Positions 1-64,000 of a stretch of 64,000 bases of DNA are shown here, in pieces. The DNA comes from a virus. The notes under the pieces are model-generated. The model ran no database searches. It worked only from the letters and a program-made list of their open reading frames with translations, and had not been told where the DNA came from. Each line of letters opens with the position of its first letter. Within the stretch, counting starts at the first letter, position 1. The stretch is taken from the IMG/VR virus record IMGVR_UViG_3300022745_000021, positions 32,001 to 96,000 of that record. One strand, 5' to 3'. Made by a program: the position numbers and the translations under genes.

Positions 1-188
1 AGCGGGAAGCCCGTGGCAAGGTCGAAGCGCATCTGCGCGCCGAACAGCGAGCGCGTGCCGCCGTTGCGCCCTTCGCGGCGATCCCCGGTGAGCAACACCG
101 CGTTGAGCAAGTCGAGGTAATGGCGCTCCGGGCTGTGGAAGTCCTCGGCGAAATACCGGGCGCTGGCGTTATCGTGGGGGGCGTTCAT
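1..188 (-). CDS. thyA: Thymidylate synthase, N-terminal part (runs off the left edge)
   Basis: Manual translation MNAPHDN...[42 protein letters not shown] matches the ThyA N-terminus (YLDL...GT.S.FG.QMRFDL..GFP); not in the ORF track. Confidence 0.9.
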
Positions 189-215
189 CGGGTGCTTTCC
201 AGACGTGTTGGTTGG

Positions 216-755
216 TCAGATCAGGCGCTGCATGGCGAGCTTGGTGACGTCCCGGCAGTGCGCGGCATATTCGGCGGTGGCTGGCGATATCATGATCCCG
301 GTCTTGACCGCGTAGAGCGGGAACACGGCGCCGGTGGGGTTCTCGAAGTCGTAGCCCTCGCCGCACCATTCGCTCATCACGTCGATTTCCTGCCAGCGGT
401 ACGCTCCCGCGCGCGGGATGAACTCGCGGAACCGGGATTTGATGACGGCGGCGCGGTTTCGCTCAAATGGATCGCGGAACAGGTCGCAGAACAGGAAGTC
501 GGCGCAGTCGAGGCCGAAGTCGCGGCGCTGTGCTTGCAGCGGGTTGCAAAATTCGATGAGGCGCAGCTTGCGGGATCGGTTCGGGGTCACCCGCCTGCCC
601 GGGACGTAGTACACGGCGGTGACCTCGGGCTTGGCGACGAGCATCGTAACGAACGCATCACTGGGGCCAAGGACGACCACCGTGCCTTTGACAGCGGGAG
701 CGTTGACGATCGCGCGCAGGGTTACCTCGTCGCGATTGGGGGCTGGATCGAGCAA
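216..755 (-). CDS. Hypothetical protein (real start probably TTG at 755)
   Basis: 3' part of ORF 216..1457; AGAAAGG upstream of the TTG, which lies just downstream of the 787-815 promoter. Confidence 0.55.
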   Translation of the reverse strand: MLDPAPNRDEVTLRAIVNAPAVKGTVVVLGPSDAFVTMLVAKPEVTAVYYVPGRRVTPNRSRKLRLIEFCNPLQAQRRDFGLDCADFLFCDLFRDPFERNRAAVIKSRFREFIPRAGAYRWQEIDVMSEWCGEGYDFENPTGAVFPLYAVKTGIMISPATAEYAAHCRDVTKLAMQRLI

Positions 756-786
756 GAGCTTCTGGCCTTTCTGGCGTTGAGAAAGG

Positions 787-815
787 AAGCTAGGTGGAAC
801 ACGTGTAGGTGTCAA
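787..815 (-). promoter_or_regulatory. Sigma70-type promoter with a motif-B operator in the spacer
   Basis: TTGACA-17 bp (CCTACACGTGTTCCACC)-TAGCTT; phased T-tracts upstream (about 850-877). Confidence 0.75.
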
Positions 816-928
816 GGTGATTATGCGTGCCGCGCGGTATGACCCACTGAAACCCCCCGAAAAATCCCACGAAAAAACCCGCCGCACGTCATCGGTGCAG
901 CGGGTTGCAAAATCAGCAGCGGGGACGA

Positions 929-1231
929 TCAGTCGGCGGGGTGGGCCTCCCCTTCCCCCGTGGCAGCCGCCCGGCGCCGGGTCAGTAGCGCGAACACCGC
1001 GACCAGCGGCCACAGCACGACCACGGCCATGCCGAACCCGCGCCCTACCCGGGTGAAGCGAAACGCGGCGAGGAGTTCGTGATCGTCGTAGCTCTGCGAG
1101 CGCGCGAGGGTTGCCAGTTCGGACAACCAGAGCCGCCGGCCTTGGCGCAGGTAGCACAAGACGGTGATGACCAGCAGGATCGCAAGGACCACGTTCATCT
1201 GTACGGCGTTGAGAAGGGTATTCGTGGGCAT
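929..1231 (-). CDS. Small membrane protein
   Basis: 100 aa with two hydrophobic segments. Confidence 0.6.
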   Translation of the reverse strand: MPTNTLLNAVQMNVVLAILLVITVLCYLRQGRRLWLSELATLARSQSYDDHELLAAFRFTRVGRGFGMAVVVLWPLVAVFALLTRRRAAATGEGEAHPAD

Positions 1232-1254
1232 CTGGCAGTGTCTTTCGTTCGGGG

Positions 1255-1359
1255 TCAGGCGGACGTGATCGCGGTGTCAGCCCGGCCGCCGCCGAAAACC
1301 TCCCCCGCGCGCTGCGTACTTGTGTTGGCGCTGGGGGCGTGAACGGTATTTGGTGCCAT
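1255..1359 (-). CDS. Putative 34-aa peptide
   Basis: GGAGG RBS before the ATG at 1359; promoter TTGACG-17-TAGACA at about 1446-1474. Confidence 0.35.
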   Translation of the reverse strand: MAPNTVHAPSANTSTQRAGEVFGGGRADTAITSA

Positions 1360-1776
1360 ATCCAAGGTCCTCCCCCCAGTATGTCGGTTGATGTTGCGCC
1401 CATCGCGGGCATGGCAAGGGGGCATTCCCCCCGTTCCTGATATGTGTCTACGTCCAACTTTGACGCGCGTCAACCTATCAAATCACCATAGGTTCCAAAT
1501 AAATTTCTTGAAATGTTGGATAACGTGAGTTTTTTGCGGTGTACCGGGCACATAGCAAAGGTCCGGGCGTAAAAATACCGTAAAAATGCATCAAACCGCT
1601 ATTCCGCGCCAAGTCAACCTGAACCGTTGTTCACTCTAGCTATGCAAATGATTGCGTTGCACGTCGCCCGGTGACTTGGCGGCCCTCCCCGTAACCGCAA
1701 ACGATGCTTCAAGCAACAAACGTACGTCGCACCGTCCGGCATGGCTTCCGGGGGCGTTGCCCGTGCCTCGCCCACG

Positions 1777-1814
1777 AAAAAGGCCCGGAAAGTGGTTTCC
1801 CACCTCCGGGCCTT
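1777..1814 (-). terminator. Rho-independent terminator
   Basis: AAGGCCCGGAGGTGG-GAAA-CCACTTTCCGGGCC hairpin followed by TTTTT on the minus strand. Confidence 0.85.
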
Positions 1815-1900
1815 GACGCTGCTGACACCACCAATTGGCAGCGGTGATGCCGGCGACCGGCAGGGGGAGGAGACCCACCCGTTACGGCCTTGCGCTTATC
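1777..1900 (-). ncRNA. Putative trans-acting sRNA (~125 nt) with anti-Shine-Dalgarno seed GGGUCUCCUCCCCCUGCCGG
   Basis: Own promoter (1906-1934) and own terminator, no ORF with an RBS between them, several hairpins. Confidence 0.65.
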
Positions 1901-1905
1901 GCTGG

Positions 1906-1934
1906 AAACTATGTCTGATGGCGCTGATTGTCAA
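1906..1934 (-). promoter_or_regulatory. Sigma70 promoter of the sRNA, embedded in the 3' end of the upstream CDS
   Basis: TTGACA-ATCAGCGCCATCAGACA (17 bp)-TAGTTT. Confidence 0.75.
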
Positions 1935-2523
1935 GGTCGAACAGCCGCTTCATTTCGTCTGGATCAAGCACTTGGCGCCCGTGCAGCCACATTTCGAGCA
2001 CCTGCCAGTCCTGCTCCGGGTTGCGCAGCACGATCGTTTGCGGGCCGGTCTGCGTCACCGCGTAGCCCGCGCAGCTGCCAAGGACGAACACCGCCGGCCG
2101 GTCGTCGGCCACCATCGGGTGCCCGGCGATCACCATGTCCGCATCGAGCGCGCCGGGGGTCAGCGTCTTGTCGTCGATCCGCTTGGCGTAGCGCGGCGCG
2201 GCAAGGTACGGGCACACCTGCACCGCGTAGCGCGCGCAGTCCTCGTGCATCGCGGGGTCGAGGAAGGCTCCCTGCGGGTGGGTGAAGCAGATCGGGCCGC
2301 CGATGAACCAAGCCCCCTTCCCTTCGTCCTTGAGCTTGTCGCCGCACAGCCCGCACAGGCCCTTGGTGGCGACTTCGAGCACGCGCATCTGGTCGCTGAT
2401 CGTGAAGTGCGCGCGCTTGCCCTTGTCCACCAGCGCCACGTAGGGGATCGGGTAGCCTCGGGGGTCCTTGGGCCGCTTGCGCAGGCGCTTGGGGACTTCG
2501 ATCGCGGTCTGGGTCGGCATCAT
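1909..2523 (-). CDS. Cys/His-rich phage hypothetical protein
   Basis: GYPIPY...LCGLCG...PAMHEDCARYAVQVCPYL; ATGA overlap with the upstream gene. Confidence 0.75.
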   Translation of the reverse strand: MMPTQTAIEVPKRLRKRPKDPRGYPIPYVALVDKGKRAHFTISDQMRVLEVATKGLCGLCGDKLKDEGKGAWFIGGPICFTHPQGAFLDPAMHEDCARYAVQVCPYLAAPRYAKRIDDKTLTPGALDADMVIAGHPMVADDRPAVFVLGSCAGYAVTQTGPQTIVLRNPEQDWQVLEMWLHGRQVLDPDEMKRLFDLDNQRHQT

Positions 2524-3074
2524 GCGGCAATCCTCGCGCGGCTGCGCCCCAAGGGCAAGGGATAGCGTTTCGTCGCCGGCACGCCGAGCGCCCAGTTGAT
2601 CTTGGCGCGGCTCACCGGGTGCCACTGGGTCTGATCGACGCACACCGAGACGTAGCGCTCGCTGGGGATCACGCGCGAGTGGAGGTGGCCGTGGACATTC
2701 GCCACCCACTGCCCGACTTGGCACGGGTGCACCGGGATGTGGGTCAGCACCAGCCCCTTGAGGTACTTGCAGCCGTGGACCTCCTCGAACATGTCGAAGC
2801 GCCCTTCCCGCATGTTGCCGTCCCAGTTGCCGCCGACCAGTCGCAGGCGGCCGGGCAGGTCGCGGAACACTTCGATGTCCTTGCCGGTGTCGCCGATCAT
2901 CCACACCACGTCCTCGGGCTGCACCAGCGTGCGCCAGTTGGCGATGATCGTGTCGGCCATCGCGGTCAGGCTCGGGAACGGGCGCGGGTTCTTGCCCGGG
3001 GTCAGCACCGACTTGTCGCCGAAATGCGTGTCGGCGATGAACCATTCGTTGGGTAGGGAAGCGGTAACGGTAAT
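2520..3074 (-). CDS. Calcineurin-like metallophosphoesterase (probable ATT start)
   Basis: Motifs ADTHF, IGD, GGNWD, LTHIP and NVHGHLH; the DxH motif lies upstream of the GTG start called in the track. Confidence 0.85.
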   Translation of the reverse strand: MTVTASLPNEWFIADTHFGDKSVLTPGKNPRPFPSLTAMADTIIANWRTLVQPEDVVWMIGDTGKDIEVFRDLPGRLRLVGGNWDGNMREGRFDMFEEVHGCKYLKGLVLTHIPVHPCQVGQWVANVHGHLHSRVIPSERYVSVCVDQTQWHPVSRAKINWALGVPATKRYPLPLGRSRARIAA

Positions 3075-3164
3075 GGGTAGTCTCCTCGGGTATGACGGGG
3101 CGCTGCCTTGCCCCCGGTTTGCTCTCTGCTCATACCGGTTTAGGGGTACGGCGTCAAGCGCTGT

Positions 3165-3749
3165 CTACAAATCGGTCTCGTCCTCGTCGGTCATGTAGCG
3201 GACAAACTCGTCGGGGTCGCGCGGCTGGAACGCGCCGGTGCGCACCATGCGGTCCCGTACCGCCAGCCCGCTCTCGTTGTCACCCCGGCAGGGGGCGAGG
3301 CGCGGATCGTCCGGGTCCACCCCGTTGGCAATCGCCATGTCGCGGTAGCTCGCGTAAAGCGCGACGCCGTCGGGGTTGCCGACGCGGTCCACATCGAGCC
3401 TGCCGTCCATCTGCGCGAAGCGGACGCCCATGTTGTTCGCCGCGTTGACCAGCAGGAAGCCCGCGCACGTCGCCGGGTTTTCCTTGCCGCTGTCGTGGCA
3501 GGCGAACGTGCTCATCGAGCCGTCATAGGCGGTGTTGGCGCTCACCCGGTACGCTTCGGCGGGGAAGAAGCCGATCGCGGCGTCCTTGCGCCACGGGCAG
3601 GTCGCGCACGGCTTGAGGCGGGCTACCGCCTTGGCTCCGTTGCTCTTGGTTTCGAGCCGGACGACCCCCCAGTCGGCGCCGTCACCGCCCTCCCCCACCG
3701 GCCGGACGCGGGTGGCCTCGGTCTGTCTGCGCTTGGACGTGGGCGTCAT
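3165..3749 (-). CDS. DUF6283-like Cys-rich protein
   Basis: PCATCPWRKD...FACH...CAGFL pattern; GAGGAGACC RBS. Confidence 0.7.
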   Translation of the reverse strand: MTPTSKRRQTEATRVRPVGEGGDGADWGVVRLETKSNGAKAVARLKPCATCPWRKDAAIGFFPAEAYRVSANTAYDGSMSTFACHDSGKENPATCAGFLLVNAANNMGVRFAQMDGRLDVDRVGNPDGVALYASYRDMAIANGVDPDDPRLAPCRGDNESGLAVRDRMVRTGAFQPRDPDEFVRYMTDEDETDL

Positions 3750-3894
3750 GGCGGTACGGTCTCCTCGGGTGGTTGCTGCCTGCCCCCTCGTACCATATGC
3801 CCGGTATATGGTCAAGAAATAGGGGTTGCAACCGCGTTGCAACCCCCTCCCCCCTCCGGGTTAATTTTCCGCGCCCGAGCGCGGGCAGACAGGA

Positions 3895-4350
3895 TCAGAC
3901 CAGCGCGTCGGTGATCGTGATCGTGTACTGCTTGTTCGCGTTGCTGTCCACGAGCGTGCCCGAGGCGACGATCGAGGCGGCGTTCTGCGAGCCGGTGATG
4001 TGGACCACCGAGGCGTTGGTGTAGACCGCGTCGAGCAGCGCAGCGTCGGCCGAGCCGGCAACCACCTTGAGGGTGATCGTGCGGGTCAGGACGGCGATGC
4101 CCTTGGTCTGCGAGCCGGTGTACGAGCCGTTCTTGCGGAACGAGCCATCGACGTTGGCGCGGATGAACGCGTCGAACGCAAGGTGGCGGTCGCGCACGGC
4201 GGCGACGTTGGTGAGGTTGGTCTTGTCGATGGCGAGACGGGTCACTTCCGCCTTGACACCGGCCCAGAACGAATAGGTGTCCTTGCCCTGAATGGCGCCA
4301 GCGAGGCTTTCCCAACCGCGCGGAACCTTGCGTGCATTCGAGTATTCCAT
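3895..4350 (-). CDS. Hypothetical protein, possibly a virion accessory protein
   Basis: AGGAGG RBS; Thr/Ala/Ser-rich, beta-like C-terminus; CTTCCTATATG promoter element upstream. Confidence 0.6.
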   Translation of the reverse strand: MEYSNARKVPRGWESLAGAIQGKDTYSFWAGVKAEVTRLAIDKTNLTNVAAVRDRHLAFDAFIRANVDGSFRKNGSYTGSQTKGIAVLTRTITLKVVAGSADAALLDAVYTNASVVHITGSQNAASIVASGTLVDSNANKQYTITITDALV

Positions 4351-4442
4351 GGAAGCCTCCTGTATGTGTAGGCAGCAACTAGCACTAGTGCCCCGCTCAT
4401 ATAGGAAGCGTCGTGGCGGGTGCAATACCGCCCGTGCGGGGG

Positions 4443-4787
4443 TTAATCCAACCCGCCCGCTGCAACGTGTTGCACCAGATCGTGGTAGCCGCCGACGTAC
4501 GCGCCCTTGACGAATATCTGCGGCACGGTGCGCGCGCTGCCCTCCAGTTCGAGGCCGTCGTAGAGCCGATCGCGCTCGGCTTGGGTTTCGAGCTTGAGCG
4601 TGATGTGCTCGGCCCCGAGCCGTTCCAGCAGCGCGTCCGTCCGGCGGCAGAACGGGCAGCCATCCTTGGAAAACACGACGATGCCCTCCTCCAGCGCGTC
4701 CCCGACCATGTCCCACGCGGCGGCGAGCGCGGCGTCGATGTCGTTGTCGGCGATGGCGGGCGGAATGATAGCGGCAGGAGCGTTCAT
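4443..4787 (-). CDS. Glutaredoxin
   Basis: CPFC active site, TVPQIF and GG motifs. Confidence 0.9.
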   Translation of the reverse strand: MNAPAAIIPPAIADNDIDAALAAAWDMVGDALEEGIVVFSKDGCPFCRRTDALLERLGAEHITLKLETQAERDRLYDGLELEGSARTVPQIFVKGAYVGGYHDLVQHVAAGGLD

Positions 4788-5362
4788 GGCGTATTCCTCT
4801 GGGTTGATGCGGCGTCTACATGTGTTGCTTGGGCGGGCCGAAAACAAGGCGCGGCCACTCCATACGGCGGCTTTCCGGGCGGACGATGATGGCGCGGGTC
4901 ACGCTTGGCGCGCTCGGCGCGCAGGAAATAGCGGGCAACCCGGTCGCAGTAGCCGTTGACCTTGCTGCGCGGATCACCGCCGCCGCTGTGCCCCTTCACG
5001 TGTCGCCATTCGAGCGTCAGGTTGTGCCGGGCAAGGAACTCCTGCGCGACCCGCGCGGTCTCGACACGGTCGGGCTGCTTGTGCCCGCCCTTCTTGGTCT
5101 TGGCCCCGGCAATCGCCACGCCGACGGCGTCGTTGTCGGTCTGCGCGACGATGGTATCGCCCGGCTGGATCACACCAGCCTTGAGGCCCATGTGGATGGT
5201 GTTGAGCAGCGCCCGGCTCTCGGCAACGGTCGTGCTGAACATCGCGTCCTTGAGCACCCCGCCGCCGCGCGCGGTGCCGCGTACGGACTTGACCCAGCCG
5301 CCCCACGTCCCGAGGCGCATGTGCGGGCACAGGCCCGCGTCGGAAAACACTGTCACCAACAC
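4784..5362 (-). CDS. rnhA: Ribonuclease HI-like protein
   Basis: FSDAG, AE, TDND, WRHVKGH and N.YCD.VA catalytic pattern. Confidence 0.85.
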   Translation of the reverse strand: MLVTVFSDAGLCPHMRLGTWGGWVKSVRGTARGGGVLKDAMFSTTVAESRALLNTIHMGLKAGVIQPGDTIVAQTDNDAVGVAIAGAKTKKGGHKQPDRVETARVAQEFLARHNLTLEWRHVKGHSGGGDPRSKVNGYCDRVARYFLRAERAKRDPRHHRPPGKPPYGVAAPCFRPAQATHVDAASTQRNTP

Positions 5363-5381
5363 GTGTTGCTCCGACGTGCAA

Positions 5382-5582
5382 TTAGATGAACAAGTCGGGT
5401 TGCGTCGAGACCAGCCGGTCCTCGCCCGAGAGCACGATGCGGCGCGCGAGACCCTTGCGGATCATGGTGGTCGCCCACGAGCGCGTCACGCCGCCGTCCT
5501 TGGGGGTGCCGATCGGTAGACCCCGCGCGCCGGCATGATTGAGCCGTTCCGAGGGGTTCCACGCTGACATCCACCGCTCCAT
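5382..5582 (-). CDS. Hypothetical protein
   Basis: Abuts the upstream gene; fills the operon gap. Confidence 0.45.
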   Translation of the reverse strand: MERWMSAWNPSERLNHAGARGLPIGTPKDGGVTRSWATTMIRKGLARRIVLSGEDRLVSTQPDLFI

Positions 5583-6023
5583 TCACTGGGAGCCTCCCGC
5601 GATCTCGGCGAGCATCACGTCGATCTGGTCCCGGGCAGCCTCTAGGTAACGCCGCTTAGCCTGCGCGCCCATGTCGGGCAACTCCCCCGTGGTCAGGCCC
5701 GGGCAGATGCTCGCCGCTTCCAGCATCGAGGCCGCCGCCGCGCCCATTTCGGCGGGCAGGTCGAACGCCATCAGCATGTACGCCGCGACCAGCCGCTGGC
5801 GCCGGTCGATCGGCATGCCGGGCCGGTGCTCGCGCACTTCCCAGTCAACCAAGGTGCCGTCCGGGTGCGTGACCCGGAACGAGCCTTGGTCGTCGCCGTA
5901 GTTGGCCTCCAGTTCGACTGCGAGCGCTTCGACGATCTCGGAAAGGTCGCTGATCTCGGAAAGCTCGGTGTTGCCCTGCACCTTGAGGGTGATCGTCGTG
6001 GTGGTGATCGGTGCCTTGCTCAT
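5583..6023 (-). CDS. Hypothetical protein
   Basis: ATGA-coupled to the upstream gene; phage-like codon use. Confidence 0.65.
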   Translation of the reverse strand: MSKAPITTTTITLKVQGNTELSEISDLSEIVEALAVELEANYGDDQGSFRVTHPDGTLVDWEVREHRPGMPIDRRQRLVAAYMLMAFDLPAEMGAAAASMLEAASICPGLTTGELPDMGAQAKRRYLEAARDQIDVMLAEIAGGSQ

Positions 6024-6385
6024 AGCTCGGCCATCCATTCCCGGTCACCCCAGAGCACCACGGCGTTGCCGGCGATGTAGTCGCGGGCGGACAGGCGGGT
6101 TTCCGGCGCGAGCAGCCCGGCGCGCTTGGCGACGCGTTCCCATTCGAGCGTCGCGGGATCGTTCACGGGCTTGAGCGGGCCGCCGTAGGCACCCTTGGCC
6201 CCCTCGTCGATATAGACGACGCAGCGCTGCTTCTCGTCGCCGAGCAGGGTGTCCCAGCCGGGCACCTTTTCCATGTACTGGCACTCCAGCGCCGCGTAAA
6301 TCTCTTGCAGGCTCGGCACCCGGCCGTCGCAGGTGGTGGTCTCGGTCGTGCCATCGGGCCGGATGACCCGCATGTAACCCTTCAT
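6020..6385 (-). CDS. DUF3846-like protein
   Basis: LQ...YIDE.AK...L.PVN..AT...DYIAGNAVV pattern; GAGGAGAC RBS. Confidence 0.65.
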   Translation of the reverse strand: MKGYMRVIRPDGTTETTTCDGRVPSLQEIYAALECQYMEKVPGWDTLLGDEKQRCVVYIDEGAKGAYGGPLKPVNDPATLEWERVAKRAGLLAPETRLSARDYIAGNAVVLWGDREWMAEL

Positions 6386-6428
6386 GGTGAAATGTCTCCT
6401 CTTGCTGCCGGCTACGAGTATAGCAAAA

Positions 6429-6719
6429 TCACGTTTCTACGTCAAGCGCAGGCTCCGGGGGAAGGCCGTGTTCATACCAGTCCGCGTAGGCCAGATGCCG
6501 GCCTTCTGGGGGAAGCCCTTCCCGCTTGCAACCGGCTGCAAACCCGGCGCAGGGTCGCACTTCGCCCGGCTCGGCGCTGTGGCAGCCCCAGTTGAGGCCG
6601 CGCTCGCGCTTCCAGCCCATGATCTCGAACACCGAGGGCACGCAGCCGAGGTTGATCGCGTTCTCCGCGCGGTCCGAGTGCGAGAACGGGTAGGTAGGGC
6701 ACATTTTCGCGGCGCTCAC
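6429..6719 (-). CDS. Cys-rich DUF6283-like paralogue
   Basis: CPTYPF...WGCH...PCAGF; GTGA overlap. Confidence 0.55.
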   Translation of the reverse strand: MSAAKMCPTYPFSHSDRAENAINLGCVPSVFEIMGWKRERGLNWGCHSAEPGEVRPCAGFAAGCKREGLPPEGRHLAYADWYEHGLPPEPALDVET

Positions 6720-7234
6720 CGCTCGCCCTCCCCGCTGCCCGATCGCGTCCGCGTGCCGCACCCTGCCCTGTCGGGTCGCCAGAAGCGCGCGGCGCGGCCT
6801 TCGGGGTTCTCGTGGTGGAGCAGGAACGCGTTGGGGTTGTCGAACGCCTCGCGCGACGCCTCCAGCGTGGTCTCGGCGACCGCATGCGCGGCGCTGCCAC
6901 AGGGGTGGCCGGGGATCAGGCCCATATTGCGCCGAAACGCCGCCAGACCGGCGCAGGAACGCGGCCGGTCGGCGTCGGGATCGTGGTGGGTGGCGACATG
7001 CCCGTCGAAGTGCTTCGACATGTGGCAGGCGATGTCAGCGGGGCCGAACGCGGCTTCGAGGTACATCGTCGGGGTCCAGCCGCCGAGCGCCCCGGGGACG
7101 GCGTCCTTGCGCCACGGGCACCCATTGCAGGTCTTTTTCGCCGGGCTGCGAAAGCCCTTGGCGGCTGGGACGAGCTTCAAATCCTGCGACAGGGCGTCGT
7201 CAGGCGTGCGGGGGTTGGGTCGGGCTTGCGCCAT
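6716..7234 (-). CDS. DUF6283-like Cys-rich protein
   Basis: TCNGCPWRKD...IACH...SCAG; GAGGAGACC RBS. Confidence 0.7.
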   Translation of the reverse strand: MAQARPNPRTPDDALSQDLKLVPAAKGFRSPAKKTCNGCPWRKDAVPGALGGWTPTMYLEAAFGPADIACHMSKHFDGHVATHHDPDADRPRSCAGLAAFRRNMGLIPGHPCGSAAHAVAETTLEASREAFDNPNAFLLHHENPEGRAARFWRPDRAGCGTRTRSGSGEGER

Positions 7235-7282
7235 AGGTGTAGGTCTCCTCGTTTGCTGCCGAGGACACCTTACACCCGTGGG

Positions 7283-7324
7283 CGCAATAATCAACCCCTA
7301 GATTTGTAGGGGTTGATTATTGCG
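7283..7324. repeat. Perfect 18-bp inverted repeat with a 6-nt loop
   Basis: CGCAATAATCAACCCCTA-GATTTG-TAGGGGTTGATTATTGCG. Confidence 0.9.
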
Positions 7325-7778
7325 AGAGGCGGACGATGACCGAACCGGTCGAACGCGTGAAGTCGAGGTAGTAGGTCTCACCGACCTCCGACGGGATGAT
7401 CGCCAGCTTCTCCTGCGCGTTCCCGGTGAACTGCGCGTAGGCCGCGCCGCCCTGCGTCACCGGCAGCTTGGTGGTGCCGCCGTCGATCGAGCGCAGCAGC
7501 TTGACCGTGCCGGTCCACGTGCCGGACAGCGTCAGCCACATCGCGCGGCCCAGCTGCGGAACAAACGCGTCGCTCTGCCCGGTGGCGTTCAGCGTCGCGA
7601 CCAGCGGGGTGGAACCGGCCGCTCCGACATCGGGGACGAACGAGCCATCCTGATCGACGCCGCCGGTGACCACGGCCATCGCCTGCGGGGACGTCCTGTC
7701 GCCGGCAACCAGCGGCACCGCGCCGTAGAACATCCGGCCGTCGCCAGCATCGAACTTGGAGAGGGTGGGCTTGGGCAT
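7317..7778 (-). CDS. Hypothetical beta-rich protein, possibly structural
   Basis: LSGTWTGTVKLLRSIDGGTT motif; CTTCCTATATG element upstream. Confidence 0.65.
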   Translation of the reverse strand: MPKPTLSKFDAGDGRMFYGAVPLVAGDRTSPQAMAVVTGGVDQDGSFVPDVGAAGSTPLVATLNATGQSDAFVPQLGRAMWLTLSGTWTGTVKLLRSIDGGTTKLPVTQGGAAYAQFTGNAQEKLAIIPSEVGETYYLDFTRSTGSVIVRLSQ

Positions 7779-7884
7779 GGTCGGTCCCCTGTCTGTGTGG
7801 GTTTCGCGTCAGCCCCCCATATAGGAAGGGGGCCGAGCCGATCAACAGCCCGGCCCCCTCGCCCGTTGCAACTGGTTGCAACCG

Positions 7885-8523
7885 TCAGTCGGCCAGCACC
7901 GACGTCTTGGCGTTGGTGATCGCCTCGCGCGCGGCCGGGGTCAGGAACCACGTGAACCCCTCCCCCGTGCGCCTGCCCTCGCTGCGCACGAGTGCCCCGG
8001 CAACCTCCAGCGTCCGAATGCGGTTGCCCGTTTCCTTGACGCTCTTGTCGATCAGCGTGGCAATCGAGCGCGTCGTCAGGCCCTCGCGGAACACGTACAG
8101 CGCCCGCATGATCTGCCTACCCGTGTTCTCCCGCTCGGCCAGCGGCGTGTGCCGGCGGGTCCGCATGGTCGCCGTCACCTCCGTGACCGGTTCTTCGGGG
8201 GCAGGCTTGTGCGAAAGCACCACCGGGCGCGCTACCGCCGCCGGATCGAGCTTGGAGACCACGTGTTCGCGCGGCGGGAGCATGACTGGGATCGGCGTGC
8301 CGCTGACGGCGTGGTTGACCAGCCCGCCCGTCGGGGTACGGCGATCCCAAGGGTACTTGGACGGCTCGGTCGGGGCGGGGAACGCTTCCTCGGGGGTGGC
8401 CCACGCGATCAGCGTTCCAGTGTGCTCGGCCTTGCACGGCGCATCGGTTTCGGGGCGCAGGGGATCGCCGATCGGGCGCAATTCCTGCCCGAACAGCGCG
8501 AAGAACTTGTCGATGATACGCAT
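7885..8523 (-). CDS. Protein with a C-terminal winged HTH
   Basis: GLTTRSIATLIDKSVKETGNRIRTLEVAGALVR. Confidence 0.65.
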   Translation of the reverse strand: MRIIDKFFALFGQELRPIGDPLRPETDAPCKAEHTGTLIAWATPEEAFPAPTEPSKYPWDRRTPTGGLVNHAVSGTPIPVMLPPREHVVSKLDPAAVARPVVLSHKPAPEEPVTEVTATMRTRRHTPLAERENTGRQIMRALYVFREGLTTRSIATLIDKSVKETGNRIRTLEVAGALVRSEGRRTGEGFTWFLTPAAREAITNAKTSVLAD

Positions 8524-8539
8524 GATGCCAGTCTCCTCG

Positions 8540-9583
8540 TTATGCGCCCGGGTGCTCCCAAAGGCTGATCTTGTCGAAGCGGGTGCCCTGACGGTTTTCA
8601 GGCCACTCGTGGAAGGTGAAGATCGGCGCCGAACCGTACACGCCGTCGAGCACGTACAGGAACGCGTCGGCCGGCGGCACATCGCGGGTCAGCCGGTCGG
8701 GCCAGTACGCCTTGAACACCCGGCCCCGGTACTCGAAGCTGTCGGGGAACACGTGGTGCGCCAGTTCGCGCGTCACTTTCATGCGGCGCACAGGTGTTGC
8801 CGTGCCATCGCCGCGCTGGATCACGCCGACGGTGGACGCCGCGCCGCCGGTGAGCGCTTCGCGGGTGGCCTCGGGTTGCTTGGCCGGGCACGGCTTGGCA
8901 AGCTCGCCCCACGTGCCGATCCCGTCGGTTGCACCGCAGTGCACGCAAATCTCGTCGAACGAGCTTGCATCGGACACGCGGGTATCGTGCGATGGGTGGC
9001 AGCCGGCCGGACCGGGCAGCGCGGCGTCGATGCGGGAAAGAATGTCCTTGAACGTCGAGTAGGTCGCCCGAGAGCGCACCTCACCCGCCTCGACCCGCGC
9101 CACGAACCGACGCGCTGCCGCGATAAGATCGGCGGTGGCTTGCGCGTCGGGTTCGGGCACGGGGACTGGCGATGCAACAGGCAGCGCGGAGCCGGTGGGC
9201 TTGGCCCGCTGCTTGGCGCGGATCGCGTCGAGCTTGCCCCAGACGCGGGTCAGTTCGTGGCTGGCGCAGGTGCGCATGTCGTAGGAGCGCGCGTTGCACA
9301 GCGCCGCCAGCGTGACCATGACGCCGCCGATCTCCTGCCCCGGCTCGCCGACCTCGCGGGCGAACACGTAATCGACCAGCGCGTGAGCGCGTTCCTTGGT
9401 CCAGCCGGGGGTGGTCTGCGCCAGTTCCAGCGCTTCCTCGATAAACCGGTCGGCGCGCTCGGTGACATCGCTGGCGATGGCGATGCCGAAACAGGCGATC
9501 GTCCAGTCCTGCACGGCGCGCTGGAACACGCCCAGTTCGAGGCGCATGGGATCGAAGGTCATTACGTCGGTGTCAGGGGTCAC
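8540..9583 (-). CDS. MazG-like NTP pyrophosphohydrolase fused to extra domains
   Basis: ERADRFIEEALELAQ...QEIGGVMVTLAALC; downstream CxxC module. Confidence 0.65.
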   Translation of the reverse strand: MTPDTDVMTFDPMRLELGVFQRAVQDWTIACFGIAIASDVTERADRFIEEALELAQTTPGWTKERAHALVDYVFAREVGEPGQEIGGVMVTLAALCNARSYDMRTCASHELTRVWGKLDAIRAKQRAKPTGSALPVASPVPVPEPDAQATADLIAAARRFVARVEAGEVRSRATYSTFKDILSRIDAALPGPAGCHPSHDTRVSDASSFDEICVHCGATDGIGTWGELAKPCPAKQPEATREALTGGAASTVGVIQRGDGTATPVRRMKVTRELAHHVFPDSFEYRGRVFKAYWPDRLTRDVPPADAFLYVLDGVYGSAPIFTFHEWPENRQGTRFDKISLWEHPGA

Positions 9584-9836
9584 TTCTTGCCTTTCCGCCG
9601 GGCCTTGCCGGCTGCTTTGTTGGCCTTGCGGCTCTGGAGTTTGCGTTTGGCGCGGTGGCCGTAGCGCGCGGCTTCGCGGTCCTTGGATTGGACCCTTCCC
9701 GCGCCCCAGTCGTAGATCGCCTGCTCCGGGTCGGGGTAACGGACATCCTCCGCGCACTCGATCACGTAGGGCGTCCAGCCGTCGCGGCAGGGCCAGCTGT
9801 CGAACAGCAGGTTGGGCACCGTGGGGCTGCTCTGCA

Positions 9837-9840
<4 letters not shown>
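9580..9840 (-). CDS. Small basic hypothetical protein
   Basis: Coupled overlaps at both ends; K/R-rich tail. Confidence 0.55.
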
Positions 9841-10397
<557 letters not shown>

Positions 10398-10524
10398 TGT
10401 GTCTGGTCTCCTCTAGCTACCTACATGTGTTCTACATCGCGCCGCCTACACGCGCAACATAATTTTACGTCAAACGGTTGCACGGATATTTGCAACTCGT
10501 TGCACCGCGATTATCTCTCGGGGC

Positions 10525-10944
10525 ATGAAAACGCTCTTGCTTCTCGCCGCTCTGGCCCCGGTTGTTGCCGGCGCTGGCACACCCGCCCCGCGCACCGCGT
10601 CCGATCCGTTCATCCGCTACGCCCGGCACGCGCTCGATACCCGCCTCAAGGACTATCCCCGCGCCCGGTTCCGCGACGCCCATGTCACCGTCTACGGGGA
10701 TACCCACCGCCGGGTGCTGTGCGGGCGGATCAACGCCCCCAATTCCTACGGGGCGATGACCGGCTGGCACGATTTCGTGGTGGGGACCAACGACATCGGC
10801 GATCCCTACCTGTACGAAGGCACCGACGACGTGACCGTGGCGATCATTGCCCAGCGCTGCACCGACGGCGTTCAGGCAGAGGAGCAGGACGTGTCTGGGT
10901 TGATCGCGGCCAGTGCTCCCGGCGCGGGCGCCGGGGTCTCATAG
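10525..10944 (+). CDS. Exported/periplasmic protein; the only convincing plus-strand gene
   Basis: Signal peptide MKTLLLLAALAPVVAGA; LKD...ARF...CG.INAPNSYG..TG conserved pattern. Confidence 0.75.
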   Translation: MKTLLLLAALAPVVAGAGTPAPRTASDPFIRYARHALDTRLKDYPRARFRDAHVTVYGDTHRRVLCGRINAPNSYGAMTGWHDFVVGTNDIGDPYLYEGTDDVTVAIIAQRCTDGVQAEEQDVSGLIAASAPGAGAGVS

Positions 10945-11483
10945 TAGGGCGCGATCCCGCGATAGCGAAAGGCTTCGAGCGCCACGTCGTCGAGCTTGAT
11001 GCCGAGATGCAGGTCAAGGTCGGCCTCTGCCTCGGCGATCAGGCTTGCCGCCAGCGCCGCCGGGTCGAGGAGGTCCTTGTCGGTGCCGTACTCGTGCAGC
11101 GCCCGGATCGCGAACACGATCAGCCCATCATCGCGGTCCAGCTGGCGCGTGCCGTGCGGGACGTACGGGTCGAGGTAGTAGACCGTGCCCTCGGCAAGCG
11201 GCAACGGTTCCTGCCCTTCCACCTCCAACCAGTGGCTGCCCTCGGCGTAGAGGATCAGGCCGCCGATGCGCACGTCCGACGCAAAGTCCCGGTCGGTGTG
11301 CGTGCCTACCCCGCCGCGCCAGCCGGACAGGCAGCCGCACACCATGATCCCTTCCCCGTCCTCGTCGCCGAAGCCCCAGTCCGCCTCGTGGCCGAGCACC
11401 ACCTTGAGCGCGGACCGACGCAGGGCCTCGGGGATCGGCGCGACGCCGGGGTGAATCGACGCGGCGGACGCAGCCCGGTGCAT
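10872..11483 (-). CDS. Cupin / 2OG-Fe(II) oxygenase-like protein
   Basis: HTD...GTVYYLDPYVPHG (HxD...H double-stranded beta-helix). Confidence 0.55.
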   Translation of the reverse strand: MHRAASAASIHPGVAPIPEALRRSALKVVLGHEADWGFGDEDGEGIMVCGCLSGWRGGVGTHTDRDFASDVRIGGLILYAEGSHWLEVEGQEPLPLAEGTVYYLDPYVPHGTRQLDRDDGLIVFAIRALHEYGTDKDLLDPAALAASLIAEAEADLDLHLGIKLDDVALEAFRYRGIAPYYETPAPAPGALAAINPDTSCSSA

Positions 11484-12190
11484 CAGTAGTCCCCCTTCCC
11501 GCGCGACACGTTGTCCTCGTCAAGCTCGATCTTGGTGCCACAGGCGACATAGGCGCGCAGGCGCTGTTCGACGCCGTACACCCGGCCGATGTAGGACTTG
11601 GACTCGGGCGTGATCGTGTTGTCGCCGACGTAGGCCCCGGCGAGCGTGCCGTCCTCGCGGATCAACAGCCGGTGCTTGCAGCGGTACTTGTCACGCTCGG
11701 CGTAGACGTTGTCCTCGTCGAGGTAGACCCACGTCGAGCCGTGGTCGTTATGCTCGACGATCACGGTGATGATCTCGCCCCATGCGTCGCTGTCGTGGGT
11801 TTCGAGCATGTACTCGGCGATCTTCGAGAGCTTGACCTCCTTGGGGGCCAGCGAGAGCAGTTCATCCATGTCCTGCGCCAGCCTGCCGGCGACGACTTCG
11901 CTGACACGCGCCTCGATCTGCGCTTTCAGCATTTGCGTGACGACGTGGCCGTAGCTCGGCAGATCAATGCGATCGACCTTGAGCGCGTCTTGGACCGCCG
12001 CCTCGATCATCTTACCAACGTCGGAATAGGTGCGCAGTGCACGGTCGATGGTCTCGATGACCAGCTTCTCGACACGGGTGTTCACTTCCTTCTCGACGAA
12101 CTCGGGGGTCATCTTGGCCGCGACCGCGTTGGCGATCAGGCCGGTGAAGGCGTCGGGGGCGGTTTCGGTGAGGGTATCGGTGTCAGCCAT
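11483..12190 (-). CDS. Phage hypothetical protein
   Basis: 235 aa, GGAGAC RBS, typical codon use. Confidence 0.75.
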   Translation of the reverse strand: MADTDTLTETAPDAFTGLIANAVAAKMTPEFVEKEVNTRVEKLVIETIDRALRTYSDVGKMIEAAVQDALKVDRIDLPSYGHVVTQMLKAQIEARVSEVVAGRLAQDMDELLSLAPKEVKLSKIAEYMLETHDSDAWGEIITVIVEHNDHGSTWVYLDEDNVYAERDKYRCKHRLLIREDGTLAGAYVGDNTITPESKSYIGRVYGVEQRLRAYVACGTKIELDEDNVSRGKGDY

Positions 12191-12611
12191 TGCGGGTCTC
12201 CCAAGGCGAGCGGAAGGTGGGGGCGGCGGGGATGTTGTCGCGGTCGAGCACGTAGGAGGTGCGCTCGTCGGGGATACCTCCCCCGCGCTTCACGGTGACG
12301 TGCACCCTGCCCTCCCGATCGTCCGAGAAGCGGATGCTGTCCCGGAAGCTGCGCAGCACGGCGTTGTAGATCATCGTGTCGGTGACCCAGAACATCCACC
12401 ACTTGCGGCGGCCGATGGTCTCGTGCACCAGTTCGGGCACGGTGTCGGTCTCGATCAGGTTGATCTGGTCGAGCAGCATGGGAAGCTCGGCGAGGAAGCG
12501 GTCGCGCACGCCGCCTTCCTTGGGGATTTTCGCCATGTCGTGGATCGTCACGCACGGGTACGTGCGGGGGCCTGATCCCTGACTGGTCTCGGGGTTGGTC
12601 TCGGTAGTGAT
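12183..12611 (-). CDS. Hypothetical protein (probable ATC start; track start is GTG 12551)
   Basis: In-frame ATC 7 nt after GAGGAG; the GTG lacks an SD. Confidence 0.6.
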   Translation of the reverse strand: MTTETNPETSQGSGPRTYPCVTIHDMAKIPKEGGVRDRFLAELPMLLDQINLIETDTVPELVHETIGRRKWWMFWVTDTMIYNAVLRSFRDSIRFSDDREGRVHVTVKRGGGIPDERTSYVLDRDNIPAAPTFRSPWETRNG

Positions 12612-12643
12612 GGGGCTTCTCCTCGTTGGTTACTTCCCAAGTG

Positions 12644-13153
12644 TTATACCACAAATGGGGTACATGTGTAGCTATTTCGGTTGCAACTCTCGAAGTCGGC
12701 GACCCCGTCCCGGGCGAAACCGCCGAACAACTCGAAGCGCAGCTGGCCGTTGCCATCCCGACTTGGCCCCTTGATGTGCAGCGCCATCACCGTCTCGAAC
12801 GTCCGGGGGTAGCCGCCGCGATCGAGGTGCCGGCATATCGCGTTACCCGCGCCCCTCCCCTGTGCCACGAAGAACGCCGCGTCGATCGTGCCCGCCTCGG
12901 TGCGGTGGCCGTCGGTGTACGTCTCGTCCACGTCGATATTGCCGATCCACTCCAGCGGGATTTCGAGGAGCTTGGGCGGCGGGGCTTGCTTCGCTTCGAG
13001 CGCGCAGGTGACGATCCGATAGGGCAGCAACCGCATTGCCCGCACACAGGTGTTCCCCGGGGCCGCGATCACCACCCGCCGGGGGCCGAGCGCATGGATA
13101 AACCCGCCGCGCAGCGCGCGCAGCATCAGCATGTCATCGTCGTGGGTCAGCAT
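12644..13153 (-). CDS. Hypothetical protein
   Basis: GGAGAC RBS; operon continuity. Confidence 0.6.
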   Translation of the reverse strand: MLTHDDDMLMLRALRGGFIHALGPRRVVIAAPGNTCVRAMRLLPYRIVTCALEAKQAPPPKLLEIPLEWIGNIDVDETYTDGHRTEAGTIDAAFFVAQGRGAGNAICRHLDRGGYPRTFETVMALHIKGPSRDGNGQLRFELFGGFARDGVADFESCNRNSYTCTPFVV

Positions 13154-13575
13154 AGGATGTCGGTCTCCGTGACAAGGTGTTGGACGGGAACGAAGCCCGT
13201 GAGGCTTGGTTGCGCCTTGGCGTGCTCTTTCACGGTGCGCAGTGCTTCGGCTCGGGTGCAATCCCGGCCGACGCCGTGGACGAGGACGTGATCGACCGAC
13301 GACAGGCTCTTGCGCCGCTCGAACAGCACCGACACCACGTGCACATGGAGCGTGGACGGCGCGGGGTCAGGCGCGGGCACGGGACCGGGGGCATCGTCTG
13401 CGTAGGGCGCGACCGGCCCCAGCACCACGAACCCGAAGTCGGCAAGCTCGGTGGTCGGGCACGTGTCCAGATGCCCGGCGAACTCCCACCAGCCGCGCCG
13501 GTACGACGCCACCTGCCGCGCGCCCTGCCCGTCGATGTCCTCGACCCAGTAGAAGCCGTCGGCGTAGTCCTTCAT
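13147..13575 (-). CDS. Hypothetical protein
   Basis: GAGGAG RBS; ATGA overlap. Confidence 0.65.
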   Translation of the reverse strand: MKDYADGFYWVEDIDGQGARQVASYRRGWWEFAGHLDTCPTTELADFGFVVLGPVAPYADDAPGPVPAPDPAPSTLHVHVVSVLFERRKSLSSVDHVLVHGVGRDCTRAEALRTVKEHAKAQPSLTGFVPVQHLVTETDILC

Positions 13576-13967
13576 GCCCGGGCGATCTCCTCTACCGTCG
13601 CCCGCCGGACGCGCACGTAGTCGAAATCCATGTCGTCGTCGGACGAGAACCCGTCGCCCCGGTGGTACACGGCGGTGACGCCCTCCATGACCCACCAGCC
13701 CTCGCCGGGGCAGTCGATCAGCCCGCCCACGGCGTAGTCGAGGAAACTGCCGTACGCCTGTTCGTAGCTGGCCGCGCCGGTGACGCCCTCGGCGCCGTTC
13801 AGCACGGTCGCGCTCTCGATGCTGTGCTTGCCAACGCCCCAATGCGGATCGGTCTGGTCGGCGTACTCCTCGGCCACCACCTCGAAGATGACATCCTCGG
13901 GCGAGTTGAAGTCAAACTTCTCCGGTTCTTCGTCGCGGGCTGGATCGGCTGCGATCAGGTCGGTCAC
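13572..13967 (-). CDS. Acidic hypothetical protein
   Basis: GGAGG RBS; GTGA overlap. Confidence 0.65.
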   Translation of the reverse strand: MTDLIAADPARDEEPEKFDFNSPEDVIFEVVAEEYADQTDPHWGVGKHSIESATVLNGAEGVTGAASYEQAYGSFLDYAVGGLIDCPGEGWWVMEGVTAVYHRGDGFSSDDDMDFDYVRVRRATVEEIARA

Positions 13968-14428
13968 CGGCCGTCCTCCAGCAGGAAGCAGGCACCGTGC
14001 GGGATGCCGTAGGGGTAGCTGTCGAGCAGGACCATTATGTTCTTGTCGGTGCTGCCATACAGGTAGATTTCCCACGCGCGCTTGGGGTCGTCCCAGCGGA
14101 TGTAGTGCAGGCCCTTCTCGATGGCATCCACCTGAGACACCTGCTTGAGCACACTGCGGCGTTGCAACCAGTTGCACTCGCCCTTGAGCGCGGTCACCTC
14201 GGCGTCGAGCTTGTGCCACAGGTACGACATCACGAGGAAGCCGCCGCCGGTCACCATGAACGCCGTCGCCAGCGGCAGCGCGGCAGGATGCAGGTCCCCC
14301 CGGGCGACGCCCATCATGCCGAACACGCCCATGCCGATGGTGATCGCCGCGCAGAGGTTGGCGACCTCCCGCCAGAAGCGGGACACGCGCGGGGGATGGT
14401 CGGTGGGGGACGATGTCGCCGATGCCAT
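13964..14428 (-). CDS. Membrane protein (2 TM)
   Basis: Two hydrophobic helices; GAGGAGACC RBS and TTGACA promoter upstream. Confidence 0.7.
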   Translation of the reverse strand: MASATSSPTDHPPRVSRFWREVANLCAAITIGMGVFGMMGVARGDLHPAALPLATAFMVTGGGFLVMSYLWHKLDAEVTALKGECNWLQRRSVLKQVSQVDAIEKGLHYIRWDDPKRAWEIYLYGSTDKNIMVLLDSYPYGIPHGACFLLEDGR

Positions 14429-14604
14429 GGTGGGTGGTCTCCTCGCGGTTCGTTTGCTACCTAGATGTGTTCATACCACAACAGGGGTACGTGTCAAGCC
14501 CAGCGTCAGGTTGGTGGTGTCGTAGGTCATGGCGTGACATCCCATGTCGGACCGCCCGGGCAGGTGCAGGTGCATTCGTTACCCGGTCCGCCGTCGCGCT
14601 GACA

Positions 14605-14895
14605 TCACTCCCCATCGCGCGCCTCCATAAGTGCAGCGCGGACGGCGGCAATTTGTGCGCTGGCGAACAGTTCACCCGGCAGGCTGTTTGGATCGGGATG
14701 GACGTACCCGACGACTATCCCCGCCGCCTCCTCCAGCCCGGCGAGACGGCCCGCTGCGAAGGCGGTTTCGCGGTGGGTGGCGATAGATTGAGCCTCAGCA
14801 GTGAAGGCTAGACCAGCGCGTACTCTGTCAGCCATTTCATCGTCGAGTTCCAGCAGGTCGATCAGTAGGGCAATGTCGTCGTCATTCACGGTCAT
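14605..14895 (-). CDS. Hypothetical protein
   Basis: GGAGAC RBS. Confidence 0.55.
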   Translation of the reverse strand: MTVNDDDIALLIDLLELDDEMADRVRAGLAFTAEAQSIATHRETAFAAGRLAGLEEAAGIVVGYVHPDPNSLPGELFASAQIAAVRAALMEARDGE

Positions 14896-15029
14896 GGCCT
14901 GTCTCCCTTACGGTATTTCATCCTGAGGGCGGCAACTGCGTCCACCATATCGCGCTTAAACACGCACTCCGGCGTGACCTTGAGCCAGCACCACCACGCG
15001 GCAACTGATAGCCACCAACGAATGCTCAT
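14892..15029 (-). CDS. 45-aa hypothetical protein MSIRWWLSVAAWWCWLK...
   Basis: Manual translation; ATGA overlaps at both ends. Confidence 0.5.
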   Translation of the reverse strand: MSIRWWLSVAAWWCWLKVTPECVFKRDMVDAVAALRMKYRKGDRP

Positions 15030-15697
15030 GGCTTGGCTCCGATGGCTGCGATAATCTTGTGGAGATGCGTGCCGACGCCGAACACGAAACGGATAGCCTC
15101 GTCGGAATCACAACCGTCTGAAACCCAAGCGGCGTACTGGTCTGACATTTCCGCCTCAAGTTCGGTCAGCGCCTCCACAGCCTCCCGCTCCCCCGTCGCT
15201 GCGGGCATGGCGGATAGGGCTGCGGCATTGAGATAGCGTTCGGCAGTTGGCCACTGATCCTCGTCGAGAACCCGCGCGAGATATTCGCCGAGTTCGCGCA
15301 AAGGCTCCGGCGCTTTGCTGACAACGGCATTCATGTGGGCCATCCACTCGACTGCCGCAGCCTCACGGTCTGGCGCGGGCATGGCGGATAGGGCTGCGTC
15401 GGCGATCCACAAATCCCAATCGCTCAAGTCCTCCGGGAACCCGTTCGCATAGTAGTCCGGCGTACGCTTGTGGTCCGCAAGACTGATCGCCCTTGCCACG
15501 CGCTCCCGCACGTCGTCGGCCACAGCCTCACGGTCTGGCGCGCGGAGTGCGGCGAGGTCAACAATCCAGCCATTGCCGCCGCAGCGAGTGCATTCGGTAT
15601 GACAGGCGCCTTCATCCAGCCCGTCCGGATAACCCCCTTCGCCTTCGCACTGCGGGCAGACTTTCACGGCGCGCTCATCCGCCAGTGTTCCGTTCAT
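15026..15697 (-). CDS. Hypothetical protein with a CxxCxGxG zinc motif and internal ALSAMPA repeats
   Basis: CPQCEGEG...CTRCGGNG; DNA repeat GCGGGCATGGCGGATAGGGCTGCG near 15201 and 15375. Confidence 0.65.
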   Translation of the reverse strand: MNGTLADERAVKVCPQCEGEGGYPDGLDEGACHTECTRCGGNGWIVDLAALRAPDREAVADDVRERVARAISLADHKRTPDYYANGFPEDLSDWDLWIADAALSAMPAPDREAAAVEWMAHMNAVVSKAPEPLRELGEYLARVLDEDQWPTAERYLNAAALSAMPAATGEREAVEALTELEAEMSDQYAAWVSDGCDSDEAIRFVFGVGTHLHKIIAAIGAKP

Positions 15698-15921
15698 GGT
15701 GCTTCCTTTCGGGTGTTCCAGACTGATGCGGCTTTGGCGCGGCCTCGGGCATCGTCGGGATACCAGCAGCCGCGTTCGACCGCGCAATCCTCGTCGCTGC
15801 ACTGGACCTTGCAGGCCATTCCGATATGGACGCGGTTCCGTGCCAACATGCCGGCGCTTCCGCAGAACGGGCACGGCAGCAGTTCCGCCGCTCTCACCGC
15901 TTCGGGTGTTGGGTTGCTCAC
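15694..15921 (-). CDS. Lar-family restriction alleviation-like protein
   Basis: LLPCPFCG...C...C...A...WNTR signature. Confidence 0.75.
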   Translation of the reverse strand: MSNPTPEAVRAAELLPCPFCGSAGMLARNRVHIGMACKVQCSDEDCAVERGCWYPDDARGRAKAASVWNTRKEAP

Positions 15922-16679
15922 TGCTCGGGGTTCCTTTCGAGATAGGTGCGGGCGGCTTCCTCTGTCGCGTGTTCGGTGAAAACAACGCGATCATCGCTTT
16001 CCAGCGCGTCCATTTCCTCGGTCGTGCGAACATGAACAGCGCACCAGATCGACGGCAGTGAGCGCGCGCATTCAACTTCAAGGATGTGATGGCCCGGTTC
16101 AGGGTCGTAACGGTCAATCACATCATAAACGTCGAAATCGCAGCTTTCCGTGTAGCTTGGGTGATAGAACCAAGTTGGCTGCTGCGCTTTCGCCAGTGCC
16201 GCCCTCGCCTCTGCCAGTTCGCGGGTGAGGCGGTCGATGGTGTCGCGGTTGGCTTCGAGCGGGTCATCGTCCTCGGTCTGGTTGTCCCGCCGCTGGCTGA
16301 CAAGCTCGTCGTACATCGCAGCGAACTTCTGCGTCATCGCGATCTCGGCGGTCAGCTGCGCGTCACGGGCAGCGATAATCCGCTCTAGCTCCGCGATCTT
16401 GGCGGCCTGCACCGGGTCAGGCATGGTCTGCCACGTGCCGGCGTGGTTGATGTAGAACCACTCGTTGGTCTTGGGGTTCACCGCGAACAGGTTCGTCCCC
16501 TTGGGCAGTGCCGGGTGGGTCGGCAGGGGGGCCGTCCAGTTCTCATCCTTGGCCGCCCGCGCGGAGCAGTGGTTTGGCCCGAGAATTTCGTTCTCTCGGG
16601 GCGTGCCACCGCACCAGCGGCACACGCTATTGGAATGCCCTAGGCTGGCGGACCGGTATTCGTGGGGGCAATTCGTCAC
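15918..16679 (-). CDS. Hypothetical protein with a coiled coil
   Basis: GTGA overlap; 253 aa. Confidence 0.65.
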   Translation of the reverse strand: MTNCPHEYRSASLGHSNSVCRWCGGTPRENEILGPNHCSARAAKDENWTAPLPTHPALPKGTNLFAVNPKTNEWFYINHAGTWQTMPDPVQAAKIAELERIIAARDAQLTAEIAMTQKFAAMYDELVSQRRDNQTEDDDPLEANRDTIDRLTRELAEARAALAKAQQPTWFYHPSYTESCDFDVYDVIDRYDPEPGHHILEVECARSLPSIWCAVHVRTTEEMDALESDDRVVFTEHATEEAARTYLERNPEQ

Positions 16680-17281
16680 GCGTGTTCTCCCTCGTTGGTT
16701 GCAACTGGTTGCACCGGGACACGTACCCGGATGCGGGGCTTGGGGAGCACGTCGGCTTCCTCGGCTTCCTGCGCCAGCGACATGCGTTGAAGCTCCCCGC
16801 GCCGCTCGTTGATGATCCGTTGCAGGGACGCCAGCCCTTGCGCGTCGCTTTCCCAGATGATTTCCTCGACGCTGATCCGCTCGATGACGTTGCGGGCCTT
16901 GGTGGTCTTCGGGGCGCGTTCGACCAGCGGGTAGGCGCTGACGGGTTCAGGCTCGGCTTCCTCGGCGGCCAGCGCCAGCATGTGCGCCTTGGCCTTCTCC
17001 TGTTCGGCCACCGCGTCGATCACGATCGGCTCGCCACCGCCCACGGGGTACAGCAGCGTCATCGTGCCGGTCATGTCCGGCTGGCTCGCCATGTCCACGC
17101 CGAACAGCTTGACGTCGGCCGCCGGGGGCTTGCCCGGGGCGTGCTGGTTGAGCCATGCGATCAGGCTCGGCTTGTCGGTGGGGACCTCGATCTTCTCCCA
17201 GCCCTTCATGCCGTCGTTGGCGGCCTTAGCGTCGGCCTCGGTGCCGGTCCACACGTGTCCCTTGGAGCGATAGAGCCGCAT
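16676..17281 (-). CDS. Hypothetical protein
   Basis: GGAGG RBS; C-terminal PRIRVRVP. Confidence 0.7.
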   Translation of the reverse strand: MRLYRSKGHVWTGTEADAKAANDGMKGWEKIEVPTDKPSLIAWLNQHAPGKPPAADVKLFGVDMASQPDMTGTMTLLYPVGGGEPIVIDAVAEQEKAKAHMLALAAEEAEPEPVSAYPLVERAPKTTKARNVIERISVEEIIWESDAQGLASLQRIINERRGELQRMSLAQEAEEADVLPKPRIRVRVPVQPVATNEGEHA

Positions 17282-17379
17282 CAGAACATGTCCTCCAGCC
17301 CCTTGGCCGCGTCACGGCCGAGCTTGTACCCGAACCCGCGCAGGATGGCGCGCAGGAGGATGGACAGGATATTTCCCAT
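17281..17379 (-). CDS. 32-aa amphipathic peptide MGNILSILLRAILRGFGYKLGRDAAKGLEDMF
   Basis: First ORF after a cassette promoter; GAGGAGACC RBS at canonical spacing. Confidence 0.65.
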   Translation of the reverse strand: MGNILSILLRAILRGFGYKLGRDAAKGLEDMF

Positions 17380-17535
17380 GGTGGTTGGTCTCCTCGTTCT
17401 TGTAGCGTAGGGGCTGGCCTGCCTGCCGCCCTACACGTGTTGCTTAGACCAACGGGGCCTACACGTCAAGCGTTTTGAGGTGCAACTGGGTTGCAACTGG
17501 TTGCAGTCGCCGGAAGCGCTACCCCCCCTGCCCGC

Positions 17536-18063
17536 CTACCCGGCCTTGTCCGCGTTGGCGCTGGCCCATAACCGCGCCGCGCCCATGCCCGCCCGAATGC
17601 AGCGCAGGGCGAACGTCCCGGGGGCAGCACCCTTGGCGTTGACGAACCCGGCGAACGTCCGCTGCCAGCCTTGGTCGAAGAACTTCTGGTAGGTCTCGCG
17701 CGGCCAGTCAGGGTGCCCCGCAAAGAATACATCCGCCCGTCGCTGGCGGTAGGTCGCGCCGACGTCGGGGTCCGCCTCGGATAGTACCTGTTTGATCCGG
17801 GGCATGTTGTCGCGGCTGCGCTCCGGTGTCATACCGATCGCCAGTTGCGGGGCGCGCTTGGGGGGCGGCGGGGGCGTAGGCGCCGGCAGGTTTTCCAGCG
17901 CATCCCAGATCACGCCGTGGATGACTTCGCGCAGCTGGTCACGCGCCTTGGGTACGCGCCGCCGGGTGTCGGTCATCAATCGCTGCCACAGATCGCGGCG
18001 GCCGGTGACGTCTTGGGCAACCCGGGCGTGTATCGCCGCCGCCGCCGCACGTGGATCGGTCAT
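17536..18063 (-). CDS. Hypothetical protein
   Basis: ATGA overlap. Confidence 0.65.
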   Translation of the reverse strand: MTDPRAAAAAIHARVAQDVTGRRDLWQRLMTDTRRRVPKARDQLREVIHGVIWDALENLPAPTPPPPPKRAPQLAIGMTPERSRDNMPRIKQVLSEADPDVGATYRQRRADVFFAGHPDWPRETYQKFFDQGWQRTFAGFVNAKGAAPGTFALRCIRAGMGAARLWASANADKAG

Positions 18064-18338
18064 GTGTCTTCGCTTGCCCCCTCGATCACGCGCCAAAGCT
18101 CCCAGATCGCGGTCTTGCGGTAGCATTGTTCGGCGGCAAGCTCGATACCGTACGCCGCCTTGAACGCGTCGCGCATCCGGGCGTGATCGTCGGCGTAGAT
18201 CATGCCGTCACCGAGATCGCCCAGCGTGTCGCCCATGTCGATCGGCACGGACGCAGGCAGCGCGTACACCCGGCGGACCAGCGCCAGCAGACGCAGTTCC
18301 TCGGGGGAGTAATCGGGGCCGGATACAGGGACACTCAC
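18060..18338 (-). CDS. Acyl-carrier-protein-like protein lacking the DSL serine
   Basis: IDMGDTLGDLG...FKAAYGIEL...TAIWELWRVI resembles the ACP helix pattern. Confidence 0.4.
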   Translation of the reverse strand: MSVPVSGPDYSPEELRLLALVRRVYALPASVPIDMGDTLGDLGDGMIYADDHARMRDAFKAAYGIELAAEQCYRKTAIWELWRVIEGASEDT

Positions 18339-18454
18339 GGCGTCAGCCCCCGCTTCTGGTCGAGCCGACCGCAGCACGTGCACTTGTCAGACAGGTGGTC
18401 CCAGAACACCCAGTGGTGCCGGCCTAGGAACAGGCAGCGAAATAGCTGGATCAT
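18335..18454 (-). CDS. 39-aa Cys/His peptide (DUF1660-like)
   Basis: MIQLFRCLFLGRHHW...CTCCG; coupled overlaps at both ends. Confidence 0.55.
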   Translation of the reverse strand: MIQLFRCLFLGRHHWVFWDHLSDKCTCCGRLDQKRGLTP

Positions 18455-18792
18455 GCGTCCGTCTTTCCGCCGACCTCACTCGGCATAAACGTATGCGCCA
18501 CCCGGGATGCTCTGTGCAGCAAATCGTACAGCCTTGGGTCGAAGTACCGCAGCGTCGGGGGCATATGGTGCACCGCGTCCATGATCGCCCCCCGCAATGC
18601 TGCCACAAGCTGTTCGGGGTCAACCGGGGTGTCCGGTCGTTTGCGCGGCTCGCGATCCAGCGCACCCGCCGCGATCTCCGCTAGGAACTTGGCGTTGTTG
18701 GCCTCCCGCTCGGCAAGCTCGGTAGCCATGCGGGATTGGGCAAGCCCCACCTGACTGTCCAGCAAATCGGCGTATGGGTGACGATCCGTCAC
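18451..18792 (-). CDS. Hypothetical protein
   Basis: GGAGG RBS; GTGA overlap. Confidence 0.65.
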   Translation of the reverse strand: MTDRHPYADLLDSQVGLAQSRMATELAEREANNAKFLAEIAAGALDREPRKRPDTPVDPEQLVAALRGAIMDAVHHMPPTLRYFDPRLYDLLHRASRVAHTFMPSEVGGKTDA

Positions 18793-19088
18793 GCGTCATC
18801 CTCCGGTGTCTTGGCGCGCACCACCAGCAAAGCGTTGTTGGCGAACACATCGACGTATTCCAGCCACAGCCCTTGCTCGGCAAGGTAGACGTGATTGGCC
18901 TCCATCACCGCGCCCGGGAGCGTGAACGGGGTGACTTCCTCGGTCCACTTCTCGCCGACCACCATCAGCGCCGGGCGGGTGCCCTGTGACCCCTCCAACT
19001 TGCCGATCTGCACGTCCAGCGCCGGGCCGACGTTCTTGAGGGCGACGCGCGCTTTCTGTTCGGGGGTAAGCGGTAGCTTGGTAACCAT
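18789..19088 (-). CDS. Hypothetical protein
   Basis: GGAGA RBS; motif-C promoter at 19121-19145. Confidence 0.65.
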   Translation of the reverse strand: MVTKLPLTPEQKARVALKNVGPALDVQIGKLEGSQGTRPALMVVGEKWTEEVTPFTLPGAVMEANHVYLAEQGLWLEYVDVFANNALLVVRAKTPEDDA

Positions 19089-19182
19089 GGTGCGGGTATC
19101 TCCGTTGTCTGTCCCTGACCATACCACGCACGCGGTATTACGCAAGCGAAAAAGCGCGCCCTAGTTGCAACTGGTTGCAAAC

Positions 19183-19452
19183 TTACTCCCCACGCGCCAC
19201 GCTGGTGGCCTGCCCCGCCGCGAAGATGCCTTCCCAGAACCGCCACTGGTCATCGCTGCCGACAAGCTCGACCTCGGGGCCGTGCCCATGGGCCGCCCGC
19301 CACAGATCGCCGATCCAGCGGCGCACCTTGAGGCGTTCCGGCGGCAACGGGGTAGGGATCAGCAGTTGATCCAGCGGCAGGCCGGGGGTCGGCTTCGTGC
19401 GGGTGACGTCGGCAGCGCTGCCGCGCGGATGTTCATTGGTGGTAGCGGGCAT
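19183..19452 (-). CDS. Hypothetical protein
   Basis: GAGGAGACCC RBS. Confidence 0.6.
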   Translation of the reverse strand: MPATTNEHPRGSAADVTRTKPTPGLPLDQLLIPTPLPPERLKVRRWIGDLWRAAHGHGPEVELVGSDDQWRFWEGIFAAGQATSVARGE

Positions 19453-19537
19453 AGTTATGGGTCTCCTCGGATGTGGGACTACCTTAGCAGGGCGGGGCAG
19501 CCCTCGCCACCCCTGCCCTGCCCCGGTGTCGGTCGGA

Positions 19538-19942
19538 TCACGCCGCCTTGGCGAGCTTGGCGGCTGCCGTGGTGATGCAGCCAAAGCCGAGCAGCCGCAC
19601 CTCGGCGGTCGCGGCATCGACGACGACGTAGCGGTTGCTGGTGTGGCACACGACGTAGACGGTCCGGCCGACGGTGGTGCGCACCTTGCCCAGCACGGCC
19701 GAACGCGGCACGCCGTAGCGCTCGCAGGTATTCTGGATGGTTTCCTCGACCTTGGCCGCCATGTCCACCGGGGCCATCACCCCGTTGGGGTACGCCTTGT
19801 CGAACCTGGCGCGCAGCACGATCGGGTTGGCGTCGTAGTCGCGGGCCACCTCGGTGATGGACTGGTCGAGGTCCTTGCCGTTGCGGACGTCCATGGTGAC
19901 GTCGAGCAGCAGGTCGTTCCAGTTGATCGGGGTCTGGGTCAT
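19538..19942 (-). CDS. Early hypothetical protein
   Basis: First gene of a cassette. Confidence 0.75.
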   Translation of the reverse strand: MTQTPINWNDLLLDVTMDVRNGKDLDQSITEVARDYDANPIVLRARFDKAYPNGVMAPVDMAAKVEETIQNTCERYGVPRSAVLGKVRTTVGRTVYVVCHTSNRYVVVDAATAEVRLLGFGCITTAAAKLAKAA

Positions 19943-20045
19943 CGTTGGTCTCCTCGGTAATCGGTCTGGCCTGCCTGCCGTTCCGATGCCCCCTTGTACC
20001 ACGCTGGCGGTGCACGTCAACAGAAAAGTGCAACCGGGTTGCAAA

Positions 20046-20225
20046 TTATTCGTCGCCCCCGGGCGTCGCGGCGAGTGCAGCCTGCGCGTCCTCGAAGGTG
20101 TCAGCGTGGCCCAGCACGTCGAAGACATCCTTGCGGCGGTTGCCCGGGTTCGGCCGGTGCGTGCCATAGTCGTACCCGTCCGCGCCGTCGCGGCGATTGG
20201 TGGCGGTGATGAACGTGCGAAGCAT
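20046..20225 (-). CDS. Hypothetical protein
   Basis: GGGAG RBS; 59 aa. Confidence 0.55.
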   Translation of the reverse strand: MLRTFITATNRRDGADGYDYGTHRPNPGNRRKDVFDVLGHADTFEDAQAALAATPGGDE

Positions 20226-20256
20226 GGGGGTCACTCCCGTTGCAACTGGTTGCAGC

Positions 20257-20286
20257 AAAAAGGGGAGAGGATCGCTCCCCTCCCCC
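20257..20286 (-). terminator. Rho-independent terminator
   Basis: GGGGAGGGGA-GCGA-TCCTCTCCCC followed by TTTTT. Confidence 0.8.
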
Positions 20287-20302
20287 GGTTGGATCGGCTG
20301 GA

Positions 20303-20605
20303 TCAGGCGACGGCCAGCGCGTGGACCTGTTCTGCGGTCAGCGTGGGGGCCAGCTTCTTTTCCTCGCGGGCCAGCTTCACGAACGGCTGGAGGTACTTGT
20401 AGACGTTGTTCTTTGCCTTGAACTCGGACTTGGTCTTGCCGATCAGCGCCAGCACCTCGTCGCGCGTCATGTCAGCGGCGTCGAGCATCGCCAGCAGAAT
20501 GTCCCAGCCCCGGCCGTTGTCCTTGTAGGTCTCGGCGTGGGCGACGACGACGGCGAACAGGTCGGCGGCGGGGACGATCGCGGGAACAGTGGCTTCGATG
20601 GTCAT
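20303..20605 (-). CDS. Early hypothetical protein
   Basis: First gene of a cassette; strongly biased codons. Confidence 0.75.
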   Translation of the reverse strand: MTIEATVPAIVPAADLFAVVVAHAETYKDNGRGWDILLAMLDAADMTRDEVLALIGKTKSEFKAKNNVYKYLQPFVKLAREEKKLAPTLTAEQVHALAVA

Positions 20606-20778
20606 GGTAGGTCTCCTCTATCAGCGGGGCGGTGGCCTGCCTGCCAACCGCTCTTGATGTCTGATAGTACCACGCTGGCGGTACACGTCAACCGAAAAAA
20701 GCACGGGCGCACCAATTATTTTCCCGGGGTCCGAAATTCAGGCGCGCGACGGCATGTCAGTTTTTCGCACCACACTGG

Positions 20779-20833
20779 CGGTATGATGCAGCCACGTCCA
20801 CGGTATGGGTGGGCGGTATGGGTCACGGTATGG
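20779..20833. repeat. Four CGGTATG direct repeats (motif-C half-sites)
   Basis: Copies at about 20779, 20801, 20814 and 20826 in a non-coding gap. Confidence 0.7.
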
Positions 20834-20859
20834 GCGTAGTTGCAACCGGGTTGCAATAC

Positions 20860-21213
20860 CTACCCTAGGTCGATCACCCGACGCATACGGGTGTCACGGG
20901 TGTGCACCCTCGGTCCACGTTCCCACTCATCCCGTCGGCAGTTCCACAGCAACTCGTCATTGCCGTCTGGTCGCTTGACTGCGACAGCGAAGCGATAGTG
21001 GTTCAGTGCGTATACGGTCCCCTGCACAAGGTGCGAGTTGGTTGACAGGATGCGTCCCGGCCTCTCCGGGTGTGGGTAGTCCGCGAAGTACCCGCATATC
21101 ACGGGTACACGGCTATGGACGATCTCTCCGTCCTTGAAGGGGTGGGTGTTCTCCGCGCCCTCCTGCTGTGGATCGTCTCCCGCGCGTTCGGTGAAGTCGA
21201 GTTGCCGTGCCAT
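20860..21213 (-). CDS. Hypothetical protein
   Basis: 117-aa ORF; C-terminus RMRRVIDLG. Confidence 0.6.
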   Translation of the reverse strand: MARQLDFTERAGDDPQQEGAENTHPFKDGEIVHSRVPVICGYFADYPHPERPGRILSTNSHLVQGTVYALNHYRFAVAVKRPDGNDELLWNCRRDEWERGPRVHTRDTRMRRVIDLG

Positions 21214-21214
21214 G

Positions 21215-21421
21215 TCAGTCCGTATCCAGCTTCCGTCTGATCCTGCGTCCTATGGTGTTACGTGTGCTCGGTGTCCTCTGCGCCTCACTGGTTTGGCTTT
21301 CCCCCGCGCCCTGCACGTCGTTGGTCACTGCGTCAGCTTCCCCGCGCGTTTGTCGGCCCGCATGATCCCGGTAGGCGATCACGACGTTCAGCAGCGCGTT
21401 GAGCAGTCGGAATACCATCAT
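21215..21421 (-). CDS. Hypothetical protein
   Basis: GGGAGA RBS; 68 aa. Confidence 0.5.
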   Translation of the reverse strand: MMVFRLLNALLNVVIAYRDHAGRQTRGEADAVTNDVQGAGESQTSEAQRTPSTRNTIGRRIRRKLDTD

Positions 21422-21439
21422 GGGTGATCTCCCCGCGCG

Positions 21440-21955
21440 TCAGTCAAGGTCGATGATCCTCTTGGTGCGCTTGCGGGTGTTCTCCCGCGCGTTGCGTTCG
21501 GTCTCGATCTCCGCTTTGGTCTCTCCCCGGCGCCGTTCGTAGGCGAGCAGCATCGTGCGCAAGTGCAGGTCTGCCTTCGGCCCCAGCGTCACGTGCACGT
21601 CCAGCGTCATCATGTCGCGCTCGGTTGCGATCAGTCCCTGCGCCTCTGCGTTGCGGATGGCCCACGCGCTGTCGCGGTCACGATCGGTCATACCAAACGC
21701 CACCACCACCTTGCCGTCGAGGTAGGCGTCCAGTAGGAGGTCGGCGATGTCTATCCTGTCGCGTGATCTCCCCGGTCGGCGTTCCTCGCGCAGTTGCTTG
21801 GCGGCTGCCAGCAGGCGGTGGCCTAGCTCGTTCTCCTCGCGCTGCATTGCAGCCAGTTGCAACATTTGGTCATCGGACAAGCTCGTGGAGGGCACGCCCA
21901 ACGCGGCCAACCGGTCCAGTTCTGCGCGTAGGCGGCTGCGGCCTTCGGGCGACAT
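21440..21955 (-). CDS. Hypothetical protein
   Basis: TGATG coupling; C-terminus KRIIDLD. Confidence 0.6.
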   Translation of the reverse strand: MSPEGRSRLRAELDRLAALGVPSTSLSDDQMLQLAAMQREENELGHRLLAAAKQLREERRPGRSRDRIDIADLLLDAYLDGKVVVAFGMTDRDRDSAWAIRNAEAQGLIATERDMMTLDVHVTLGPKADLHLRTMLLAYERRRGETKAEIETERNARENTRKRTKRIIDLD

Positions 21956-22161
21956 CAGTCTTCGTCCTCGTCTTCGGCGTTCCCCGCGCCCGGCGACACG
22001 ACGGTGCAGGTGTAAACCGGCACGCGCTCGATCGTGCATTCCAGCGCGACGCCGCAACCCTCGCACACGGTCACGCTCTTGTGGTGGTCGTGGTAGCATT
22101 CCGGGCACGTGTACCGGTTGTCCCACGGGGTGTTGGTGAGTTGGTCTCCGACTGCCATCAT
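21955..22161 (-). CDS. Small zinc-ribbon protein
   Basis: CPEC...CEGC. Confidence 0.6.
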   Translation of the reverse strand: MMAVGDQLTNTPWDNRYTCPECYHDHHKSVTVCEGCGVALECTIERVPVYTCTVVSPGAGNAEDEDED

Positions 22162-22472
22162 GCGTCTCCCTGCGCGGGCAGATAGTGCCGCCTGCGCATT
22201 TCCCTGCCGTACTCGATACCGGTGGCGATCCACCACGACGCCGGCATGTCGCCAAGGTAGGGGATCATTTCACTGCGGTCGTCGCTGACCCACGTGTCCC
22301 CCGCGCCCGGCTTGAGGCTGGTCGGGCGGTACTGGTTCGCCTTGCGCTCGGCAGCGTCGGTGGGGAAAAGGCCGTTGTCGAACGAGTAGTAGTGGTAGCC
22401 CTCCCCGCGCACCAGTTCGACGCACGGCTCCACGCGCTGGATGCGCTCGTTGATCTGTTTCAGCGTCGCCAT
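22158..22472 (-). CDS. Hypothetical protein
   Basis: GGAGG RBS. Confidence 0.65.
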   Translation of the reverse strand: MATLKQINERIQRVEPCVELVRGEGYHYYSFDNGLFPTDAAERKANQYRPTSLKPGAGDTWVSDDRSEMIPYLGDMPASWWIATGIEYGREMRRRHYLPAQGDA

Positions 22473-22475
22473 GCG

Positions 22476-22769
22476 TCAGCCCTCCGTTACGCGGTAGCTG
22501 GCAATACCCTCGCGATCGGAGCGCGTCGAGTAGACCAGCATGAAGCGGTCGTTCGGGTCTTCGGCCGATGCGGCGACGCCGTTGGCGTAATCGCCGATCT
22601 TCATGGCCTGCCCCGCGTTCGCCGCGCGGATCGACAGGTAGACCTCACCCATCACGGGGATGAACGCAACCTCGGGCTGGTCGGCGCCGACGAAAGCAGC
22701 GGCATCGTTGATCGCACGCTGCACGACGGTCATCACCCGGGCGGCACGGAAAAGGCTTTCGGTCTGCAT
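22476..22769 (-). CDS. Early hypothetical protein
   Basis: First gene of a cassette. Confidence 0.7.
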   Translation of the reverse strand: MQTESLFRAARVMTVVQRAINDAAAFVGADQPEVAFIPVMGEVYLSIRAANAGQAMKIGDYANGVAASAEDPNDRFMLVYSTRSDREGIASYRVTEG

Positions 22770-22890
22770 CGTTGGTCTCCTCGGTCCCGGTCGGCCTGCC
22801 TGCCTGCCCGGTGAAATCACCTTAGAACATGTGGGTTGCAACGCAAGCGAAATCTGCCGGCGTTGCAACCCGGTTGCAAATTGTTGCCCG

Positions 22891-23100
22891 TCACGCGTGG
22901 GCGTGTGACCAGCGGTAGCTGGCCTCCAACCCGGACGGCTTGCCCTCGATCATCCAGCGCCCGTCGGTGTCGGGGTGCAGGCGGTCGTTGGCCTGTGCCA
23001 TGGCGCGCAAGCTGTTCGGCGCTTCCACCTCGCAGGACCGGGTTGCCCCCGCGCCCTGCGGCTGGAACGTGAAACGGTAGCGCTTGGTGGTCCCGTTCAT
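22891..23100 (-). CDS. Hypothetical protein
   Basis: GGAGG RBS; ATGA overlap. Confidence 0.6.
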   Translation of the reverse strand: MNGTTKRYRFTFQPQGAGATRSCEVEAPNSLRAMAQANDRLHPDTDGRWMIEGKPSGLEASYRWSHAHA

Positions 23101-23606
23101 GCCACCGCCTCCAGACCTTCGCGGCTGGCGAACCACGCCGGGACCGTAGCACGGGCGACGGCGTCATCCTCGGGCCAGCCCTCGACGAACGAGATCAGCG
23201 AGCGCGGCACCCAAACGCGCTTCCCGTAGCGAGCGCGCTGCGGCAGCACGTCCACGAACAGCGCCTTGGCGCTTTCCTTCTGGATCGCCACCTCGACCAC
23301 CACCGGCGCCGGGTCCTCGCGCTCGGGCTTGGCCGGGGCCGCCTCGGCGCGCACGGCATCAACCGTGAAGTCGTCCAGCTTGGCGGCGGCCTGCTTGCGG
23401 TACTTGACCGCGAGCTTCTGCGCGGCGGCGAACTGGCGATCGGACCAGCCGAAGCGCTGACCCTTCTCGATCAGATCGCGGGCGAAGCCGGCGTCGTAGC
23501 CGGAAAAGCCCTTGCCGTCGTCGGAGCGCGCGCCGTCGCAGTCGCCGCGAACGGCCAGCAGCGCGCGGAACGTGAGGGTGTCGGTCAGGGTGATCGTGGT
23601 GCTCAT
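23097..23606 (-). CDS. Early phage protein with a CDGA..DG.GF domain
   Basis: CDGARSDDGKGFSGYD...Q...KYRKQ; first gene of a cassette. Confidence 0.75.
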   Translation of the reverse strand: MSTTITLTDTLTFRALLAVRGDCDGARSDDGKGFSGYDAGFARDLIEKGQRFGWSDRQFAAAQKLAVKYRKQAAAKLDDFTVDAVRAEAAPAKPEREDPAPVVVEVAIQKESAKALFVDVLPQRARYGKRVWVPRSLISFVEGWPEDDAVARATVPAWFASREGLEAVA

Positions 23607-23720
23607 GGTCGGTCTCCTCGGGTGGTCGGGCCTGCCTGCCCGGCCGATGTCTCTACGTACCATGCGGGCGGTACATGTCAAGCGTGATCGACGAGAAAAG
23701 TGCAACCGGGTTGCAAAATG

Positions 23721-23936
23721 TTAGGCCCTGCCCTCCTGCATGGCGCGCACCACGTCGAGCTTGCCGTAGTGCGCCAGCGCCAGTCGCGCCGTGTGGCTGG
23801 TAGCCCTGCCGTGGATCGGTTCGCGGCCATTGACCCACGGGCCATCGGGAAGCAGCCGCACGCGGTAGGAGAACATCCCCCGTCCGCGCATCGGCGTCGT
23901 CTCGAACTCCATGCCGTTGACGGCGATGCGGGCCAT
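23721..23936 (-). CDS. Hypothetical protein
   Basis: GGGAG RBS. Confidence 0.6.
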   Translation of the reverse strand: MARIAVNGMEFETTPMRGRGMFSYRVRLLPDGPWVNGREPIHGRATSHTARLALAHYGKLDVVRAMQEGRA

Positions 23937-23939
23937 GGA

Positions 23940-24392
23940 TCAGGCTCCCCCGTGATCGCAGCCGGGGCGCAGGTTGCCGTCATCGTCGTAGTCGGGATCA
24001 TCGTCCCCGTCGTCATCCTCGTCGCCGAGCACGCGGGTCGGAAAGTCCGGCTGGCCGGGCACCTCGATCTCGACCAGTTCGCAGGCGGCGGTGACGGCCG
24101 ACATCATGGCGTCGTCTTCCCCGTCGAGGGCGTCCTCCCATGCCGGCGTGTTCGTCGCCTCGTCGATCAGGTCGATGACGACGCTGCGGACGCGCTCGGG
24201 GATGGCCCCCGGCCCGCCGTCCAGCACGCGCTGCCCGTAGGCGATGGCATCATGGATCGCGGTCACCGCTTCCTCGCACTCGGGCGCGTCGGTGTAGTAG
24301 TCCCCGGTCGCCTTGGCGATCAGGTTTTCGAGTGCGTCACGCAGCTTGAGGTTCTCCTCGGCGAGGTCGGGCTGGGTGTTGGTGTCGGTCAT
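23940..24392 (-). CDS. Acidic hypothetical protein
   Basis: GGAGG RBS; Asp-rich tail. Confidence 0.7.
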   Translation of the reverse strand: MTDTNTQPDLAEENLKLRDALENLIAKATGDYYTDAPECEEAVTAIHDAIAYGQRVLDGGPGAIPERVRSVVIDLIDEATNTPAWEDALDGEDDAMMSAVTAACELVEIEVPGQPDFPTRVLGDEDDDGDDDPDYDDDGNLRPGCDHGGA

Positions 24393-24396
24393 GGTC

Positions 24397-24816
24397 TTAC
24401 GCCTCCACGTAGTCGGCTTCAAAGCCGGTGGTCAGGTTGATGCGGGCGGGGAGCTTGTAGTGGTCACGCGCCTTGGTCGTGATCCAGAAGCGGTTGCAGG
24501 TCTTGTAGGGGTTGTAGGTGTGGTCCTTGACCACGTAGCCCATCTGAACGAGCGCGTTGAACGCCAGCTGGCCCATTTCCTCCAGCGTCTCGATCGTGTC
24601 GATCACGCGCTTGGTGAGGAGGAACGTGCGGACCTCGTCGTACATCGGGCGCGACTGGCGCACGCGGCGGCCCTTGGCGTCGATCTCGTAGGTTTCCTCG
24701 GCCGGCTGGCTGATCGCCTTGGCGAGGATGGCGGTCGCCTTGCGGTTGGCGTCGCGCTCACGGGCGGCGGCGCGGTTGGCGAGCACACGGGCGGAAACGG
24801 TCGTCTCGAAGGTCAT
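24397..24816 (-). CDS. Early hypothetical protein
   Basis: First gene of a cassette. Confidence 0.75.
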   Translation of the reverse strand: MTFETTVSARVLANRAAARERDANRKATAILAKAISQPAEETYEIDAKGRRVRQSRPMYDEVRTFLLTKRVIDTIETLEEMGQLAFNALVQMGYVVKDHTYNPYKTCNRFWITTKARDHYKLPARINLTTGFEADYVEA

Positions 24817-24941
24817 CGTCGGTCTCCTCGTTGGGGTGGGCCTGCCTGCCCGTCCCCGTTGATGTCCCTACGTACCATGCTGGCGGTACACGTCAAGCAA
24901 AAAAGTGAGTGGGCGGGGATTTTTTCGCCCACTCGTGTTGG

Positions 24942-25388
24942 TCAGGCCGCCTTGCGGGTGTCGGTGGTGGCGGACAGGTTCTCGCCGTAGTGGTCGTCCA
25001 CGGCATCGCGGACCGCCTGCACCTCGCGCTCGGTCGGCGCGCGGGAGAACATGAACTCAAGGTCCAGTTCCATCCCCTGCCAGTCGAGGATCAGGTTGTT
25101 GGTGCCCGAGCCGTCGCCCTCGTGGTCGTAGTAGATTTCCGCGTTGCGCGTGGGATCATGCGCGTCGATCAGCGCGAACGTCCGGTTGCCCAGTTCGACC
25201 AGCGCGTGGTCGGCCGGCTCCCAGACCTTGACGACGGTGGCGTGCAGCGGGGCCAGCACCACGTCGCGCTTGAACATGGCGCGGCCGATCGGACCGGACA
25301 TCAGTTCGGTCACCGATGCGTAGAGCGAGCGGGTCGCGGCGTTGCGGGCGCGGTTCTCGGCGATAGCGGCTTGGACGTCGTAAGTCAT
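24942..25388 (-). CDS. Early hypothetical protein
   Basis: First gene of a cassette. Confidence 0.75.
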   Translation of the reverse strand: MTYDVQAAIAENRARNAATRSLYASVTELMSGPIGRAMFKRDVVLAPLHATVVKVWEPADHALVELGNRTFALIDAHDPTRNAEIYYDHEGDGSGTNNLILDWQGMELDLEFMFSRAPTEREVQAVRDAVDDHYGENLSATTDTRKAA

Positions 25389-25487
25389 GGTCGGTCTCCT
25401 CGGTTGCAGGGCCTGCCTGCCCTGCCCCATCACCATACCGTTATGGCGGTACGATGCAAGCGAAAAGTACAGCCCGTTGCAAACCGA

Positions 25488-25745
25488 TCAGAGCGCGAGC
25501 GGCATCACCCGGTTGGTCGGCTCATAGGTGCCAGTCCGGTCCAGCGCCGTGATCCCGCCCAGCCTGATCTTGTCCGCCGCGTCACGCCACTCGAACGGCA
25601 CGGCCGACAAGGGCAGGCGCCGGCCATCCTCGATCAGCAGCAGTTCGCCGCGCATGTGCAGCGCGCGCACGAACACATCGGCGGGCACGCAGACTTCGGC
25701 GATCTCGTCGAGGTTCATGCGAGAGAACGTAGGGGTGCGTGTCAT
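25488..25745 (-). CDS. Hypothetical protein
   Basis: ATGA overlap. Confidence 0.6.
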   Translation of the reverse strand: MTRTPTFSRMNLDEIAEVCVPADVFVRALHMRGELLLIEDGRRLPLSAVPFEWRDAADKIRLGGITALDRTGTYEPTNRVMPLAL

Positions 25746-25993
25746 AAGGCTTCGTCTCCATGGCGCGGCTCGGACCAGTCCTCGAACCGGCCGTACTCGA
25801 ACGTGTCGCGTGCCACCTTGCCGATGTCGTCCTTGCGCGCGATGGCGATGCACTGGCTCGGGTAGCGTTCGGGTTCGGGGAGCGACGACGCCGCCGCCCA
25901 CCCGTGTTGCGTCCCGACGACGTGGTAATCGCCGGTGTCCAAGTCAATGACCAGCTTGGCGTAAATCGGCGCATCGAGCACAAGCGCGGTCAC
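25742..25993 (-). CDS. Hypothetical protein
   Basis: GTGA overlap. Confidence 0.6.
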   Translation of the reverse strand: MTALVLDAPIYAKLVIDLDTGDYHVVGTQHGWAAASSLPEPERYPSQCIAIARKDDIGKVARDTFEYGRFEDWSEPRHGDEAL

Positions 25994-26208
25994 GGGGTGT
26001 TCCCCAGCCGGGCCACCCGGCTCGTCCCTGCAACGCGTTGCACCCGGGTGCGCGGGCGTTCGGTCAGGAACACCGCGTCGCACTTGCGCACGTCCCCCGG
26101 GCCGGGGCCGAACCGGACCGTCGTCCAGCCGCCCTTGACCCGGGGGGAGACCACGACGCCATCGCCGTACTGGCTGTGCGTCACGCGCTTTCCATAGGAG
26201 AGCTTCAC
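25990..26208 (-). CDS. Small SH3-like (DUF3553-like) protein
   Basis: G.RVTHSQYGDGVVV...TVRF pattern. Confidence 0.55.
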   Translation of the reverse strand: MKLSYGKRVTHSQYGDGVVVSPRVKGGWTTVRFGPGPGDVRKCDAVFLTERPRTRVQRVAGTSRVARLGNTP

Positions 26209-26212
26209 GTGT

Positions 26213-26854
26213 TCAGCCCTCCCGAAGCGGGTCGTTGGGTTTCAGGATCGCGGCCTTGGCGTCATACGCGTCGGGGTTGGCCTCAAAGTCGTCGCCGGTC
26301 TCGAACTCGGGGATCACGTTGCGCGGATCGGACCAGCTGTGGTCGGTCCCGGTCACCCGGCCCCGGTCGCTGTCGCGGTTGTAGCGCCAGCCGCCCGCGT
26401 CCGTCACGGGGTCGTCGAAGCGTGCGCTCTCGTAGTGTGGATGGTCGTGAAGTTCGAGGCAGGTGACTTCCTTGCCCCCCTGCGTCCTATACGTGTTCCC
26501 CACGACAAAAGGCTTGGTCACACGCTGGAAGTGACGGTGCACCGGCGTAGGCGTAGCGGGGGCGGCTGCCTCGGTCGAGGCGGGGGCCTCGAACAGCCCG
26601 GGCCAGAACGTCTTCGGGTCGATCCACATTTCCTCGCGGGACAGGTTCTCGTGTTCCTCGATCGCCTCGATCACGTCTTCGATCACGGTGTCCGCGTCCA
26701 GCGCCGGGTTCTCGTCTTCGTCGGCGTGCGCCTCGTTGTAGTAGGCGATCAGTTCGCCGCGCAGGTGCTCCTCGTCCGGGTGGATCGAGAAGCGCGGACC
26801 AGACGACGTTTCGATGTGGCAGACGATCAGCTTGGGGGTGTTGTTATCGGTCAT
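26213..26854 (-). CDS. Hypothetical protein
   Basis: GGAGG RBS. Confidence 0.7.
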   Translation of the reverse strand: MTDNNTPKLIVCHIETSSGPRFSIHPDEEHLRGELIAYYNEAHADEDENPALDADTVIEDVIEAIEEHENLSREEMWIDPKTFWPGLFEAPASTEAAAPATPTPVHRHFQRVTKPFVVGNTYRTQGGKEVTCLELHDHPHYESARFDDPVTDAGGWRYNRDSDRGRVTGTDHSWSDPRNVIPEFETGDDFEANPDAYDAKAAILKPNDPLREG

Positions 26855-26858
26855 GGGA

Positions 26859-27479
26859 TCAATCCTCCAGTGCAGTGACGTGAACGCTCGCGCTCTCGTC
26901 GTCGTTGACGGTAAATTCGGTAACCAGCGGCTGGCCGTAGTCACTGCCGGACAGGCACTCGTTGGCTTCGCGGACACGCTCGGCCAGCTGCCGGCCGATC
27001 TCGGCGGCGTGGTCTTCATCGCGTGCCCCACGCACGATCAGGTTGAGCGTCATGTCAACCGACACCGTGAAGTCGCCGGACGCGGGGTCCGGGTCAACGT
27101 CGGTGACCAGTCGGGAGAGCTTGAAAACGCCCATGCAGCGCTTACCCATCAGGGTCGGCGTGCCGTTGAGCGGCGGATAGATGACGGTGTCGGTGTCCTC
27201 GGTCAGAAACTTGCCATGGCGGCGACGGATCGAGCGCACGCGGTAGCGCGGGCAGCCCTCCAGCACGTCCTCACCGATGGCCTCGACGGTGCCGTCAACC
27301 CACGCGGCGTACTCGCCGGTGCGGGTGGTGCCGCCGATCTTGCCGTTCGGCATAACGCCCATAGCGAAGTCGAAGCAACGCACGGTGTCGCCCACGGCGA
27401 TCGGCTGGTCGAGCATGTCCTTGTCGGCCGACAGGTCGGACAGGGGGATGGCGGGGGTGATCTCGGTGAAGGTGGTCAC
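26859..27479 (-). CDS. Early hypothetical protein
   Basis: First gene of a cassette; GTG start. Confidence 0.75.
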   Translation of the reverse strand: MTTFTEITPAIPLSDLSADKDMLDQPIAVGDTVRCFDFAMGVMPNGKIGGTTRTGEYAAWVDGTVEAIGEDVLEGCPRYRVRSIRRRHGKFLTEDTDTVIYPPLNGTPTLMGKRCMGVFKLSRLVTDVDPDPASGDFTVSVDMTLNLIVRGARDEDHAAEIGRQLAERVREANECLSGSDYGQPLVTEFTVNDDESASVHVTALED

Positions 27480-27545
27480 GGTCTTGGTCTCCTCGGGCGG
27501 CCTGCCTGCCGCCGATGTCTCTACATACCATGCAGGGGGTACGTG

Positions 27546-27803
27546 TCAAGCGTCAAGTGCAGCCGGTTGCAACTTGGCGAACACTTTTCCGCGCTTGCGG
27601 GGGCGGACCGTGAAGCCCTCCCCCGTGCGGTGCGATCCGCGCTGCGCCAGTTCGGGCACCGGCTGGAGCGGTGCCCAGCCCCAGCCGTGCCGGTCCTCGG
27701 CCAGTCGGAACGCGTGGCCGATCCGGGCCTCCGCGCCGTAGCACAGCCGGGCGTTGTCGAGCGCAGCCGCACGTGAGGCGAACCGGGCGGCGGTCAGGGT
27801 CAC
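27546..27803 (-). CDS. Hypothetical protein
   Basis: GTGA overlap with the upstream gene. Confidence 0.45.
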   Translation of the reverse strand: MTLTAARFASRAAALDNARLCYGAEARIGHAFRLAEDRHGWGWAPLQPVPELAQRGSHRTGEGFTVRPRKRGKVFAKLQPAALDA

Positions 27804-28180
27804 CAGTCGCGGCCCCGGTCGCGGCATTCGGCCTCACGGCCGGGGATGCGAGCACGTTCGCGCGGGTCGCAGTAATCGAGCGGGCGCGGGCCGAAGATCG
27901 TCCGGTGCAACGGGTGCAGCGGATGTGTGATCGGCATCGCCGGGTGCACCGCGACCGGTGCCGGACGAGCAGGGGCCGCACGCACGATCACCGGCGCCGG
28001 GCGGGTGATGACGACAGGACGGGAGACGACCGGCGCGGAGACGTGCGGCGTCGCGACGTGTGGCGCAGATATGTGCGGTGCGGAAAAATGCGGCACCGAC
28101 ACGTGCGCGGTGAAGCTGGCGTGAGCGGCAGTGCCGGTCAGTGCCAAGGCGGCGGTCAGGAGGGCGAGGCATTGGCGCAT
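27800..28180 (-). CDS. Exported Pro/His-rich repeat protein
   Basis: Signal peptide (...GTAAHA) followed by PHFSAPHISAPHVATPHVSAP. Confidence 0.65.
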   Translation of the reverse strand: MRQCLALLTAALALTGTAAHASFTAHVSVPHFSAPHISAPHVATPHVSAPVVSRPVVITRPAPVIVRAAPARPAPVAVHPAMPITHPLHPLHRTIFGPRPLDYCDPRERARIPGREAECRDRGRDW

Positions 28181-28264
28181 TGAATGGGTCTCCTAGCAAC
28201 ACGTGTAGGTGTACGAAAACAGGGGAGCCGTGTCAAGCTCACCTGCCCGTCTGGTGGCGCTGGA

Positions 28265-28852
28265 TCAGTCCAGCTTGTTGTAATACTGGCCCTTGCCATC
28301 CCATGCGTGCGCCCACGCGTGGCTGGACACCTTGGGACGGTTGTCGGCACCGCACCGCACCTTGAACGGCGTGCCCTTGACGGCGGTCTCGTCGGCTACC
28401 TCGTAACCGTAGAAGCCGGGTTCCGACGACGCGGCGCGCTCGGGGTCGAGCTTGCTGCCCAGCGGCTGGAGCGTCAGTCCGTTCGGCGTGGTGGCGACCA
28501 CCTTGTAGAAGGAGTTGAGGCTCATGGAATATCCCCAATTGGACACGAGGATGTCACCGACTTTGTAGGTGTGCGGCGCGGCGCGCTCGGCCTTGCGAGC
28601 GGCTTTGCGATCGGCGTCCTGCCGGTAGGCTTCAACGGTGCCGGCGATGCGCGCGGCGCGCTTCTCGGCGGTCAGGTAGACCTCCCAGTAGATCGGCTTG
28701 GCCTTCTTGCCATGGAACGCCTTGACGACGGGGCGGCCGGTGGTCTCGTGGTCGTAGGTGTAGAAGACAAGGCCGAGTTCGGTGGCCTCGACCTGTTCGA
28801 GGTTCGGCTTGTCGGTGGGGATGTAGAACTCGCGGTTCAGGGTCATGTGCAT
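28265..28852 (-). CDS. Early hypothetical protein
   Basis: VGDILVSNWGYSM..FYKVV pattern; first gene of a cassette. Confidence 0.75.
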   Translation of the reverse strand: MHMTLNREFYIPTDKPNLEQVEATELGLVFYTYDHETTGRPVVKAFHGKKAKPIYWEVYLTAEKRAARIAGTVEAYRQDADRKAARKAERAAPHTYKVGDILVSNWGYSMSLNSFYKVVATTPNGLTLQPLGSKLDPERAASSEPGFYGYEVADETAVKGTPFKVRCGADNRPKVSSHAWAHAWDGKGQYYNKLD

Positions 28853-28959
28853 CGAATGTCTCCTCGGTGGTCGGTCCGGCCTGCCTGCCGTTCCGATGTC
28901 TCTTAGTACCACGCTGGCGGTACGTTGCAAGCGAAAAAGTGCAACCGGGTTGCAAAATG

Positions 28960-29589
28960 TCAGGCGTGCTGCCTGCCCGGTTCGGCGACGAAGAACTCGG
29001 CGATCTGTTCTGGCGAGAACCCCCAGCCCTGCCCGGCTTGGCCCTTGCCCTCGCGGGACAGCACGATGGCCCCGCTGGTGACCTGTCCGTGGCGCGCGTT
29101 GGTGACGTGGAACTTGTCGCGCGGCTTGAAGGTGACGAGCCGCCCGGTGCCGCCGGGCCGGAAGGCAACCGGCTTGGTGCACATCAGCACCGTCCATTGT
29201 AGGATGGGCTGGCCCGGGTCGATCGGGACCATGCTGTGCTCGAACAGCACGTTGTCGATGATCTTGATCGCCTGCGCGACCGATAGCGCGATCTCCCGGC
29301 CCTCGGTGCGACACGACACCACGCCCACGGGCCTGCCCAGTCCGCCGTCGAAGCTGGCGGCGTACAGCTTCTCGAACTTCTCGGCGGCGGCCGGCGAGAC
29401 GGTGTAGCCCTTTGAGCGGTGGACCCAGCGCCCCCCTACGGCCTCGGCAAGCCATGACGCGCGGCCCTTCATGCCCTCGCGGCTGTCGAGCGGCTGGATC
29501 ACCTTCTTGCCCTTGGCGTAGCGCGCGTCGGTGATCCGGTAGGCGAGGTTGGCGGCGCCGTCGATGGCGATGCGGGTCTCGGCGGTCAT
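28960..29589 (-). CDS. Hypothetical protein
   Basis: ATGA overlap. Confidence 0.65.
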   Translation of the reverse strand: MTAETRIAIDGAANLAYRITDARYAKGKKVIQPLDSREGMKGRASWLAEAVGGRWVHRSKGYTVSPAAAEKFEKLYAASFDGGLGRPVGVVSCRTEGREIALSVAQAIKIIDNVLFEHSMVPIDPGQPILQWTVLMCTKPVAFRPGGTGRLVTFKPRDKFHVTNARHGQVTSGAIVLSREGKGQAGQGWGFSPEQIAEFFVAEPGRQHA

Positions 29590-29873
29590 GCTACGATCTC
29601 CCCGGCCGGGTGGGTGTAGACCGCGCTGCCGGTCTGGAGCACGCGGCGCTCCTGATCGAGCGCGGTGATCTCGGCGGCGATGCCGGCGGCGCGGTCCTGC
29701 GCGTCGAACAGCGCGATCAGGGCGCGGGCCTGCGCGATGCGGCCCCGGGCGTTGTGGTAGAGGCGTTCGCGGCGCACTTCCTCGCCGACGGCGAGCATCA
29801 GGTCGATGTCGAGCAAGCCGATCGCGTGGGTGATGGCGTCGATGCGGGCTTCGGTGACGGTCTGGAACGACAT
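29586..29873 (-). CDS. Early hypothetical protein
   Basis: First gene of a cassette. Confidence 0.7.
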   Translation of the reverse strand: MSFQTVTEARIDAITHAIGLLDIDLMLAVGEEVRRERLYHNARGRIAQARALIALFDAQDRAAGIAAEITALDQERRVLQTGSAVYTHPAGEIVA

Positions 29874-29970
29874 GGTATGGTCTCCTCGTATCGGGCCGGG
29901 ACTGCCTTCCCTGCCGATGACCTTTCATACCACGCCGGGGGTACGGTGCAAGCGAAAAGTGCGGGCGGCC

Positions 29971-30213
29971 CTAGAGCAGGCCCTCTTTTTTCGCGAGCCA
30001 GCCTTGGATCGAGACCGTCCCCGCGCGCTTGCCCCGGTAGTCGGGGTGGTCGCTCACGCCCTCCTCGTGGAAGTCGGCTTGGCTCTTGGGGAACCACATC
30101 GGCGTCACGACGCGGGCGAGCTTGAGCAGGTAGCTCCGGTCGCTTTCCTTGACGACGATCGCGGCGGCCTCGTACGGGGGCGTTTCGCGGCGAGCGGTGT
30201 AGCCTAGGGCCAT
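29971..30213 (-). CDS. Hypothetical protein
   Basis: AGGAG RBS; WFPKSQ...WLAKKEGL. Confidence 0.65.
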   Translation of the reverse strand: MALGYTARRETPPYEAAAIVVKESDRSYLLKLARVVTPMWFPKSQADFHEEGVSDHPDYRGKRAGTVSIQGWLAKKEGLL

Positions 30214-30223
30214 GGGTATACTC

Positions 30224-30439
30224 CTACTTGCGCTTGCCCCGCGCCCGGCGGCGCTGGCGCTTGGTCTGGGGCACGGTGCTGGTGAAGCGTTCGACGTTGC
30301 GGTCCGCGATCGGCGTGTTCCAGCCGGTGTCCGGCCTGCCCCGACGGGGATAGCCGAGCAGATCATCGAACGGACTGTCCATCGGGACGCCATACGACGT
30401 GGCGGTGAGACCAATGGCGTAGGCGAGTGCGGGGAACAT
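30224..30439 (-). CDS. Small basic protein
   Basis: K/R-rich tail; operon continuity. Confidence 0.5.
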   Translation of the reverse strand: MFPALAYAIGLTATSYGVPMDSPFDDLLGYPRRGRPDTGWNTPIADRNVERFTSTVPQTKRQRRRARGKRK

Positions 30440-30447
30440 ACGGCGCG

Positions 30448-30819
30448 TCAGTGCACGTCCTGACACATGATTGTCCGGGCACGGTGTCGCACATTGCTGA
30501 ACGCATCGTCTAGTTGTTCGCGGGTCAGCCCCGACGACGACACGAAAACAACCGGGCGGGGCGGCGGGGTGATCCGCTTCTCGCATACCCATGCCAGCGC
30601 CAGCAGGGCGACGGCGACCGGCAGCAGCAGCGCGGCGAGCAGCCAGTCGTGATGCCCGAAGGCAAAGCCGGCGACGGCGCCGGTGACGAGCGTCAGCCCG
30701 CAAGCGACGCTGGTCAGTGCGGCGTAGCCCCGGTGGTAGTACTCGCCGGTGTGCTTGTCCTGCGCGTAGCCATTGACATAGGCGCGGGCTATAGGGATCA
30801 GGTAGTGTAGCGGCAACAT
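30448..30819 (-). CDS. Membrane protein
   Basis: Two TM segments; GAGGAGAC RBS; motif-B promoter. Confidence 0.65.
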   Translation of the reverse strand: MLPLHYLIPIARAYVNGYAQDKHTGEYYHRGYAALTSVACGLTLVTGAVAGFAFGHHDWLLAALLLPVAVALLALAWVCEKRITPPPRPVVFVSSSGLTREQLDDAFSNVRHRARTIMCQDVH

Positions 30820-30944
30820 GTGGGTGTCTCCTCGTCTCTGCCAAGAACACATGTAGCCTACACATTAGCGGGCGTCAAGCGGCTTGGTTCCAGCCCGTGC
30901 TACGATTTTCCCGGCTCGCGCTTTACCGTTGCAACTGGTTGCAC

Positions 30945-31208
30945 CTATTCCGGCCTCGGCCCGGGGTCGCGGCGCTCCCCGCCCTGCCGGATCGTCTGTC
31001 CCGCCTCGGTCTGCGTGATGTGCGCCGCCCGGACGATGCGCGACTGGCGGATTGCGAAGATCGTGCCGCACACCGCGTCGGCGACGTCCTTCGAGTTGTG
31101 GACGAACACGCCTGCGGCCAGCGCGAAGTTTTCAGTCCCCGGCACCGTCAGGTCGAACACCGGAACGGGCTGCGAGGTAGTTATCCGCGTCACGCGAGTG
31201 CATTTCAT
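30945..31208 (-). CDS. terL: Split intein C-fragment (38 aa) plus terminase large subunit C-extein (49 aa)
   Basis: PVFDLTV...NFALAAGVFVHN|S intein blocks F/G, followed by SKDVADAV, which completes the TerL nuclease motif; own RBS. Confidence 0.92.
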   Translation of the reverse strand: MKCTRVTRITTSQPVPVFDLTVPGTENFALAAGVFVHNSKDVADAVCGTIFAIRQSRIVRAAHITQTEAGQTIRQGGERRDPGPRPE

Positions 31209-32014
31209 GGTAGGTCTCCCCCCTTGGCAGGAGCGTGTTTGCGTCGGCCGGGGTACGGAACAGCCGCCTCCTCCCATACCCGTCGTGCGTGCTCGGCGGC
31301 TTCGGCCTCGTCATCGAAGTACCCCTTCGTCACCTTGCGGAAGATCACGCGCCATCGCCCTTGCGGCGCGAACCACGACACGCCGGTCCACTCGGACGAC
31401 TTGACCGCTCGCCTCGTACACGTGTTGAAGTTGGGGATGACGAAGTCTTCGGGCAAGGGGTCGTCGGGGAAGTTAAGCTCCCGGCCCTGACCCGGGTAAC
31501 GCGCCCGCGCCACGCGGTCGTAGACCTTGGCCGCGATGGTGATGTCTCGGTATTGCCCGTAGTGGACCGTGCCCACTGTCACGCGCCAGAACCCGGCTTC
31601 CTTGGCGGGCTTTACCCCGCGATAGCCGTGCGGCGGCGCGTCTCCCATGTAGCCACGGATTGCCACGCGTGTCCTCCCGCAGTTGACGGCGTCCGGCAGG
31701 TGGCGAAGGTTTCGCCGCCGGCAGTCAAGTCGGTCGTGGTTTTCATGGTCAATATGCATACCCGGCGGTGCCCTGCCCGCGATCAGGCTGTGCAGCGATC
31801 GGTTTTCCGTGCGCTTGCAGCTGACCCGGCTGTGCCCCTGTCGGTGCCGGATGCTGTACGCGTAGCCGTTGTTCAGGTGTAGCGCCAGCCCGTCCACCAA
31901 GGGCACGTCGGCATAGTCGATCTTGGCCCACACCCACGTGCCCTTGGGTCCGCGCACCGGAACCTCGACGTAGTCGGGCAAAAACCGAAAGGGCGGCCAG
32001 TCGATGTAGGTCAC
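31205..32014 (-). mobile_element. Free-standing HNH-AP2 homing endonuclease between the terL halves
   Basis: LHSLI...IDHENHDRLDCRRRNLR (HNH) plus two AP2-like domains (YRGV...AAKVYD...LNFP; WTGVSW...GYFDDE.EAA); own TTGACT/TATAGT promoter. Confidence 0.9.
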
Positions 32015-32055
32015 GGGTTGTTCTCCTCACCGACTATATCGTACCACCCCCCTAG

Positions 32056-34197
32056 TTAGTCAAGCCCTTGAATATCATCCGTTTCGCCCAAATGCTGCGC
32101 TTCCTTGTACGTGCCGTCCGTCAGCAGGAAGCGGTGGTCAGGCGTGCAACGGATTACCGCGCCGTTTTCCAGTTCGACCTCGACCAGATCGCAGGTGCGC
32201 ATGGTCTCGCGCGGCTTGCAGCCGGTTGCAATCCGGGCCTCACCGTCAAACGTCACGATCTCCACGTCGGCGCCGGTCGCTGCCAGTTCGTCGAACCGCA
32301 CGTCCCTGCCATCAGCGAGGCGAACTAGCGTATCGCCCGTGAAGCAGCCGTTCGGCGGGTGATCGACCTTCTGTTTCTCGGTGTTCAGTTCCAGCTGGGT
32401 CAGTTCGACCTTGAGTTGTTCGCTGTCGAGCAGCGCCAGCCGGTCCTCGTACATCGACCGGCGAAATTCCTCGTACGGCTCGGTGGTGCGGTCCATGGAC
32501 AGCGCCCACGACTTGATCCCGGTCTTGTTGATCGCCTGCCTGCTTTCCGCGCTCTGGAAGCCGTCGTAGGTGATCGCGTACAGGTTGAAGCCATAGTAGG
32601 TGGACAGCAGCATGACCCACCGGCGGACCTCGGCGATGTCCAGTTCGCGCTGCGGACTTGGCTTGATCGCGCAGGCCATGACGTTGGTGATGACCGGCGC
32701 GCGCTCGATCACCCCGTCGCGCAGCACGTTCTGCAAACCCTCCAGACGCGACACGGCGACGCCGCAACAGTCGCCGGTGAGCGACAAGTCGATATGCGCG
32801 AAGTGGGGGCGCTGCTTGATGCTGGCGGGCAGGCTCTCCAGATATTGCCCCTGCCACTGCGGCATCCCCCGCGTCGCCAGTTCGGCGTAAGTGTCGGTGC
32901 AGTAGGGCCGCGTCTTGCGCTCGGTGCGGCGCTGGATCGCCTCGATGATCTTGTGGCGCTGGCCGATGAACGGGCTGATCGCGTCGGTGGCGACGCCGAC
33001 GATGTCGCGCAGCGCGCCCTCGGGATCGACGATGAAGCGTTCGCGGTACTCGATCGGCAGCGTCTCGATCTTGGCGCGCTCGGGGTAGTCGATCCCCGGC
33101 ATCATGCCATTCTCGATCACCTTGGTCCGGTACTCGTCCGTGCCCACGACGATCTGGAACTTCTCGCCCGAGAAGCGGTCCTGCGGCACCACCTCGTACT
33201 GTTTGCGGCGCAGGCACAGGATGCCTTGCAGGTTGTGCTTCTTGACCTCGTCCATGCGCTGGTCGAGGAAGTCGGACTTGTAGCGGGTGGACGACAGGAT
33301 GCACAGCACCCCCAAGGTGTAGCCCCGCGTCGTGAACGAACGGCCCTGACGACGGGCGATGTTGTCGTAGACCTCGCGGGCCTGATCGAACTTGCCCCCG
33401 CCGCCGCGCGAACCCACGGCCTGCTTGGAGTTTTCGATGATCCGCATGAAGTTGACTTCGTCGAGCATCGACCCGGCGATGGCCTGACCAAGGATCGCCT
33501 CGATGTTGGCGAGCGCGGGCACGATGGTGACGCCCGAGTTGAAGATCAGTTCGGTCTCGCGCTGCTTGTCCCACGTCAGCCACCGCTGCACGAACGGCAT
33601 CGACGTGAACATTTGCCGGAACGGGCGGTAGATGACGCGCCGGGTGATCGCCTGACTGACGCTCTGGAACATGAACACGATCGGCGTGATCGCGGCGAGG
33701 TTGTACATCAGCTGCGGGGTGTTGAAGCACTCGAACAGGTAGGCTTGGTGCGCGATGGTGACGTAGCTCAAGGTCGTCTTGCCGGTGCCGGTCGCGCCGC
33801 CGAGCAACGCCTGCCGGACCGGTGCGGCGCCGGTGAAGACGTCGGGGTTCATCATGCGGATGTCACGGCGCAGCGCGGGCCAGATTTCCTGAATGTTGCC
33901 AAGGAACTCGGGGCTTTCGCAGAACTCGTCGATGGTGACGGGCACGCGTTTCATGAAGGCGAGGTGGCGCAGCTTGTGCAGGTTGTCGCGTTCGCTGGCT
34001 TCCTCCAGCGCGTGGGCGTAGATTTTCGCCATGCGGCTGTGCGGACCGTGCAGGCCCTCGGCCTCGGACTGCAACCGCTCGGCCTCGTTGAGCAGGACAT
34101 GGCGGACGCGTTCCCGGCGCTCGTTGCGCACGTCCTCGATCCGCGAGCGCAGGCGCGGGGCGACTTGGCTGTCGGGGTAGCGGGCAGCGTCGGTCAT
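32056..34197 (-). CDS. terL: Terminase large subunit N-extein (617 aa) fused to split intein N-fragment (96 aa, 32059-32346)
   Basis: Walker A GGATGTGKT, Walker B MLDE, HIDLS nuclease motif, DHPPNG|CFTGDT intein block A, CTPDHRF block B, then stop. Confidence 0.92.
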   Translation of the reverse strand: MTDAARYPDSQVAPRLRSRIEDVRNERRERVRHVLLNEAERLQSEAEGLHGPHSRMAKIYAHALEEASERDNLHKLRHLAFMKRVPVTIDEFCESPEFLGNIQEIWPALRRDIRMMNPDVFTGAAPVRQALLGGATGTGKTTLSYVTIAHQAYLFECFNTPQLMYNLAAITPIVFMFQSVSQAITRRVIYRPFRQMFTSMPFVQRWLTWDKQRETELIFNSGVTIVPALANIEAILGQAIAGSMLDEVNFMRIIENSKQAVGSRGGGGKFDQAREVYDNIARRQGRSFTTRGYTLGVLCILSSTRYKSDFLDQRMDEVKKHNLQGILCLRRKQYEVVPQDRFSGEKFQIVVGTDEYRTKVIENGMMPGIDYPERAKIETLPIEYRERFIVDPEGALRDIVGVATDAISPFIGQRHKIIEAIQRRTERKTRPYCTDTYAELATRGMPQWQGQYLESLPASIKQRPHFAHIDLSLTGDCCGVAVSRLEGLQNVLRDGVIERAPVITNVMACAIKPSPQRELDIAEVRRWVMLLSTYYGFNLYAITYDGFQSAESRQAINKTGIKSWALSMDRTTEPYEEFRRSMYEDRLALLDSEQLKVELTQLELNTEKQKVDHPPNGCFTGDTLVRLADGRDVRFDELAATGADVEIVTFDGEARIATGCKPRETMRTCDLVEVELENGAVIRCTPDHRFLLTDGTYKEAQHLGETDDIQGLD

Positions 34198-35102
34198 GCG
34201 CGCGTCCTCACCCGTGCCGGCGGCAAGCCGGGGCCATCGTCGATCCGGGTATCCCAGCCGCCCGCGCTGTCCTCGGTGTCCGCGAAATCGTCGCCGTCGG
34301 GGTCAAGCGTGTCACCCGGCTCCGGTTCGGCCGGGATGCCGCCGGTGTCGCCCAGCGACCGTGCCGCCGGGTCCTGCCAGCCGCCCCCTGCCCCGTCACC
34401 GCCCGGGCCGCCGCCGGGATCGCCGGGGATGTCGATGGCGTCCTCGTCGCCGATGTCGTCGATCGGGCCGTGCGCGGCGTCCACCAGCGCGTCGATGACG
34501 CCGTTGATCGCCCCGGACAGCGCGCGGACGGCGGTCACGCTCTCGTCCTCGTTGCTGGCTTGCAGCGACACGCCCCGGAAGCCGCCGACCTTCTCGATGA
34601 ACTCGAACTCGTTGCGCATGACGGTCATAAGGCTGTCGCGGGCGCGGTGCTTGTCCACCTCGGACGAGCCGCCGCGCTGGAGCGCGAAGAACGCGCTTTC
34701 GCGGAGCGAGCGGAACATTTGCACGTGCTCGGCGATGACCCCCATCCCGTCGAAGCGGGTGACGGCGGCCTCGCGCATTTCCTTGCGCGCCTCGGTCAGC
34801 AGGGCGCGGGTCCACGTCAGGCCGAACTGGAAGGTCTTGGCGATGTCCTCGTCGCGCACCCCGGCCATCGCCATGCGCAGCATTTGCTGTTTGGCGTAGA
34901 CGCGTGCGGACGAACCACCCTCGACCGCCTTGATCTGGCGGTAGCGCACGGCGGGTTCGGCCGAGAGGCTATCGCCGTAGATGAACGTCCCCTCGGCGGT
35001 GGGTGCCGGTTCAGGCTGCGCGGCAGCGACGTTGTCGTCCACGGCGATCACCCGCCGGGTGCGGGGCCGGGCCGGCGGGAGGGGTCGAGGTGCCTGCGCC
35101 AT
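34194..35102 (-). CDS. Putative terminase small subunit
   Basis: Directly upstream of terL with ATGA overlap; HTH-like GVRDEDIAKTFQF; acidic disordered tail. Confidence 0.6.
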   Translation of the reverse strand: MAQAPRPLPPARPRTRRVIAVDDNVAAAQPEPAPTAEGTFIYGDSLSAEPAVRYRQIKAVEGGSSARVYAKQQMLRMAMAGVRDEDIAKTFQFGLTWTRALLTEARKEMREAAVTRFDGMGVIAEHVQMFRSLRESAFFALQRGGSSEVDKHRARDSLMTVMRNEFEFIEKVGGFRGVSLQASNEDESVTAVRALSGAINGVIDALVDAAHGPIDDIGDEDAIDIPGDPGGGPGGDGAGGGWQDPAARSLGDTGGIPAEPEPGDTLDPDGDDFADTEDSAGGWDTRIDDGPGLPPARVRTRA

Positions 35103-35264
35103 GGGTCAATCCCATGCGAACGGGGGAAGATAGATCACGGGCGCGCTCCCTCATACCCCTTGACGGGGATTGGCTGGACCCTACACATGTAGGGAGGCCG
35201 TTAGGGAAGTGCAACGCCGTAACTCGCTGCAACCAGTTGCAACCGGCGGGAACGCGCCGGAAAA

Positions 35265-35606
35265 TCAGGCGAGGATTTTGCCCGGCGCGGTCTGGCCCGA
35301 CGTGCGCACGGTCGTGCCCCGGGCGCGCAGTTCGTCGGCGACGCGCTGGATCGTGGAGATACCCACGCCGTACTTGTCGCGCAGCTTGGCGTACGACAGC
35401 CCGCCCTTGGTCAGGTCAGCGGCGATGGCCGCGCGGGTGTCGTCGGGGACGGTCGGCTGGCCGTACTTGGCCGCGCGTTCCTTCCAGAAGGCATCGGCGA
35501 TCTGCGAGGCGAGGGCATGGGCGTCTTCGGGCGAGTGCACGCCGAGCAGGCCGTTATAGACCGCGTCCCATACTTCCTGTCGGATGATCGTCTGCTTTGC
35601 CACCAT
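35265..35606 (-). CDS. HTH transcription regulator, Mor/C-like
   Basis: N-terminal helices plus GLSYAKLRDKYGVGISTIQRV HTH; tandem motif-C sites in its promoter. Confidence 0.7.
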   Translation of the reverse strand: MVAKQTIIRQEVWDAVYNGLLGVHSPEDAHALASQIADAFWKERAAKYGQPTVPDDTRAAIAADLTKGGLSYAKLRDKYGVGISTIQRVADELRARGTTVRTSGQTAPGKILA

Positions 35607-35617
35607 GCCCTCGTCTG

Positions 35618-35659
35618 ATACCGGGGGCTTGGTATGTGCCGTTGACGTGGTACTGTCAA
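35618..35659 (-). promoter_or_regulatory. Promoter with two abutting motif-C operators
   Basis: TTGACA-GTACC ACGTCAAC GGCAC-ATACC AAGCCCCC GGTAT. Confidence 0.7.
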
Positions 35660-35763
35660 GGGGCAAAATGGGGTAAGGCATGGTAGCGCATAGGGTCGGG
35701 GGTGAGGTGGGCTGGGTCGCAGGTGCCCCCCTCACCCCCTTCGTGGGTACGCCGGGACGGGGG

Positions 35764-35916
35764 TCAGGCATACGCACGATCTCGCTTGAACTCGCGGGCC
35801 TCGCAGCGGGCCATGTCACGGGCCTTGGCGTTCGCGCGGCGCTCGCGGGTGCGAACCCGGGCGGCCTGCGCTTCACCGTCGATGACGAGGACGACGTTCT
35901 GGAAAGTCTTGCTCAT
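35764..35916 (-). CDS. 50-aa basic early protein
   Basis: First gene of a cassette; AGGAGACC RBS. Confidence 0.65.
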   Translation of the reverse strand: MSKTFQNVVLVIDGEAQAARVRTRERRANAKARDMARCEAREFKRDRAYA

Positions 35917-36062
35917 GGGTGGTCTCCTTGTTTGCCGGGCCTGCCTGCCCTGCCCCATGACCATACCGGTTTGGCGGTACGGTGCAAGCGAAAAAACAGC
36001 CCGGGAGAAAATATCTCGCCGGGCTGCCGTCGCTCTATGTCGTGTCTGTCTAGGGGCGGGGA

Positions 36063-36308
36063 TCAGCCCGGGCCGTCGCGGGCGTAGACAGTCACGATAC
36101 GCTCCTTGGAGGGAACAAGGCGGGTGCGGCGCAGGCGTTGCTCTGCCCATTGGCCGGGGAAGCTCGCCCACTCCCAGACAGCGTTGCCGCACATGCCGAT
36201 CCCGGCGCAGATCAGCAACCCGGCGGCGGCGATCAGTGACACCGCCCCGCCCAGCGCCCAGAGCACCAGATGGAGCGGCAGACACAAGGCGCGGACCAGC
36301 CCGATCAT
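36063..36308 (-). CDS. Small membrane protein
   Basis: Hydrophobic N-terminal half; ATGA overlap. Confidence 0.5.
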   Translation of the reverse strand: MIGLVRALCLPLHLVLWALGGAVSLIAAAGLLICAGIGMCGNAVWEWASFPGQWAEQRLRRTRLVPSKERIVTVYARDGPG

Positions 36309-37045
36309 GCAGGGGCTTCCGCGTTGGTGTCAGGGTGCGCGTCAGGGCGGACATCGGCCAGCGTGTTGGCCTTGCCGTTGCCCACGGCGGGACGCCATGC
36401 CTGACTGTAGGCGTGGTTCTCGATGTCGAGCTTGACGAACACGTTGTCCATCATCAGCCGCTCGATCTCGTGGCGGTCCGCGCCGATGCCCGCGCAGACT
36501 TCCTCGATCGGCACGCCGTGGTCTTCGACCAGCCCCTTGATAAGCGTGTGCATAAGGCTGGCTTGGTGCGACCCCTTGGCGCGGTTGATGCGCACGGTGA
36601 GCATCATGCGCTCGGCGACCGAGAGCTTGAGCACGGCGGCGGGCACCCGGCCCCCCGACATCGCCGCCACGTCCTTGTCGATCTTGGTCATCGTCGAGCG
36701 GTGGAAGCCGTCGATGATCTCGTAGTAGGTCGTGGGCGCGCAGTCGCAGGGACCGGCCGGCGACGCCGGTTCGTTGTGCACCGCGCAGTCGGAGGCGTGC
36801 TCCACTTCCTCGCTGACCAGCACCGGCTGTATCCAGCCGTTGGTGAGCAGGCTGTGCTTGATGAGCTTGAACTCGGGACCGAGCACGTGGTTGGGGTTCC
36901 ACGAGTTGGAGCGCAGGTCGTCGGTGTGTATCCAGCGGATGTTGTTGATCGGCAGGTCATCGAACGCGACGACGTGGATGCCGGCGTCGGCCGGGGTCAG
37001 CGCCTCGGCGGCCAGCTTGGGCCGGGCGGTTTTCGTGCTAGTCAC
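36305..37045 (-). CDS. IbrB-like ParB/sulfiredoxin-fold protein
   Basis: N.WNPN...L...SL..NGWIQP...EIIDGFHR...TVRINRAKGSH. Confidence 0.85.
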   Translation of the reverse strand: MTSTKTARPKLAAEALTPADAGIHVVAFDDLPINNIRWIHTDDLRSNSWNPNHVLGPEFKLIKHSLLTNGWIQPVLVSEEVEHASDCAVHNEPASPAGPCDCAPTTYYEIIDGFHRSTMTKIDKDVAAMSGGRVPAAVLKLSVAERMMLTVRINRAKGSHQASLMHTLIKGLVEDHGVPIEEVCAGIGADRHEIERLMMDNVFVKLDIENHAYSQAWRPAVGNGKANTLADVRPDAHPDTNAEAPA

Positions 37046-37598
37046 GCATCTTCTCCTCGTCACTATCGGGGAAATCATCACCCACAAGTGTCGTGTAGGT
37101 GAAACGCCGCTCCATCGTGTGACCCTCACAGAAGTGCACCATGGTGCGGCGGTTATCGACGGCGATGCTCTGCCCCGGGGCGAGCAGCACGCGGGTCGCG
37201 TAGTCGGGTGCCTGCGCGAGGACATGAGCCAAAGCCTCGTGCGCGCGCTGTGTCAGTGGCAAGGCGTTGGTGTGGCCCCGGAACAGCGTCTCGCCGGTCT
37301 CCGGGCAGGGTTCGGCCATGGCGAACAGCACCTGCCCTTCCCCATGCTCCCGAAAGGTCACGAACTGGCGGTAGAACAGCACCTCGACCAGTTCGTCGGG
37401 CATGTCGCGCACCAGACTGACAATGTCGATCACGTCGATACTGACGTTGTCGAAAAGGCCGACGTTGTGCCACGTCACCATGTCGGCAGGCGCCGGGCGG
37501 TCAGTATCGCAGGCGAACACCACGCCGGGGGCGGGCTTGAAGAAATCCATGCGGTCGCATTGCAACCCGCTGCAACGGGTGACGGTAGCGGTACTCAT
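37038..37598 (-). CDS. TauD/clavaminate synthase-like dioxygenase-fold protein (atypical ligands)
   Basis: VTWHNVG...L.PGQSIAVDNRRTMVH. Confidence 0.55.
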   Translation of the reverse strand: MSTATVTRCSGLQCDRMDFFKPAPGVVFACDTDRPAPADMVTWHNVGLFDNVSIDVIDIVSLVRDMPDELVEVLFYRQFVTFREHGEGQVLFAMAEPCPETGETLFRGHTNALPLTQRAHEALAHVLAQAPDYATRVLLAPGQSIAVDNRRTMVHFCEGHTMERRFTYTTLVGDDFPDSDEEKMRD

Positions 37599-38764
37599 GG
37601 GCGTGGCTCCTCGAAGGCGATCATCGCCCGGGTCGGGTTGTGCTTCTTGGGGATGCCCCGGCGGTAGTTGCCGTTGACGAGGTTCTGCCAGACCCAAAGC
37701 AGCGGCATGTTGTAGCAGGGCGCTGCCCCCTTGCCGCGCAGGCGCTGTCCGTCGCGGCAGGTGCGGGCCTTGTGGATCGCCTTCATCGCCAGCGCTTGCG
37801 CCACCGGGTCGGCGATATTCTCACGCACGTATTGGGTCATGCCGCCCCAGCCGCGCGCGTAGCGGGCGACGGTGCCTTCGATGTCGATGTCCTGCGCGTA
37901 CCGCTCGTGGGTCAGCATTTCAGGCCACATCGTGGTGATCTGCGTGAACAGGGTCGGGTAGCTCTGGCGAAGGCCCTCCAACTTCCCCGACGTTACAAGG
38001 TCGAGTGGGGGTGTTCCGGCCCGCAAGGCGCTACCCGAATGCATATTGATGTCGTAGGCCAGCGTGTAGGGCACGCCCTCCTCGTAGAAGAAGCGGAACA
38101 CGTCCTTGACCGACCAGTCGTAGATCGGCCGGGCCAAGTCCACGCCCTTCATGCCCTCGGTGTGCTTGAACACCCAGCACGTCTCGGGCTGGCCCTTCAT
38201 CAGGACCATGCGGATCATTTCGTTCTCGGTGAAGCGGTGCGAGTTGATAAGCACCGCCCGGCCCTTGGGCTTCATGCAGGCGACGATCGCGCGGCGCTCA
38301 TGCTCGCGCACGAACGGTTCGTTCTTCCCCAGCCCCGGCACCGTCAGCACCGCGTGTTCGGGCGGCAGGCGGCCCCACTTGTCCTTGCGGGTCTTGTCCC
38401 ACAGGATCACGTTCTTGCGCTCGCCTATGACTACCATCGGCTCGACCTGCGGCGCGGCGATCCAGCACCCCTCGAAGCGCGGATCGGCGAAGTAGGTCTC
38501 GACGGTGCGGATCACCTCGTCTTCGATGAACTCCATGTCCACGAACGAGAAGCGCACCGGCCGGGCCGTCATCCCCATCTTGTCGTAGGTGCGGCGCAGA
38601 AGCTCCAGCGTGAGACCGCTGTCCTTGCCGCCCGAGTACGTGACGATGATGTCGTCGTAGCTGCGGACAAGGTACTCCATCCGGGCGTAGGCGGCTTCGA
38701 GCACGGTGTAGGGCAGGAACTCGGTCTTGCCCGCGTACGTGACCTGTTCGTAGCTCTCGCTCAT
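37595..38764 (-). CDS. IbrA-like PAPS-reductase/PP-loop protein
   Basis: YSGGKDS PP-loop, FVDME, R..E...R and RPIYDWSVKDV. Confidence 0.85.
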   Translation of the reverse strand: MSESYEQVTYAGKTEFLPYTVLEAAYARMEYLVRSYDDIIVTYSGGKDSGLTLELLRRTYDKMGMTARPVRFSFVDMEFIEDEVIRTVETYFADPRFEGCWIAAPQVEPMVVIGERKNVILWDKTRKDKWGRLPPEHAVLTVPGLGKNEPFVREHERRAIVACMKPKGRAVLINSHRFTENEMIRMVLMKGQPETCWVFKHTEGMKGVDLARPIYDWSVKDVFRFFYEEGVPYTLAYDINMHSGSALRAGTPPLDLVTSGKLEGLRQSYPTLFTQITTMWPEMLTHERYAQDIDIEGTVARYARGWGGMTQYVRENIADPVAQALAMKAIHKARTCRDGQRLRGKGAAPCYNMPLLWVWQNLVNGNYRRGIPKKHNPTRAMIAFEEPRP

Positions 38765-39402
38765 TACAGCGCCCCCCCGAACTCGGCCATGAACGCGGTG
38801 ATGCGCTCGGCCACGGTGATTGCGTCGGGGTAGCGCGCGGCCAGCCAGTCCATGCGGTCGAGGAACTGGAACAGGCGCGGCTGGTCGGTGAACTGGAGCG
38901 TGGTGGTCGGGGACTTGTCGATGGCAAACTTGGCCCCTGCCCCACTGCCCGAACCGCCGCCGCCTTGCGCGGCGCCTTCCTGTTCCTGCCGGAAGCGCAT
39001 GAACGCGACGTCGTCCTCGGTGAAGCCAACGGCCTCATACTGCGCACGGTCGAGCGCGATGCGGTCGAACTCGTTCAGCACCTCGCGCTCGTCCATCGGG
39101 GACAGCTGCTGGATGCGGTTGTGCGCGATGGCGTAGGCGCGGCGCTTCTCGGCGCTCTCGAACTTGATCGGCAGCACCGGCACCTGCGCGATGCCCATGC
39201 GCTTGGCCGCGTAGAGCCGCCCGTGGCCTTCAATGACGATCAGCGTGTCGGCGCAAACCCCGATCGGGTCGTTGAACCCGAAGTCGCGGATCGACGCCTC
39301 GATCTGGCGCAGCTGCTCGTCGGAGTGGGTGTTGACGTTGCCCTCGTCGGGGATAAGCGTGGCGACGTCCGCAAGGACGATGGTGCCGGGGGTCAGTGCC
39401 AT
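38764..39402 (-). CDS. ParB-like N-terminal domain protein
   Basis: N.NTHSDEQL.QI.ASI..FGFNDPI...IEGHGRLYAAK...IAHNRI. Confidence 0.85.
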   Translation of the reverse strand: MALTPGTIVLADVATLIPDEGNVNTHSDEQLRQIEASIRDFGFNDPIGVCADTLIVIEGHGRLYAAKRMGIAQVPVLPIKFESAEKRRAYAIAHNRIQQLSPMDEREVLNEFDRIALDRAQYEAVGFTEDDVAFMRFRQEQEGAAQGGGGSGSGAGAKFAIDKSPTTTLQFTDQPRLFQFLDRMDWLAARYPDAITVAERITAFMAEFGGAL

Positions 39403-40097
39403 GACAGGTTCTCCACGTTCTCGGCGCTCGCCGGGTTGGCGCGAAGGCCGGTGGGCGTGAGGTTGCCGGCGACGGCGTCGGCCAGCACCGCCTCAAAGGT
39501 ATCCCCGGACCCCTCGCCGTAGGTCGCCTGCGCCTTGACCATGAACGCCTTGAAGCGGTCGCGCTCGGCCTCGGTCGCCCAGACGATCTCGAACTCGGCG
39601 GGGGCGGCGTTGGTGTGGCGGGTCTCGGTGGTGGTGCCGTTGGTCGGCACCGGGGCATCGACCATCTGGAACAGCGTCGCGGCCGATGCGCTGTCGAAGC
39701 CCATGTCGGCGAAGTTGGCGTGGGCACCCTCGACGATCTCGCGCAGCTGCGCGGCGAGCGCGGCGAAGTCGAACGTCGAGTTGAGCGCGATCTTGTTGTG
39801 GGCGATGCGGTACAGGTCGATCATGTCCTGCGTCAGGTCGGCAGACAGCACGATCACCGGCACCGTGTCCATGCCCAGCTGCATCGCGGCCATCAGGCGG
39901 CCATGCCCCTCGACGATCACCCCGTCCTCGGTGATGCCGATCGGATCGTTGAACCCGAACGCGGTGATCGACGCCTTGATCGCCTCGATCTGGCTTTGCG
40001 GGTGGGTCTTGCTGTTGTGCGCATAGGCCCGAAGCTCGCTGACAGCGCGGGTGTCTTGGCGAATGCGCAGAACGGGTGTGGGGCTGGCTTTGCTCAC
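39393..40097 (-). CDS. ParB-like N-terminal domain protein
   Basis: NSKTHPQSQI..I.ASI..FGFNDPI...VEGHGRLMAA...IAHNKI. Confidence 0.85.
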   Translation of the reverse strand: MSKASPTPVLRIRQDTRAVSELRAYAHNSKTHPQSQIEAIKASITAFGFNDPIGITEDGVIVEGHGRLMAAMQLGMDTVPVIVLSADLTQDMIDLYRIAHNKIALNSTFDFAALAAQLREIVEGAHANFADMGFDSASAATLFQMVDAPVPTNGTTTETRHTNAAPAEFEIVWATEAERDRFKAFMVKAQATYGEGSGDTFEAVLADAVAGNLTPTGLRANPASAENVENLSWH

Positions 40098-40146
40098 AGG
40101 GCGGGTTCCTTCGTTATTTGCTACCTACATATGTTGCCTGCACGCG

Positions 40147-40965
40147 TCAACCGGCTTGCGGCGAATTGCGCGCCGGGTTGCGTTCCGGGGTGCGCGCCGA
40201 GTTGCCAAGGAAGGCGGGCACGTGGGCTTCGGTGTAGGTTTTCCAGCCCTTGACCCAGCGCGCCGTCAGCGCCGAGCGGACGATGTCGCGCTCCGTCAGG
40301 CGGACCACGGCGACGTCTTCCATGCGCGCGGCGTTGGCGATGGCGATCACCGCTTGCAGCCCGTTGCAAAGTTCGAGGTCGGTCTGCTCGATGTCGCCGT
40401 CGATCACGACCTTGGTGTTCTCGCCGATGCGGGTGGTGAACAGCTTCATCTGTTCGACCGTGGTGTTCTGCGCCTCGTCGAGGATCACGAACGCGTCCTC
40501 GAACGTCAGGCCGCGCATGTAGGTGAACGGCTCGACCCGCAGCGTCTTGGCGCCGATCATCGCCTTGATCGCGGCGTCCCCCAGCCGCTTGCGCAGCACC
40601 GCGACGATCGGTTCGGCCCACGGCGCGAGCTTCTGGTCGATGTTGCCGGGCAGGAAGCCGTGCTTCTCGCCGCCCGCTTCGACCGCCGGGCGTACGAGGA
40701 TGATCTGCTTGATCTGGCCCGCCTTGAACATTTGCGCGGCGAGGCTGGCGGCAAGGAACGTCTTGCCAGTGCCCGCCGGTCCCAAGGCGATCGTCATGGT
40801 GTTGGTCTTGAGGCTGGCGAGGTAGCGTTCCTGTCCGGGGGTCTTGGGTTTGACGGGGGCTTGGGTGGTCTGGAAGGTCTCGGCTTGGGTCTCCTGCCGG
40901 GCGCGGCGCTTCTCGGCTTTAGTCGGCCGGGCGCTCTGACGTGGGGTCGGACGGGGAGCATTCAT
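40147..40965 (-). CDS. phoH: PhoH-family ATPase
   Basis: GPAGTGKT, RPAVEAG, GFLPG, YMRGLTF, LDEAQN, TRIG and GD..Q.D motifs. Confidence 0.95.
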   Translation of the reverse strand: MNAPRPTPRQSARPTKAEKRRARQETQAETFQTTQAPVKPKTPGQERYLASLKTNTMTIALGPAGTGKTFLAASLAAQMFKAGQIKQIILVRPAVEAGGEKHGFLPGNIDQKLAPWAEPIVAVLRKRLGDAAIKAMIGAKTLRVEPFTYMRGLTFEDAFVILDEAQNTTVEQMKLFTTRIGENTKVVIDGDIEQTDLELCNGLQAVIAIANAARMEDVAVVRLTERDIVRSALTARWVKGWKTYTEAHVPAFLGNSARTPERNPARNSPQAG

Positions 40966-41359
40966 CGTCGTGTCCTTTCAGGGAGGCGCGCTGCTCTGCC
41001 GTCGTCTTGCGAACGTGACAGGGGATGCACAAAATCTGGATGTTTTCCGGTAGCCAGTACCGGATGTCGCGCGGCGCATCGCGCAGGCGGCGCACGTGAT
41101 CGACGTGCCACGCATCGTCGAGACGGTCGGCCTTCTTGCCGCACGACGCGCACTTCCCCTTGTCCCGGCGGAACAGGAAAATGCGCGCACACTTGGGATC
41201 GGATGCGACCAGATAGAGGTCGAGGCAGCGCGCGTGCCAGCGGCGCGGGCGGCCATTCTTGCCGGGGATAGTCGGTTCGCCGCACATACGACACAGGCCA
41301 GCCGGCGCGTTGCCAAACGGCAATTCAGGCGGTCGGCGGTGGTCGGTCGTGTCGGCCAT
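40919..41359 (-). CDS. HNH endonuclease
   Basis: RDKGKCASCG...WHVDH...ENIQILCIPCHVRKT. Confidence 0.85.
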   Translation of the reverse strand: MADTTDHRRPPELPFGNAPAGLCRMCGEPTIPGKNGRPRRWHARCLDLYLVASDPKCARIFLFRRDKGKCASCGKKADRLDDAWHVDHVRRLRDAPRDIRYWLPENIQILCIPCHVRKTTAEQRASLKGHDDECSPSDPTSERPAD

Positions 41360-41414
41360 CGGTCCCTCCGGGGTCACCCCCTAGATAGGGATCGTCCCCC
41401 TAGACGTGTAGGGG

Positions 41415-42593
41415 TCAGTCAAGCATTTCGGGTGTGATCGTATGCGAGCCGAACTCGCCGTAGGCACGGTGGTAGATCACCGTGTCGATCCGGCGTTCGC
41501 TCCACCAGCCGCCGCGTGCCGCGTGGGCATCGCGCGCCGCCATGGTCGGGTGCTGGCGCAGTTCGCAGCCGGGGTAGTCCTTGATCTCGCGGTGGTGGCG
41601 GTGGCCGGTGTGGATGTAGACCTTGGCGCAGCGCCCCCATGCTTCGCGGAACTGCGCGGCGAACAGCGCGGGCAGGCTCTCGTTCTTGCGCAAGTGGCCG
41701 TGGTGGAAGCCCAGCAGCGTGTTGCCCCACTCGATCGCGTAGAACGGCAGGTCGCTATCGTGGACGGTGACGCGCGGCTCGTTCTCGTAGAGGCAGGCGA
41801 ACAGCTTGCGGAGCCACAGCGACGAGACGATGTCGTGGTTGCCCTCGGCGATCAGCAGGATGACGTGGCGGTGCTTGGTCAGCGCCTGCGCGACGAGGCC
41901 CCGGATCAGGCGGATGGCGATCTCGACGACCTTGCCGAAGCGGCTGTCGGCATCGAGCACGTGCCCGTGGGTCGGGGTGATGGCGGCGAGGCCATCGTAG
42001 TGCATGAAGTCGCCTTGGATGTTGACGAGGCCGGTGTCGGCCGCCGGGCTGCCCGCCACCATCGCGGCCATGGCCTTGCGGGCGGTGTCCTCGGCGATGC
42101 CGGTGTCCCAGTCGGCCCCGCCTTCGCGGTGCCACGCCATCATGCCCAGATGGTAGTCGGTGAAGGTGTAGAGCGCCAGCAGGTCCTTCTTGACCTTGGC
42201 GCTGAACGGCACCGGCGCAGCGTGCTTGATCTGCTCGGACATCGCCGCGACCGCGTGTTCGAGCGCGCGCAGCACGTGCGCCGCGTCGGGGTTCTGGCGC
42301 TCCCATGTACGCTCGACGACGCCGTCCCGGTCCCGCGCCACGGTGACCTTGCCCATGGCGTAGCCCGGGGCGACGCCGTGGTTGAAGTGGCCGGGCGCGA
42401 AGCCCGACAAGGACGCCTTGGTCTTGAGCGCGCGGAGCGAGCGGGCGACCACGTCGTTGGACAAGCCCAGCGCGGCGTTGGCGGCGGTGGCATTGCCGTG
42501 CTTGGCGATGGCGTCGAGAAATTCGCGCTGCCGGGGCGAGGCGAGATCGTACAAGCGTTGCTGGTACTCGGCGGATTGGTCGATGTCGGCCAT
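41415..42593 (-). CDS. Metallophosphoesterase-superfamily protein with an N-terminal HTH
   Basis: TDYHLG, GDFMH, GNHD, HHGH and TGHRH motifs. Confidence 0.8.
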   Translation of the reverse strand: MADIDQSAEYQQRLYDLASPRQREFLDAIAKHGNATAANAALGLSNDVVARSLRALKTKASLSGFAPGHFNHGVAPGYAMGKVTVARDRDGVVERTWERQNPDAAHVLRALEHAVAAMSEQIKHAAPVPFSAKVKKDLLALYTFTDYHLGMMAWHREGGADWDTGIAEDTARKAMAAMVAGSPAADTGLVNIQGDFMHYDGLAAITPTHGHVLDADSRFGKVVEIAIRLIRGLVAQALTKHRHVILLIAEGNHDIVSSLWLRKLFACLYENEPRVTVHDSDLPFYAIEWGNTLLGFHHGHLRKNESLPALFAAQFREAWGRCAKVYIHTGHRHHREIKDYPGCELRQHPTMAARDAHAARGGWWSERRIDTVIYHRAYGEFGSHTITPEMLD

Positions 42594-42672
42594 AAGTCCC
42601 TCCGGGGGTTGCACCCGGTAGATAGGGACTTATGGCTACATGTGTAGGGTTGGTGTCAACTACGCCCCGCAA

Positions 42673-43065
42673 CTACGCCTTGTCGGCGCGGTCCTGCGCG
42701 GCCTTGTCCGAGTAGACCAACCCGGCGTAGCGCTTGGCGAGCTTGGCCTTGTTGGCACCGAGCGTAGTCTCGCGGCTGATGCCGAGCGCGGTGCGGATGC
42801 CCTGCATGAAGAACTCCAGATCGCCCAGTTCCTCGATCACGTTCGTCATGTCGAGCGGCTTCTGGTAGACGACGTGCGCCTTGATCGCGTCGAGCAATTC
42901 GCCCGCCTCGCCGGCAACGCCCGTCCCCATGTGCCACAGGTTGGCCTGTTCCGCCGTCAGGGCGGCGCGCACGTCCTCGCCGGGCTTGTTCAGCGTTGCG
43001 ACAAATTCATGGTAGGGCAGGCTCGCGAGCTTGGCGTCGGTGATGTCAGGATTGGTGTCGGACAT
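42673..43065 (-). CDS. MazG-like nucleotide pyrophosphohydrolase
   Basis: GVAGEAGELLDAIK...EELGDL...N..KL..RY. Confidence 0.85.
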   Translation of the reverse strand: MSDTNPDITDAKLASLPYHEFVATLNKPGEDVRAALTAEQANLWHMGTGVAGEAGELLDAIKAHVVYQKPLDMTNVIEELGDLEFFMQGIRTALGISRETTLGANKAKLAKRYAGLVYSDKAAQDRADKA

Positions 43066-43091
43066 GGGGTAGGCTCTCCGGTTGGTTGGGG

Positions 43092-44939
43092 TTACTGGCA
43101 GGCTTCGCAGGTTTCGTACTTGGCATCGCCCTCGGGGACGAACACCGACGGCTTGTCGAGGGTGTTGTCGGCGTCCACCGCGCCCGCGATTGCAGCGCGT
43201 TGCACCGACTTCGAGCGCAGGTAGTACAGGCTCTTGCTCCCGCCTTCCCACGCCAAGAAGTGCAGCAGGAACATTTCCCACTTGTCCACGTCGCCGGGCA
43301 CGAACAGGTTCACGCTCTGCGCCTGCGAGATATACTCGGCGCGCGCATTCGACATGCGCACCAGCGCGAACTGGTCGATCTCGAAGCTGGTCTTGAACAC
43401 GTCCTTCTCGTCGGCAGCTAGAAATTCCAGATGCTGCACCGAGCCGCCGTGTTCGAGGATCGAGGTCCACGTCGCCTCGTTGTCGGCGCCGTAGCGCGCC
43501 AGCGTCTCGGCAAGGTAGGGGTTCTTGACGACGAAGCTGCCCGACAGCGTCTTGTGCGTGTAGACGTTGGCGGGGATCGGCTCGACGCCCGCGCTGGTCC
43601 CCCCGGCGATGATCGAAATGCTCGCGGTCGGGGCGATCGCCATGGTGTTGGAGAAGTATTCGGCCTCCTCCATCGGGAACGCCTCGGGGTCGAGGTCATG
43701 CGCGTCCTGCCAGTCGGCGCACGGGCCGCGCTGCGCGGCGAGCTTGCGGCTGGCCTTGGTCGCCTCGGCGTTGATGTGAGCGAAGATCACCTCGTTCCAC
43801 TGGTCGGCGGACGAGCTATCGAACGGCACCAGCAGGCTCTGGAGCAGCGAGTGCAGCCCCATCACCCCCAGCCCCACCGAACGCTCGTTGAGCGCGGCAT
43901 AGACCGCCCGCGACATCCCCGCCGGGGCCTTGTCGGCAAAGTCGGTGAGCACGTTGGCGAGGAAGCGCATGACGTCTTCGATGAAGCGCTCGTCGCGGCC
44001 CCACTCGAAGAACTTCTCGGCGTTGAGCGAGGACAGGCAGCACACGGCGGTGCGGTCGATGCCGTGGTGGTCGGGGCCGGTCGGTAGGGTGATTTCCGAG
44101 CACAGGTTGCTCGTCGTCACCATGAGGCCCAGTCGCTTGTGGTGCTTGGGGATCGCCCGGTTCACCGTGTCGGAGAACACGATGTAGGGTTCGCCGGTGG
44201 CAAGCCGCGTGTCGATGATCTTCTCGAACAGCGTGCGCGCGTGCACGGTCTTGCGCACCGAGCCATCCTTGGGGGAGCGCAGGTCCCACGTGGTGTCGGC
44301 GCGCACCGCCTCCATGAACGCGTCGGGGATCAGCACGCCGTGGTGCAGGTTCAGGCTCTTGCGGTTGAAGTCGCCCGACGGCTTGCGGATTTCGAGGAAC
44401 TCCTCGATCTCGGGATGGGCGACGTCGAGGTAGACCGCCGCCGAGCCGCGCCGCAGGCTGCCTTGGCTGATCGCCAGCGTCAGGCTGTCCATGACGCGCA
44501 CGAACGGGATGATGCCCGACGTCTTGCCATTGAGGCCCACCGGCTCGCCGATGCCGCGCACCTTGCCCCAGTAGGTGCCGATGCCGCCGCCGTTCGAGGA
44601 CAGCTTGAGGTTTTCCGAGTAGATCGCGTCGATACCGTCGAGACTGTCGGGCACCTGATTGAGGTAGCACGAAATGGGAAGGCCCCTGCCCGTTCCGCCG
44701 TTGGACAGCACCGGCGTCGCCGGCATGAACCACAGCTGCGAAATGTAATCGTACAGCCGCTGCGCGTGCGGGCCGTCATCGGCGAACGCGCAGGCAACCC
44801 GGGCGAACATCATCTGGTAGTTCTCGCCGGGCAGCAGGTAGCGATCGTCGAGCGTCGCCTTGCCGAAGTCGGTGAGGAGCGCGTCGCGGTCGCGGTCGAT
44901 GGCGATGGCGAAACGGGGTCCGAAATAGGTTTCCAACAT
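43092..44939 (-). CDS. nrdA: Ribonucleotide reductase class Ia alpha subunit
   Basis: PATPVLSN, PISC, RRGS, SNLCSEI, AIAPTASIS, SQAQS, KSLYY and a C-terminal CEACQ. Confidence 0.97.
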   Translation of the reverse strand: MLETYFGPRFAIAIDRDRDALLTDFGKATLDDRYLLPGENYQMMFARVACAFADDGPHAQRLYDYISQLWFMPATPVLSNGGTGRGLPISCYLNQVPDSLDGIDAIYSENLKLSSNGGGIGTYWGKVRGIGEPVGLNGKTSGIIPFVRVMDSLTLAISQGSLRRGSAAVYLDVAHPEIEEFLEIRKPSGDFNRKSLNLHHGVLIPDAFMEAVRADTTWDLRSPKDGSVRKTVHARTLFEKIIDTRLATGEPYIVFSDTVNRAIPKHHKRLGLMVTTSNLCSEITLPTGPDHHGIDRTAVCCLSSLNAEKFFEWGRDERFIEDVMRFLANVLTDFADKAPAGMSRAVYAALNERSVGLGVMGLHSLLQSLLVPFDSSSADQWNEVIFAHINAEATKASRKLAAQRGPCADWQDAHDLDPEAFPMEEAEYFSNTMAIAPTASISIIAGGTSAGVEPIPANVYTHKTLSGSFVVKNPYLAETLARYGADNEATWTSILEHGGSVQHLEFLAADEKDVFKTSFEIDQFALVRMSNARAEYISQAQSVNLFVPGDVDKWEMFLLHFLAWEGGSKSLYYLRSKSVQRAAIAGAVDADNTLDKPSVFVPEGDAKYETCEACQ

Positions 44940-44942
44940 GTG

Positions 44943-46022
44943 TTACGCTCCCACCTTGCAACGCGTTGCACTGGCAGCGCTGGCGGCCTGCAATCGGTCA
45001 AATTTCGCCCACACGCCGTCGGCGCCGGACCACGTCCCCCGGCTTGCGCCCTTGGAGTATTCGGTCGCGCGGGTCTCGAAGAAGTTGGCGTGCTCGACGC
45101 CGTTGAGGAGCGGCGACAGCCACGGCAGCGGGTGCGCACTCTGCCCCGGGTGATAGCCGTAGAGGTTGGCGTCGAGCCGCAGCTGCGCCAGCCGCCAGTC
45201 GGCGAGGTAGCGGATGTACGCCTTGAGGTCGTCGGCCGTCATGCCCTCGACCGGCCCGGCCTCGAACGCGAGGTCGATGAACGCGTCCTCCAGCCTGACC
45301 GTGTTGCGGCAGCATTCGACGATGTCGTCGCGCACCGCCGGGGTCATCGCCCCGGTCTCGCGGCACCACTCATGGAACAGGCGGATGATGCCCTCGCAGT
45401 GCAGGCTCTCGTCGCGCACCGACCACGTGACGATCTGCCCCATGCCCTTCATCTTGTTGAAGCGCGGGAAGCCCATCAGCATCGCGAACGAACCGAACAG
45501 CTGCAAGCCCTCGGTGAAGCCGCCGAACATCGCCAGCGTGCGCGCCACGTCCTGCACGGTGTCCACCCCGAAGGTGCCCATGTAGTCGTGCTTGGCGCGC
45601 ATGGCGTCCAGCTGCATGAACACCCCGTACTCGCTTTCCGCCATGCCGATCGTGTCGAGCAGGTGCGAGTAGGCCGCGACGTGGACGGTCTCCATGTTGG
45701 AGAACGCCGCCAGCATCATCTTGACCTCGGTGGGCTGGAAGATGCGCCCGTACTTGTCGTGGTAGCAGTTCTGCACGTCGATGTCGGCCTGCGTGAAGAA
45801 CCGGAAAATCTGCGTGAGCAGGTTGCGCTCGGCGTCGGTGATCGTGCCGTCCACCCATTGCTTGCAGTCTTCGCCGAGCGGCACTTCCTCGGGCATCCAG
45901 TGGATTTGCTGCTGGCGCTGCCAGAACATATGCGCCCACGAGTAGCGAAAGGGCTTGTAGGCGGTGCTCGCGGTGAGCAATCCGGGGGTCGGGGCGGCGA
46001 GATTTGGGGCGTTTTCGATCAT
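44943..46022 (-). CDS. nrdB: Ribonucleotide reductase class Ia beta subunit
   Basis: W.PEEVP, ETVHVAAY, EGLQLF, RDESLH and NFFE.RATEY motifs. Confidence 0.97.
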   Translation of the reverse strand: MIENAPNLAAPTPGLLTASTAYKPFRYSWAHMFWQRQQQIHWMPEEVPLGEDCKQWVDGTITDAERNLLTQIFRFFTQADIDVQNCYHDKYGRIFQPTEVKMMLAAFSNMETVHVAAYSHLLDTIGMAESEYGVFMQLDAMRAKHDYMGTFGVDTVQDVARTLAMFGGFTEGLQLFGSFAMLMGFPRFNKMKGMGQIVTWSVRDESLHCEGIIRLFHEWCRETGAMTPAVRDDIVECCRNTVRLEDAFIDLAFEAGPVEGMTADDLKAYIRYLADWRLAQLRLDANLYGYHPGQSAHPLPWLSPLLNGVEHANFFETRATEYSKGASRGTWSGADGVWAKFDRLQAASAASATRCKVGA

Positions 46023-46028
46023 ATTGGT

Positions 46029-46057
46029 AACCTACACGTGTTGCCCTTGGGGGTCAA
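46029..46057 (-). promoter_or_regulatory. nrdBA promoter with motif B overlapping the -10; probably a leaderless transcript
   Basis: TTGACC-17-TAGGTT, then ACCAAT and ATG; no SD. Confidence 0.7.
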
Positions 46058-46149
46058 GCGAAATGGGTGTCCCTGCACCGGGTTGCAATGGGTGTTCCGC
46101 ACGTGATCCGCACGTGATCCGCACGCGATCCGCGCTGACGCAGGACAGC

Positions 46150-46185
46150 AAAAAGCCCGGAAGGGATTGCTCCCAACCGGGCTTT
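46150..46185 (-). terminator. Rho-independent terminator
   Basis: AAAGCCCGGTTGGGA-GCAA-TCCCTTCCGGGCTTTTT. Confidence 0.85.
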
Positions 46186-46210
46186 CCGGGGCCGTGAGGC
46201 CGCAGCGCCG

Positions 46211-47554
46211 TTAGGCGACCTGCGCTTCCTCGGCACCCTCGGGGCCGTGCTCCCCTTGGGTCAGGTTCTCGCCCGCCTGCCCGACGATCTCGCCGTCCGC
46301 CGCAGTGGCAGTGAGCGTGACGCCAAAGCGGACCGCGACGACTTCGAGCATCGTCTGGAGGTCAACCGCCGTGCCCTCGGTCATCAGCGACCAGTCGTCG
46401 CAGATGTACTTGAACGCGTCCGACAGGTCCTCGGTTCCGGCCAGCGACTTGGCGTGCTGGAGGGCACGCTCGGCCGACGCCGCCGCATCGCTCTGGAGGC
46501 GGAAGTTGAACTGCGAGACGGCAACCTTTTCGTTGCTCCCCGCCGTCTGGCGCCGGGCCACCTCGTAGGACGAACGGATGTGCGAGGTCAGTTCGTCGCG
46601 GGTGTGTTCCTTGGCGTAATCGACCAGCGCGTCGAAGTCCTCGGCCAGCTTGTCGGGGCTGACGTTGCCGACCCGGACGATCTGGATGGCCTTCGACCAG
46701 CCGATTTCGCGCAGGCGCTGTTCGTTGATGCCGGCGGCCTGCACCTGATCGAACACCGAGATCAGGTAGCGAGCCTTGCGGTAGTCGATCGCCAGTTCCG
46801 CCTTGGCATAGTCGGCGAACCCGCGCTTGCCGTCGTAGCCGAGCCGCTTGTAGACGCCGCTCTCCGCGACGTAGGCCAGCACGCCGCCGAGCGTGTAGTA
46901 GGTCTCGTCGATGCGGTTGGCGAGGCTCTTGGCCGCGATCAGCGCCGCGTCGGCCTCGGCCATTTCGTCCTCGCTGACCGATGCCAGCGCCGCCCGGACC
47001 ATCGCCGAACGCATGCTGCCGGTGTGCTCGATCACCGCGAGATCGGTGCCGGTCGTGCCCTCGGCCGTGTCGTCGGAAGTGCCCTCGGCCGGGACCTCGG
47101 TCGTGTTCGCGGCGGCAGGCTTGATGGCCTTGCCCGCGTCCTTGGTGCCAGCTTCCTTGGCCGCCTTGGCAGCCGCCGCCTTGGTGGCCTTCGCGCCCTT
47201 GGCCGCGCCCTTGCCCTTGGCCGGGGCCTTGGCTTCGGTTTCCTCGGTCACCAGCGGAAGCTCGTCGCCCGGCTGTTCATCGACGCCCTCGCGGCCCTCG
47301 ACAGCGGGGTCGATCTGGTTGGCTTCGTCGGGCTGGATCACCTCGACTTCCTCGGGGAACAGCGTGTCGGTCTCGGTGACGTCGGTACGGGCGTTGCCCG
47401 CTTCGTCGAGCATATCGATCACGAGGCCGCCGTCGGGGTTGATCGCGCGGATGCGCACGGTGTCGCCCGCCGTCAGCAGCGGATCATCGACCTGATCGGT
47501 GTAGCCCTTGAAGCGGACCACCTGCCCGACGTTCAGTTCCTTCAGTTCAGCCAT
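46211..47554 (-). CDS. Hypothetical protein with acidic and Lys/Ala-rich regions and a C-terminal helical domain, probably DNA-binding
   Basis: KAPAKGKGAAKGAK tract; G..GFADY...EL.IDYRKARYL; own promoter and terminator. Confidence 0.75.
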   Translation of the reverse strand: MAELKELNVGQVVRFKGYTDQVDDPLLTAGDTVRIRAINPDGGLVIDMLDEAGNARTDVTETDTLFPEEVEVIQPDEANQIDPAVEGREGVDEQPGDELPLVTEETEAKAPAKGKGAAKGAKATKAAAAKAAKEAGTKDAGKAIKPAAANTTEVPAEGTSDDTAEGTTGTDLAVIEHTGSMRSAMVRAALASVSEDEMAEADAALIAAKSLANRIDETYYTLGGVLAYVAESGVYKRLGYDGKRGFADYAKAELAIDYRKARYLISVFDQVQAAGINEQRLREIGWSKAIQIVRVGNVSPDKLAEDFDALVDYAKEHTRDELTSHIRSSYEVARRQTAGSNEKVAVSQFNFRLQSDAAASAERALQHAKSLAGTEDLSDAFKYICDDWSLMTEGTAVDLQTMLEVVAVRFGVTLTATAADGEIVGQAGENLTQGEHGPEGAEEAQVA

Positions 47555-47658
47555 GGTATTTGTCTCCTCTGTGATGTGCTGCCAACACGGTAGCGGGGTT
47601 TGGTCCGGTAGGGTTTCTCCCCGCCGATGCATCCCTTCTACAATGCGCGGGCTACAAG

Positions 47659-48342
47659 TCAAGCCATTTGCAACCCGGTTGCACTTTTTTCGGGCGGGTT
47701 TTCGGGCGGGTTCGGTCTGGCGCGCTCGCGCACCTTGGGCAGCGGCAGCGGCGCGACGTACTCGATCTTGGCGAGACCCGCCGCGTGATCCTTGGTCGGC
47801 GGGGTGATCTGCCCGGTGAGCATGCCGGCGACGACGGCAAGGCTGGCGCTGTCCGCCATGTCGTCCTGCGGGAGTTCAATGCCGAAGCGCTTGAACAGTT
47901 CGAGCGCGCCCGTGCCCTTCCCCTTCGACGCCCCGCTCCCGGTGATCGCCTTGAGCCAGCAGCCCTTGGCGGCAATCGCCATCGGCACGCCGATCTGGCC
48001 GAGCGTCAGCTTGATGATGCCGCCCAGTTCGCCGAGCGAGTGCGCATGACTGTTGGCCGAGCCGAACGAATACCCCTCGATCACGATCAGCTGCGCCTGA
48101 TAGCGCAGGACCTCGGTCACGATCTGGTCGCGCAGCCATGCCAGCCGCGCCAATCCGCGCAGCGATCCCGGCGCGAACCGCTTGGTCACCGCCTGCCCCG
48201 CGATGAAAATCGTCAGCGCCGTGGACGTCAGCGACAGGTCGAGACCCATCACGCAGGTCGCCACCGGCAACGCATGGTCCTGCAAGTGCGTCTGCACCTT
48301 GGGTTCGACCGGCTTGGGCGGGTGGCGCGGGGATGTCGGCAT
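47659..48342 (-). CDS. ruvC: RuvC-like Holliday junction resolvase
   Basis: MGLDLSLTST, VIEGYSF, LGELGG and DDMADS motifs. Confidence 0.85.
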   Translation of the reverse strand: MPTSPRHPPKPVEPKVQTHLQDHALPVATCVMGLDLSLTSTALTIFIAGQAVTKRFAPGSLRGLARLAWLRDQIVTEVLRYQAQLIVIEGYSFGSANSHAHSLGELGGIIKLTLGQIGVPMAIAAKGCWLKAITGSGASKGKGTGALELFKRFGIELPQDDMADSASLAVVAGMLTGQITPPTKDHAAGLAKIEYVAPLPLPKVRERARPNPPENPPEKSATGLQMA

Positions 48343-48386
48343 GGGAAATTCCTTTAGGTGTTCGGGGGGCCGGTGTTCGGCGGGGT

Positions 48387-49409
48387 TCAGGGGACTTGGA
48401 AGCACGGCACCAGCGCCGGGCATTTCTTGGCGCGGGGGCGGTCGATAGCCGAGCAGCTGGTGAGGCGCGGCGGGGGCGTGCCCTCGGCGATGGCGTCGCG
48501 CAGGCGCACGGCGCGCTCCAAGGATCGTTCCAGCACGCCAACCCACCGGGCGGTGGTGACGTCCACGTCGAACACCTTGTAGGGCGATCCCCAGCGGAAC
48601 TCCTTCTTGGCGTAGACGAGGAGCACCTTGTCGTGGACGAGCAGCCCGGCCTTTTGCGCGAGGTAGCGATAGAGCAGCGCTTGGTTGATGTGCTCGGTCA
48701 GCGGCTCGGTGAGGCCGTCCCACTGGTCCGCCGTCATGGACTTGATCTCGACCGGGAAGAACCAGCGCGCGATGAACAGGCCCAAGTCGGGGTTGCCCAC
48801 GATCTTGTTGTCGTGATCGAACCACGGCTGTTCGTGGTAGCGGTTGAGCGGCAGCTGGCACGTCGGGCACAGCTTGTCCTGCTTCGGCCGGGCGCCGATG
48901 TGCACGCTCGCCTCGCACGCGCACTTCCACTGCCCGTAGACCTTGAAGCCGGTTGCATCCCCGTCGGTGATGTTGTCGCGGATGTGTGCTTCGGCGGCGC
49001 GGCCATATTTCCACATCAGCCGGTGCCCGCCGGTGACCGCCTCGAAGTCGATGCGGCCCTGCACCGCGTTCAGCACATAGTGCCGCTCGCACACGTCCGA
49101 GCAGAGCGTGCTGACGTGGGCATAGCCGGGCCGCCCGACGCGGCTGGCCTCGACGCGGCGATCCTTGTTGTCGAGCAGCGTCTTCAAGCGGTCGCCGGTG
49201 AGATCGGGCATCGCCGGACGGATCGCGCCGGTATAGACCGCCGGGGCCATCGGATCGTCGTCGGTGTTGCCCCCCTGCCCGGTGCGCCCGGCCATGATGC
49301 GGATGCCGCCGGTGGGGGCGATTGCAACTGGTTGCACCTCGCCGGTGCCCTGCCCCGCCGCGACGCCGGCCAGCTTGCGCGCGGCGATCCGCGCCAACAG
49401 CCCGGTCAC
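48387..49409 (-). CDS. Cas4-like PD-(D/E)XK exonuclease
   Basis: HVSTL...C.R, G.PDL, VEIKSM, QALLY and a C-terminal Cys cluster. Confidence 0.8.
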   Translation of the reverse strand: MTGLLARIAARKLAGVAAGQGTGEVQPVAIAPTGGIRIMAGRTGQGGNTDDDPMAPAVYTGAIRPAMPDLTGDRLKTLLDNKDRRVEASRVGRPGYAHVSTLCSDVCERHYVLNAVQGRIDFEAVTGGHRLMWKYGRAAEAHIRDNITDGDATGFKVYGQWKCACEASVHIGARPKQDKLCPTCQLPLNRYHEQPWFDHDNKIVGNPDLGLFIARWFFPVEIKSMTADQWDGLTEPLTEHINQALLYRYLAQKAGLLVHDKVLLVYAKKEFRWGSPYKVFDVDVTTARWVGVLERSLERAVRLRDAIAEGTPPPRLTSCSAIDRPRAKKCPALVPCFQVP

Positions 49410-49819
49410 ACGTCCTCCCGGTACTGCGCCAGCGCGGCGATGATGTCCGCGCCCGCCCAGCCGGGGAACACCAGACAGGTCTTGGGGTCGTGGCTCTGGT
49501 CGTCCACGACGATCTCCATGTAGGGGATTTCGGTGCTGCCCGCCGTGACGCTGGCCTCGACCTTCTCGATCATGTCGCGGGTGAGTGAATAGCTCCGGTT
49601 CTTGGTGGTCTTGCACTCCAGCCGGAACAACCCGACGCCGCGCACATCGCCCTTCTCGCGCCCTGCCCCCGATCCGCGCACCGCCCTGACCTTGCTGGCG
49701 GGCGTTGCTGCCCGGCCCAGCGCCTTGACCGCGCGCGCCTCGTGGGCGCGGCCCTTGCGCTGGTTGTCGTTGGTGGTGTTACCCCCCAGACGCTTCGGGT
49801 TGCGGATCACGGGCGGCAT
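49406..49819 (-). CDS. Hjc-like PD-(D/E)XK nuclease/resolvase
   Basis: G..HE.R...GSGA...KGDV...LECKTT. Confidence 0.75.
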   Translation of the reverse strand: MPPVIRNPKRLGGNTTNDNQRKGRAHEARAVKALGRAATPASKVRAVRGSGAGREKGDVRGVGLFRLECKTTKNRSYSLTRDMIEKVEASVTAGSTEIPYMEIVVDDQSHDPKTCLVFPGWAGADIIAALAQYREDV

Positions 49820-49823
49820 GGGT

Positions 49824-50024
49824 TCAGCGTACTTCCGTGACCGTGACGACAGCGGACGTGCGCACGTAGGACACGTCGTCAGGTCCGCTATCCGAGATCG
49901 AGACGACGTGCGCGTCCGCGTCGTAGATTGTGCCCATGGATTGCCCCCCGTCGATGCGCGACAGGACCACCCGCTTGCCAATCAGTCCGTGCAACCACGT
50001 TGCAAACGCTGCGTCTCGGCCCAT
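49824..50024 (-). CDS. Small hypothetical protein (Sm-like beta pattern possible)
   Basis: GGAGG RBS; LIGKRVVL...G....GTI...D...V.I...SYVRTSAV. Confidence 0.5.
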   Translation of the reverse strand: MGRDAAFATWLHGLIGKRVVLSRIDGGQSMGTIYDADAHVVSISDSGPDDVSYVRTSAVVTVTEVR

Positions 50025-50027
50025 CAG

Positions 50028-51332
50028 TTACAACCTCCAGTTCTTGGTATCCATGCCCATGATCCCCCGGGCGTGGCAGATCACTTGGTGCTTGAGCGCG
50101 TCATAATAGTCGAGATCGCTATACAAGTAGGCGACCATTTCTGCAAGCGATTTGAACTTCTCGTCGAGGTTCCACAGGCGGTACGGCGGCTTGCGGCCAT
50201 CGTCGCCCGAGCCGGTGCACAGGCCGCGTTTCTTCGCCTCGCCCAGCACCGCCTCGGCCTCGTCGTAGGCGCGCTCGCCCAGCGGGTGGAACGGGTTGCG
50301 GATGAACGTGGTCTCGGCTTCCTTGAGGCCGTTGCCCAGCTTGTTCTTCATGCGCTTGAAGGTCATCAGGTTGTGGCTGGCCCCGCCGATGTCGAGACCG
50401 GTCGGCGAGTGGCTGTTCTTGCCGGTGACCACCTCCTCCTTGGCGAGGATGTCGTAGTGGTAGCTGGCGAGGTACGGCGTTGCCTTGCCGCCGGGCAGGA
50501 CGCGCGGATCGCCGTACTGCACCATGCCCATGCGCCACTGGTTGACCAGTAGCACGGTGACCCAGTGATCGCGTTTGCGCTCGTCGAGGATCGCTTGCTG
50601 GAGCTTGCGGCAGAAGCGGCTGACCAGCTGCGCGTACTTGCCCATGACGCTGTCCTCGGTCGATGCTTCGATCTCTTTGAGCGGGATCAGGCCGGCGATG
50701 CTGTCCACCATGACGATCGAGGTTTCACGGGCGCGCACGACGCTGTCCACGAGGTCGCAGGCGTCCTCGCCGGTGGTCGGCTGGATCAGCAGCAGGTTCT
50801 CGTTGTCCATGCCGCCCTTCGCCCCCCAGATCGGGTCGTAGGTGCCTTCGATGTCCACCTTGGAGGCGACCATGTCAGGGAGCGCCTTCTGGAAGTTGGC
50901 GGTGATCGCATCGCCCGTCGCCGACTTGCCGCAGTGCTGCCAGCCGGTGAGCATGGTGACGAGACCCATCGGCACCCCGCCGAGCATGGCAAGGTCGAGC
51001 ATGAAGCTGCCGGTGGTGCAGTGCCGGAAGGTCGGCCGGGCCGATGCGCGCATGATCGTGTGCGTGCCGAACCGCTTCTGGCTGGCCTTGAGCAGCTGCG
51101 CGATCTCGCTGTCCTTGTCGTCGAGCGGCGATGGCGGCGCGTCGGCGGCAAGGTCGAGGTCCAGCCCGGTCAGGTCACCGTCGAGGGTATCGGCCAGATC
51201 GTCCCCCGTGGGGCCTACACGTGTTCCTTCTGCAACGGGTTGCACTTTCGCGGCGGGTGCAGGACGGGCACGCTGGCGGACGCGGGTGGCAGGGAGCGCG
51301 GTGGCGGGCGTGGTCTCGGTGGTGTCGGCCAT
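50028..51332 (-). CDS. recA: RecA/UvsX recombinase
   Basis: TGS..LD.AM.GG.P.G, G...CGKS, VDSIAGL, NQWR, PGG.A and KNK motifs. Confidence 0.92.
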   Translation of the reverse strand: MADTTETTPATALPATRVRQRARPAPAAKVQPVAEGTRVGPTGDDLADTLDGDLTGLDLDLAADAPPSPLDDKDSEIAQLLKASQKRFGTHTIMRASARPTFRHCTTGSFMLDLAMLGGVPMGLVTMLTGWQHCGKSATGDAITANFQKALPDMVASKVDIEGTYDPIWGAKGGMDNENLLLIQPTTGEDACDLVDSVVRARETSIVMVDSIAGLIPLKEIEASTEDSVMGKYAQLVSRFCRKLQQAILDERKRDHWVTVLLVNQWRMGMVQYGDPRVLPGGKATPYLASYHYDILAKEEVVTGKNSHSPTGLDIGGASHNLMTFKRMKNKLGNGLKEAETTFIRNPFHPLGERAYDEAEAVLGEAKKRGLCTGSGDDGRKPPYRLWNLDEKFKSLAEMVAYLYSDLDYYDALKHQVICHARGIMGMDTKNWRL

Positions 51333-51371
51333 GGGGCAGTGCTTTCGTCAGGGGGAAGTGACCTAGATAGG

Positions 51372-51758
51372 TCAGGCAGGCGGCGCTTGCCAGTTGGGGG
51401 TGGTGTTGCGGGCGACCTCGCGTTCGAGCCAACGCTCGACGGTGTCGCTCATCATCGCGTAGACGCGGGCGATCTCGGTTTCCTCGGGCAGGCACGGCAG
51501 GGTAAGCTCGACGTCCACGCGCACCGAGTTGAAGTCGCCCATGTTGATGGTCTCGCCCGCCGCGAGCTTGAGCCGGGCGGGATCGGTCGGAAACGCGGGC
51601 ACAAGGATGGTCTCGTTCACCACGGTCTCGCTCTCCGAGCCGTAGCGGGTCCGCTTCACCCGCAGGTAACCTTCGACGTGGCCGGCATCGGCGCTGGCGT
51701 CGAGGCTGCGCACGCGCTGGCGAATGCGCGGGGTCGGGGTGGCGGCGGTCTGGGTCAT
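51372..51758 (-). CDS. Hypothetical protein
   Basis: GETINMGDFNSVRVDV.LTLPC motif; GAGGAGACC RBS. Confidence 0.75.
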   Translation of the reverse strand: MTQTAATPTPRIRQRVRSLDASADAGHVEGYLRVKRTRYGSESETVVNETILVPAFPTDPARLKLAAGETINMGDFNSVRVDVELTLPCLPEETEIARVYAMMSDTVERWLEREVARNTTPNWQAPPA

Positions 51759-52228
51759 GGGGTCTCCTCTGTCATGGCCGCGAACAGCCGGTGGCGGGTT
51801 TCGGTGTGGTCGGCCCGGTAGGTCGAGGCCACGGTGTCGATGTGGTCGGCGAACACGCCGAGCAGGCGGTGCACCTGCGCCGGGGTGTACGTGTACGGCG
51901 CATGCGGATCGTCGCGCGCGGGCGCGGGCCACATGCCCTTGCCGATCACGTGGGCGACGTAGCCGCGTGCCCGGCCGAGCATCAGCGACAGGTCCTCGAC
52001 CGAGTAGAACGCGTGAGCGTCCAAGGTCTGGTCGAGCGAGGCGCGGGCGTGGTTGACCACACTGACGCCGGTGCGTTCCCGGTAGAGCGCGCGCTGGCGC
52101 TGCTTTTCGGCGAGCGCAACCGACGGGTCCTTGTAGCGTTCCTTGCGGCGCTCACGGTGCTTTTCGAGAACCTTGGGGTCCTTCCAGTAGTCCTTGCGCG
52201 CCAATGCAGCAGCCCTCATGACGATCAA
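51755..52228 (-). CDS. Putative DNA-binding protein
   Basis: Basic N-terminus; YSVEDLS.MLGR...G.WPAP (MerR-like HTH pattern). Confidence 0.6.
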   Translation of the reverse strand: MIVMRAAALARKDYWKDPKVLEKHRERRKERYKDPSVALAEKQRQRALYRERTGVSVVNHARASLDQTLDAHAFYSVEDLSLMLGRARGYVAHVIGKGMWPAPARDDPHAPYTYTPAQVHRLLGVFADHIDTVASTYRADHTETRHRLFAAMTEETP

Positions 52229-53850
52229 CCCTCCATCGCCATAATCGTGGCCCCGCTCTCGCGATAGTCCTTGCAGCGGCGTGCAAACAATTTCCGCGAC
52301 ATATTACAGCTATCGTCGAACGGCGTGCGCCAGTAGGGGTCCGGTTTTTCCGGTAATGGGCGGCGGATACGCCCAATCAACTGGGTAGCTTTACCTCGCG
52401 GCAGCAAGTCCATGCCGGCGTCCCAGCGCGGCTCGTCGATGCCCTCGACGATCATACCGTAGGTTGCGAACACGAGTTGGCAGCGTGTCTTGGCGTGGGT
52501 CAAGTCCTCGTCGGAAATGTCCGTCTTCTTTACTTGGGTAACCACCCGCCCCCGGTCGTCGCGCAGCGGCCCCATCACCGGGCGCGGCTTGCCGTCAACC
52601 CACGCGACGCGACTGGCGAGGATATGCGCGGTCCACGAGACGATCTCGCCGGTCGCCTCGTCGATGTCGCGCTCGATGTACTCGGCTACCACGAACGTCT
52701 GGGGCACGACGGGGCAGTACCTGCCGCCATGGCGCTGCCCGGTGAACTGGCCCATCGCTTCCTTGGGTATGCCCAGCTGGTGGCAGGCTTCCATCACCGC
52801 CTGCACGTGTTCGACGTACTCGGAAACGTAGAGGCCGTTACGCCCGGCGCGGTAGTCCTGCCGGATCATGTCGGCCAGCCAGCGGTTGCGGCGCTTGTCC
52901 TCGGCCATCGCCTTGAGCTTGGCGGTGGACGACTTGGCGCGATTGGGGGTGCGCGCGGCATAGCGCACCGGGCGGATGGCGACGTCGAGCGCGGCGGCGT
53001 TGGAGCGCACCGCGATCCGGCCCAGATGGCAGAAGAAGATGGTCTCGCCGTTGTCGGTGCGCTCGACGGTCGCCGACAGACCCAGCCAGTGGTACGACGG
53101 AAACCGGAACGCGACCGGCGCGAAGAACTCGGTGCCGATCTTGTGCACCTCGTCGTAGATGACGTGGCCGAAGTGCCGGTAGAACGCGCGCGGGTACTCG
53201 CGCTGCGCCACCGAGTGCAGCATACCGACGACGAAGTCCTTGCCCTCGTACTCGCAGCGATCGGACTGGACCACGCCGATGCGCGACGGGTCCACGCCGA
53301 GCTTGTCGCCGATCTCGTCGTACCACTGGAGCATCAGCCGTTCAAGGTGGAGCAGGATCAGGGTCGGGCGGCGGATGACCTCACCCGCTTCGCGCAGGCT
53401 CACCACGGTCTTTCCGGACCCTGTTGCTGCCTTGGCGATGCCGCCGCGCTGCGTGGCGTGCAGGCGGCACAGGCCGTCGAAAAACTCGCGCTGCGCAGCG
53501 GGATCGAGCACGCGCGGATGGTTGAAGTCGGGGAGGCGCGGCACGGTGATCTCGTGCGCGCCGTGGGTGGTCTTGTCGAGCAGGTCGAGGCCCCTGCCCC
53601 GGAACGCCGTCAGCCCCCAAGCGCGCGGCACGCCGAGATATTCCCGCGCGGACCAGTCATGGTAGAGCGCGATTTCCTTCGGCTGCCCGGGATCGGAGAA
53701 CCGGGGCTTGAAGGTCAGGCGAGCCTTGAGTTGGTCGCGGTGGTGCCGCGCACCGATGACCTCGTAGGGCACATAAAGCCACCCCGATAGGATCACCGGA
53801 CGCGCGGAACCATTTACCGCTACGGGAGTTGCAACGTGTTGCACGGTCAA
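52225..53850 (-). CDS. Superfamily 2 DNA helicase (UvsW-like)
   Basis: ATGSGKT, DEVH, LSAT, EGIDEP and QLIGRIRR motifs. Confidence 0.9.
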   Translation of the reverse strand: MTVQHVATPVAVNGSARPVILSGWLYVPYEVIGARHHRDQLKARLTFKPRFSDPGQPKEIALYHDWSAREYLGVPRAWGLTAFRGRGLDLLDKTTHGAHEITVPRLPDFNHPRVLDPAAQREFFDGLCRLHATQRGGIAKAATGSGKTVVSLREAGEVIRRPTLILLHLERLMLQWYDEIGDKLGVDPSRIGVVQSDRCEYEGKDFVVGMLHSVAQREYPRAFYRHFGHVIYDEVHKIGTEFFAPVAFRFPSYHWLGLSATVERTDNGETIFFCHLGRIAVRSNAAALDVAIRPVRYAARTPNRAKSSTAKLKAMAEDKRRNRWLADMIRQDYRAGRNGLYVSEYVEHVQAVMEACHQLGIPKEAMGQFTGQRHGGRYCPVVPQTFVVAEYIERDIDEATGEIVSWTAHILASRVAWVDGKPRPVMGPLRDDRGRVVTQVKKTDISDEDLTHAKTRCQLVFATYGMIVEGIDEPRWDAGMDLLPRGKATQLIGRIRRPLPEKPDPYWRTPFDDSCNMSRKLFARRCKDYRESGATIMAMEG

Positions 53851-53877
53851 GCTACTAGCCTAAGCCATTGACTTTCC

Positions 53878-54924
53878 TCAAAATGGAATATCGTCGTCAA
53901 GGTCGTCGGCGAAACCGTTGCCGGTGGAGCCACCCTCGCCGCCCGTGCCGCCTTCACCCGCGCCGGACGCGCCGGACGCTGCGCTGCGGATGGTGCTGCC
54001 GCCGAAGCCGCCCGTGCCGGTGCCCGAGTTGCCGTCGTCGAACTGGTTGCGGGAATAACCGGACGAGCCGGGCAGGCCCGAACCGCCGCCAGCCGCGCCG
54101 AGATTGAAGCGCAGGCGGATCGCCTCGGCCGACGGCTTGGGGAAGGCGCGGGCGTAGTCGATCGGGTAGCAGTCCTCGTTCTCGACCTTGACCAGCTTGT
54201 TGTCCTTCTCGGTGTAGATCGCCGGGTGCGAGAACGTCTCCATGATGTCCTTTTCCGAGCAGCGCTCGACGAACACCGGCAGGCCAGTGCGCAGGCTCTG
54301 GTCGCCATTACCGCGCTTGAACACGACGTGGACACCGCGCAGCGGCGCATCGACGTGACCCGCCTTGACCTGCTGTGCGCGGATCGTGCTCATCATTTCC
54401 ATGGCATCGCCCTTCAAGGAGACGAGGCGGCGCTGGTAGGCGTGCTGGGTGCCGTTCTTGTCGGTCCACGGACGCAGCACGTCGATGGTCAGGTAGGTGT
54501 TGTAGGACGGCGACAGGCCGACCTCCTGTTCGAGCGGATCGACCTCCCACTGGCGCGGGCTGGTGACGTACTGTTCGATCGGCCTGCCATTCTTCGGGTT
54601 CACCCGCTTGAAGCGGTCGTTGAACGTCAGGTCGTGCTCATACAGGCCCGGACCGAAGTCGTTGTCGAGGATGATCGCATCGACCTCGTCGCCCTTGGGC
54701 AGGAACAGGCGGTAGGGCACGCCGTACTCGGCCTGACGCTCCTCGCGGCGCTGCGCGACGTATTCCTGATGCTTCTGGTGACCTTCGATGGCGGCGGCGC
54801 CGGTGGTCATCCAGTCGGCGGTTGCGCCGGGGTTCTGCTGCGCGGGGCTGGCATTGCCGGCGTTCGGGTTCGGGTTACGCGACCGGGCGCGTACCGACGG
54901 CTGGGTCGTGGAGGTGATTGCCAT
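53878..54924 (-). CDS. ssb: Single-stranded DNA-binding protein
   Basis: Gly-rich linker and acidic tail DDLDDDIPF; replication context. Confidence 0.75.
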   Translation of the reverse strand: MAITSTTQPSVRARSRNPNPNAGNASPAQQNPGATADWMTTGAAAIEGHQKHQEYVAQRREERQAEYGVPYRLFLPKGDEVDAIILDNDFGPGLYEHDLTFNDRFKRVNPKNGRPIEQYVTSPRQWEVDPLEQEVGLSPSYNTYLTIDVLRPWTDKNGTQHAYQRRLVSLKGDAMEMMSTIRAQQVKAGHVDAPLRGVHVVFKRGNGDQSLRTGLPVFVERCSEKDIMETFSHPAIYTEKDNKLVKVENEDCYPIDYARAFPKPSAEAIRLRFNLGAAGGGSGLPGSSGYSRNQFDDGNSGTGTGGFGGSTIRSAASGASGAGEGGTGGEGGSTGNGFADDLDDDIPF

Positions 54925-54929
54925 GAGGA

Positions 54930-55334
54930 TTACTCCTTGTCTCTAGGGCCATTTCGGCGTTCTTCGATTAGCCTTTCGGCTTCCAATTCCGGCACGTGCC
55001 GGTTGTGTCCGTCGAGGCCGCCGGGGCGGCTACCCAGACACTCACCTACACGTTGTAGGATACGTGCTAACTGTGGAGCAACAGTAAGCGCAAACCCGGC
55101 AGTAATCAAGCTAAAAGGGCTGATTTTGCTACCTACATTCCAAAAAAATGCGCCCTTGCCCTCCCATGCGACAAGGATTTTACCCGCGCCCTCGGGGCCT
55201 TGATCCATATCGAGCACCCGGCTCGACACGAACGCCAGCGGCGTTCCCCCCGCGTCGGGGATCACGGCAGAGCCGGTGCGTTGCAGCCGGTTGCAAAGTT
55301 CCTCGATCATCATGTCGTCGTCGGGGATGTCCAC
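54930..55334 (-). CDS. Hypothetical protein with an AT-rich 3' half
   Basis: GAGGAG RBS; abuts primase. Confidence 0.55.
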   Translation of the reverse strand: MDIPDDDMMIEELCNRLQRTGSAVIPDAGGTPLAFVSSRVLDMDQGPEGAGKILVAWEGKGAFFWNVGSKISPFSLITAGFALTVAPQLARILQRVGECLGSRPGGLDGHNRHVPELEAERLIEERRNGPRDKE

Positions 55335-56417
55335 TCACATTGCTCCTCGTCCAGCCAACTGCAACCGCTTGGCCTGCCTGCGGTCCGGTCGCCACATCCG
55401 GGTTTCAGCGATCATCGTCAGGACCATGTCCCGCGTGAGATTATCCACGTCGGGCTGGACGCCCTCGGGGAAGTCGGGGAAGTCGGGAACCAGCAGCGGA
55501 ACGTGGCCGTAGAGCTTGCCGATGGCACTCTCCTCGATCTTGCGCTCCTCGGCCTCGGGGTCGAACACCCCGAACGTCGCGCCGTCGCCGGCCTCGTCGG
55601 GGTCGAACAGCAGGACGGTGGTGTCCCCGGCCAGCCGCACGATCGCCGCCTTCTCGTCGGTCATCGCCGAGCCAAGGATGGCGCCGACGTCGTGGGTCTC
55701 CTCCATGCCGATCTCGTGCATGCGGGCATAGGCGATCAACCCCTCGACGAGCAGCTTGGGCACGCCCGGCCGCCAGCGCTCCGCGCCCAGCACCAGATGC
55801 CGCTTGGGCAGCCCGCCATAGTCGAGCACCTTGGGTTCGTGGCCCGGGATCACCGTGCGCCCGGAAAACCCGTAGAGCAGACCATCGGTGTGCCGGACCG
55901 GGAACACGACGCGCCGCTTCTCGGGGTCGAACACCAGTCCGAGCTTATCGCAGGTCGCCCGCGACACCCCGCGCTGGACCATGAACCGGGCGGCCTCGCG
56001 GTGCGCCTCGATCTTGTCGAACAGCCCGTGCCACATGTCCTCGTCGAGCGGTTCGATCTCGTCCTCGGGCAGGTAGACCGGATCGTCGAAGGCGCGGTAG
56101 ACGCGGCTGCCGCGCTCGTTGTCCTCGGCCTCGGTGAACAGGTCCGAGTAATCGCGCTGCCGGAACTTCTGGAGCAGGCGGATCAGCTTGCCCACCGACC
56201 CCTTCTGGTGGCAGGCCCAGCACTGGAAAATGCTGGTGCCGGTGTCGTTGACGACGATGCCGAACGACGAGCGCCGGTCGGTGCCGCGCTCGTGGGTCCA
56301 CGGGGCCAGCGGGCAGGAAGCATTCAGCCACGTGGCATGCTTGATCCGGTCCCGGCGGGTTTCGATGCCGCCGATGCCGAGCTTTGCCATGACCTGCCGA
56401 AGGGCTTCCTCCCGCAT
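55335..56417 (-). CDS. dnaG: DNA primase (zinc finger plus TOPRIM)
   Basis: CPLAPWTH...CWAC; R.VFP...FSGR; LVEG; FDPDEAG. Confidence 0.9.
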   Translation of the reverse strand: MREEALRQVMAKLGIGGIETRRDRIKHATWLNASCPLAPWTHERGTDRRSSFGIVVNDTGTSIFQCWACHQKGSVGKLIRLLQKFRQRDYSDLFTEAEDNERGSRVYRAFDDPVYLPEDEIEPLDEDMWHGLFDKIEAHREAARFMVQRGVSRATCDKLGLVFDPEKRRVVFPVRHTDGLLYGFSGRTVIPGHEPKVLDYGGLPKRHLVLGAERWRPGVPKLLVEGLIAYARMHEIGMEETHDVGAILGSAMTDEKAAIVRLAGDTTVLLFDPDEAGDGATFGVFDPEAEERKIEESAIGKLYGHVPLLVPDFPDFPEGVQPDVDNLTRDMVLTMIAETRMWRPDRRQAKRLQLAGRGAM

Positions 56418-56430
56418 TGCCGATCACCCC

Positions 56431-57009
56431 TTACGTGCGCTTGCGCACCTTGAACTCGGGTTCCTTGGTAACGGTCGAGAGCACCTTGTCCAGCAGCGGC
56501 TTGCCGCCGAAGTTGGTGACCGCCTCGCGGCTGATCTTGCACAGGCCGATCGCGTCCTTGGGGCCGATCTCGGCGAACAGCTTCACCGGATCGACTTCCT
56601 CGGCGACGGCGGACATTTCGCCGACGTCGTAGATGGTCTCGCCGAGCTTGATCGCGAAGTTGGCGACCTTGTGCTGCTTGACGAACTTCGCCAGCGCGCG
56701 TTCCGCCTTGGTCTCGGCCGACTTCGCCTTGGCGGCGATGTCCTTGAGGCGCAGGAACTCCTGCACGTCGGCGATGGCCTTGGTCTTGGCTTCCTCGGGC
56801 GTGAGGTTGCTGGCCTCGACCAGCACCTCGACCTCGGCGATCACGGTGGGGACGAGCGTGGTGTTGCTGGTGGCCGGGGGAGCCACGTCGGCCGCCGACA
56901 CTTCCGGCTGCGACGCCGGGGCGGGACGGTTGCGGGCGCGCACCCGGGGGGCCGGGGCGCTGGTGGTCTCGGGTGCGGAAGCCTTCGCGGCGACTGCGGT
57001 GATGGTCAT
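56431..57009 (-). CDS. Hypothetical protein
   Basis: GAGGAGACCC RBS; own promoter; strong codon bias. Confidence 0.75.
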   Translation of the reverse strand: MTITAVAAKASAPETTSAPAPRVRARNRPAPASQPEVSAADVAPPATSNTTLVPTVIAEVEVLVEASNLTPEEAKTKAIADVQEFLRLKDIAAKAKSAETKAERALAKFVKQHKVANFAIKLGETIYDVGEMSAVAEEVDPVKLFAEIGPKDAIGLCKISREAVTNFGGKPLLDKVLSTVTKEPEFKVRKRT

Positions 57010-57065
57010 TGTCTGGGTCTCCTCTTTTGCTGCCGGCACCCTTGTACCGTTATCGTGGTTCTACG

Positions 57066-57572
57066 TCAAGCGGGTTTTTCGTACTCGCCGCAACCCTTGC
57101 CGATCTGGCCCTTGTCGTCGCGGGCAGTGAACTCCTGCCACGGCACCCAGCCCTGCGGGCAGGCAAAGCCCCAGTCGCGCTCGAACACGCCCGACATGAA
57201 CAGCGTGATCGCGGGCTGGTTGTCGATCAGTTCGACCCGGTGCAGCGCGGTCGCCGGGCGGCTGATGACGTCGCCGGCATAGCGGCGGAAGCTGCCCTCG
57301 GGGGTGTGCTCGATGTAGCCGCCTTCGAGCACGATGCTGGTGTTCGCCCACGGGTGATCGTGGAACGCGCGGTCGTCGTCGGACGCGCGGAACTCGTGCA
57401 GGTAGACGTTCTGGAGCACGTTGCGCGGGATCACCCACCAGCGGCGCAGATAGTCAGCCCCGATGACGAAGTCGGGTTCGCGCGACGCCATAAGCTCGCG
57501 TGCCCATGCCGCCATGCCGGCGAGATCGAGGCGGTGGTCGGTGGCGGGGGCGGTAATTGGTTGGTTGTCCAT
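57066..57572 (-). CDS. Cupin-fold phage protein
   Basis: YLRRWW...NVYLH.F..SD..R..HDHPW...L.GGY.E...HRVEL. Confidence 0.75.
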   Translation of the reverse strand: MDNQPITAPATDHRLDLAGMAAWARELMASREPDFVIGADYLRRWWVIPRNVLQNVYLHEFRASDDDRAFHDHPWANTSIVLEGGYIEHTPEGSFRRYAGDVISRPATALHRVELIDNQPAITLFMSGVFERDWGFACPQGWVPWQEFTARDDKGQIGKGCGEYEKPA

Positions 57573-57665
57573 ACGTGTTCCTTTCCGGTCTGTCTTGCCC
57601 CTACACGTGTTGCTCGGGGCGGGGTTGCAACGCGTTGCAGGGTTCGGGTGGTTACTCGGGGGTGG

Positions 57666-60659
57666 TTACGCGGTGAGCCTGACGTGCACCGACGCCAGCG
57701 CGTCCTCGGGCGACATGCTCGGGGTGAGCACCCACTGCGGATCACCCTCGACGAACGCCTTGAGGATCGCGTCCTCGTCGCTGTGCTGATACCACGTCGG
57801 CATCACCGAGTTGATGTCCTCGCGCTCGGCCATTTCGCCAAGGCTGGCCGGCGAGATTTCGGCGTCGGAGCCGAACGGCAGCGGCGCGGTGATCCCGAAC
57901 CACTCCTCCAGCGGCGGGTTCTGCATGAACCAGCACAGGACCGGAAGCACGGCCTCCTCGTAGCCTTCCTCGATCTCCAGCACGACCTGATCGTGGACGG
58001 TGAGCACGACGCGGGCGATGTCGGGGTGGACATGCGCTTGGAAGCGGTAGGCCCCGATCAGGCACAAGTCCGACCCCACACGCTGGATCGGCGCGTTGAT
58101 CGCCTGCCGCTCGGTTTCCGAAACGGTCGAGCGGTTGTCCGACTTGATGCTTGGCAGGTGGCGGGCCGCGCCAAGCAAGCCGCGCACCATGCAGTCACGG
58201 TGTACGATTTCGCGCATGACGGCATGCCACGGCTCAAGCCGGTAGCGATCGAAGTAGCGGTTGCGGATCGTCACCGCTTCCTCGCTGGTGAAGTCCACCC
58301 CGTAGTTGGTCTTGGCGTAGGTGCGGAAGGTCTCGGCCATCGCGCCGTAAACGAACCCGAACGAAACTGCCTTGGCGCGGAAGCGTTGCAGTGCGTGCAG
58401 CGACTTCAAGGTCAGCGCCGCGCGCTTCTCGGGGCTGGTCTGGTCGAACAGCTGCTTGGCGCCGGGCAGGTCGAGCACATCGCGCAGGAACACCGCGTCG
58501 GTCTTCCACGTCGCGAACTCCTCGGCGGATAGCCCCAACGACACAGCTGCCGTCGCGGCGTGAATGTCGCCATTCGCCCGGTAAATGTCGATCATGTTGG
58601 CTTCGTTTGCCATCCACGCGACCAGCCGAAGCTCGATCTGGCTCATGTCCGATGCGCCGAACACCTTGCGCGGCCCGGGGCGCATGATGCGCTGGTACGG
58701 CTTCGCCCAGCGGCCCCGCTTGGGGAAGTTCTGACCGTTCGGCTCGCGGCTGGCGGTGCGCCCGGTGTTGGTCCCGGTCAGCGTGAAGCTCGGGTGGATT
58801 TTGCTCTGGTCCGACAGGTACTGCCAGAAGCCGGTGCCGTGCTCCTGTTTGCCGACGTAGGTCGAAGACATTTTCTTCGCCTTCATGAAGTCGGTCAGGT
58901 CGAGCACGAAGTTGCCGGCCTTGGCGTCGGTGACGAAGTACGGCAGGTGGTCCTTGGTCGAGACGGAGGCCACGCGCTGGTGCGCGGGCAGCCGCGCAGT
59001 CGAGGGCGTGAACACGCTCGGCTTGAGGCCGAAGCCGTCCTTGGAGAACAGCACGTCGCGGGTGAACTCGTCGCGGGTGAACGACAGCGCCTTGGACAAC
59101 GCCTCCTGTTGCTTCTTGGTGCCCACCTTCCCGGCTGCCGTCGCGGCGGCCATGTGCTTGCGGCGGACAGGCGCGGGCACGCGGCGGATCAGCGAGCGGT
59201 AGAGGTCGCGGGTATAGGTGTCCACTTCCTCGCCAAGCGCGGTCAGGCGCTCTTGGTCGATGGTGACGCCGGCCGGTTCGGTGACCTGCGCGAACATCAT
59301 CAGCGAGGGCATCTGTACCTTGTGCAGCAGCTTCCACTGCTTGGGATCGCGGCGCAGGATGTCGCGCAGGCGCTGCGCCAGTCGGAACACCGCGTCCGGG
59401 TCGCCGCCTGCGTAGCTGCGCATGCCGTGGGTGGTGATCTTGCCCGTCTCGTCGAGGATGTCCTCGGGCGGCACCTCGATCATGCGGTCCTTGTTGGTGG
59501 TCTGGTTGAACGCGTCGGCGTAGCCTGCCATTTCGGGCACCCACACCCGGGTGCACTCGTCGAGGTTCCGCTGGATCATGTTCTCGTCCGCTTGGAACGA
59601 CATGATCTCGGTGTCCATGTACCAGCCGCGCGGTTGCAACCGGCTGCAACTGCCGTCGCCGCGCCGCACGTTGACCTTGGAGAGGATGTGGTGATCGTAC
59701 TTGAGGTTGTGCCCCAGCTTCTTGATCGACCGGTCCTCCATGAGGTCGGCCAGCTGGCGGATGCCCTCCTCCATCTGCGAGAACGGCAGGCCCGGGAACA
59801 CCTTCTCCCAGTAGCGCTCGTGGATCGGCAGCAGGTAGCTCTCGCCGGGCTTGACGCACAGCTGCGCAAGGAAGCCGAACACCTCGTCGCTGTACCAGCG
59901 CAGGCCGGTGGTTTCCGTGTCGGCCGCCATCACCGTCGGGCGGTTCTCGATAAGCTCGTGCAGGTCGGGCACCCAGCGGTAGTTGGTTACCTGCTTGACC
60001 ATACCCGACGACTGGAAGTCATTGGCGCGCAGCTTGGCGATCGTGCGCCAGTCCGCCTCGAACACCGGGCGATGCTCGGGGTTGCGCAGCACGAAGCCCG
60101 GCGCGAACATCGGCATCACCGGCACCGGGGCACCGCCCACGGTGACGCCCTTGGCCTGCTCGATCGCACCGCGCGACTTGGTGATCTGCACCGAGCGGCC
60201 CAGCAGCGCCCGGCTGGCAAGCTCGCCCGTGGTCACCACCAGCCGGGGCTGGCGCGCGGTGATGATCTCGCGCAGCGCCTCGACGTGGGCCTCGACGTGC
60301 GCCCACTTGCGCGCGGCGGACGTGAGCGCGATGTCGCCGATAGGCGGGGCCAGCCGGACGAACGCGACGTCGGTAAGGTCGATCCCGGCGGCCCGGGCGG
60401 TCTCGCGCATCAGGTGCATCGCCTCGGCCGTCGCCGGCAGCCCGGCGTTCCATGCCTCCATTGCCTTGCGGTTACTCTCGACCAGCGCGTCGCACACGAC
60501 AAGCACCTTGGCCTCGGCGTTGCCCCACACGAGGTTGACGCGGTTGGGGGCCTTGGCCTGCGCCGCGACGCCGGTGATCGCGCCGACGCGCGCCGGGGTC
60601 TGGGGCGTGTCCGGGGTGTTCTGGGGGGCGGCGCTGACCGCGCGGGGGATGATCGGCAT
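57666..60659 (-). CDS. polA: Family A DNA polymerase with an N-terminal UDG-like domain and 3'-5' exonuclease
   Basis: DTETTG and HNLKYD (exonuclease); TGR.AS..PN.QN.P, DMSQIELR, RAKAVSFGFVYG and VHDQ (polymerase); P.LVVTTG...P.FVLR (UDG-4-like). Confidence 0.95.
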   Translation of the reverse strand: MPIIPRAVSAAPQNTPDTPQTPARVGAITGVAAQAKAPNRVNLVWGNAEAKVLVVCDALVESNRKAMEAWNAGLPATAEAMHLMRETARAAGIDLTDVAFVRLAPPIGDIALTSAARKWAHVEAHVEALREIITARQPRLVVTTGELASRALLGRSVQITKSRGAIEQAKGVTVGGAPVPVMPMFAPGFVLRNPEHRPVFEADWRTIAKLRANDFQSSGMVKQVTNYRWVPDLHELIENRPTVMAADTETTGLRWYSDEVFGFLAQLCVKPGESYLLPIHERYWEKVFPGLPFSQMEEGIRQLADLMEDRSIKKLGHNLKYDHHILSKVNVRRGDGSCSRLQPRGWYMDTEIMSFQADENMIQRNLDECTRVWVPEMAGYADAFNQTTNKDRMIEVPPEDILDETGKITTHGMRSYAGGDPDAVFRLAQRLRDILRRDPKQWKLLHKVQMPSLMMFAQVTEPAGVTIDQERLTALGEEVDTYTRDLYRSLIRRVPAPVRRKHMAAATAAGKVGTKKQQEALSKALSFTRDEFTRDVLFSKDGFGLKPSVFTPSTARLPAHQRVASVSTKDHLPYFVTDAKAGNFVLDLTDFMKAKKMSSTYVGKQEHGTGFWQYLSDQSKIHPSFTLTGTNTGRTASREPNGQNFPKRGRWAKPYQRIMRPGPRKVFGASDMSQIELRLVAWMANEANMIDIYRANGDIHAATAAVSLGLSAEEFATWKTDAVFLRDVLDLPGAKQLFDQTSPEKRAALTLKSLHALQRFRAKAVSFGFVYGAMAETFRTYAKTNYGVDFTSEEAVTIRNRYFDRYRLEPWHAVMREIVHRDCMVRGLLGAARHLPSIKSDNRSTVSETERQAINAPIQRVGSDLCLIGAYRFQAHVHPDIARVVLTVHDQVVLEIEEGYEEAVLPVLCWFMQNPPLEEWFGITAPLPFGSDAEISPASLGEMAEREDINSVMPTWYQHSDEDAILKAFVEGDPQWVLTPSMSPEDALASVHVRLTA

Positions 60660-61948
60660 CAGATATTCCCCGTGAGGCGGGCCATCAGCTGTTCGTGCTC
60701 GTCCTCGCGGGGAAGCTCGCTGAAATCCATCGGGTTGAACAGGAAGTTGGTGTCGAAGTCGAACAGTTCACCGTCGCGGTTCTTGCCGCCGGTGTACTTG
60801 CGCTTGGTGCGCCGGAAGGTCGGGTCATCGACGTAGTCCACCGCGACGACGACGCTGGAGATTTGACCGATCACGTCACCGCCCGCGATCTGGTTCATGT
60901 CGAAGGCGACGCCCTCTTTCTTCTCGCGCGACAGCTGGAGCGACTGGATCACCGGCAGGTTGCGGTCCTGCGCGATGCCCTTGATCTCCTCGCCGACGTC
61001 GTAGATTTTCTCCCAGCGCGCGCCGTTGTTGCGCTGCTTCTTCTGCGAGCCGACGAGGTACGACGCGTCGATGTAAAGCCCGTCGGGTCCGAACTCCTGC
61101 ACCAGCCGGTCGATGTCGGCGGTGGTTTTCTTGAAGGACCCCGACATCAGGTGGAACGGCGGCAGGTTGCGGGCGCGCTCGACCCATTCGTGGAGGATTT
61201 CCTCGCCGTGCATGGTGATCCGGCCCCGGCGGATGTCGTCGGGGTTCATGCCGGACGCCAGCGCCAGCATACGCCGCGCCATCTGGTGGTCGGTCATTTC
61301 CATGGTGACCAGCACCACGGGGTGCCCGGCGAGCCACGCCGTGAGCGCCATGAACAGGATCGTCCACGACTTGCCGACGTTGGGGCGGGCGACGACGGAA
61401 ATCACGTCACCGGGCTGGCCGCCTGCGGTGGCCCGGTTCATGGTGTACCAGCCGAACGGGACGCCGGTAAGCTCCCCTGCCCCGTTCATGCGCAGCAAGA
61501 GCGCTTCTTCGAGCACGGTCGCCATGGCGTCGGCGAGCGGCACGGTGTCCCGGCGCCCGTCAAATTCCGACATCGCCCGGTACAGGTCGCGCACGATCTG
61601 GCGCACGCCCTCGACGTTGCGCGCGGTGATCGCGGTGTCGAGGTCGGTCATGCAGGCCGCCGCCGCCGAGTACACCGCCCGGTCGCGCAGGCGGTCGATC
61701 CAGTAGTCGAGCGGCCCCGTCGCGGTCGGCAGGTTGAAGCCGTTCTGGCGCATGATGTCCACCGACGGCAGCGAGCCGTGGCGCTGGTAGAAGCCCGACA
61801 GGAAGTCGTAGGCGGACTGCTCCTCGGGGAAGAACAGGCCCGGCGACAGCGAGCGCATGGTGGTGCGGCTGCCGGCGTCGATCACCGCGCGCAGCGCTTG
61901 CAGCGCCGTGGACGCGATCGAACTGGAGGCGGTCGGCTGGATCGTCAC
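60659..61948 (-). CDS. dnaB: DnaB-like replicative helicase
   Basis: GVPFGW, ARPNVGKS, TMEM, YID, QLSRE and KNRDG motifs. Confidence 0.92.
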   Translation of the reverse strand: MTIQPTASSSIASTALQALRAVIDAGSRTTMRSLSPGLFFPEEQSAYDFLSGFYQRHGSLPSVDIMRQNGFNLPTATGPLDYWIDRLRDRAVYSAAAACMTDLDTAITARNVEGVRQIVRDLYRAMSEFDGRRDTVPLADAMATVLEEALLLRMNGAGELTGVPFGWYTMNRATAGGQPGDVISVVARPNVGKSWTILFMALTAWLAGHPVVLVTMEMTDHQMARRMLALASGMNPDDIRRGRITMHGEEILHEWVERARNLPPFHLMSGSFKKTTADIDRLVQEFGPDGLYIDASYLVGSQKKQRNNGARWEKIYDVGEEIKGIAQDRNLPVIQSLQLSREKKEGVAFDMNQIAGGDVIGQISSVVVAVDYVDDPTFRRTKRKYTGGKNRDGELFDFDTNFLFNPMDFSELPREDEHEQLMARLTGNI

Positions 61949-62508
61949 TTGGCTGCGCCCTCGGTGATGCGCACCACGCGGTTGTGCTGTTCGAGGGTCT
62001 GCTCGATCAGGCCGTCCCACCAGCCCACCGGCTCGGCGGCGCGGCGGGTCACGGTGACGGCGCGGTTATCGGTCACCCGGTCTTCGATGAAGGCTTCGAC
62101 CAGCGCGATCTCGTAGCTGCGCAGCGGGTTCTCGTGGCCGGTCTCGAAGTCGCGGATCACGAGGTGGCGGATGGCGCGAAGCTCGGCTTCGTTCTCGGCG
62201 AGGAGCTTGGGCAGGCGGACCAGCGGCACGACGCGGGTGGTGAGGCCGACGAACAGCATGGCCCGGGCGGTGAGCATGACGATCTCGGTGGCCTTGGGGG
62301 TCGCGCCCCGGAAGTCGAAGCCCAGCCCTTCATCGCGAATGCGCAGTGCGTGGTCGATGATGAACTTCTTGAGCGCCGCGCCGGTCTCGCCCAGTTCTTC
62401 GAGGCTGCGGTTGTGGAACGACCGACCGATGCCAGCGTCGGCGAGCGCCTGAATGGCGTCCTCGCTGCGCTGTTCGCTGTGCGTGCCGACGTACCGCTGC
62501 TCGATCAC
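61945..62508 (-). CDS. DnaC/IstB-like helicase loader with degenerate Walker motifs
   Basis: AGI..F...SL, GL.F.G, L...LVI.DF, I.DR....AV.VT; lies between initiator and DnaB. Confidence 0.6.
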   Translation of the reverse strand: MIEQRYVGTHSEQRSEDAIQALADAGIGRSFHNRSLEELGETGAALKKFIIDHALRIRDEGLGFDFRGATPKATEIVMLTARAMLFVGLTTRVVPLVRLPKLLAENEAELRAIRHLVIRDFETGHENPLRSYEIALVEAFIEDRVTDNRAVTVTRRAAEPVGWWDGLIEQTLEQHNRVVRITEGAAK

Positions 62509-63971
62509 GAATTGGTTTCCCCGTTGTTGGTGGTGGCCTTGCCGAAGAAGGCGCGATCGGCGTCCGCCGCGCTCATTCCCGTCCGTGCCAGTAACTGCCT
62601 AGCAACACTTGTAGGCTTCTCCTCGCCGCGTGGCAACCCCCTTTCGGTTGCAACTGGTTGCAACGGCGCGGGGGCCACCGGGGCGGGACGGGTCCGCACC
62701 CGCGCCTTGGGTAGCCGGGCCGCTTCGCGCTCGGCGGCGGCGCGCACCTTGGCCTCGGCGACGATCTGGATCGCGTTGTCCTGACTGTAGCCCTTGGCGA
62801 CCAGTTCCTCGACCTGCGACAGCGAAAGGTCATCCAGCGCCCGGGCACGGGCCTTGGTCATGAACTCGTTGTGGAAGTGCTCGAAGAACGCGCCGAGAAA
62901 CCCGATCTTGGGCAGCGTCGGCGGCGGGGTATGCAGGCCCGAGAGCTTGCCGGTCACCGGACGCCAGTTGGTCACGGCGAACGTGAGGAAGTCGCAGAAC
63001 GCGCCGTTGACCTTGGGCCAGCGGGCAAACAGCGCCATGGCCTGTCCGCGCTCCTGCTTGCTCCACAGCGGCGGCCGGGTCTCGTCGCGGAAGGCGTCCG
63101 CCCATGCCACGCCCCAGACCAGTTCGAGGTCCGCGCCACGGATCACGCCGGCAATCGTGCTGGACTTCTGACCCGGCGGCAGCGGTGCGGCGCAGTTCAC
63201 GCGGTTGATCGCGGATTGCAACCGGGTTGCAACTTTCTTGGCAGCGGCAGCGCGGTGCGCTTCGACGATTTCACGGACGGATGGTTCGTCGGATTTTTCA
63301 GCGCGAGCCTTGTTCAGCTGACTTTCGGCGAAAGGCATTTCGATCTGGCCTGCCCGTTCGTCTTCGGAAAACTCGTCCTCTGAAAATCCATCGTCGAACA
63401 AGGTGGCAGGCACGGCGGCAGCCGTGACCGGCGCGGCAGCGCCGTGGTGAGAAGTATCAGTGAAGGTACTAGTGTAGGTATCAGTATTATGTGGTCGCGT
63501 GGCGACCAAGGGTCGGTCGCGTGGCGACCAAGGGTCGGTCGTCTCCTGACCTAGGGTAGGTCGCGTGGCGACCACCCCTGCATTCAATCGCTTAGGGGTC
63601 GGAATGGTTGGCGGCACGGCGGTAATCTCCCACGGGGCGAGCACGAGTTCGACGTTCACGGACAGCTTCAAGCCGATCATGCAGCCGGTTTTCTGGTCGT
63701 AGCGCAGCGTCTGGTTGACGATGCCAAGGTCCACGAGCTTGGCGAGGCACGCCTTCACGGTCGTGCGGCCGATGCCGATAGGTGGGGTGTTCCACTGCCC
63801 CTTGCCAGAGGTGCGCCCGTCCACGATCTCGCCGATCGTCGTGTCGATGTGGTCGAAGCCCCACTGTACGGTCATGTCCTGAATGCGCAGGAACACCGCC
63901 CGATCGTTCGGGTTCAGGAGCGCGCCCCATCGCCGCTCGATCGCCTGCGGGACCAAGACTTTGATGGACAC
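62505..63971 (-). CDS. Replication initiator (lambda O-like, N-terminal wHTH)
   Basis: IGRTTVKACLAKLVDLGIV wHTH; internal iterons; upstream of the loader and helicase. Confidence 0.75.
   Translation of the reverse strand: MSIKVLVPQAIERRWGALLNPNDRAVFLRIQDMTVQWGFDHIDTTIGEIVDGRTSGKGQWNTPPIGIGRTTVKACLAKLVDLGIVNQTLRYDQKTGCMIGLKLSVNVELVLAPWEITAVPPTIPTPKRLNAGVVATRPTLGQETTDPWSPRDRPLVATRPHNTDTYTSTFTDTSHHGAAAPVTAAAVPATLFDDGFSEDEFSEDERAGQIEMPFAESQLNKARAEKSDEPSVREIVEAHRAAAAKKVATRLQSAINRVNCAAPLPPGQKSSTIAGVIRGADLELVWGVAWADAFRDETRPPLWSKQERGQAMALFARWPKVNGAFCDFLTFAVTNWRPVTGKLSGLHTPPPTLPKIGFLGAFFEHFHNEFMTKARARALDDLSLSQVEELVAKGYSQDNAIQIVAEAKVRAAAEREAARLPKARVRTRPAPVAPAPLQPVATERGLPRGEEKPTSVARQLLARTGMSAADADRAFFGKATTNNGETNS
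63451..63573. other. Putative replication origin: four 22-bp-period iterons plus an AT-rich flank
   Basis: GGTCGC-GTG-GCGACC at 63493, 63515, (63537, degenerate) and 63559; AT-rich segment 63451-63490. Confidence 0.8.
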
Positions 63972-64000
63972 ACCCCCGGGGTCCGGGGTAGCCGGGTATA

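Follow-up and report, generated by a model that had tools for sequence, protein, structure and literature searches.

A small-RNA candidate in the 3'UTR of a freshwater phage gene, with two loops complementary to leaders of the phage's own mRNAs

Introduction

What is known of the temporal shut-off of early phage genes concerns mainly proteins—in T4, the translational repressor protein RegA and the endoribonuclease RegB, which cuts at GGAG—and the description of small RNAs (sRNAs) from virulent phages is only beginning. The c4 RNA of phages P1 and P7 blocks phage genes by pairing two exposed segments with two sites in a target leader, one of them over the ribosome-binding site; it is cut out of the transcript that also carries icd-ant, the one operon it targets. 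The enterobacterial sRNAs MicL (in cutC) and DapZ (in dapB) are embedded at a gene's 3' end and have their promoter within its coding region. As far as the accessible text of two accounts goes, the trans-acting phage sRNAs described to date act on host genes or host machinery (PMC12197685; 10.1101/2024.10.31.621285).

The ar14/cuckoo RNAs (RF02344), to which NfeR1 (i.e., SmrC14) of Sinorhizobium meliloti and CcsR1-4 (i.e., RSs0680a-d) of Rhodobacter sphaeroides belong, form two to four adjacent hairpins without multiloops and with loops of 9-27 nt (PMC4615179). An ultraconserved CCUCCUCCC motif lies unpaired in every hairpin loop (PMC4615179, PMC10746234), and these RNAs occlude the ribosome-binding sites of many mRNAs (PMC10746234).

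Here we analyze a non-coding stretch of a phage genome whose minus-sense RNA is predicted to form two hairpins (hp1 and hp2) and a terminator, and which shares features with each of these systems. Its nearest functional phage precedent is c4, likewise a phage-encoded, two-site antisense RNA with the ribosome-binding site as one of its sites; the candidate RNA would differ in acting in trans on many separate transcripts, and the C4 family of Rfam gave no match at E up to 10 for positions 1200-2100. With MicL and DapZ it shares a terminator in common with the mRNA and a seed in the 3'UTR, and a predicted promoter would likewise lie in the 3' end of the upstream gene, though there is no homology. 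As with T4 RegA and RegB, a phage factor would read a feature that many early mRNAs share in their initiation regions and bring about group shut-off, the proposed effector here being an RNA rather than a protein. The phage sRNAs already described are similarly phage-borne and act by base-pairing, but in the accessible text of those accounts none is reported to act on a leader element that recurs before genes of the phage itself.

In design it resembles the ar14/cuckoo RNAs: the candidate is ~120 nt long, consists of adjacent hairpins with a pyrimidine anti-Shine-Dalgarno (anti-SD) motif in a loop, is proposed to occlude the ribosome-binding sites of many mRNAs and, as the CcsR RNAs are, would be co-transcribed with an upstream gene. 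It departs from them in carrying UCUCCUCCC in hp1 only, with the CCC of that motif paired, and a GAAA loop on its terminator; in having loops of 6 and 8 nt rather than 9-27 nt; in a second loop that is leader-specific (CUGCCAAU); and in being phage-encoded, with leaders of the phage itself as its best predicted targets. The first-pass annotation had compared the RNA with the cuckoo/CcsR type. The ar14 covariance model matches the minus strand at 1776-1887 with 15.8 bits (E = 2.1), short of the gathering score of 58.8, and by this score, the single loop with the motif and the short loops, the candidate is not a member of the family.

Results

An uncultivated freshwater phage

The virus record comprises 104,959 bp (IMG/VR class linear; CheckV completeness 96%), and the window—the whole stretch of 64,000 nucleotides analyzed here—corresponds to its bases 32001-96000; positions below are those of the window unless given as genome positions. 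The genome is ~66% GC and, by third-position GC analysis, carries almost every gene on the minus strand. Its DNA was found in two freshwater-metagenome DNA runs, one of them probably the source and the other containing the same phage at ~2x depth and with identical sequence; no RNA run was among those that contain it. Of the phages with names, those closest to it are RHph_I4, P11VFA and vB_RleS_L338C, Rhizobium phages of 108-110 kb, with only ~44% amino-acid identity between their DNA polymerases and that of this phage, and a search of IMG/VR with the DNA polymerase gave no match. The phage is uncultivated and from freshwater, its kinship to the Rhizobium phages L338C and RHph_I4 is distant, and its host is probably a GC-rich proteobacterium. 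Rfam at gathering thresholds had no match in the whole window, a search for tRNA and tmRNA genes in the window found none, and megablast of positions 1-8000 against GenBank phages returned no match.

A candidate promoter and a terminator around a 3'UTR

The gene just upstream of the candidate encodes a Cys/His-rich protein of 204 aa with unassigned function (1909..2523, minus strand). It is the C-terminal part of a 1909..3045 frame, with its ATG at 2523 (MMPTQ...) and a TAG stop at 1911-1909, and it has 91 homologues; a C-terminal D-x-x-R motif and the end point of the protein are conserved. The closest relatives of the 204-aa protein (P0002-P0006; 55-60% identity) occur in Logan assemblies only. 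Searched with the neighboring protein, IMG/VR yielded 2 loci (40-46% identity) in which the homologue is followed by different genes, and JGI metagenomes yielded 80, with identity reaching 48-51% in the best of them and gene order not kept. In one locus (L006), GTCTCCTC just past the homologue falls within a convergent 634-aa ORF, and we dismissed it.

On the minus strand, as the first-pass annotation had reported, a -35 box TTGACA (1929..1934, read 1934-1929) is followed after 17 nt by a -10 box TAGTTT (1906..1911, read 1911-1906). The -35 box falls within the codons Leu-Asp-Asn close to the end of the 204-aa coding sequence, whose TAG stop is part of the -10 box. Because TAGTTT fits TATAAT at only 3/6 positions, the site is absent from a simple consensus scan. 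The promoters of this phage are themselves loose in this box: the set of more than 20 sites upstream of ribosome-binding sites has TTGACR or TTGCAN, a spacer of 16-17 nt and TAnnnn, with TATGAA, TACGTA, TAGGAA and TAGAAG among the -10 boxes elsewhere in the genome. The pattern TTGAC[AG]-N16-17-TA occurs at 19 minus-sense vs 2 plus-sense sites in the 105-kb genome; 18 of the minus-sense sites stand before genes and are mostly or wholly clear of called genes, and the site at 1934-1906 alone falls within one. Judged against the other promoters of this phage, TTGACA-N17-TAGTTT is credible as a candidate promoter, and since the background is ~2 sites per strand, it is unlikely that chance put a site within a few tens of bases of structured non-coding sequence. 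Spacing places the predicted transcription start at an A at 1899 (minus strand), 7 nt past the -10 box; with the terminator, a start there would give a candidate RNA of ~120-125 nt.

The intrinsic terminator (hp3; 1777..1814, minus strand) also agrees with the earlier description: a GC-rich stem of 15 pairs (1814-1780), interrupted by a one-base bulge and capped by GAAA, runs into five U (1781-1777), whereas only UU follows the stem in plus sense. It is absent from a simple scan, probably because of the bulge. Between promoter and terminator we likewise found no coding-type ORF. The picture of a stand-alone unit did not survive, however, as the -35 box overlaps the end of the 204-aa coding sequence, the -10 box covers its stop and the terminator is common to both: this is the single terminator, ~95 nt past the stop with none in between, and the candidate RNA would end at the terminator of the mRNA of the 204-aa gene. 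From its position in the sequence, 1908-1777 is the 3'UTR and terminator of that gene, and the element, which closes a gene cluster, is a 3'UTR-embedded sRNA candidate rather than a free-standing one. Because the region runs from a stop codon to a terminator in a genome with minus-strand genes nearly throughout, it is almost certain to be transcribed in minus sense. Whatever the status of the promoter, read-through of the 204-aa gene must yield the same minus-sense sequence as a 3'UTR.

Two exposed loops in the predicted fold

The minus-sense RNA is predicted to fold into three adjacent hairpins: hp1, hp2 and the terminator. In hp1 (1855..1889, minus strand) the hexaloop UCUCCU (1873-1868) is an anti-SD sequence with a predicted unpaired probability of 0.97-1.0, and the complement extends to GGGUCUCCUC (1876-1867), which pairs with GAGGAGACCC. 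In hp2 (1821..1854, minus strand) a 10-pair stem with three G.U pairs, standard pairs in minus sense only, closes the octaloop CUGCCAAU (1841-1834), a complement of GGCAG(C) in which CUGCC has a predicted unpaired probability of 0.77-1.0. With the terminator, the fold reaches -70.3 kcal/mol (z = -3.96) on the minus strand vs -62.2 kcal/mol (z = -2.88) on the plus strand, where six G.U pairs of the predicted stems become C.A mismatches. Hp1 and hp2 without the terminator have z = -1.9, and the two-hairpin fold makes up 56% of the ensemble.

The RNA does bear GGGUCUCCUC-CCC-CUGCCGG at 1876-1857, the two-part motif first noted in it. Its second part, CUGCCGG (1857..1863, minus strand), forms the 3' (descending) arm of hp1, and 4 of its first 5 bases have an unpaired probability of ~0.02, i.e., are predicted to be paired.

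No paralogues of the candidate RNA were found in the phage genome; a 19-nt match at genome 101085 lies within the coding sequence of a membrane protein and was rejected. The exact 18-mer GGGTCTCCTCCCCCTGCC has 4 matches in IMG/VR, within chance range, of which three look coding and the remaining one is locus L085.

A phage-specific ribosome-binding site and two classes of leaders

The sequence GAGGAGAC occurs 24 times on the two strands of the 64-kb window, compared with 2.1 copies expected from shuffles. All 23 minus-strand copies are ribosome-binding sites, and the sole plus-strand copy is at 1867-1874; the whole genome has 28 minus vs 1 plus, and the complement, GUCUCCUC, has one minus-sense copy in the whole genome. 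The canonical 3' end of 16S rRNA pairs only with the AGGAG core of the phage ribosome-binding site. The conserved flanks of the SD sequence (G...ACC) are complementary to GGGUCUCCUC of hp1.

Class I leaders, with at least 11 copies between ~17.4 and 36 kb, belong to a cassette of TTGACR, a spacer with GTACC...GGTAC, an extended -10 box TGGTAYnnn and a 5'-proximal hairpin, with GAGGAGACC and the start codon following ~10 bases past the hairpin. The hairpin loop is always AGGCAG and the stem differs from copy to copy. One example (23603..23650, minus strand) has a CGGGC AGGCAG GCCCG hairpin ~10 nt before GAGGAGACC and ATG and is predicted to pair with both loops of the candidate RNA; further copies lie at 17379-17432, 19939-19986, 20602-20656, 22766-22812, 24813-24862, 25385-25432, 27476-27520, 28849-28896, 29870-29918 and 35913-35960. 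When these leaders are aligned, base pairs are kept through changes on both sides, and a covariance model (R1) built from eleven copies recovers them at E values of 9e-15 to 2e-9. With each leader folded, the GGCAG of the loop has a predicted unpaired probability of ~1.0. The AGGCAG-loop leader hairpin is a real repeated element with variable stems, and R1 found no significant leader hairpins in RHph_I4, L338C or two IMG/VR relatives.

Class II leaders carry GGCAG at their 5' end: transcripts begin at or just before GGCAGCAA, and GAGGAGAC follows directly. At 6386..6445 (minus strand) the promoter TTGACG-N17-TATACT precedes CCGGCAGCAAGAGGAGAC and the ATG at 6385, and this leader has one paralogue at 57010-57069 and another beyond the window at genome 97625-97684, with the TTGACGTAGAAACG... 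promoters of the class at 6445, 57069 and genome 97684. The best single predicted target leader is the one at 57010..57036 (minus strand), which reads GCCGGCAGCAAAAGAGGAGACCCAGACA and then ATG.

Predicted pairing of the two loops with initiation regions

The first-pass annotation had proposed that GGGUCUCCUC and CUGCCGG pair, as one linear two-part stretch, with leaders that carry GGCAG...GAGGAGAC, and had rested specificity on the CUGCCGG half. The leader motif is indeed present at 6394-6411, 57014-57036, 7242-7261, 30826-30842 and 27486-27506. Linear pairing fares poorly: opening hp1 costs ~21 kcal/mol, and the net energy is favorable in three or four leaders, i.e., 57009 (-13), genome 97145 (-9, outside the window), genome 308 (-9) and 6385 (-8). 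Nor does the 3-nt spacing of the RNA carry over to the cassette leaders, where GGCAG stands 4-12 nt from the SD sequence. As CUGCCGG is predicted to be paired in hp1 and the class I spacing does not match, the better model is one of two loop contacts, in which the hp1 loop would pair with the SD sequence and CUGCC in the hp2 loop, the better second contact, with the class I hexaloop or the class II GGCAGC. The hp2 contact is predicted to comprise only 5 bp with the class I hexaloop and 6 bp with GGCAGC at the class II 5' end.

Plain duplex energies (41-nt vs 57-nt) had given unrealistic values and were replaced by accessibility-corrected ones, in which hybrid energies were computed from duplexfold and constrained ensemble energies, with a correction for the opening cost of both partners (own script). 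As targets we used 126 initiation regions (-55 to +15) and, for comparison, 252 internal coding 70-mers. The hp1 apex reached 33/126 initiation regions at <= -6 kcal/mol and 19/126 at <= -8 kcal/mol, compared with at most 10 and 1 regions, respectively, for 19 other orderings of its six loop bases. The hp2 loop reached 29/126 regions at <= -6 kcal/mol and 7/126 at <= -8 kcal/mol; the corresponding values for 28 permuted loops were a mean of 3.7 (max 14) and a mean of 0.3 (max 1). The native hp1 loop thus beats 19/19 and the native hp2 loop 28/28 composition-matched permutations, controls that gauge the order of the loop bases and not their evolutionary history. Among internal coding 70-mers, hp1 matched 1% and hp2 10%, so that hp2 alone, with 23% of initiation regions, is only ~2-fold enriched.

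Both loops match 17/126 initiation regions vs 1/252 internal coding segments. Of these dual targets, nine belong to class I and three are the class II leaders; the others precede the genes that start at 47554, 14428, 10397, 9319 and 3749; because the cassette leaders are paralogues, the 17 perhaps represent 5-7 independent leader types. Net predicted energies for the hp1 and hp2 contacts are -7.8 and -8.4 kcal/mol, respectively, in the class II leader at 6385, and -13.2 (hp1 apex) and -8.1 kcal/mol (hp2 loop) in the 57009 leader. The leaders at 14428 and 10397 read GGUAGC and still pair with GCUGCC via a G.U pair, an anecdotal fit to RNA-RNA recognition. A PHROGs scan of ten predicted target proteins assigned a function to none.

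Predicted targets are strongly enriched among initiation regions and GGCAG-bearing leaders. The overall reading of the first-pass annotation holds in silico for the promoter pattern, the exposed anti-SD loop and the target enrichment, and is not supported for the linear pairing or for membership of the cuckoo family. CUGCC is common, with 236 minus-sense copies or ~1 per 440 nt. CUCCUC together with two CUGCC occurs in only three 130-nt minus-sense stretches of the genome, of which the candidate RNA's alone has GUCUCCUC. For a chance origin of CUCCUC near a terminator and with CUGCC, we estimate a rough joint p of ~0.001-0.01, which allows for the choice made by the reader of the sequence and is not negligible.

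Discussion

We propose that the region is a 3'UTR-embedded small-RNA gene whose RNA switches phage leaders off as a group, a proposal for which we judge the balance of belief to be even. A promoter of the host sigma70 type hidden near the end of the 204-aa coding sequence, read-through of its mRNA, or both would supply a minus-sense RNA of ~120-125 nt that stops at the strong terminator. The hp1 loop UCUCCU, extendable to GGGUCUCCUC, would pair with the phage-specific ribosome-binding site GAGGAGAC(CC), and the hp2 loop CUGCCAAU with GGCAG(C), i.e., with the invariant AGGCAG hexaloop that at least 11 of the cassette leaders display and with the 5' end of the GGCAGCAA leaders. Two-site binding would occlude the ribosome-binding site of ~17 phage mRNAs, mostly of small genes without assigned function and each with its own promoter, and as the RNA accumulated these targets would be turned down as a group. 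Here the start site, a discrete transcript, pairing in vivo and repression as the direction of the effect are what we infer from the sequence, the fold and the predicted energies. The more particular picture, an antisense RNA of a lytic-type phage in which one loop reads the SD sequence and the other kisses an invariant leader hexaloop so as to co-regulate a set of genes, we put forward tentatively, as somewhat short of probable. It could just as well be a protein that recognizes the invariant AGGCAG loop.

The main rival, unlikely in our judgment but to be taken seriously, is an ordinary 3'UTR with stabilizing hairpins and a terminator, without regulatory role and with fortuitous complementarity to the leaders. 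The region does span exactly the distance from stop codon to terminator, base composition alone leads one to expect about 2 copies of GAGGAGAC per strand of the 105 kb (our own estimate), close to the single one on the plus strand, the hp2 motif is as frequent as its 236 copies imply and the two hairpins without the terminator reach only z = -1.9. Yet chance would also have to place both motifs in predicted loops, each of them unsurpassed in binding the phage's initiation regions by any reordering of its bases that was tried, with dual matches as skewed toward initiation regions as 17/126 vs 1/252 and with a site of the phage's own promoter pattern just upstream. A small RNA of the ar14/NfeR1/CcsR style, whose CUCCUCCC loop mainly silences host mRNAs and whose match to the phage's own leaders is secondary, is compatible with everything seen. 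The hp1 apex, UCUCCUCCC, equals 8/9 positions of the cuckoo motif CCUCCUCCC (motif: PMC4615179), and ar14 is the only minus-strand Rfam match that spans the three-hairpin unit, at full model length; the nearest phage relatives, moreover, infect Rhizobium. We nevertheless consider such a host-directed role improbable: the match is far below the gathering score, the motif stands in one loop only and is partly paired there, and the extension GGGUCUCCUC fits the phage-specific GAGGAGACCC and not the canonical GGAGG(U).

The same DNA can be read on the plus strand, as a decayed, inverted promoter-leader cassette or as a leader mimic that titrates a factor binding the leader hairpin. In plus sense TTGACG (1813-1818) is followed by a hairpin with AUUGGCAG and then by CCGGCAG-GGG-GAGGAGACCCACCC, a leader-like order in which a hairpin with UGGCAG in its loop precedes GGCAG and GAGGAGACC without a start codon, and 18 of ~22 positions match the 57009 leader. 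But with E values as high as 10 allowed, the leader model R1 still has no match on the plus strand over 1819-1887, which speaks against a cassette relic; by eye there is no promoter with a usable -10 box upstream, TTGACG itself having none at 16-18 nt; no start codon stands at the normal distance of 4-8 nt and the downstream frame is non-coding. The plus-sense fold, with its six C.A mismatches, is also 8 kcal/mol weaker, and almost all transcription units of the genome, including every one around the region, are on the minus strand, so we assign a plus-strand element little probability. Least plausible of all, to the point of being very improbable, is an element acting in cis, with loops of the 3'UTR pairing with the leader of the same mRNA or with an attenuator setting read-through downstream. 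The mRNAs that end at the 1814-1777 terminator do start with leaders of the same kind, from cassette-type promoters near 3157 or 3830; the leader at 3749 is a predicted dual target and that at 3087 has an AAGGCAG-loop hairpin. Against this, no alternative antiterminator fold rivals the three-hairpin structure (56% of the ensemble), the next gene is 545 nt downstream with a promoter-like site of its own at 1473-1445, and action in cis would leave unexplained why a dozen other leaders match as well.

Should group-wise silencing by the candidate RNA be true, it would account for a leader-hairpin loop that is invariant despite drifting stems, and for conserved SD flanks (G...ACC) that are not needed for pairing with rRNA. 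The compactness of the system—an RNA of ~125 nt and leaders of ~50 nt—makes it testable with synthetic parts, though the phage is uncultivated. The RNA would then be a counterpart of T4 RegA and RegB, with the leader hairpin as an address label copied before a dozen or more genes, and would represent a new regulatory layout in which one phage RNA reads a repeated leader module on the phage's own transcripts.

Promoter-leader cassettes

A complete promoter-leader cassette, here termed class I, occurs in at least 11 copies on the minus strand of window positions 17379-36000 (e.g., 23603-23681, 20602-20691 and 24813-24896). Its promoter part comprises TTGACR, a spacer with GTACC-N7-9-GGTAC and an extended -10 box (TGGTAYnnn), followed in order by ACATC, a hairpin, GAGGAGACC and ATG. 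Among copies the hairpin stems vary while the AGGCAG hexaloop is invariant, and this leader hairpin is a good candidate for a cis-regulatory RNA in its own right.

The initiation codon appears to deviate in one gene (2523-3074), which encodes the metallophosphoesterase-like motifs DTHFGD, GD and GNWD and matches PDB entry 1xm7 weakly (E = 5e-5), with no match in Pfam. As no ATG, GTG or TTG lies 5' of its first catalytic motif, and as an ATT (3072-3074, minus strand) placed 5 nt 3' of the phage's ribosome-binding-site sequence GAGGAGAC occupies the exact position of ATG in other cassettes, the sequence suggests that ATT is probably the start codon.

Class II, a second promoter-leader type, is found at window positions 6386-6445 and 57010-57069 and, outside the window, at 97625-97684 of the whole record. 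Its promoter reads TTGACGTAGAA(A/C)C...-TATACT/TATACC/TACAAG, and in its leaders GGCAGCAA directly adjoins GAGGAGAC. Transcription probably starts at or just 5' of GGCAGCAA, and this predicted start, with GGCAGCAA abutting GAGGAGAC, would result in very short 5'UTRs of ~25 nt.

Sequence elements of the candidate sRNA

The 5' arm of the candidate sRNA's terminator (1780-1814, minus strand) carries GGAGGUG, a canonical SD-like sequence complementary to CCUCC in the sRNA's anti-SD hairpin (hp1). Fold prediction returned no competing fold, and thus this complementarity is probably incidental.

An 18-mer from the candidate sRNA region, GGGTCTCCTCCCCCTGCC, is identical in an unrelated viral contig of 36 kb and 65% GC (IMGVR_UViG_2831790597_000001; L085:13780-13860, minus strand), where it lies within a short 3'UTR and directly adjoins an 11-bp terminator and a U7 run. 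That locus shows a weak match to mmgR, Rfam family RF00519 (entered there as suhB), at 18.8 bits versus the 41 needed, and GAGGAGAC ribosome-binding sites are not used by the L085 phage. The shared 18-mer may reflect chance or a recurrent anti-SD and terminator module of GC-rich phages.

Candidate control regions

Window positions 1232-1776 (~545 nt) lack a coding-type frame and include an AT-rich core (1478-1612; ~42% GC). Also present are a perfect 14-bp palindrome, TTGACGCGCGTCAA (1459-1472), which overlaps a minus-strand promoter-like site (TTGACG-N17-TAGACA, 1473-1445), and two close minus-strand copies of ATTTTTAC (equivalent to GTAAAAAT at plus-strand 1569-1576 and 1581-1588). This stretch may be a replication origin or control region. 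A palindrome-like motif, CTACACGTGTAG(G), recurs at window positions 787-815, 10413-10470, 17441-17469 and 46029-46057 and at 104345-104373 of the whole record; it lies within or adjoins several promoter-like sites and may represent an operator for a phage regulator.

Follow-up and report, generated by a model that had tools for sequence, protein, structure and literature searches.

A putative split intein and a free-standing HNH endonuclease gene in the large terminase gene of a metagenomic phage

Layout of the locus

The window analyzed here is a stretch of 64,000 nucleotides (positions 32,001 to 96,000) of IMG/VR virus record IMGVR_UViG_3300022745_000021, a metagenome assembly whose 105-kb genome is estimated to be 96% complete. 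On its minus strand, three ORFs follow one another in three separate frames: a 713-aa ORF (34197..32056) that ends in a TAA stop and combines the N-terminal part of a large terminase (TerL, 617 aa) with the putative N-terminal half of an intein (IntN, 96 aa); an HNH endonuclease ORF (32014..31205); and an 87-aa ORF (31208..30945) that combines a putative C-terminal intein half (IntC, 38 aa) with the end of the terminase (49 aa). This is the layout of a fractured gene: host-N::IntN, the HNH ORF and IntC::host-C in succession on one strand. The features, with the evidence for each, are as follows:

34194..35102, minus strand: upstream gene, 302 aa, small-terminase candidate (ORF list; weak similarity to L338C gene 001)
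32347..34197, minus strand: TerL N-extein, 617 aa (76% identity to P0002, an intein-free TerL; Rhizobium phage TerL; fold)
32056..32346, minus strand: putative IntN, 96 aa plus TAA stop (TIGR01445; Ssp DnaE structures; tails of other IntN)
32015..32055, minus strand: spacer of 41 nt with a GAGGAG Shine-Dalgarno sequence at 32028-32023 (sequence)
31205..32014, minus strand: free-standing HNH endonuclease gene, 269 aa (HNH_3, PHROG 99, predicted fold)
31095..31208, minus strand: putative IntC, 38 aa, MKCTRV...VFDLTV...GVFVHN (TIGR01443; alignment with other IntC)
30945..31094, minus strand: TerL C-extein, 49 aa plus stop, starting at Ser+1 (C-termini of intein-free TerL)

The HNH gene starts with GTG, 8 nt downstream of the GAGGAG sequence, and its TGA stop overlaps the ATG of IntC (ATGA), which has a Shine-Dalgarno sequence of its own (GGAG at 31219-31216). 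According to the ORF translations, the joined exteins would form a protein of 666 aa. A first-pass annotation, made from the DNA letters and their ORF translations, had already placed the ORFs and given 96 aa for IntN, 38 aa for IntC and 666 aa for the joined product; these proved correct on re-reading, and the residues that it placed at the junctions are found as claimed (KVDHPPNG/CFTGDT...CTPDHRF...DDIQGLD and GVFVHN/SKDVADAV, the slash marking the extein-intein boundary).

The small-terminase-like 302-aa gene is probably the first gene of an operon shared with terL, because its stop overlaps the terL ATG (again ATGA). Its product shows weak similarity (E 5e-4) to the syntenic gene 001 of Rhizobium phage L338C, and a PHROG search with it gave no match. 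Megablast of the region against isolated phages also gave no match.

The interrupted terminase

The N-extein contains a Walker A motif (GGATGTGKT), the ATPase domain and most of an RNase-H-like nuclease domain, and ends in VDHPPNG. It is 76% identical to the intein-free P0002 (662 aa), and TerL is 44% identical to the annotated TerL of Rhizobium phages and matches PHROG 9 at E 2e-5. The AF2 model of the N-terminal part (pLDDT 86) retrieved the large terminases of HK97, D6E, Sf6 and T4 with Foldseek, at E-values of 3e-14 to 7e-12. The identity of TerL rests on these homologs, on PHROG 9 and on the fold, because a local Pfam search with the N-terminal part found no terminase family and a PDB sequence search with TerL found no terminase, returning P-loop noise only. 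The protein is thus a large terminase, with an ASCE ATPase carrying Walker A and a C-terminal RNase-H-like nuclease, and it is of the L338C/PaMx31-like siphovirus type.

The C-extein, which begins SKDVADAV and matches residues 613-661 of P0002, holds the conserved acidic nuclease motif KDxxDA, both Asp columns of which are at least 90% conserved across 87 TerL sequences. Rejoining the exteins restores DHPPNG-SKDVADAV, as the first-pass annotation had proposed, and this matches the reading of intein-free TerL. No second terL was found in the genome, and therefore packaging must depend on both pieces.

The intein halves

Both halves are recognized by NCBIfam intein profiles above their cut-offs: TIGR01445 (intein_Nterm) at residues 618-691 with 35.8 bits (cut-off 24.5), and TIGR01443 (intein_Cterm) at residues 16-39 of the 87-aa ORF with 30.3 bits (cut-off 15.6). 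In the Pfam model Intein_splicing (PF14890), which has 155 positions, they jointly span positions 9-92 and 120-155; each half alone scores about 25 bits there, under the cut-off of 35.8 bits. A match at E 1e-5 links IntN to the Ssp DnaE intein structures, and nowhere else in the genome is there an intein match. All the splicing residues are in place, namely Cys1 (CFTGDT), block B (TPDH), the block-F Asp (VFDLTV), the His-Asn pair (VHN) and Ser+1. The insertion is in frame and its point is exact: intein-free TerL (Rhizobium phage L338C, Aeromonas phage HJ05 and P0002-P0008) read gaplessly across the junction as DHPPxGSKDxADA, so that the alignment with intein-free alleles suggested as a check gave VDHPPxG-SKDxADAV uninterrupted in the relatives. 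Profiles, residues and insertion together identify a class 1 intein (HINT domain). To judge from the sequence, it is naturally split in the canonical way: the break falls after block B/N4 and before block F, in the endonuclease slot, since one-piece relatives hold an HNH domain exactly where the window breaks.

IntN has a net charge of -11 and an acidic tail (ETDDIQGLD). The overall charge of IntC is just +1, so charge complementarity between the halves is local rather than global. The pair, described earlier as compact and as a candidate new orthogonal ligation tool, is unremarkable in size and chemistry: gp41-1, NrdJ-1 and IMPDH-1, split inteins of comparable length, likewise combine Cys1 with Ser+1.

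The endonuclease gene

The product of the gene in the break has an HNH core resembling that of I-HmuI (D89 H90 ... N102 ... N111), followed by two AP2-like domains at about residues 130-185 and 207-250. It matches Pfam HNH_3 with 29.8 bits (cut-off 24.8) and PHROG 99 at E 3e-20. D89, H90, N102 and N111 are invariant both in a set of 8 homologs and in a set of 59, with a spacing that matches that of the I-HmuI triad. The protein therefore has an HNH nuclease core (beta-beta-alpha-metal) with catalytic His and Asn. Pfam AP2 did not match the window's own protein even at E 10; it is matched by 38 of the 59 full-length homologs (best E 3e-20). With the AF2 model (pLDDT 88.6), Foldseek retrieved WRINKLED1 (which has two AP2 domains), I-HmuI, the TEM1 AP2 domain and AtERF1, with weak E-values (8e-3 to 0.7) and probabilities of 0.96-0.99; the I-HmuI match has a probability of 0.99, and AtERF1 superimposes with a TM score of 0.70 and an rmsd of 1.8 A. 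The homologs and the predicted fold make it likely that AP2 domains are present in the window's protein.

Over the core, the free-standing HNH is 26% identical (E 0.001) to the in-frame HNH of one-piece inteins, and its N-terminal domain and AP2 domains are absent from the in-frame versions. It was considered whether the gene is the in-frame HNH of the one-piece relatives shifted out of frame. This was not taken as the simplest reading, given the extra N-terminal and AP2 domains and the grouping of the split clade with mini-inteins.

Relatives with the same break

A scan of IMG/VR with the IntC alignment found the same break in at least 11 independent loci; whole-protein IMG/VR scans with the TerL of the window, P0009 and P0010 found nothing. 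The break also occurs in 2 further TerL-N::IntN proteins with the identical end point (P0009 and P0010) and in 14 further small IntC::TerL-C proteins (68-132 aa). In 14 IntN (that of the window and 13 others whose stop has the identical position), Cys1 and the T..H of block B do not vary; nor, in 23 IntC, do the block-F Asp, His-Asn and Ser+1. These 23 are the IntC of the window and 22 others, which include 11 from the loci and 10 of the 14 small ORFs. Nearly all the other IntC have 38 residues, and the position of the start codon is shared. Split relatives have exteins only 26-48% identical to those of the window, and IntN 43-66% identical. The identical site is where terL is split in an isolated phage, Streptococcus phage vB_SagM-GXN1. 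Direct observations are the anatomy of the locus and its homologies, the conservation of the break point and of the catalytic residues, and the spread across diverged terminases.

The content of the break varies. A homologous HNH gene is present in seven loci (L006, L007, L009, L010, L014, L016 and L035; E 1e-41 to 3e-9), full-length in six and truncated to 160 aa in L014; HNH-AP2 remnants alone are left in L022 and L027; L008 has a different HNH; and L079-L081 look like a broken large intein. At the same insertion site there are also 15 mini-inteins and about 45 large one-piece inteins, among them one-piece inteins whose HNH_3 domain is in frame (P0011, P0042, P0060, L011 and others). Species-representative genomes yielded only 10 loci, in MAGs, and each of these was one-piece. 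The seven closest TerL (P0002-P0008, 55-76% identical) are continuous chains, free of intein or insert at the site. The intein is thus more conserved than the exteins and missing from the closest TerL, which is an indirect indication that it may be mobile. In the best tree the split inteins group together (SH-aLRT 95.5, ultrafast bootstrap 49), which gives modest support to a single clade.

Expression of the three genes

The HNH gene had been described as separately promoted, a claim that found no support: a scan of 30700-35300 turned up no sigma-70-like site, and the phage's own RTACC-N8-GGTAY dyad has no copy within the element, the nearest being at 35153-35170, just upstream of the 302-aa gene. 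The predicted hairpin over the Shine-Dalgarno sequence and start codon of the HNH gene is no better than shuffles (z = -1.0), and the IntC start region gave no hairpin signal (z = -0.1). The proposed translational coupling fared better, as the overlap of HNH stop and IntC start is kept in all six full-length homologous copies. Its supposed consequence, that coupling locks the element in place, did not survive the comparison, because relatives have lost most of the HNH gene or exchanged it and yet kept IntC, and IntC has its own Shine-Dalgarno sequence. Two unrelated HNH genes, the HNH-AP2 gene and one of the PHROG 3377 type, both overlap the IntC start.

Proposed mechanism and alternative explanations

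The recurrence of the break, the intein-free alleles, the one-piece inteins at the site and the presence of only one terL all fit the core of the first-pass reading. Very probably, then, this is a working fractured gene, in which the only terL carries a canonically split class 1 intein with an HNH-AP2 gene in the break. From the sequence we infer splicing, cleavage specificity and co-transcription. One late transcript, starting upstream of the small-terminase-like gene, would carry all three genes and would give rise to three proteins: TerL-N::IntN (713 aa), the HNH protein from its GTG with its own Shine-Dalgarno sequence, and IntC::TerL-C (87 aa) from the overlapping ATG, likewise with its own. 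The acidic IntN and the basic N-end of IntC would dock into a single HINT fold, in which Cys1, the TxxH His, the block-F Asp, His-Asn and Ser+1 would carry out trans-splicing to yield the 666-aa TerL, joining the last acidic nuclease helix to the remainder of the protein. The HNH-AP2 enzyme would cut the intein-free terL of co-infecting relatives, and repair would copy in the whole IntN-HNH-IntC cassette.

Other functions for these pieces have to be weighed. HK97 gp74 is an HNH protein that helps its terminase in packaging, HNH genes often adjoin terminase genes in cos phages, and translation of the HNH gene is tied here to that of TerL-C, so that it might be a packaging helper and not a homing endonuclease. 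There is little chance of this, however: an HNH_3 core with two AP2 domains in 269 aa is the architecture of a free-standing homing endonuclease, I-HmuI is among the best fold matches, the gene occupies the exact endonuclease slot of the intein, and it has been deleted (L022, L027) or swapped for an unrelated HNH (L008) while the split terL was kept, the nearest TerL being continuous and free of intein or insert. It is very unlikely, too, that the terminase pieces function unjoined and that the intein halves merely hold them together. The C-extein, at only 49 aa, could dock as a helix, and non-covalent rescue of an HNH-split gene is documented for nrdA of phage Aeh1, whose two NrdA pieces come together with no intein, a case cited in PMC2677866. 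The splicing residues are nevertheless invariant in the 14 IntN and 23 IntC although the exteins are only 26-48% identical, and mere docking would not need such conservation.

The ORF structure might instead have no function. Intein endonucleases are expected to decay into split or mini forms during the homing cycle (10.1101/2025.01.02.630785), and L079-L081, with their resemblance to a broken large intein, suit the idea of a dead terL whose intein is decaying, in a phage that is defective or a contig that is degraded. We consider this hardly probable: at least 11 loci and 16 further proteins, from unrelated samples, share the break point together with the IntN stop and the IntC start, the HNH catalytic residues are intact, a Shine-Dalgarno sequence precedes every ORF, the nearly complete genome has no other terL, and an isolated phage (vB_SagM-GXN1) is split at the same site. 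Extremely improbable is an assembly or sequencing artefact, in which two false frameshifts would seemingly break a one-piece HNH intein. The record does come from a metagenome, and one-piece inteins that carry an HNH_3 domain in frame do exist at the site (P0011, P0042, P0060, L011), but the window has three frames, a real TAA stop, a 41-nt spacer with a Shine-Dalgarno sequence and the ATGA overlap, its free-standing HNH has the extra domains and the low core identity to the in-frame HNH noted above, and the same architecture recurs with diverged sequence in independent assemblies. That recurrence, in at least 11 independent loci and 16 further proteins, also answers the worry of the first-pass annotation that the stop at 32056 or the HNH insertion might be artefactual.

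Comparison with known systems

By sequence, the closest solved structures are those of the Ssp and Npu DnaE inteins (PDB 1zd7, 1zde and 4kl5), which share with the window the canonical break, an acidic IntN and a basic N-end of IntC. The cyanobacterial DnaE split inteins differ in that their halves are encoded at distant places and enclose no endonuclease gene, in their Cys at +1 and in their host protein, a cellular polymerase. The one-piece inteins at the terL site share the insertion point (DHPPxG/C...HN/SKD) and an endonuclease of the HNH_3 superfamily, with IntN 44-48% identical and IntC nearly identical; they differ in being single ORFs that lack AP2 domains and lie on other branches of the intein tree. 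AceL-TerL, GOS-TerL and Cat-TerL are also naturally split inteins of phage large terminases from metagenomes, but they are atypically split, with IntN of 25-37 aa, IntC of 104-122 aa and Cys+1 (PMC11766414), whereas the window has a canonical split of 96 + 38 aa and Ser+1.

The locus belongs to the class of fractured genes, a kind of selfish element known since 2009, when Dassa, London, Stoddard, Schueler-Furman and Pietrokovski described the source loci of gp41-1, NrdJ-1 and IMPDH-1, with half sizes of 88-105 and 33-54 aa (PMC2677866). It shares with them the three-gene order on one strand, the break at the endonuclease slot, half sizes within their range and a phage or metagenome origin. Their model, in which a mini-intein is invaded by a free-standing endonuclease gene that is later lost (PMC2677866), fits the series seen here. 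The window differs in its site, the TerL nuclease motif, and in its endonuclease, HNH plus two AP2, whereas theirs were GIY-YIG or Vsr-like and fracturing by HNH was only predicted (PMC2677866). Their terminase locus lies in a T4 gp17-like myovirus terminase (PMC2677866), unlike the L338C/PaMx31-like siphovirus TerL of the window. By sequence, the window is distant from their inteins (NrdJ-1 at E 0.1, gp41-1 not found).

Significance

A further reading, which we regard as doubtful, would make the split TerL inteins one old mobile clade in which translation of the essential IntC::TerL-C is tied, through the stop-start overlap, to whatever endonuclease fills the break, as an addiction and timing device, and which would form a ready-made library of perhaps mutually orthogonal Cys1/Ser+1 split inteins. 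If it were true, translation of the selfish nuclease would set both the time and the amount in which the terminase nuclease received its last catalytic helix. For engineers, there are two dozen or more diverged natural pairs (IntN of about 94-109 aa, IntC of 38 aa, Cys1/Ser+1), of interest for how fast they might splice and how orthogonal they might be to gp41-1, NrdJ-1 and Npu DnaE. Annotators who meet a "truncated" terL with an HNH gene and a small ORF behind it should not label it a pseudogene. For the biology of these phages, the locus offers a clean natural example of the fractured-gene model, in which an essential phage enzyme is predicted to need trans-splicing for its completion, and a single insertion site presents nearly all the stages of that model: mini-intein, one-piece intein with HNH, split intein with HNH-AP2, remnants and swapped endonuclease.

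Organization of the fractured terL gene

The gene for the large terminase (TerL) is divided between two ORFs, TerL-N::IntN and IntC::TerL-C, which carry the two halves (IntN and IntC) of a split intein, and a free-standing HNH endonuclease gene with likely AP2 domains (HNH-AP2) occupies the break. The window covers bases 32001-96000 of an IMG/VR virus record of 104,959 bp, with a completeness estimate of 96%. The three ORFs of the element lie on the minus strand, each in a different reading frame, and follow a 302-aa ORF:

34194-35102 (-): 302-aa ORF upstream of terL, small-terminase candidate; its stop overlaps the terL ATG and its C-terminal tail is acidic and Gly/Asp-rich
34197..32056 (-): TerL-N::IntN, 713 aa; C-terminus ...KVDHPPNG|CFTGDT...CTPDHRF...ETDDIQGLD, stop TAA
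41 nt (-): spacer between TerL-N::IntN and the HNH gene, carrying GAGGAG 8 nt ahead of a GTG start
32014..31205 (-): HNH gene, 269 aa
31208..30945 (-): IntC::TerL-C, 87 aa, MKCTRV...VFDLTV...GVFVHN|SKDVADAV

Re-reading of the ORFs gave the same lengths as the first-pass annotation (617 + 96 aa and 38 + 49 aa, 666 aa when joined). The ATG of IntC::TerL-C overlaps the stop of the HNH gene as ATGA and is preceded, at 7 nt, by a GGAG of its own. For the 302-aa ORF, gene 001 of Rhizobium phage L338C, its syntenic counterpart, gave a weak match (E 5e-4), and PHROG gave none.

A Pfam search gave no terminase match, and a PDB sequence search returned P-loop noise only. Sequence identity is 44% with the TerL annotated in Rhizobium phages RHph_I4 and L338C and 36% with the PaMx31/SM1 group; the protein also matches PHROG 9 and contains a Walker A motif, and its AF2 model (pLDDT 86) resembles the large terminases of HK97, D6E, Sf6 and T4 (E 3e-14 to 7e-12). 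A whole-genome search with P0002, an intein-free relative, found the two terL pieces and no second terL.

The intein and its insertion point

IntN and IntC score above the curated cut-offs of TIGR01445 and TIGR01443, respectively, and IntN also matches Ssp DnaE intein structures (E 1e-5); no further intein matches were found in the genome. Alignment with intein-free alleles, as the first-pass annotation had proposed, places the insertion exactly at DHPPxG|SKDxADA, a stretch that is uninterrupted in L338C, in Aeromonas phage HJ05 and in P0002-P0008, the seven database relatives closest to this TerL (55-76% identity). In an alignment of 87 TerL sequences, H613 of the DHPP motif is invariant, and conservation is 90% or more at D612 and at both Asp of SKDxxDA; therefore, the break parts conserved nuclease residues, the last Asp of SKDxxDA being, as we assume, a catalytic residue of the TerL nuclease.

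All 14 aligned IntN have Cys1 and the block-B T..H, and their tails end at most a few residues from ...AQYLTxxDDLQD. Among 23 IntC, the length is nearly always 38 residues, the N-terminus reads M-[KR]-[IV], and the block-F Asp, the His-Asn pair and Ser+1 are present without exception. In this genome the net charge of IntN is -11, and residues 1-9 of IntC carry +3, a local charge pairing as expected for canonical split inteins.

Related loci

The split is genuine, and the suspicion that the stop or the HNH insertion could be an assembly artefact is not borne out, given that the same break recurs elsewhere. Two other TerL-N::IntN proteins, P0009 (691 aa) and P0010 (726 aa), have the same end point, and IntC::TerL-C is represented by 14 more proteins (68-132 aa), with a start position shared by nearly all of them. 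A scan of IMG/VR with the IntC alignment yielded 155 relatives, from which 80 loci were retained and sorted by ORF structure. At least 11 of them are split like the one described here (L006-L010, L014, L016, L022, L027, L035 and L068), 15 encode mini-inteins of 136-144 aa and about 45 encode large one-piece inteins of 194-455 aa.

Some loci have additional features. In the near-identical L079-L081 (~3530-5321), a 252-aa ORF contains IntN plus extra sequence, and IntC has an ORF of its own beyond a gap of 651 nt; since these loci group with the large one-piece inteins of L061 and L071, it looks as if a large intein had broken here recently and independently, or had undergone a frameshift. The TerL-N::IntN ORFs of L016 (741-4253, 1171 aa) and L007 (1152-4286, 1045 aa) are far above the usual ~700 aa, and the former contains a second intein-like start (GG|CFPAG) about 240 residues into the ORF. 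Both probably carry extra one-piece inteins upstream in the same terL gene.

The endonuclease gene and its expression

The HNH protein passes Pfam HNH_3, and two alignments, one with 8 homologs and one with 59, show no variation at D89, H90, N102 or N111. Its own sequence falls below Pfam AP2, a family matched by 38 of the 59 full-length homologs, and its AF2 model (pLDDT 88.6) resembles WRINKLED1 (with two AP2 domains), I-HmuI, the TEM1 AP2 domain and AtERF1. The family is large, with 5037 cluster representatives (E <= 1e-3), most of them stand-alone proteins of 220-260 aa. A homolog occupies the same slot in seven split loci (E 1e-41 to 3e-9). One of these copies (L014) is cut to 160 aa and ends ahead of the IntC start; in all six full-length copies the HNH gene runs into the IntC start, the overlap being either ATGA or 8-25 nt long. 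The overlap of these two genes, which the first-pass annotation took to be translationally coupled, is therefore a conserved trait.

The same annotation had considered the HNH gene to be separately promoted, a claim that found no support: no sigma-70-like promoter was detected in 30700-35300, and a dyad of the phage's own, RTACC-N8-GGTAY, which has 23 matches with at most one mismatch (2.2 expected), has no copy within the terL element. Its nearest copy (35153-35170) precedes the small-terminase-like gene, the one that overlaps the terL start with its stop codon; this copy could mark the packaging operon's promoter. Thus, a single operon from the small-terminase-like gene through IntC::TerL-C is the simpler reading. 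The hairpin predicted to cover the Shine-Dalgarno sequence of the HNH gene was no better than in shuffled sequence.

Evolution and mobility

An in-frame HNH_3 domain is found in 6 of 10 sampled large one-piece inteins at this site and an AP2 domain in none; the in-frame HNH domains share 26% identity with the free-standing protein over the core (E 0.001). In a splicing-domain tree, the intein clusters with other split inteins, beside the mini-intein set (SH-aLRT 95). When all 13 split rows are included, a single branch of the best tree separates the split inteins from the rest (ultrafast bootstrap 49, SH-aLRT 95.5), giving modest support to a single split-intein group. Among the split relatives, exteins are 26-48% identical to those of this genome and IntN 43-66%, and its closest terminases lack an intein, a pattern that would be expected of a mobile element.

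In two split terL genes classed as endonuclease-free, the short gap retains traces of the HNH-AP2 protein, its N-terminal ~35 aa in L022 (4863-5001, E 4e-9) and pieces of its AP2 domains in L027 (4770-5001, E 2e-10), the endonuclease gene having been deleted while the intein stayed split. In L008 the slot is filled by a 161-aa HNH protein of PHROG 3377 (2475-2960, plus strand, E 3e-52), non-homologous to HNH-AP2, whose gene shares 56 nt with the beginning of IntC (IntN stop at 2426, IntC start at 2905); here the endonuclease has been replaced inside the fractured gene. Such losses and replacement show that, contrary to the first-pass proposal, coupling does not lock the endonuclease in place. 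Taken together, these loci match stages of the model in which a mini-intein is invaded by a free-standing endonuclease gene that is later lost (Dassa 2009, PMC2677866).

Relation to known systems

The 2009 study that defined fractured genes described them with GIY-YIG and Vsr-like endonucleases; its sole terminase case was atypically broken, and fracture by HNH genes was only a prediction (PMC2677866). AceL-, GOS- and Cat-TerL, the split inteins from terminases now in use, have an atypical split and Cys+1 (PMC11766414), whereas the one described here is canonical, with Ser+1. A 2025 preprint on actinophage inteins reports in-frame HNH and out-of-frame endonucleases, but the split-intein/free-standing-HNH layout is absent from it (10.1101/2025.01.02.630785). 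Our literature search found no description of the canonical TerL split clade.

An isolated phage, Streptococcus phage vB_SagM-GXN1 (L098, PQ819873.1), has terL split at the same site (DHPPNS|C...HN|SKD), in a stretch that is unannotated in GenBank. Its terL (1348-4309) is broken at least twice: an 868-aa ORF begins with the IntC of another split intein, beside the DEIEFM Walker B region, and ends with IntN at the DHPPNS|C site plus an in-frame extension of ~330 aa, followed by a 124-aa IntC::TerL-C ORF that overlaps it by 20 nt.

The first-pass observation of a terL gene fractured by a split intein with an HNH gene in the break was correct and its interpretation essentially right, splicing and homing being inferred. 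The element is a new example of a selfish element of known kind, and it belongs to a clade of considerable size that is as yet undescribed.
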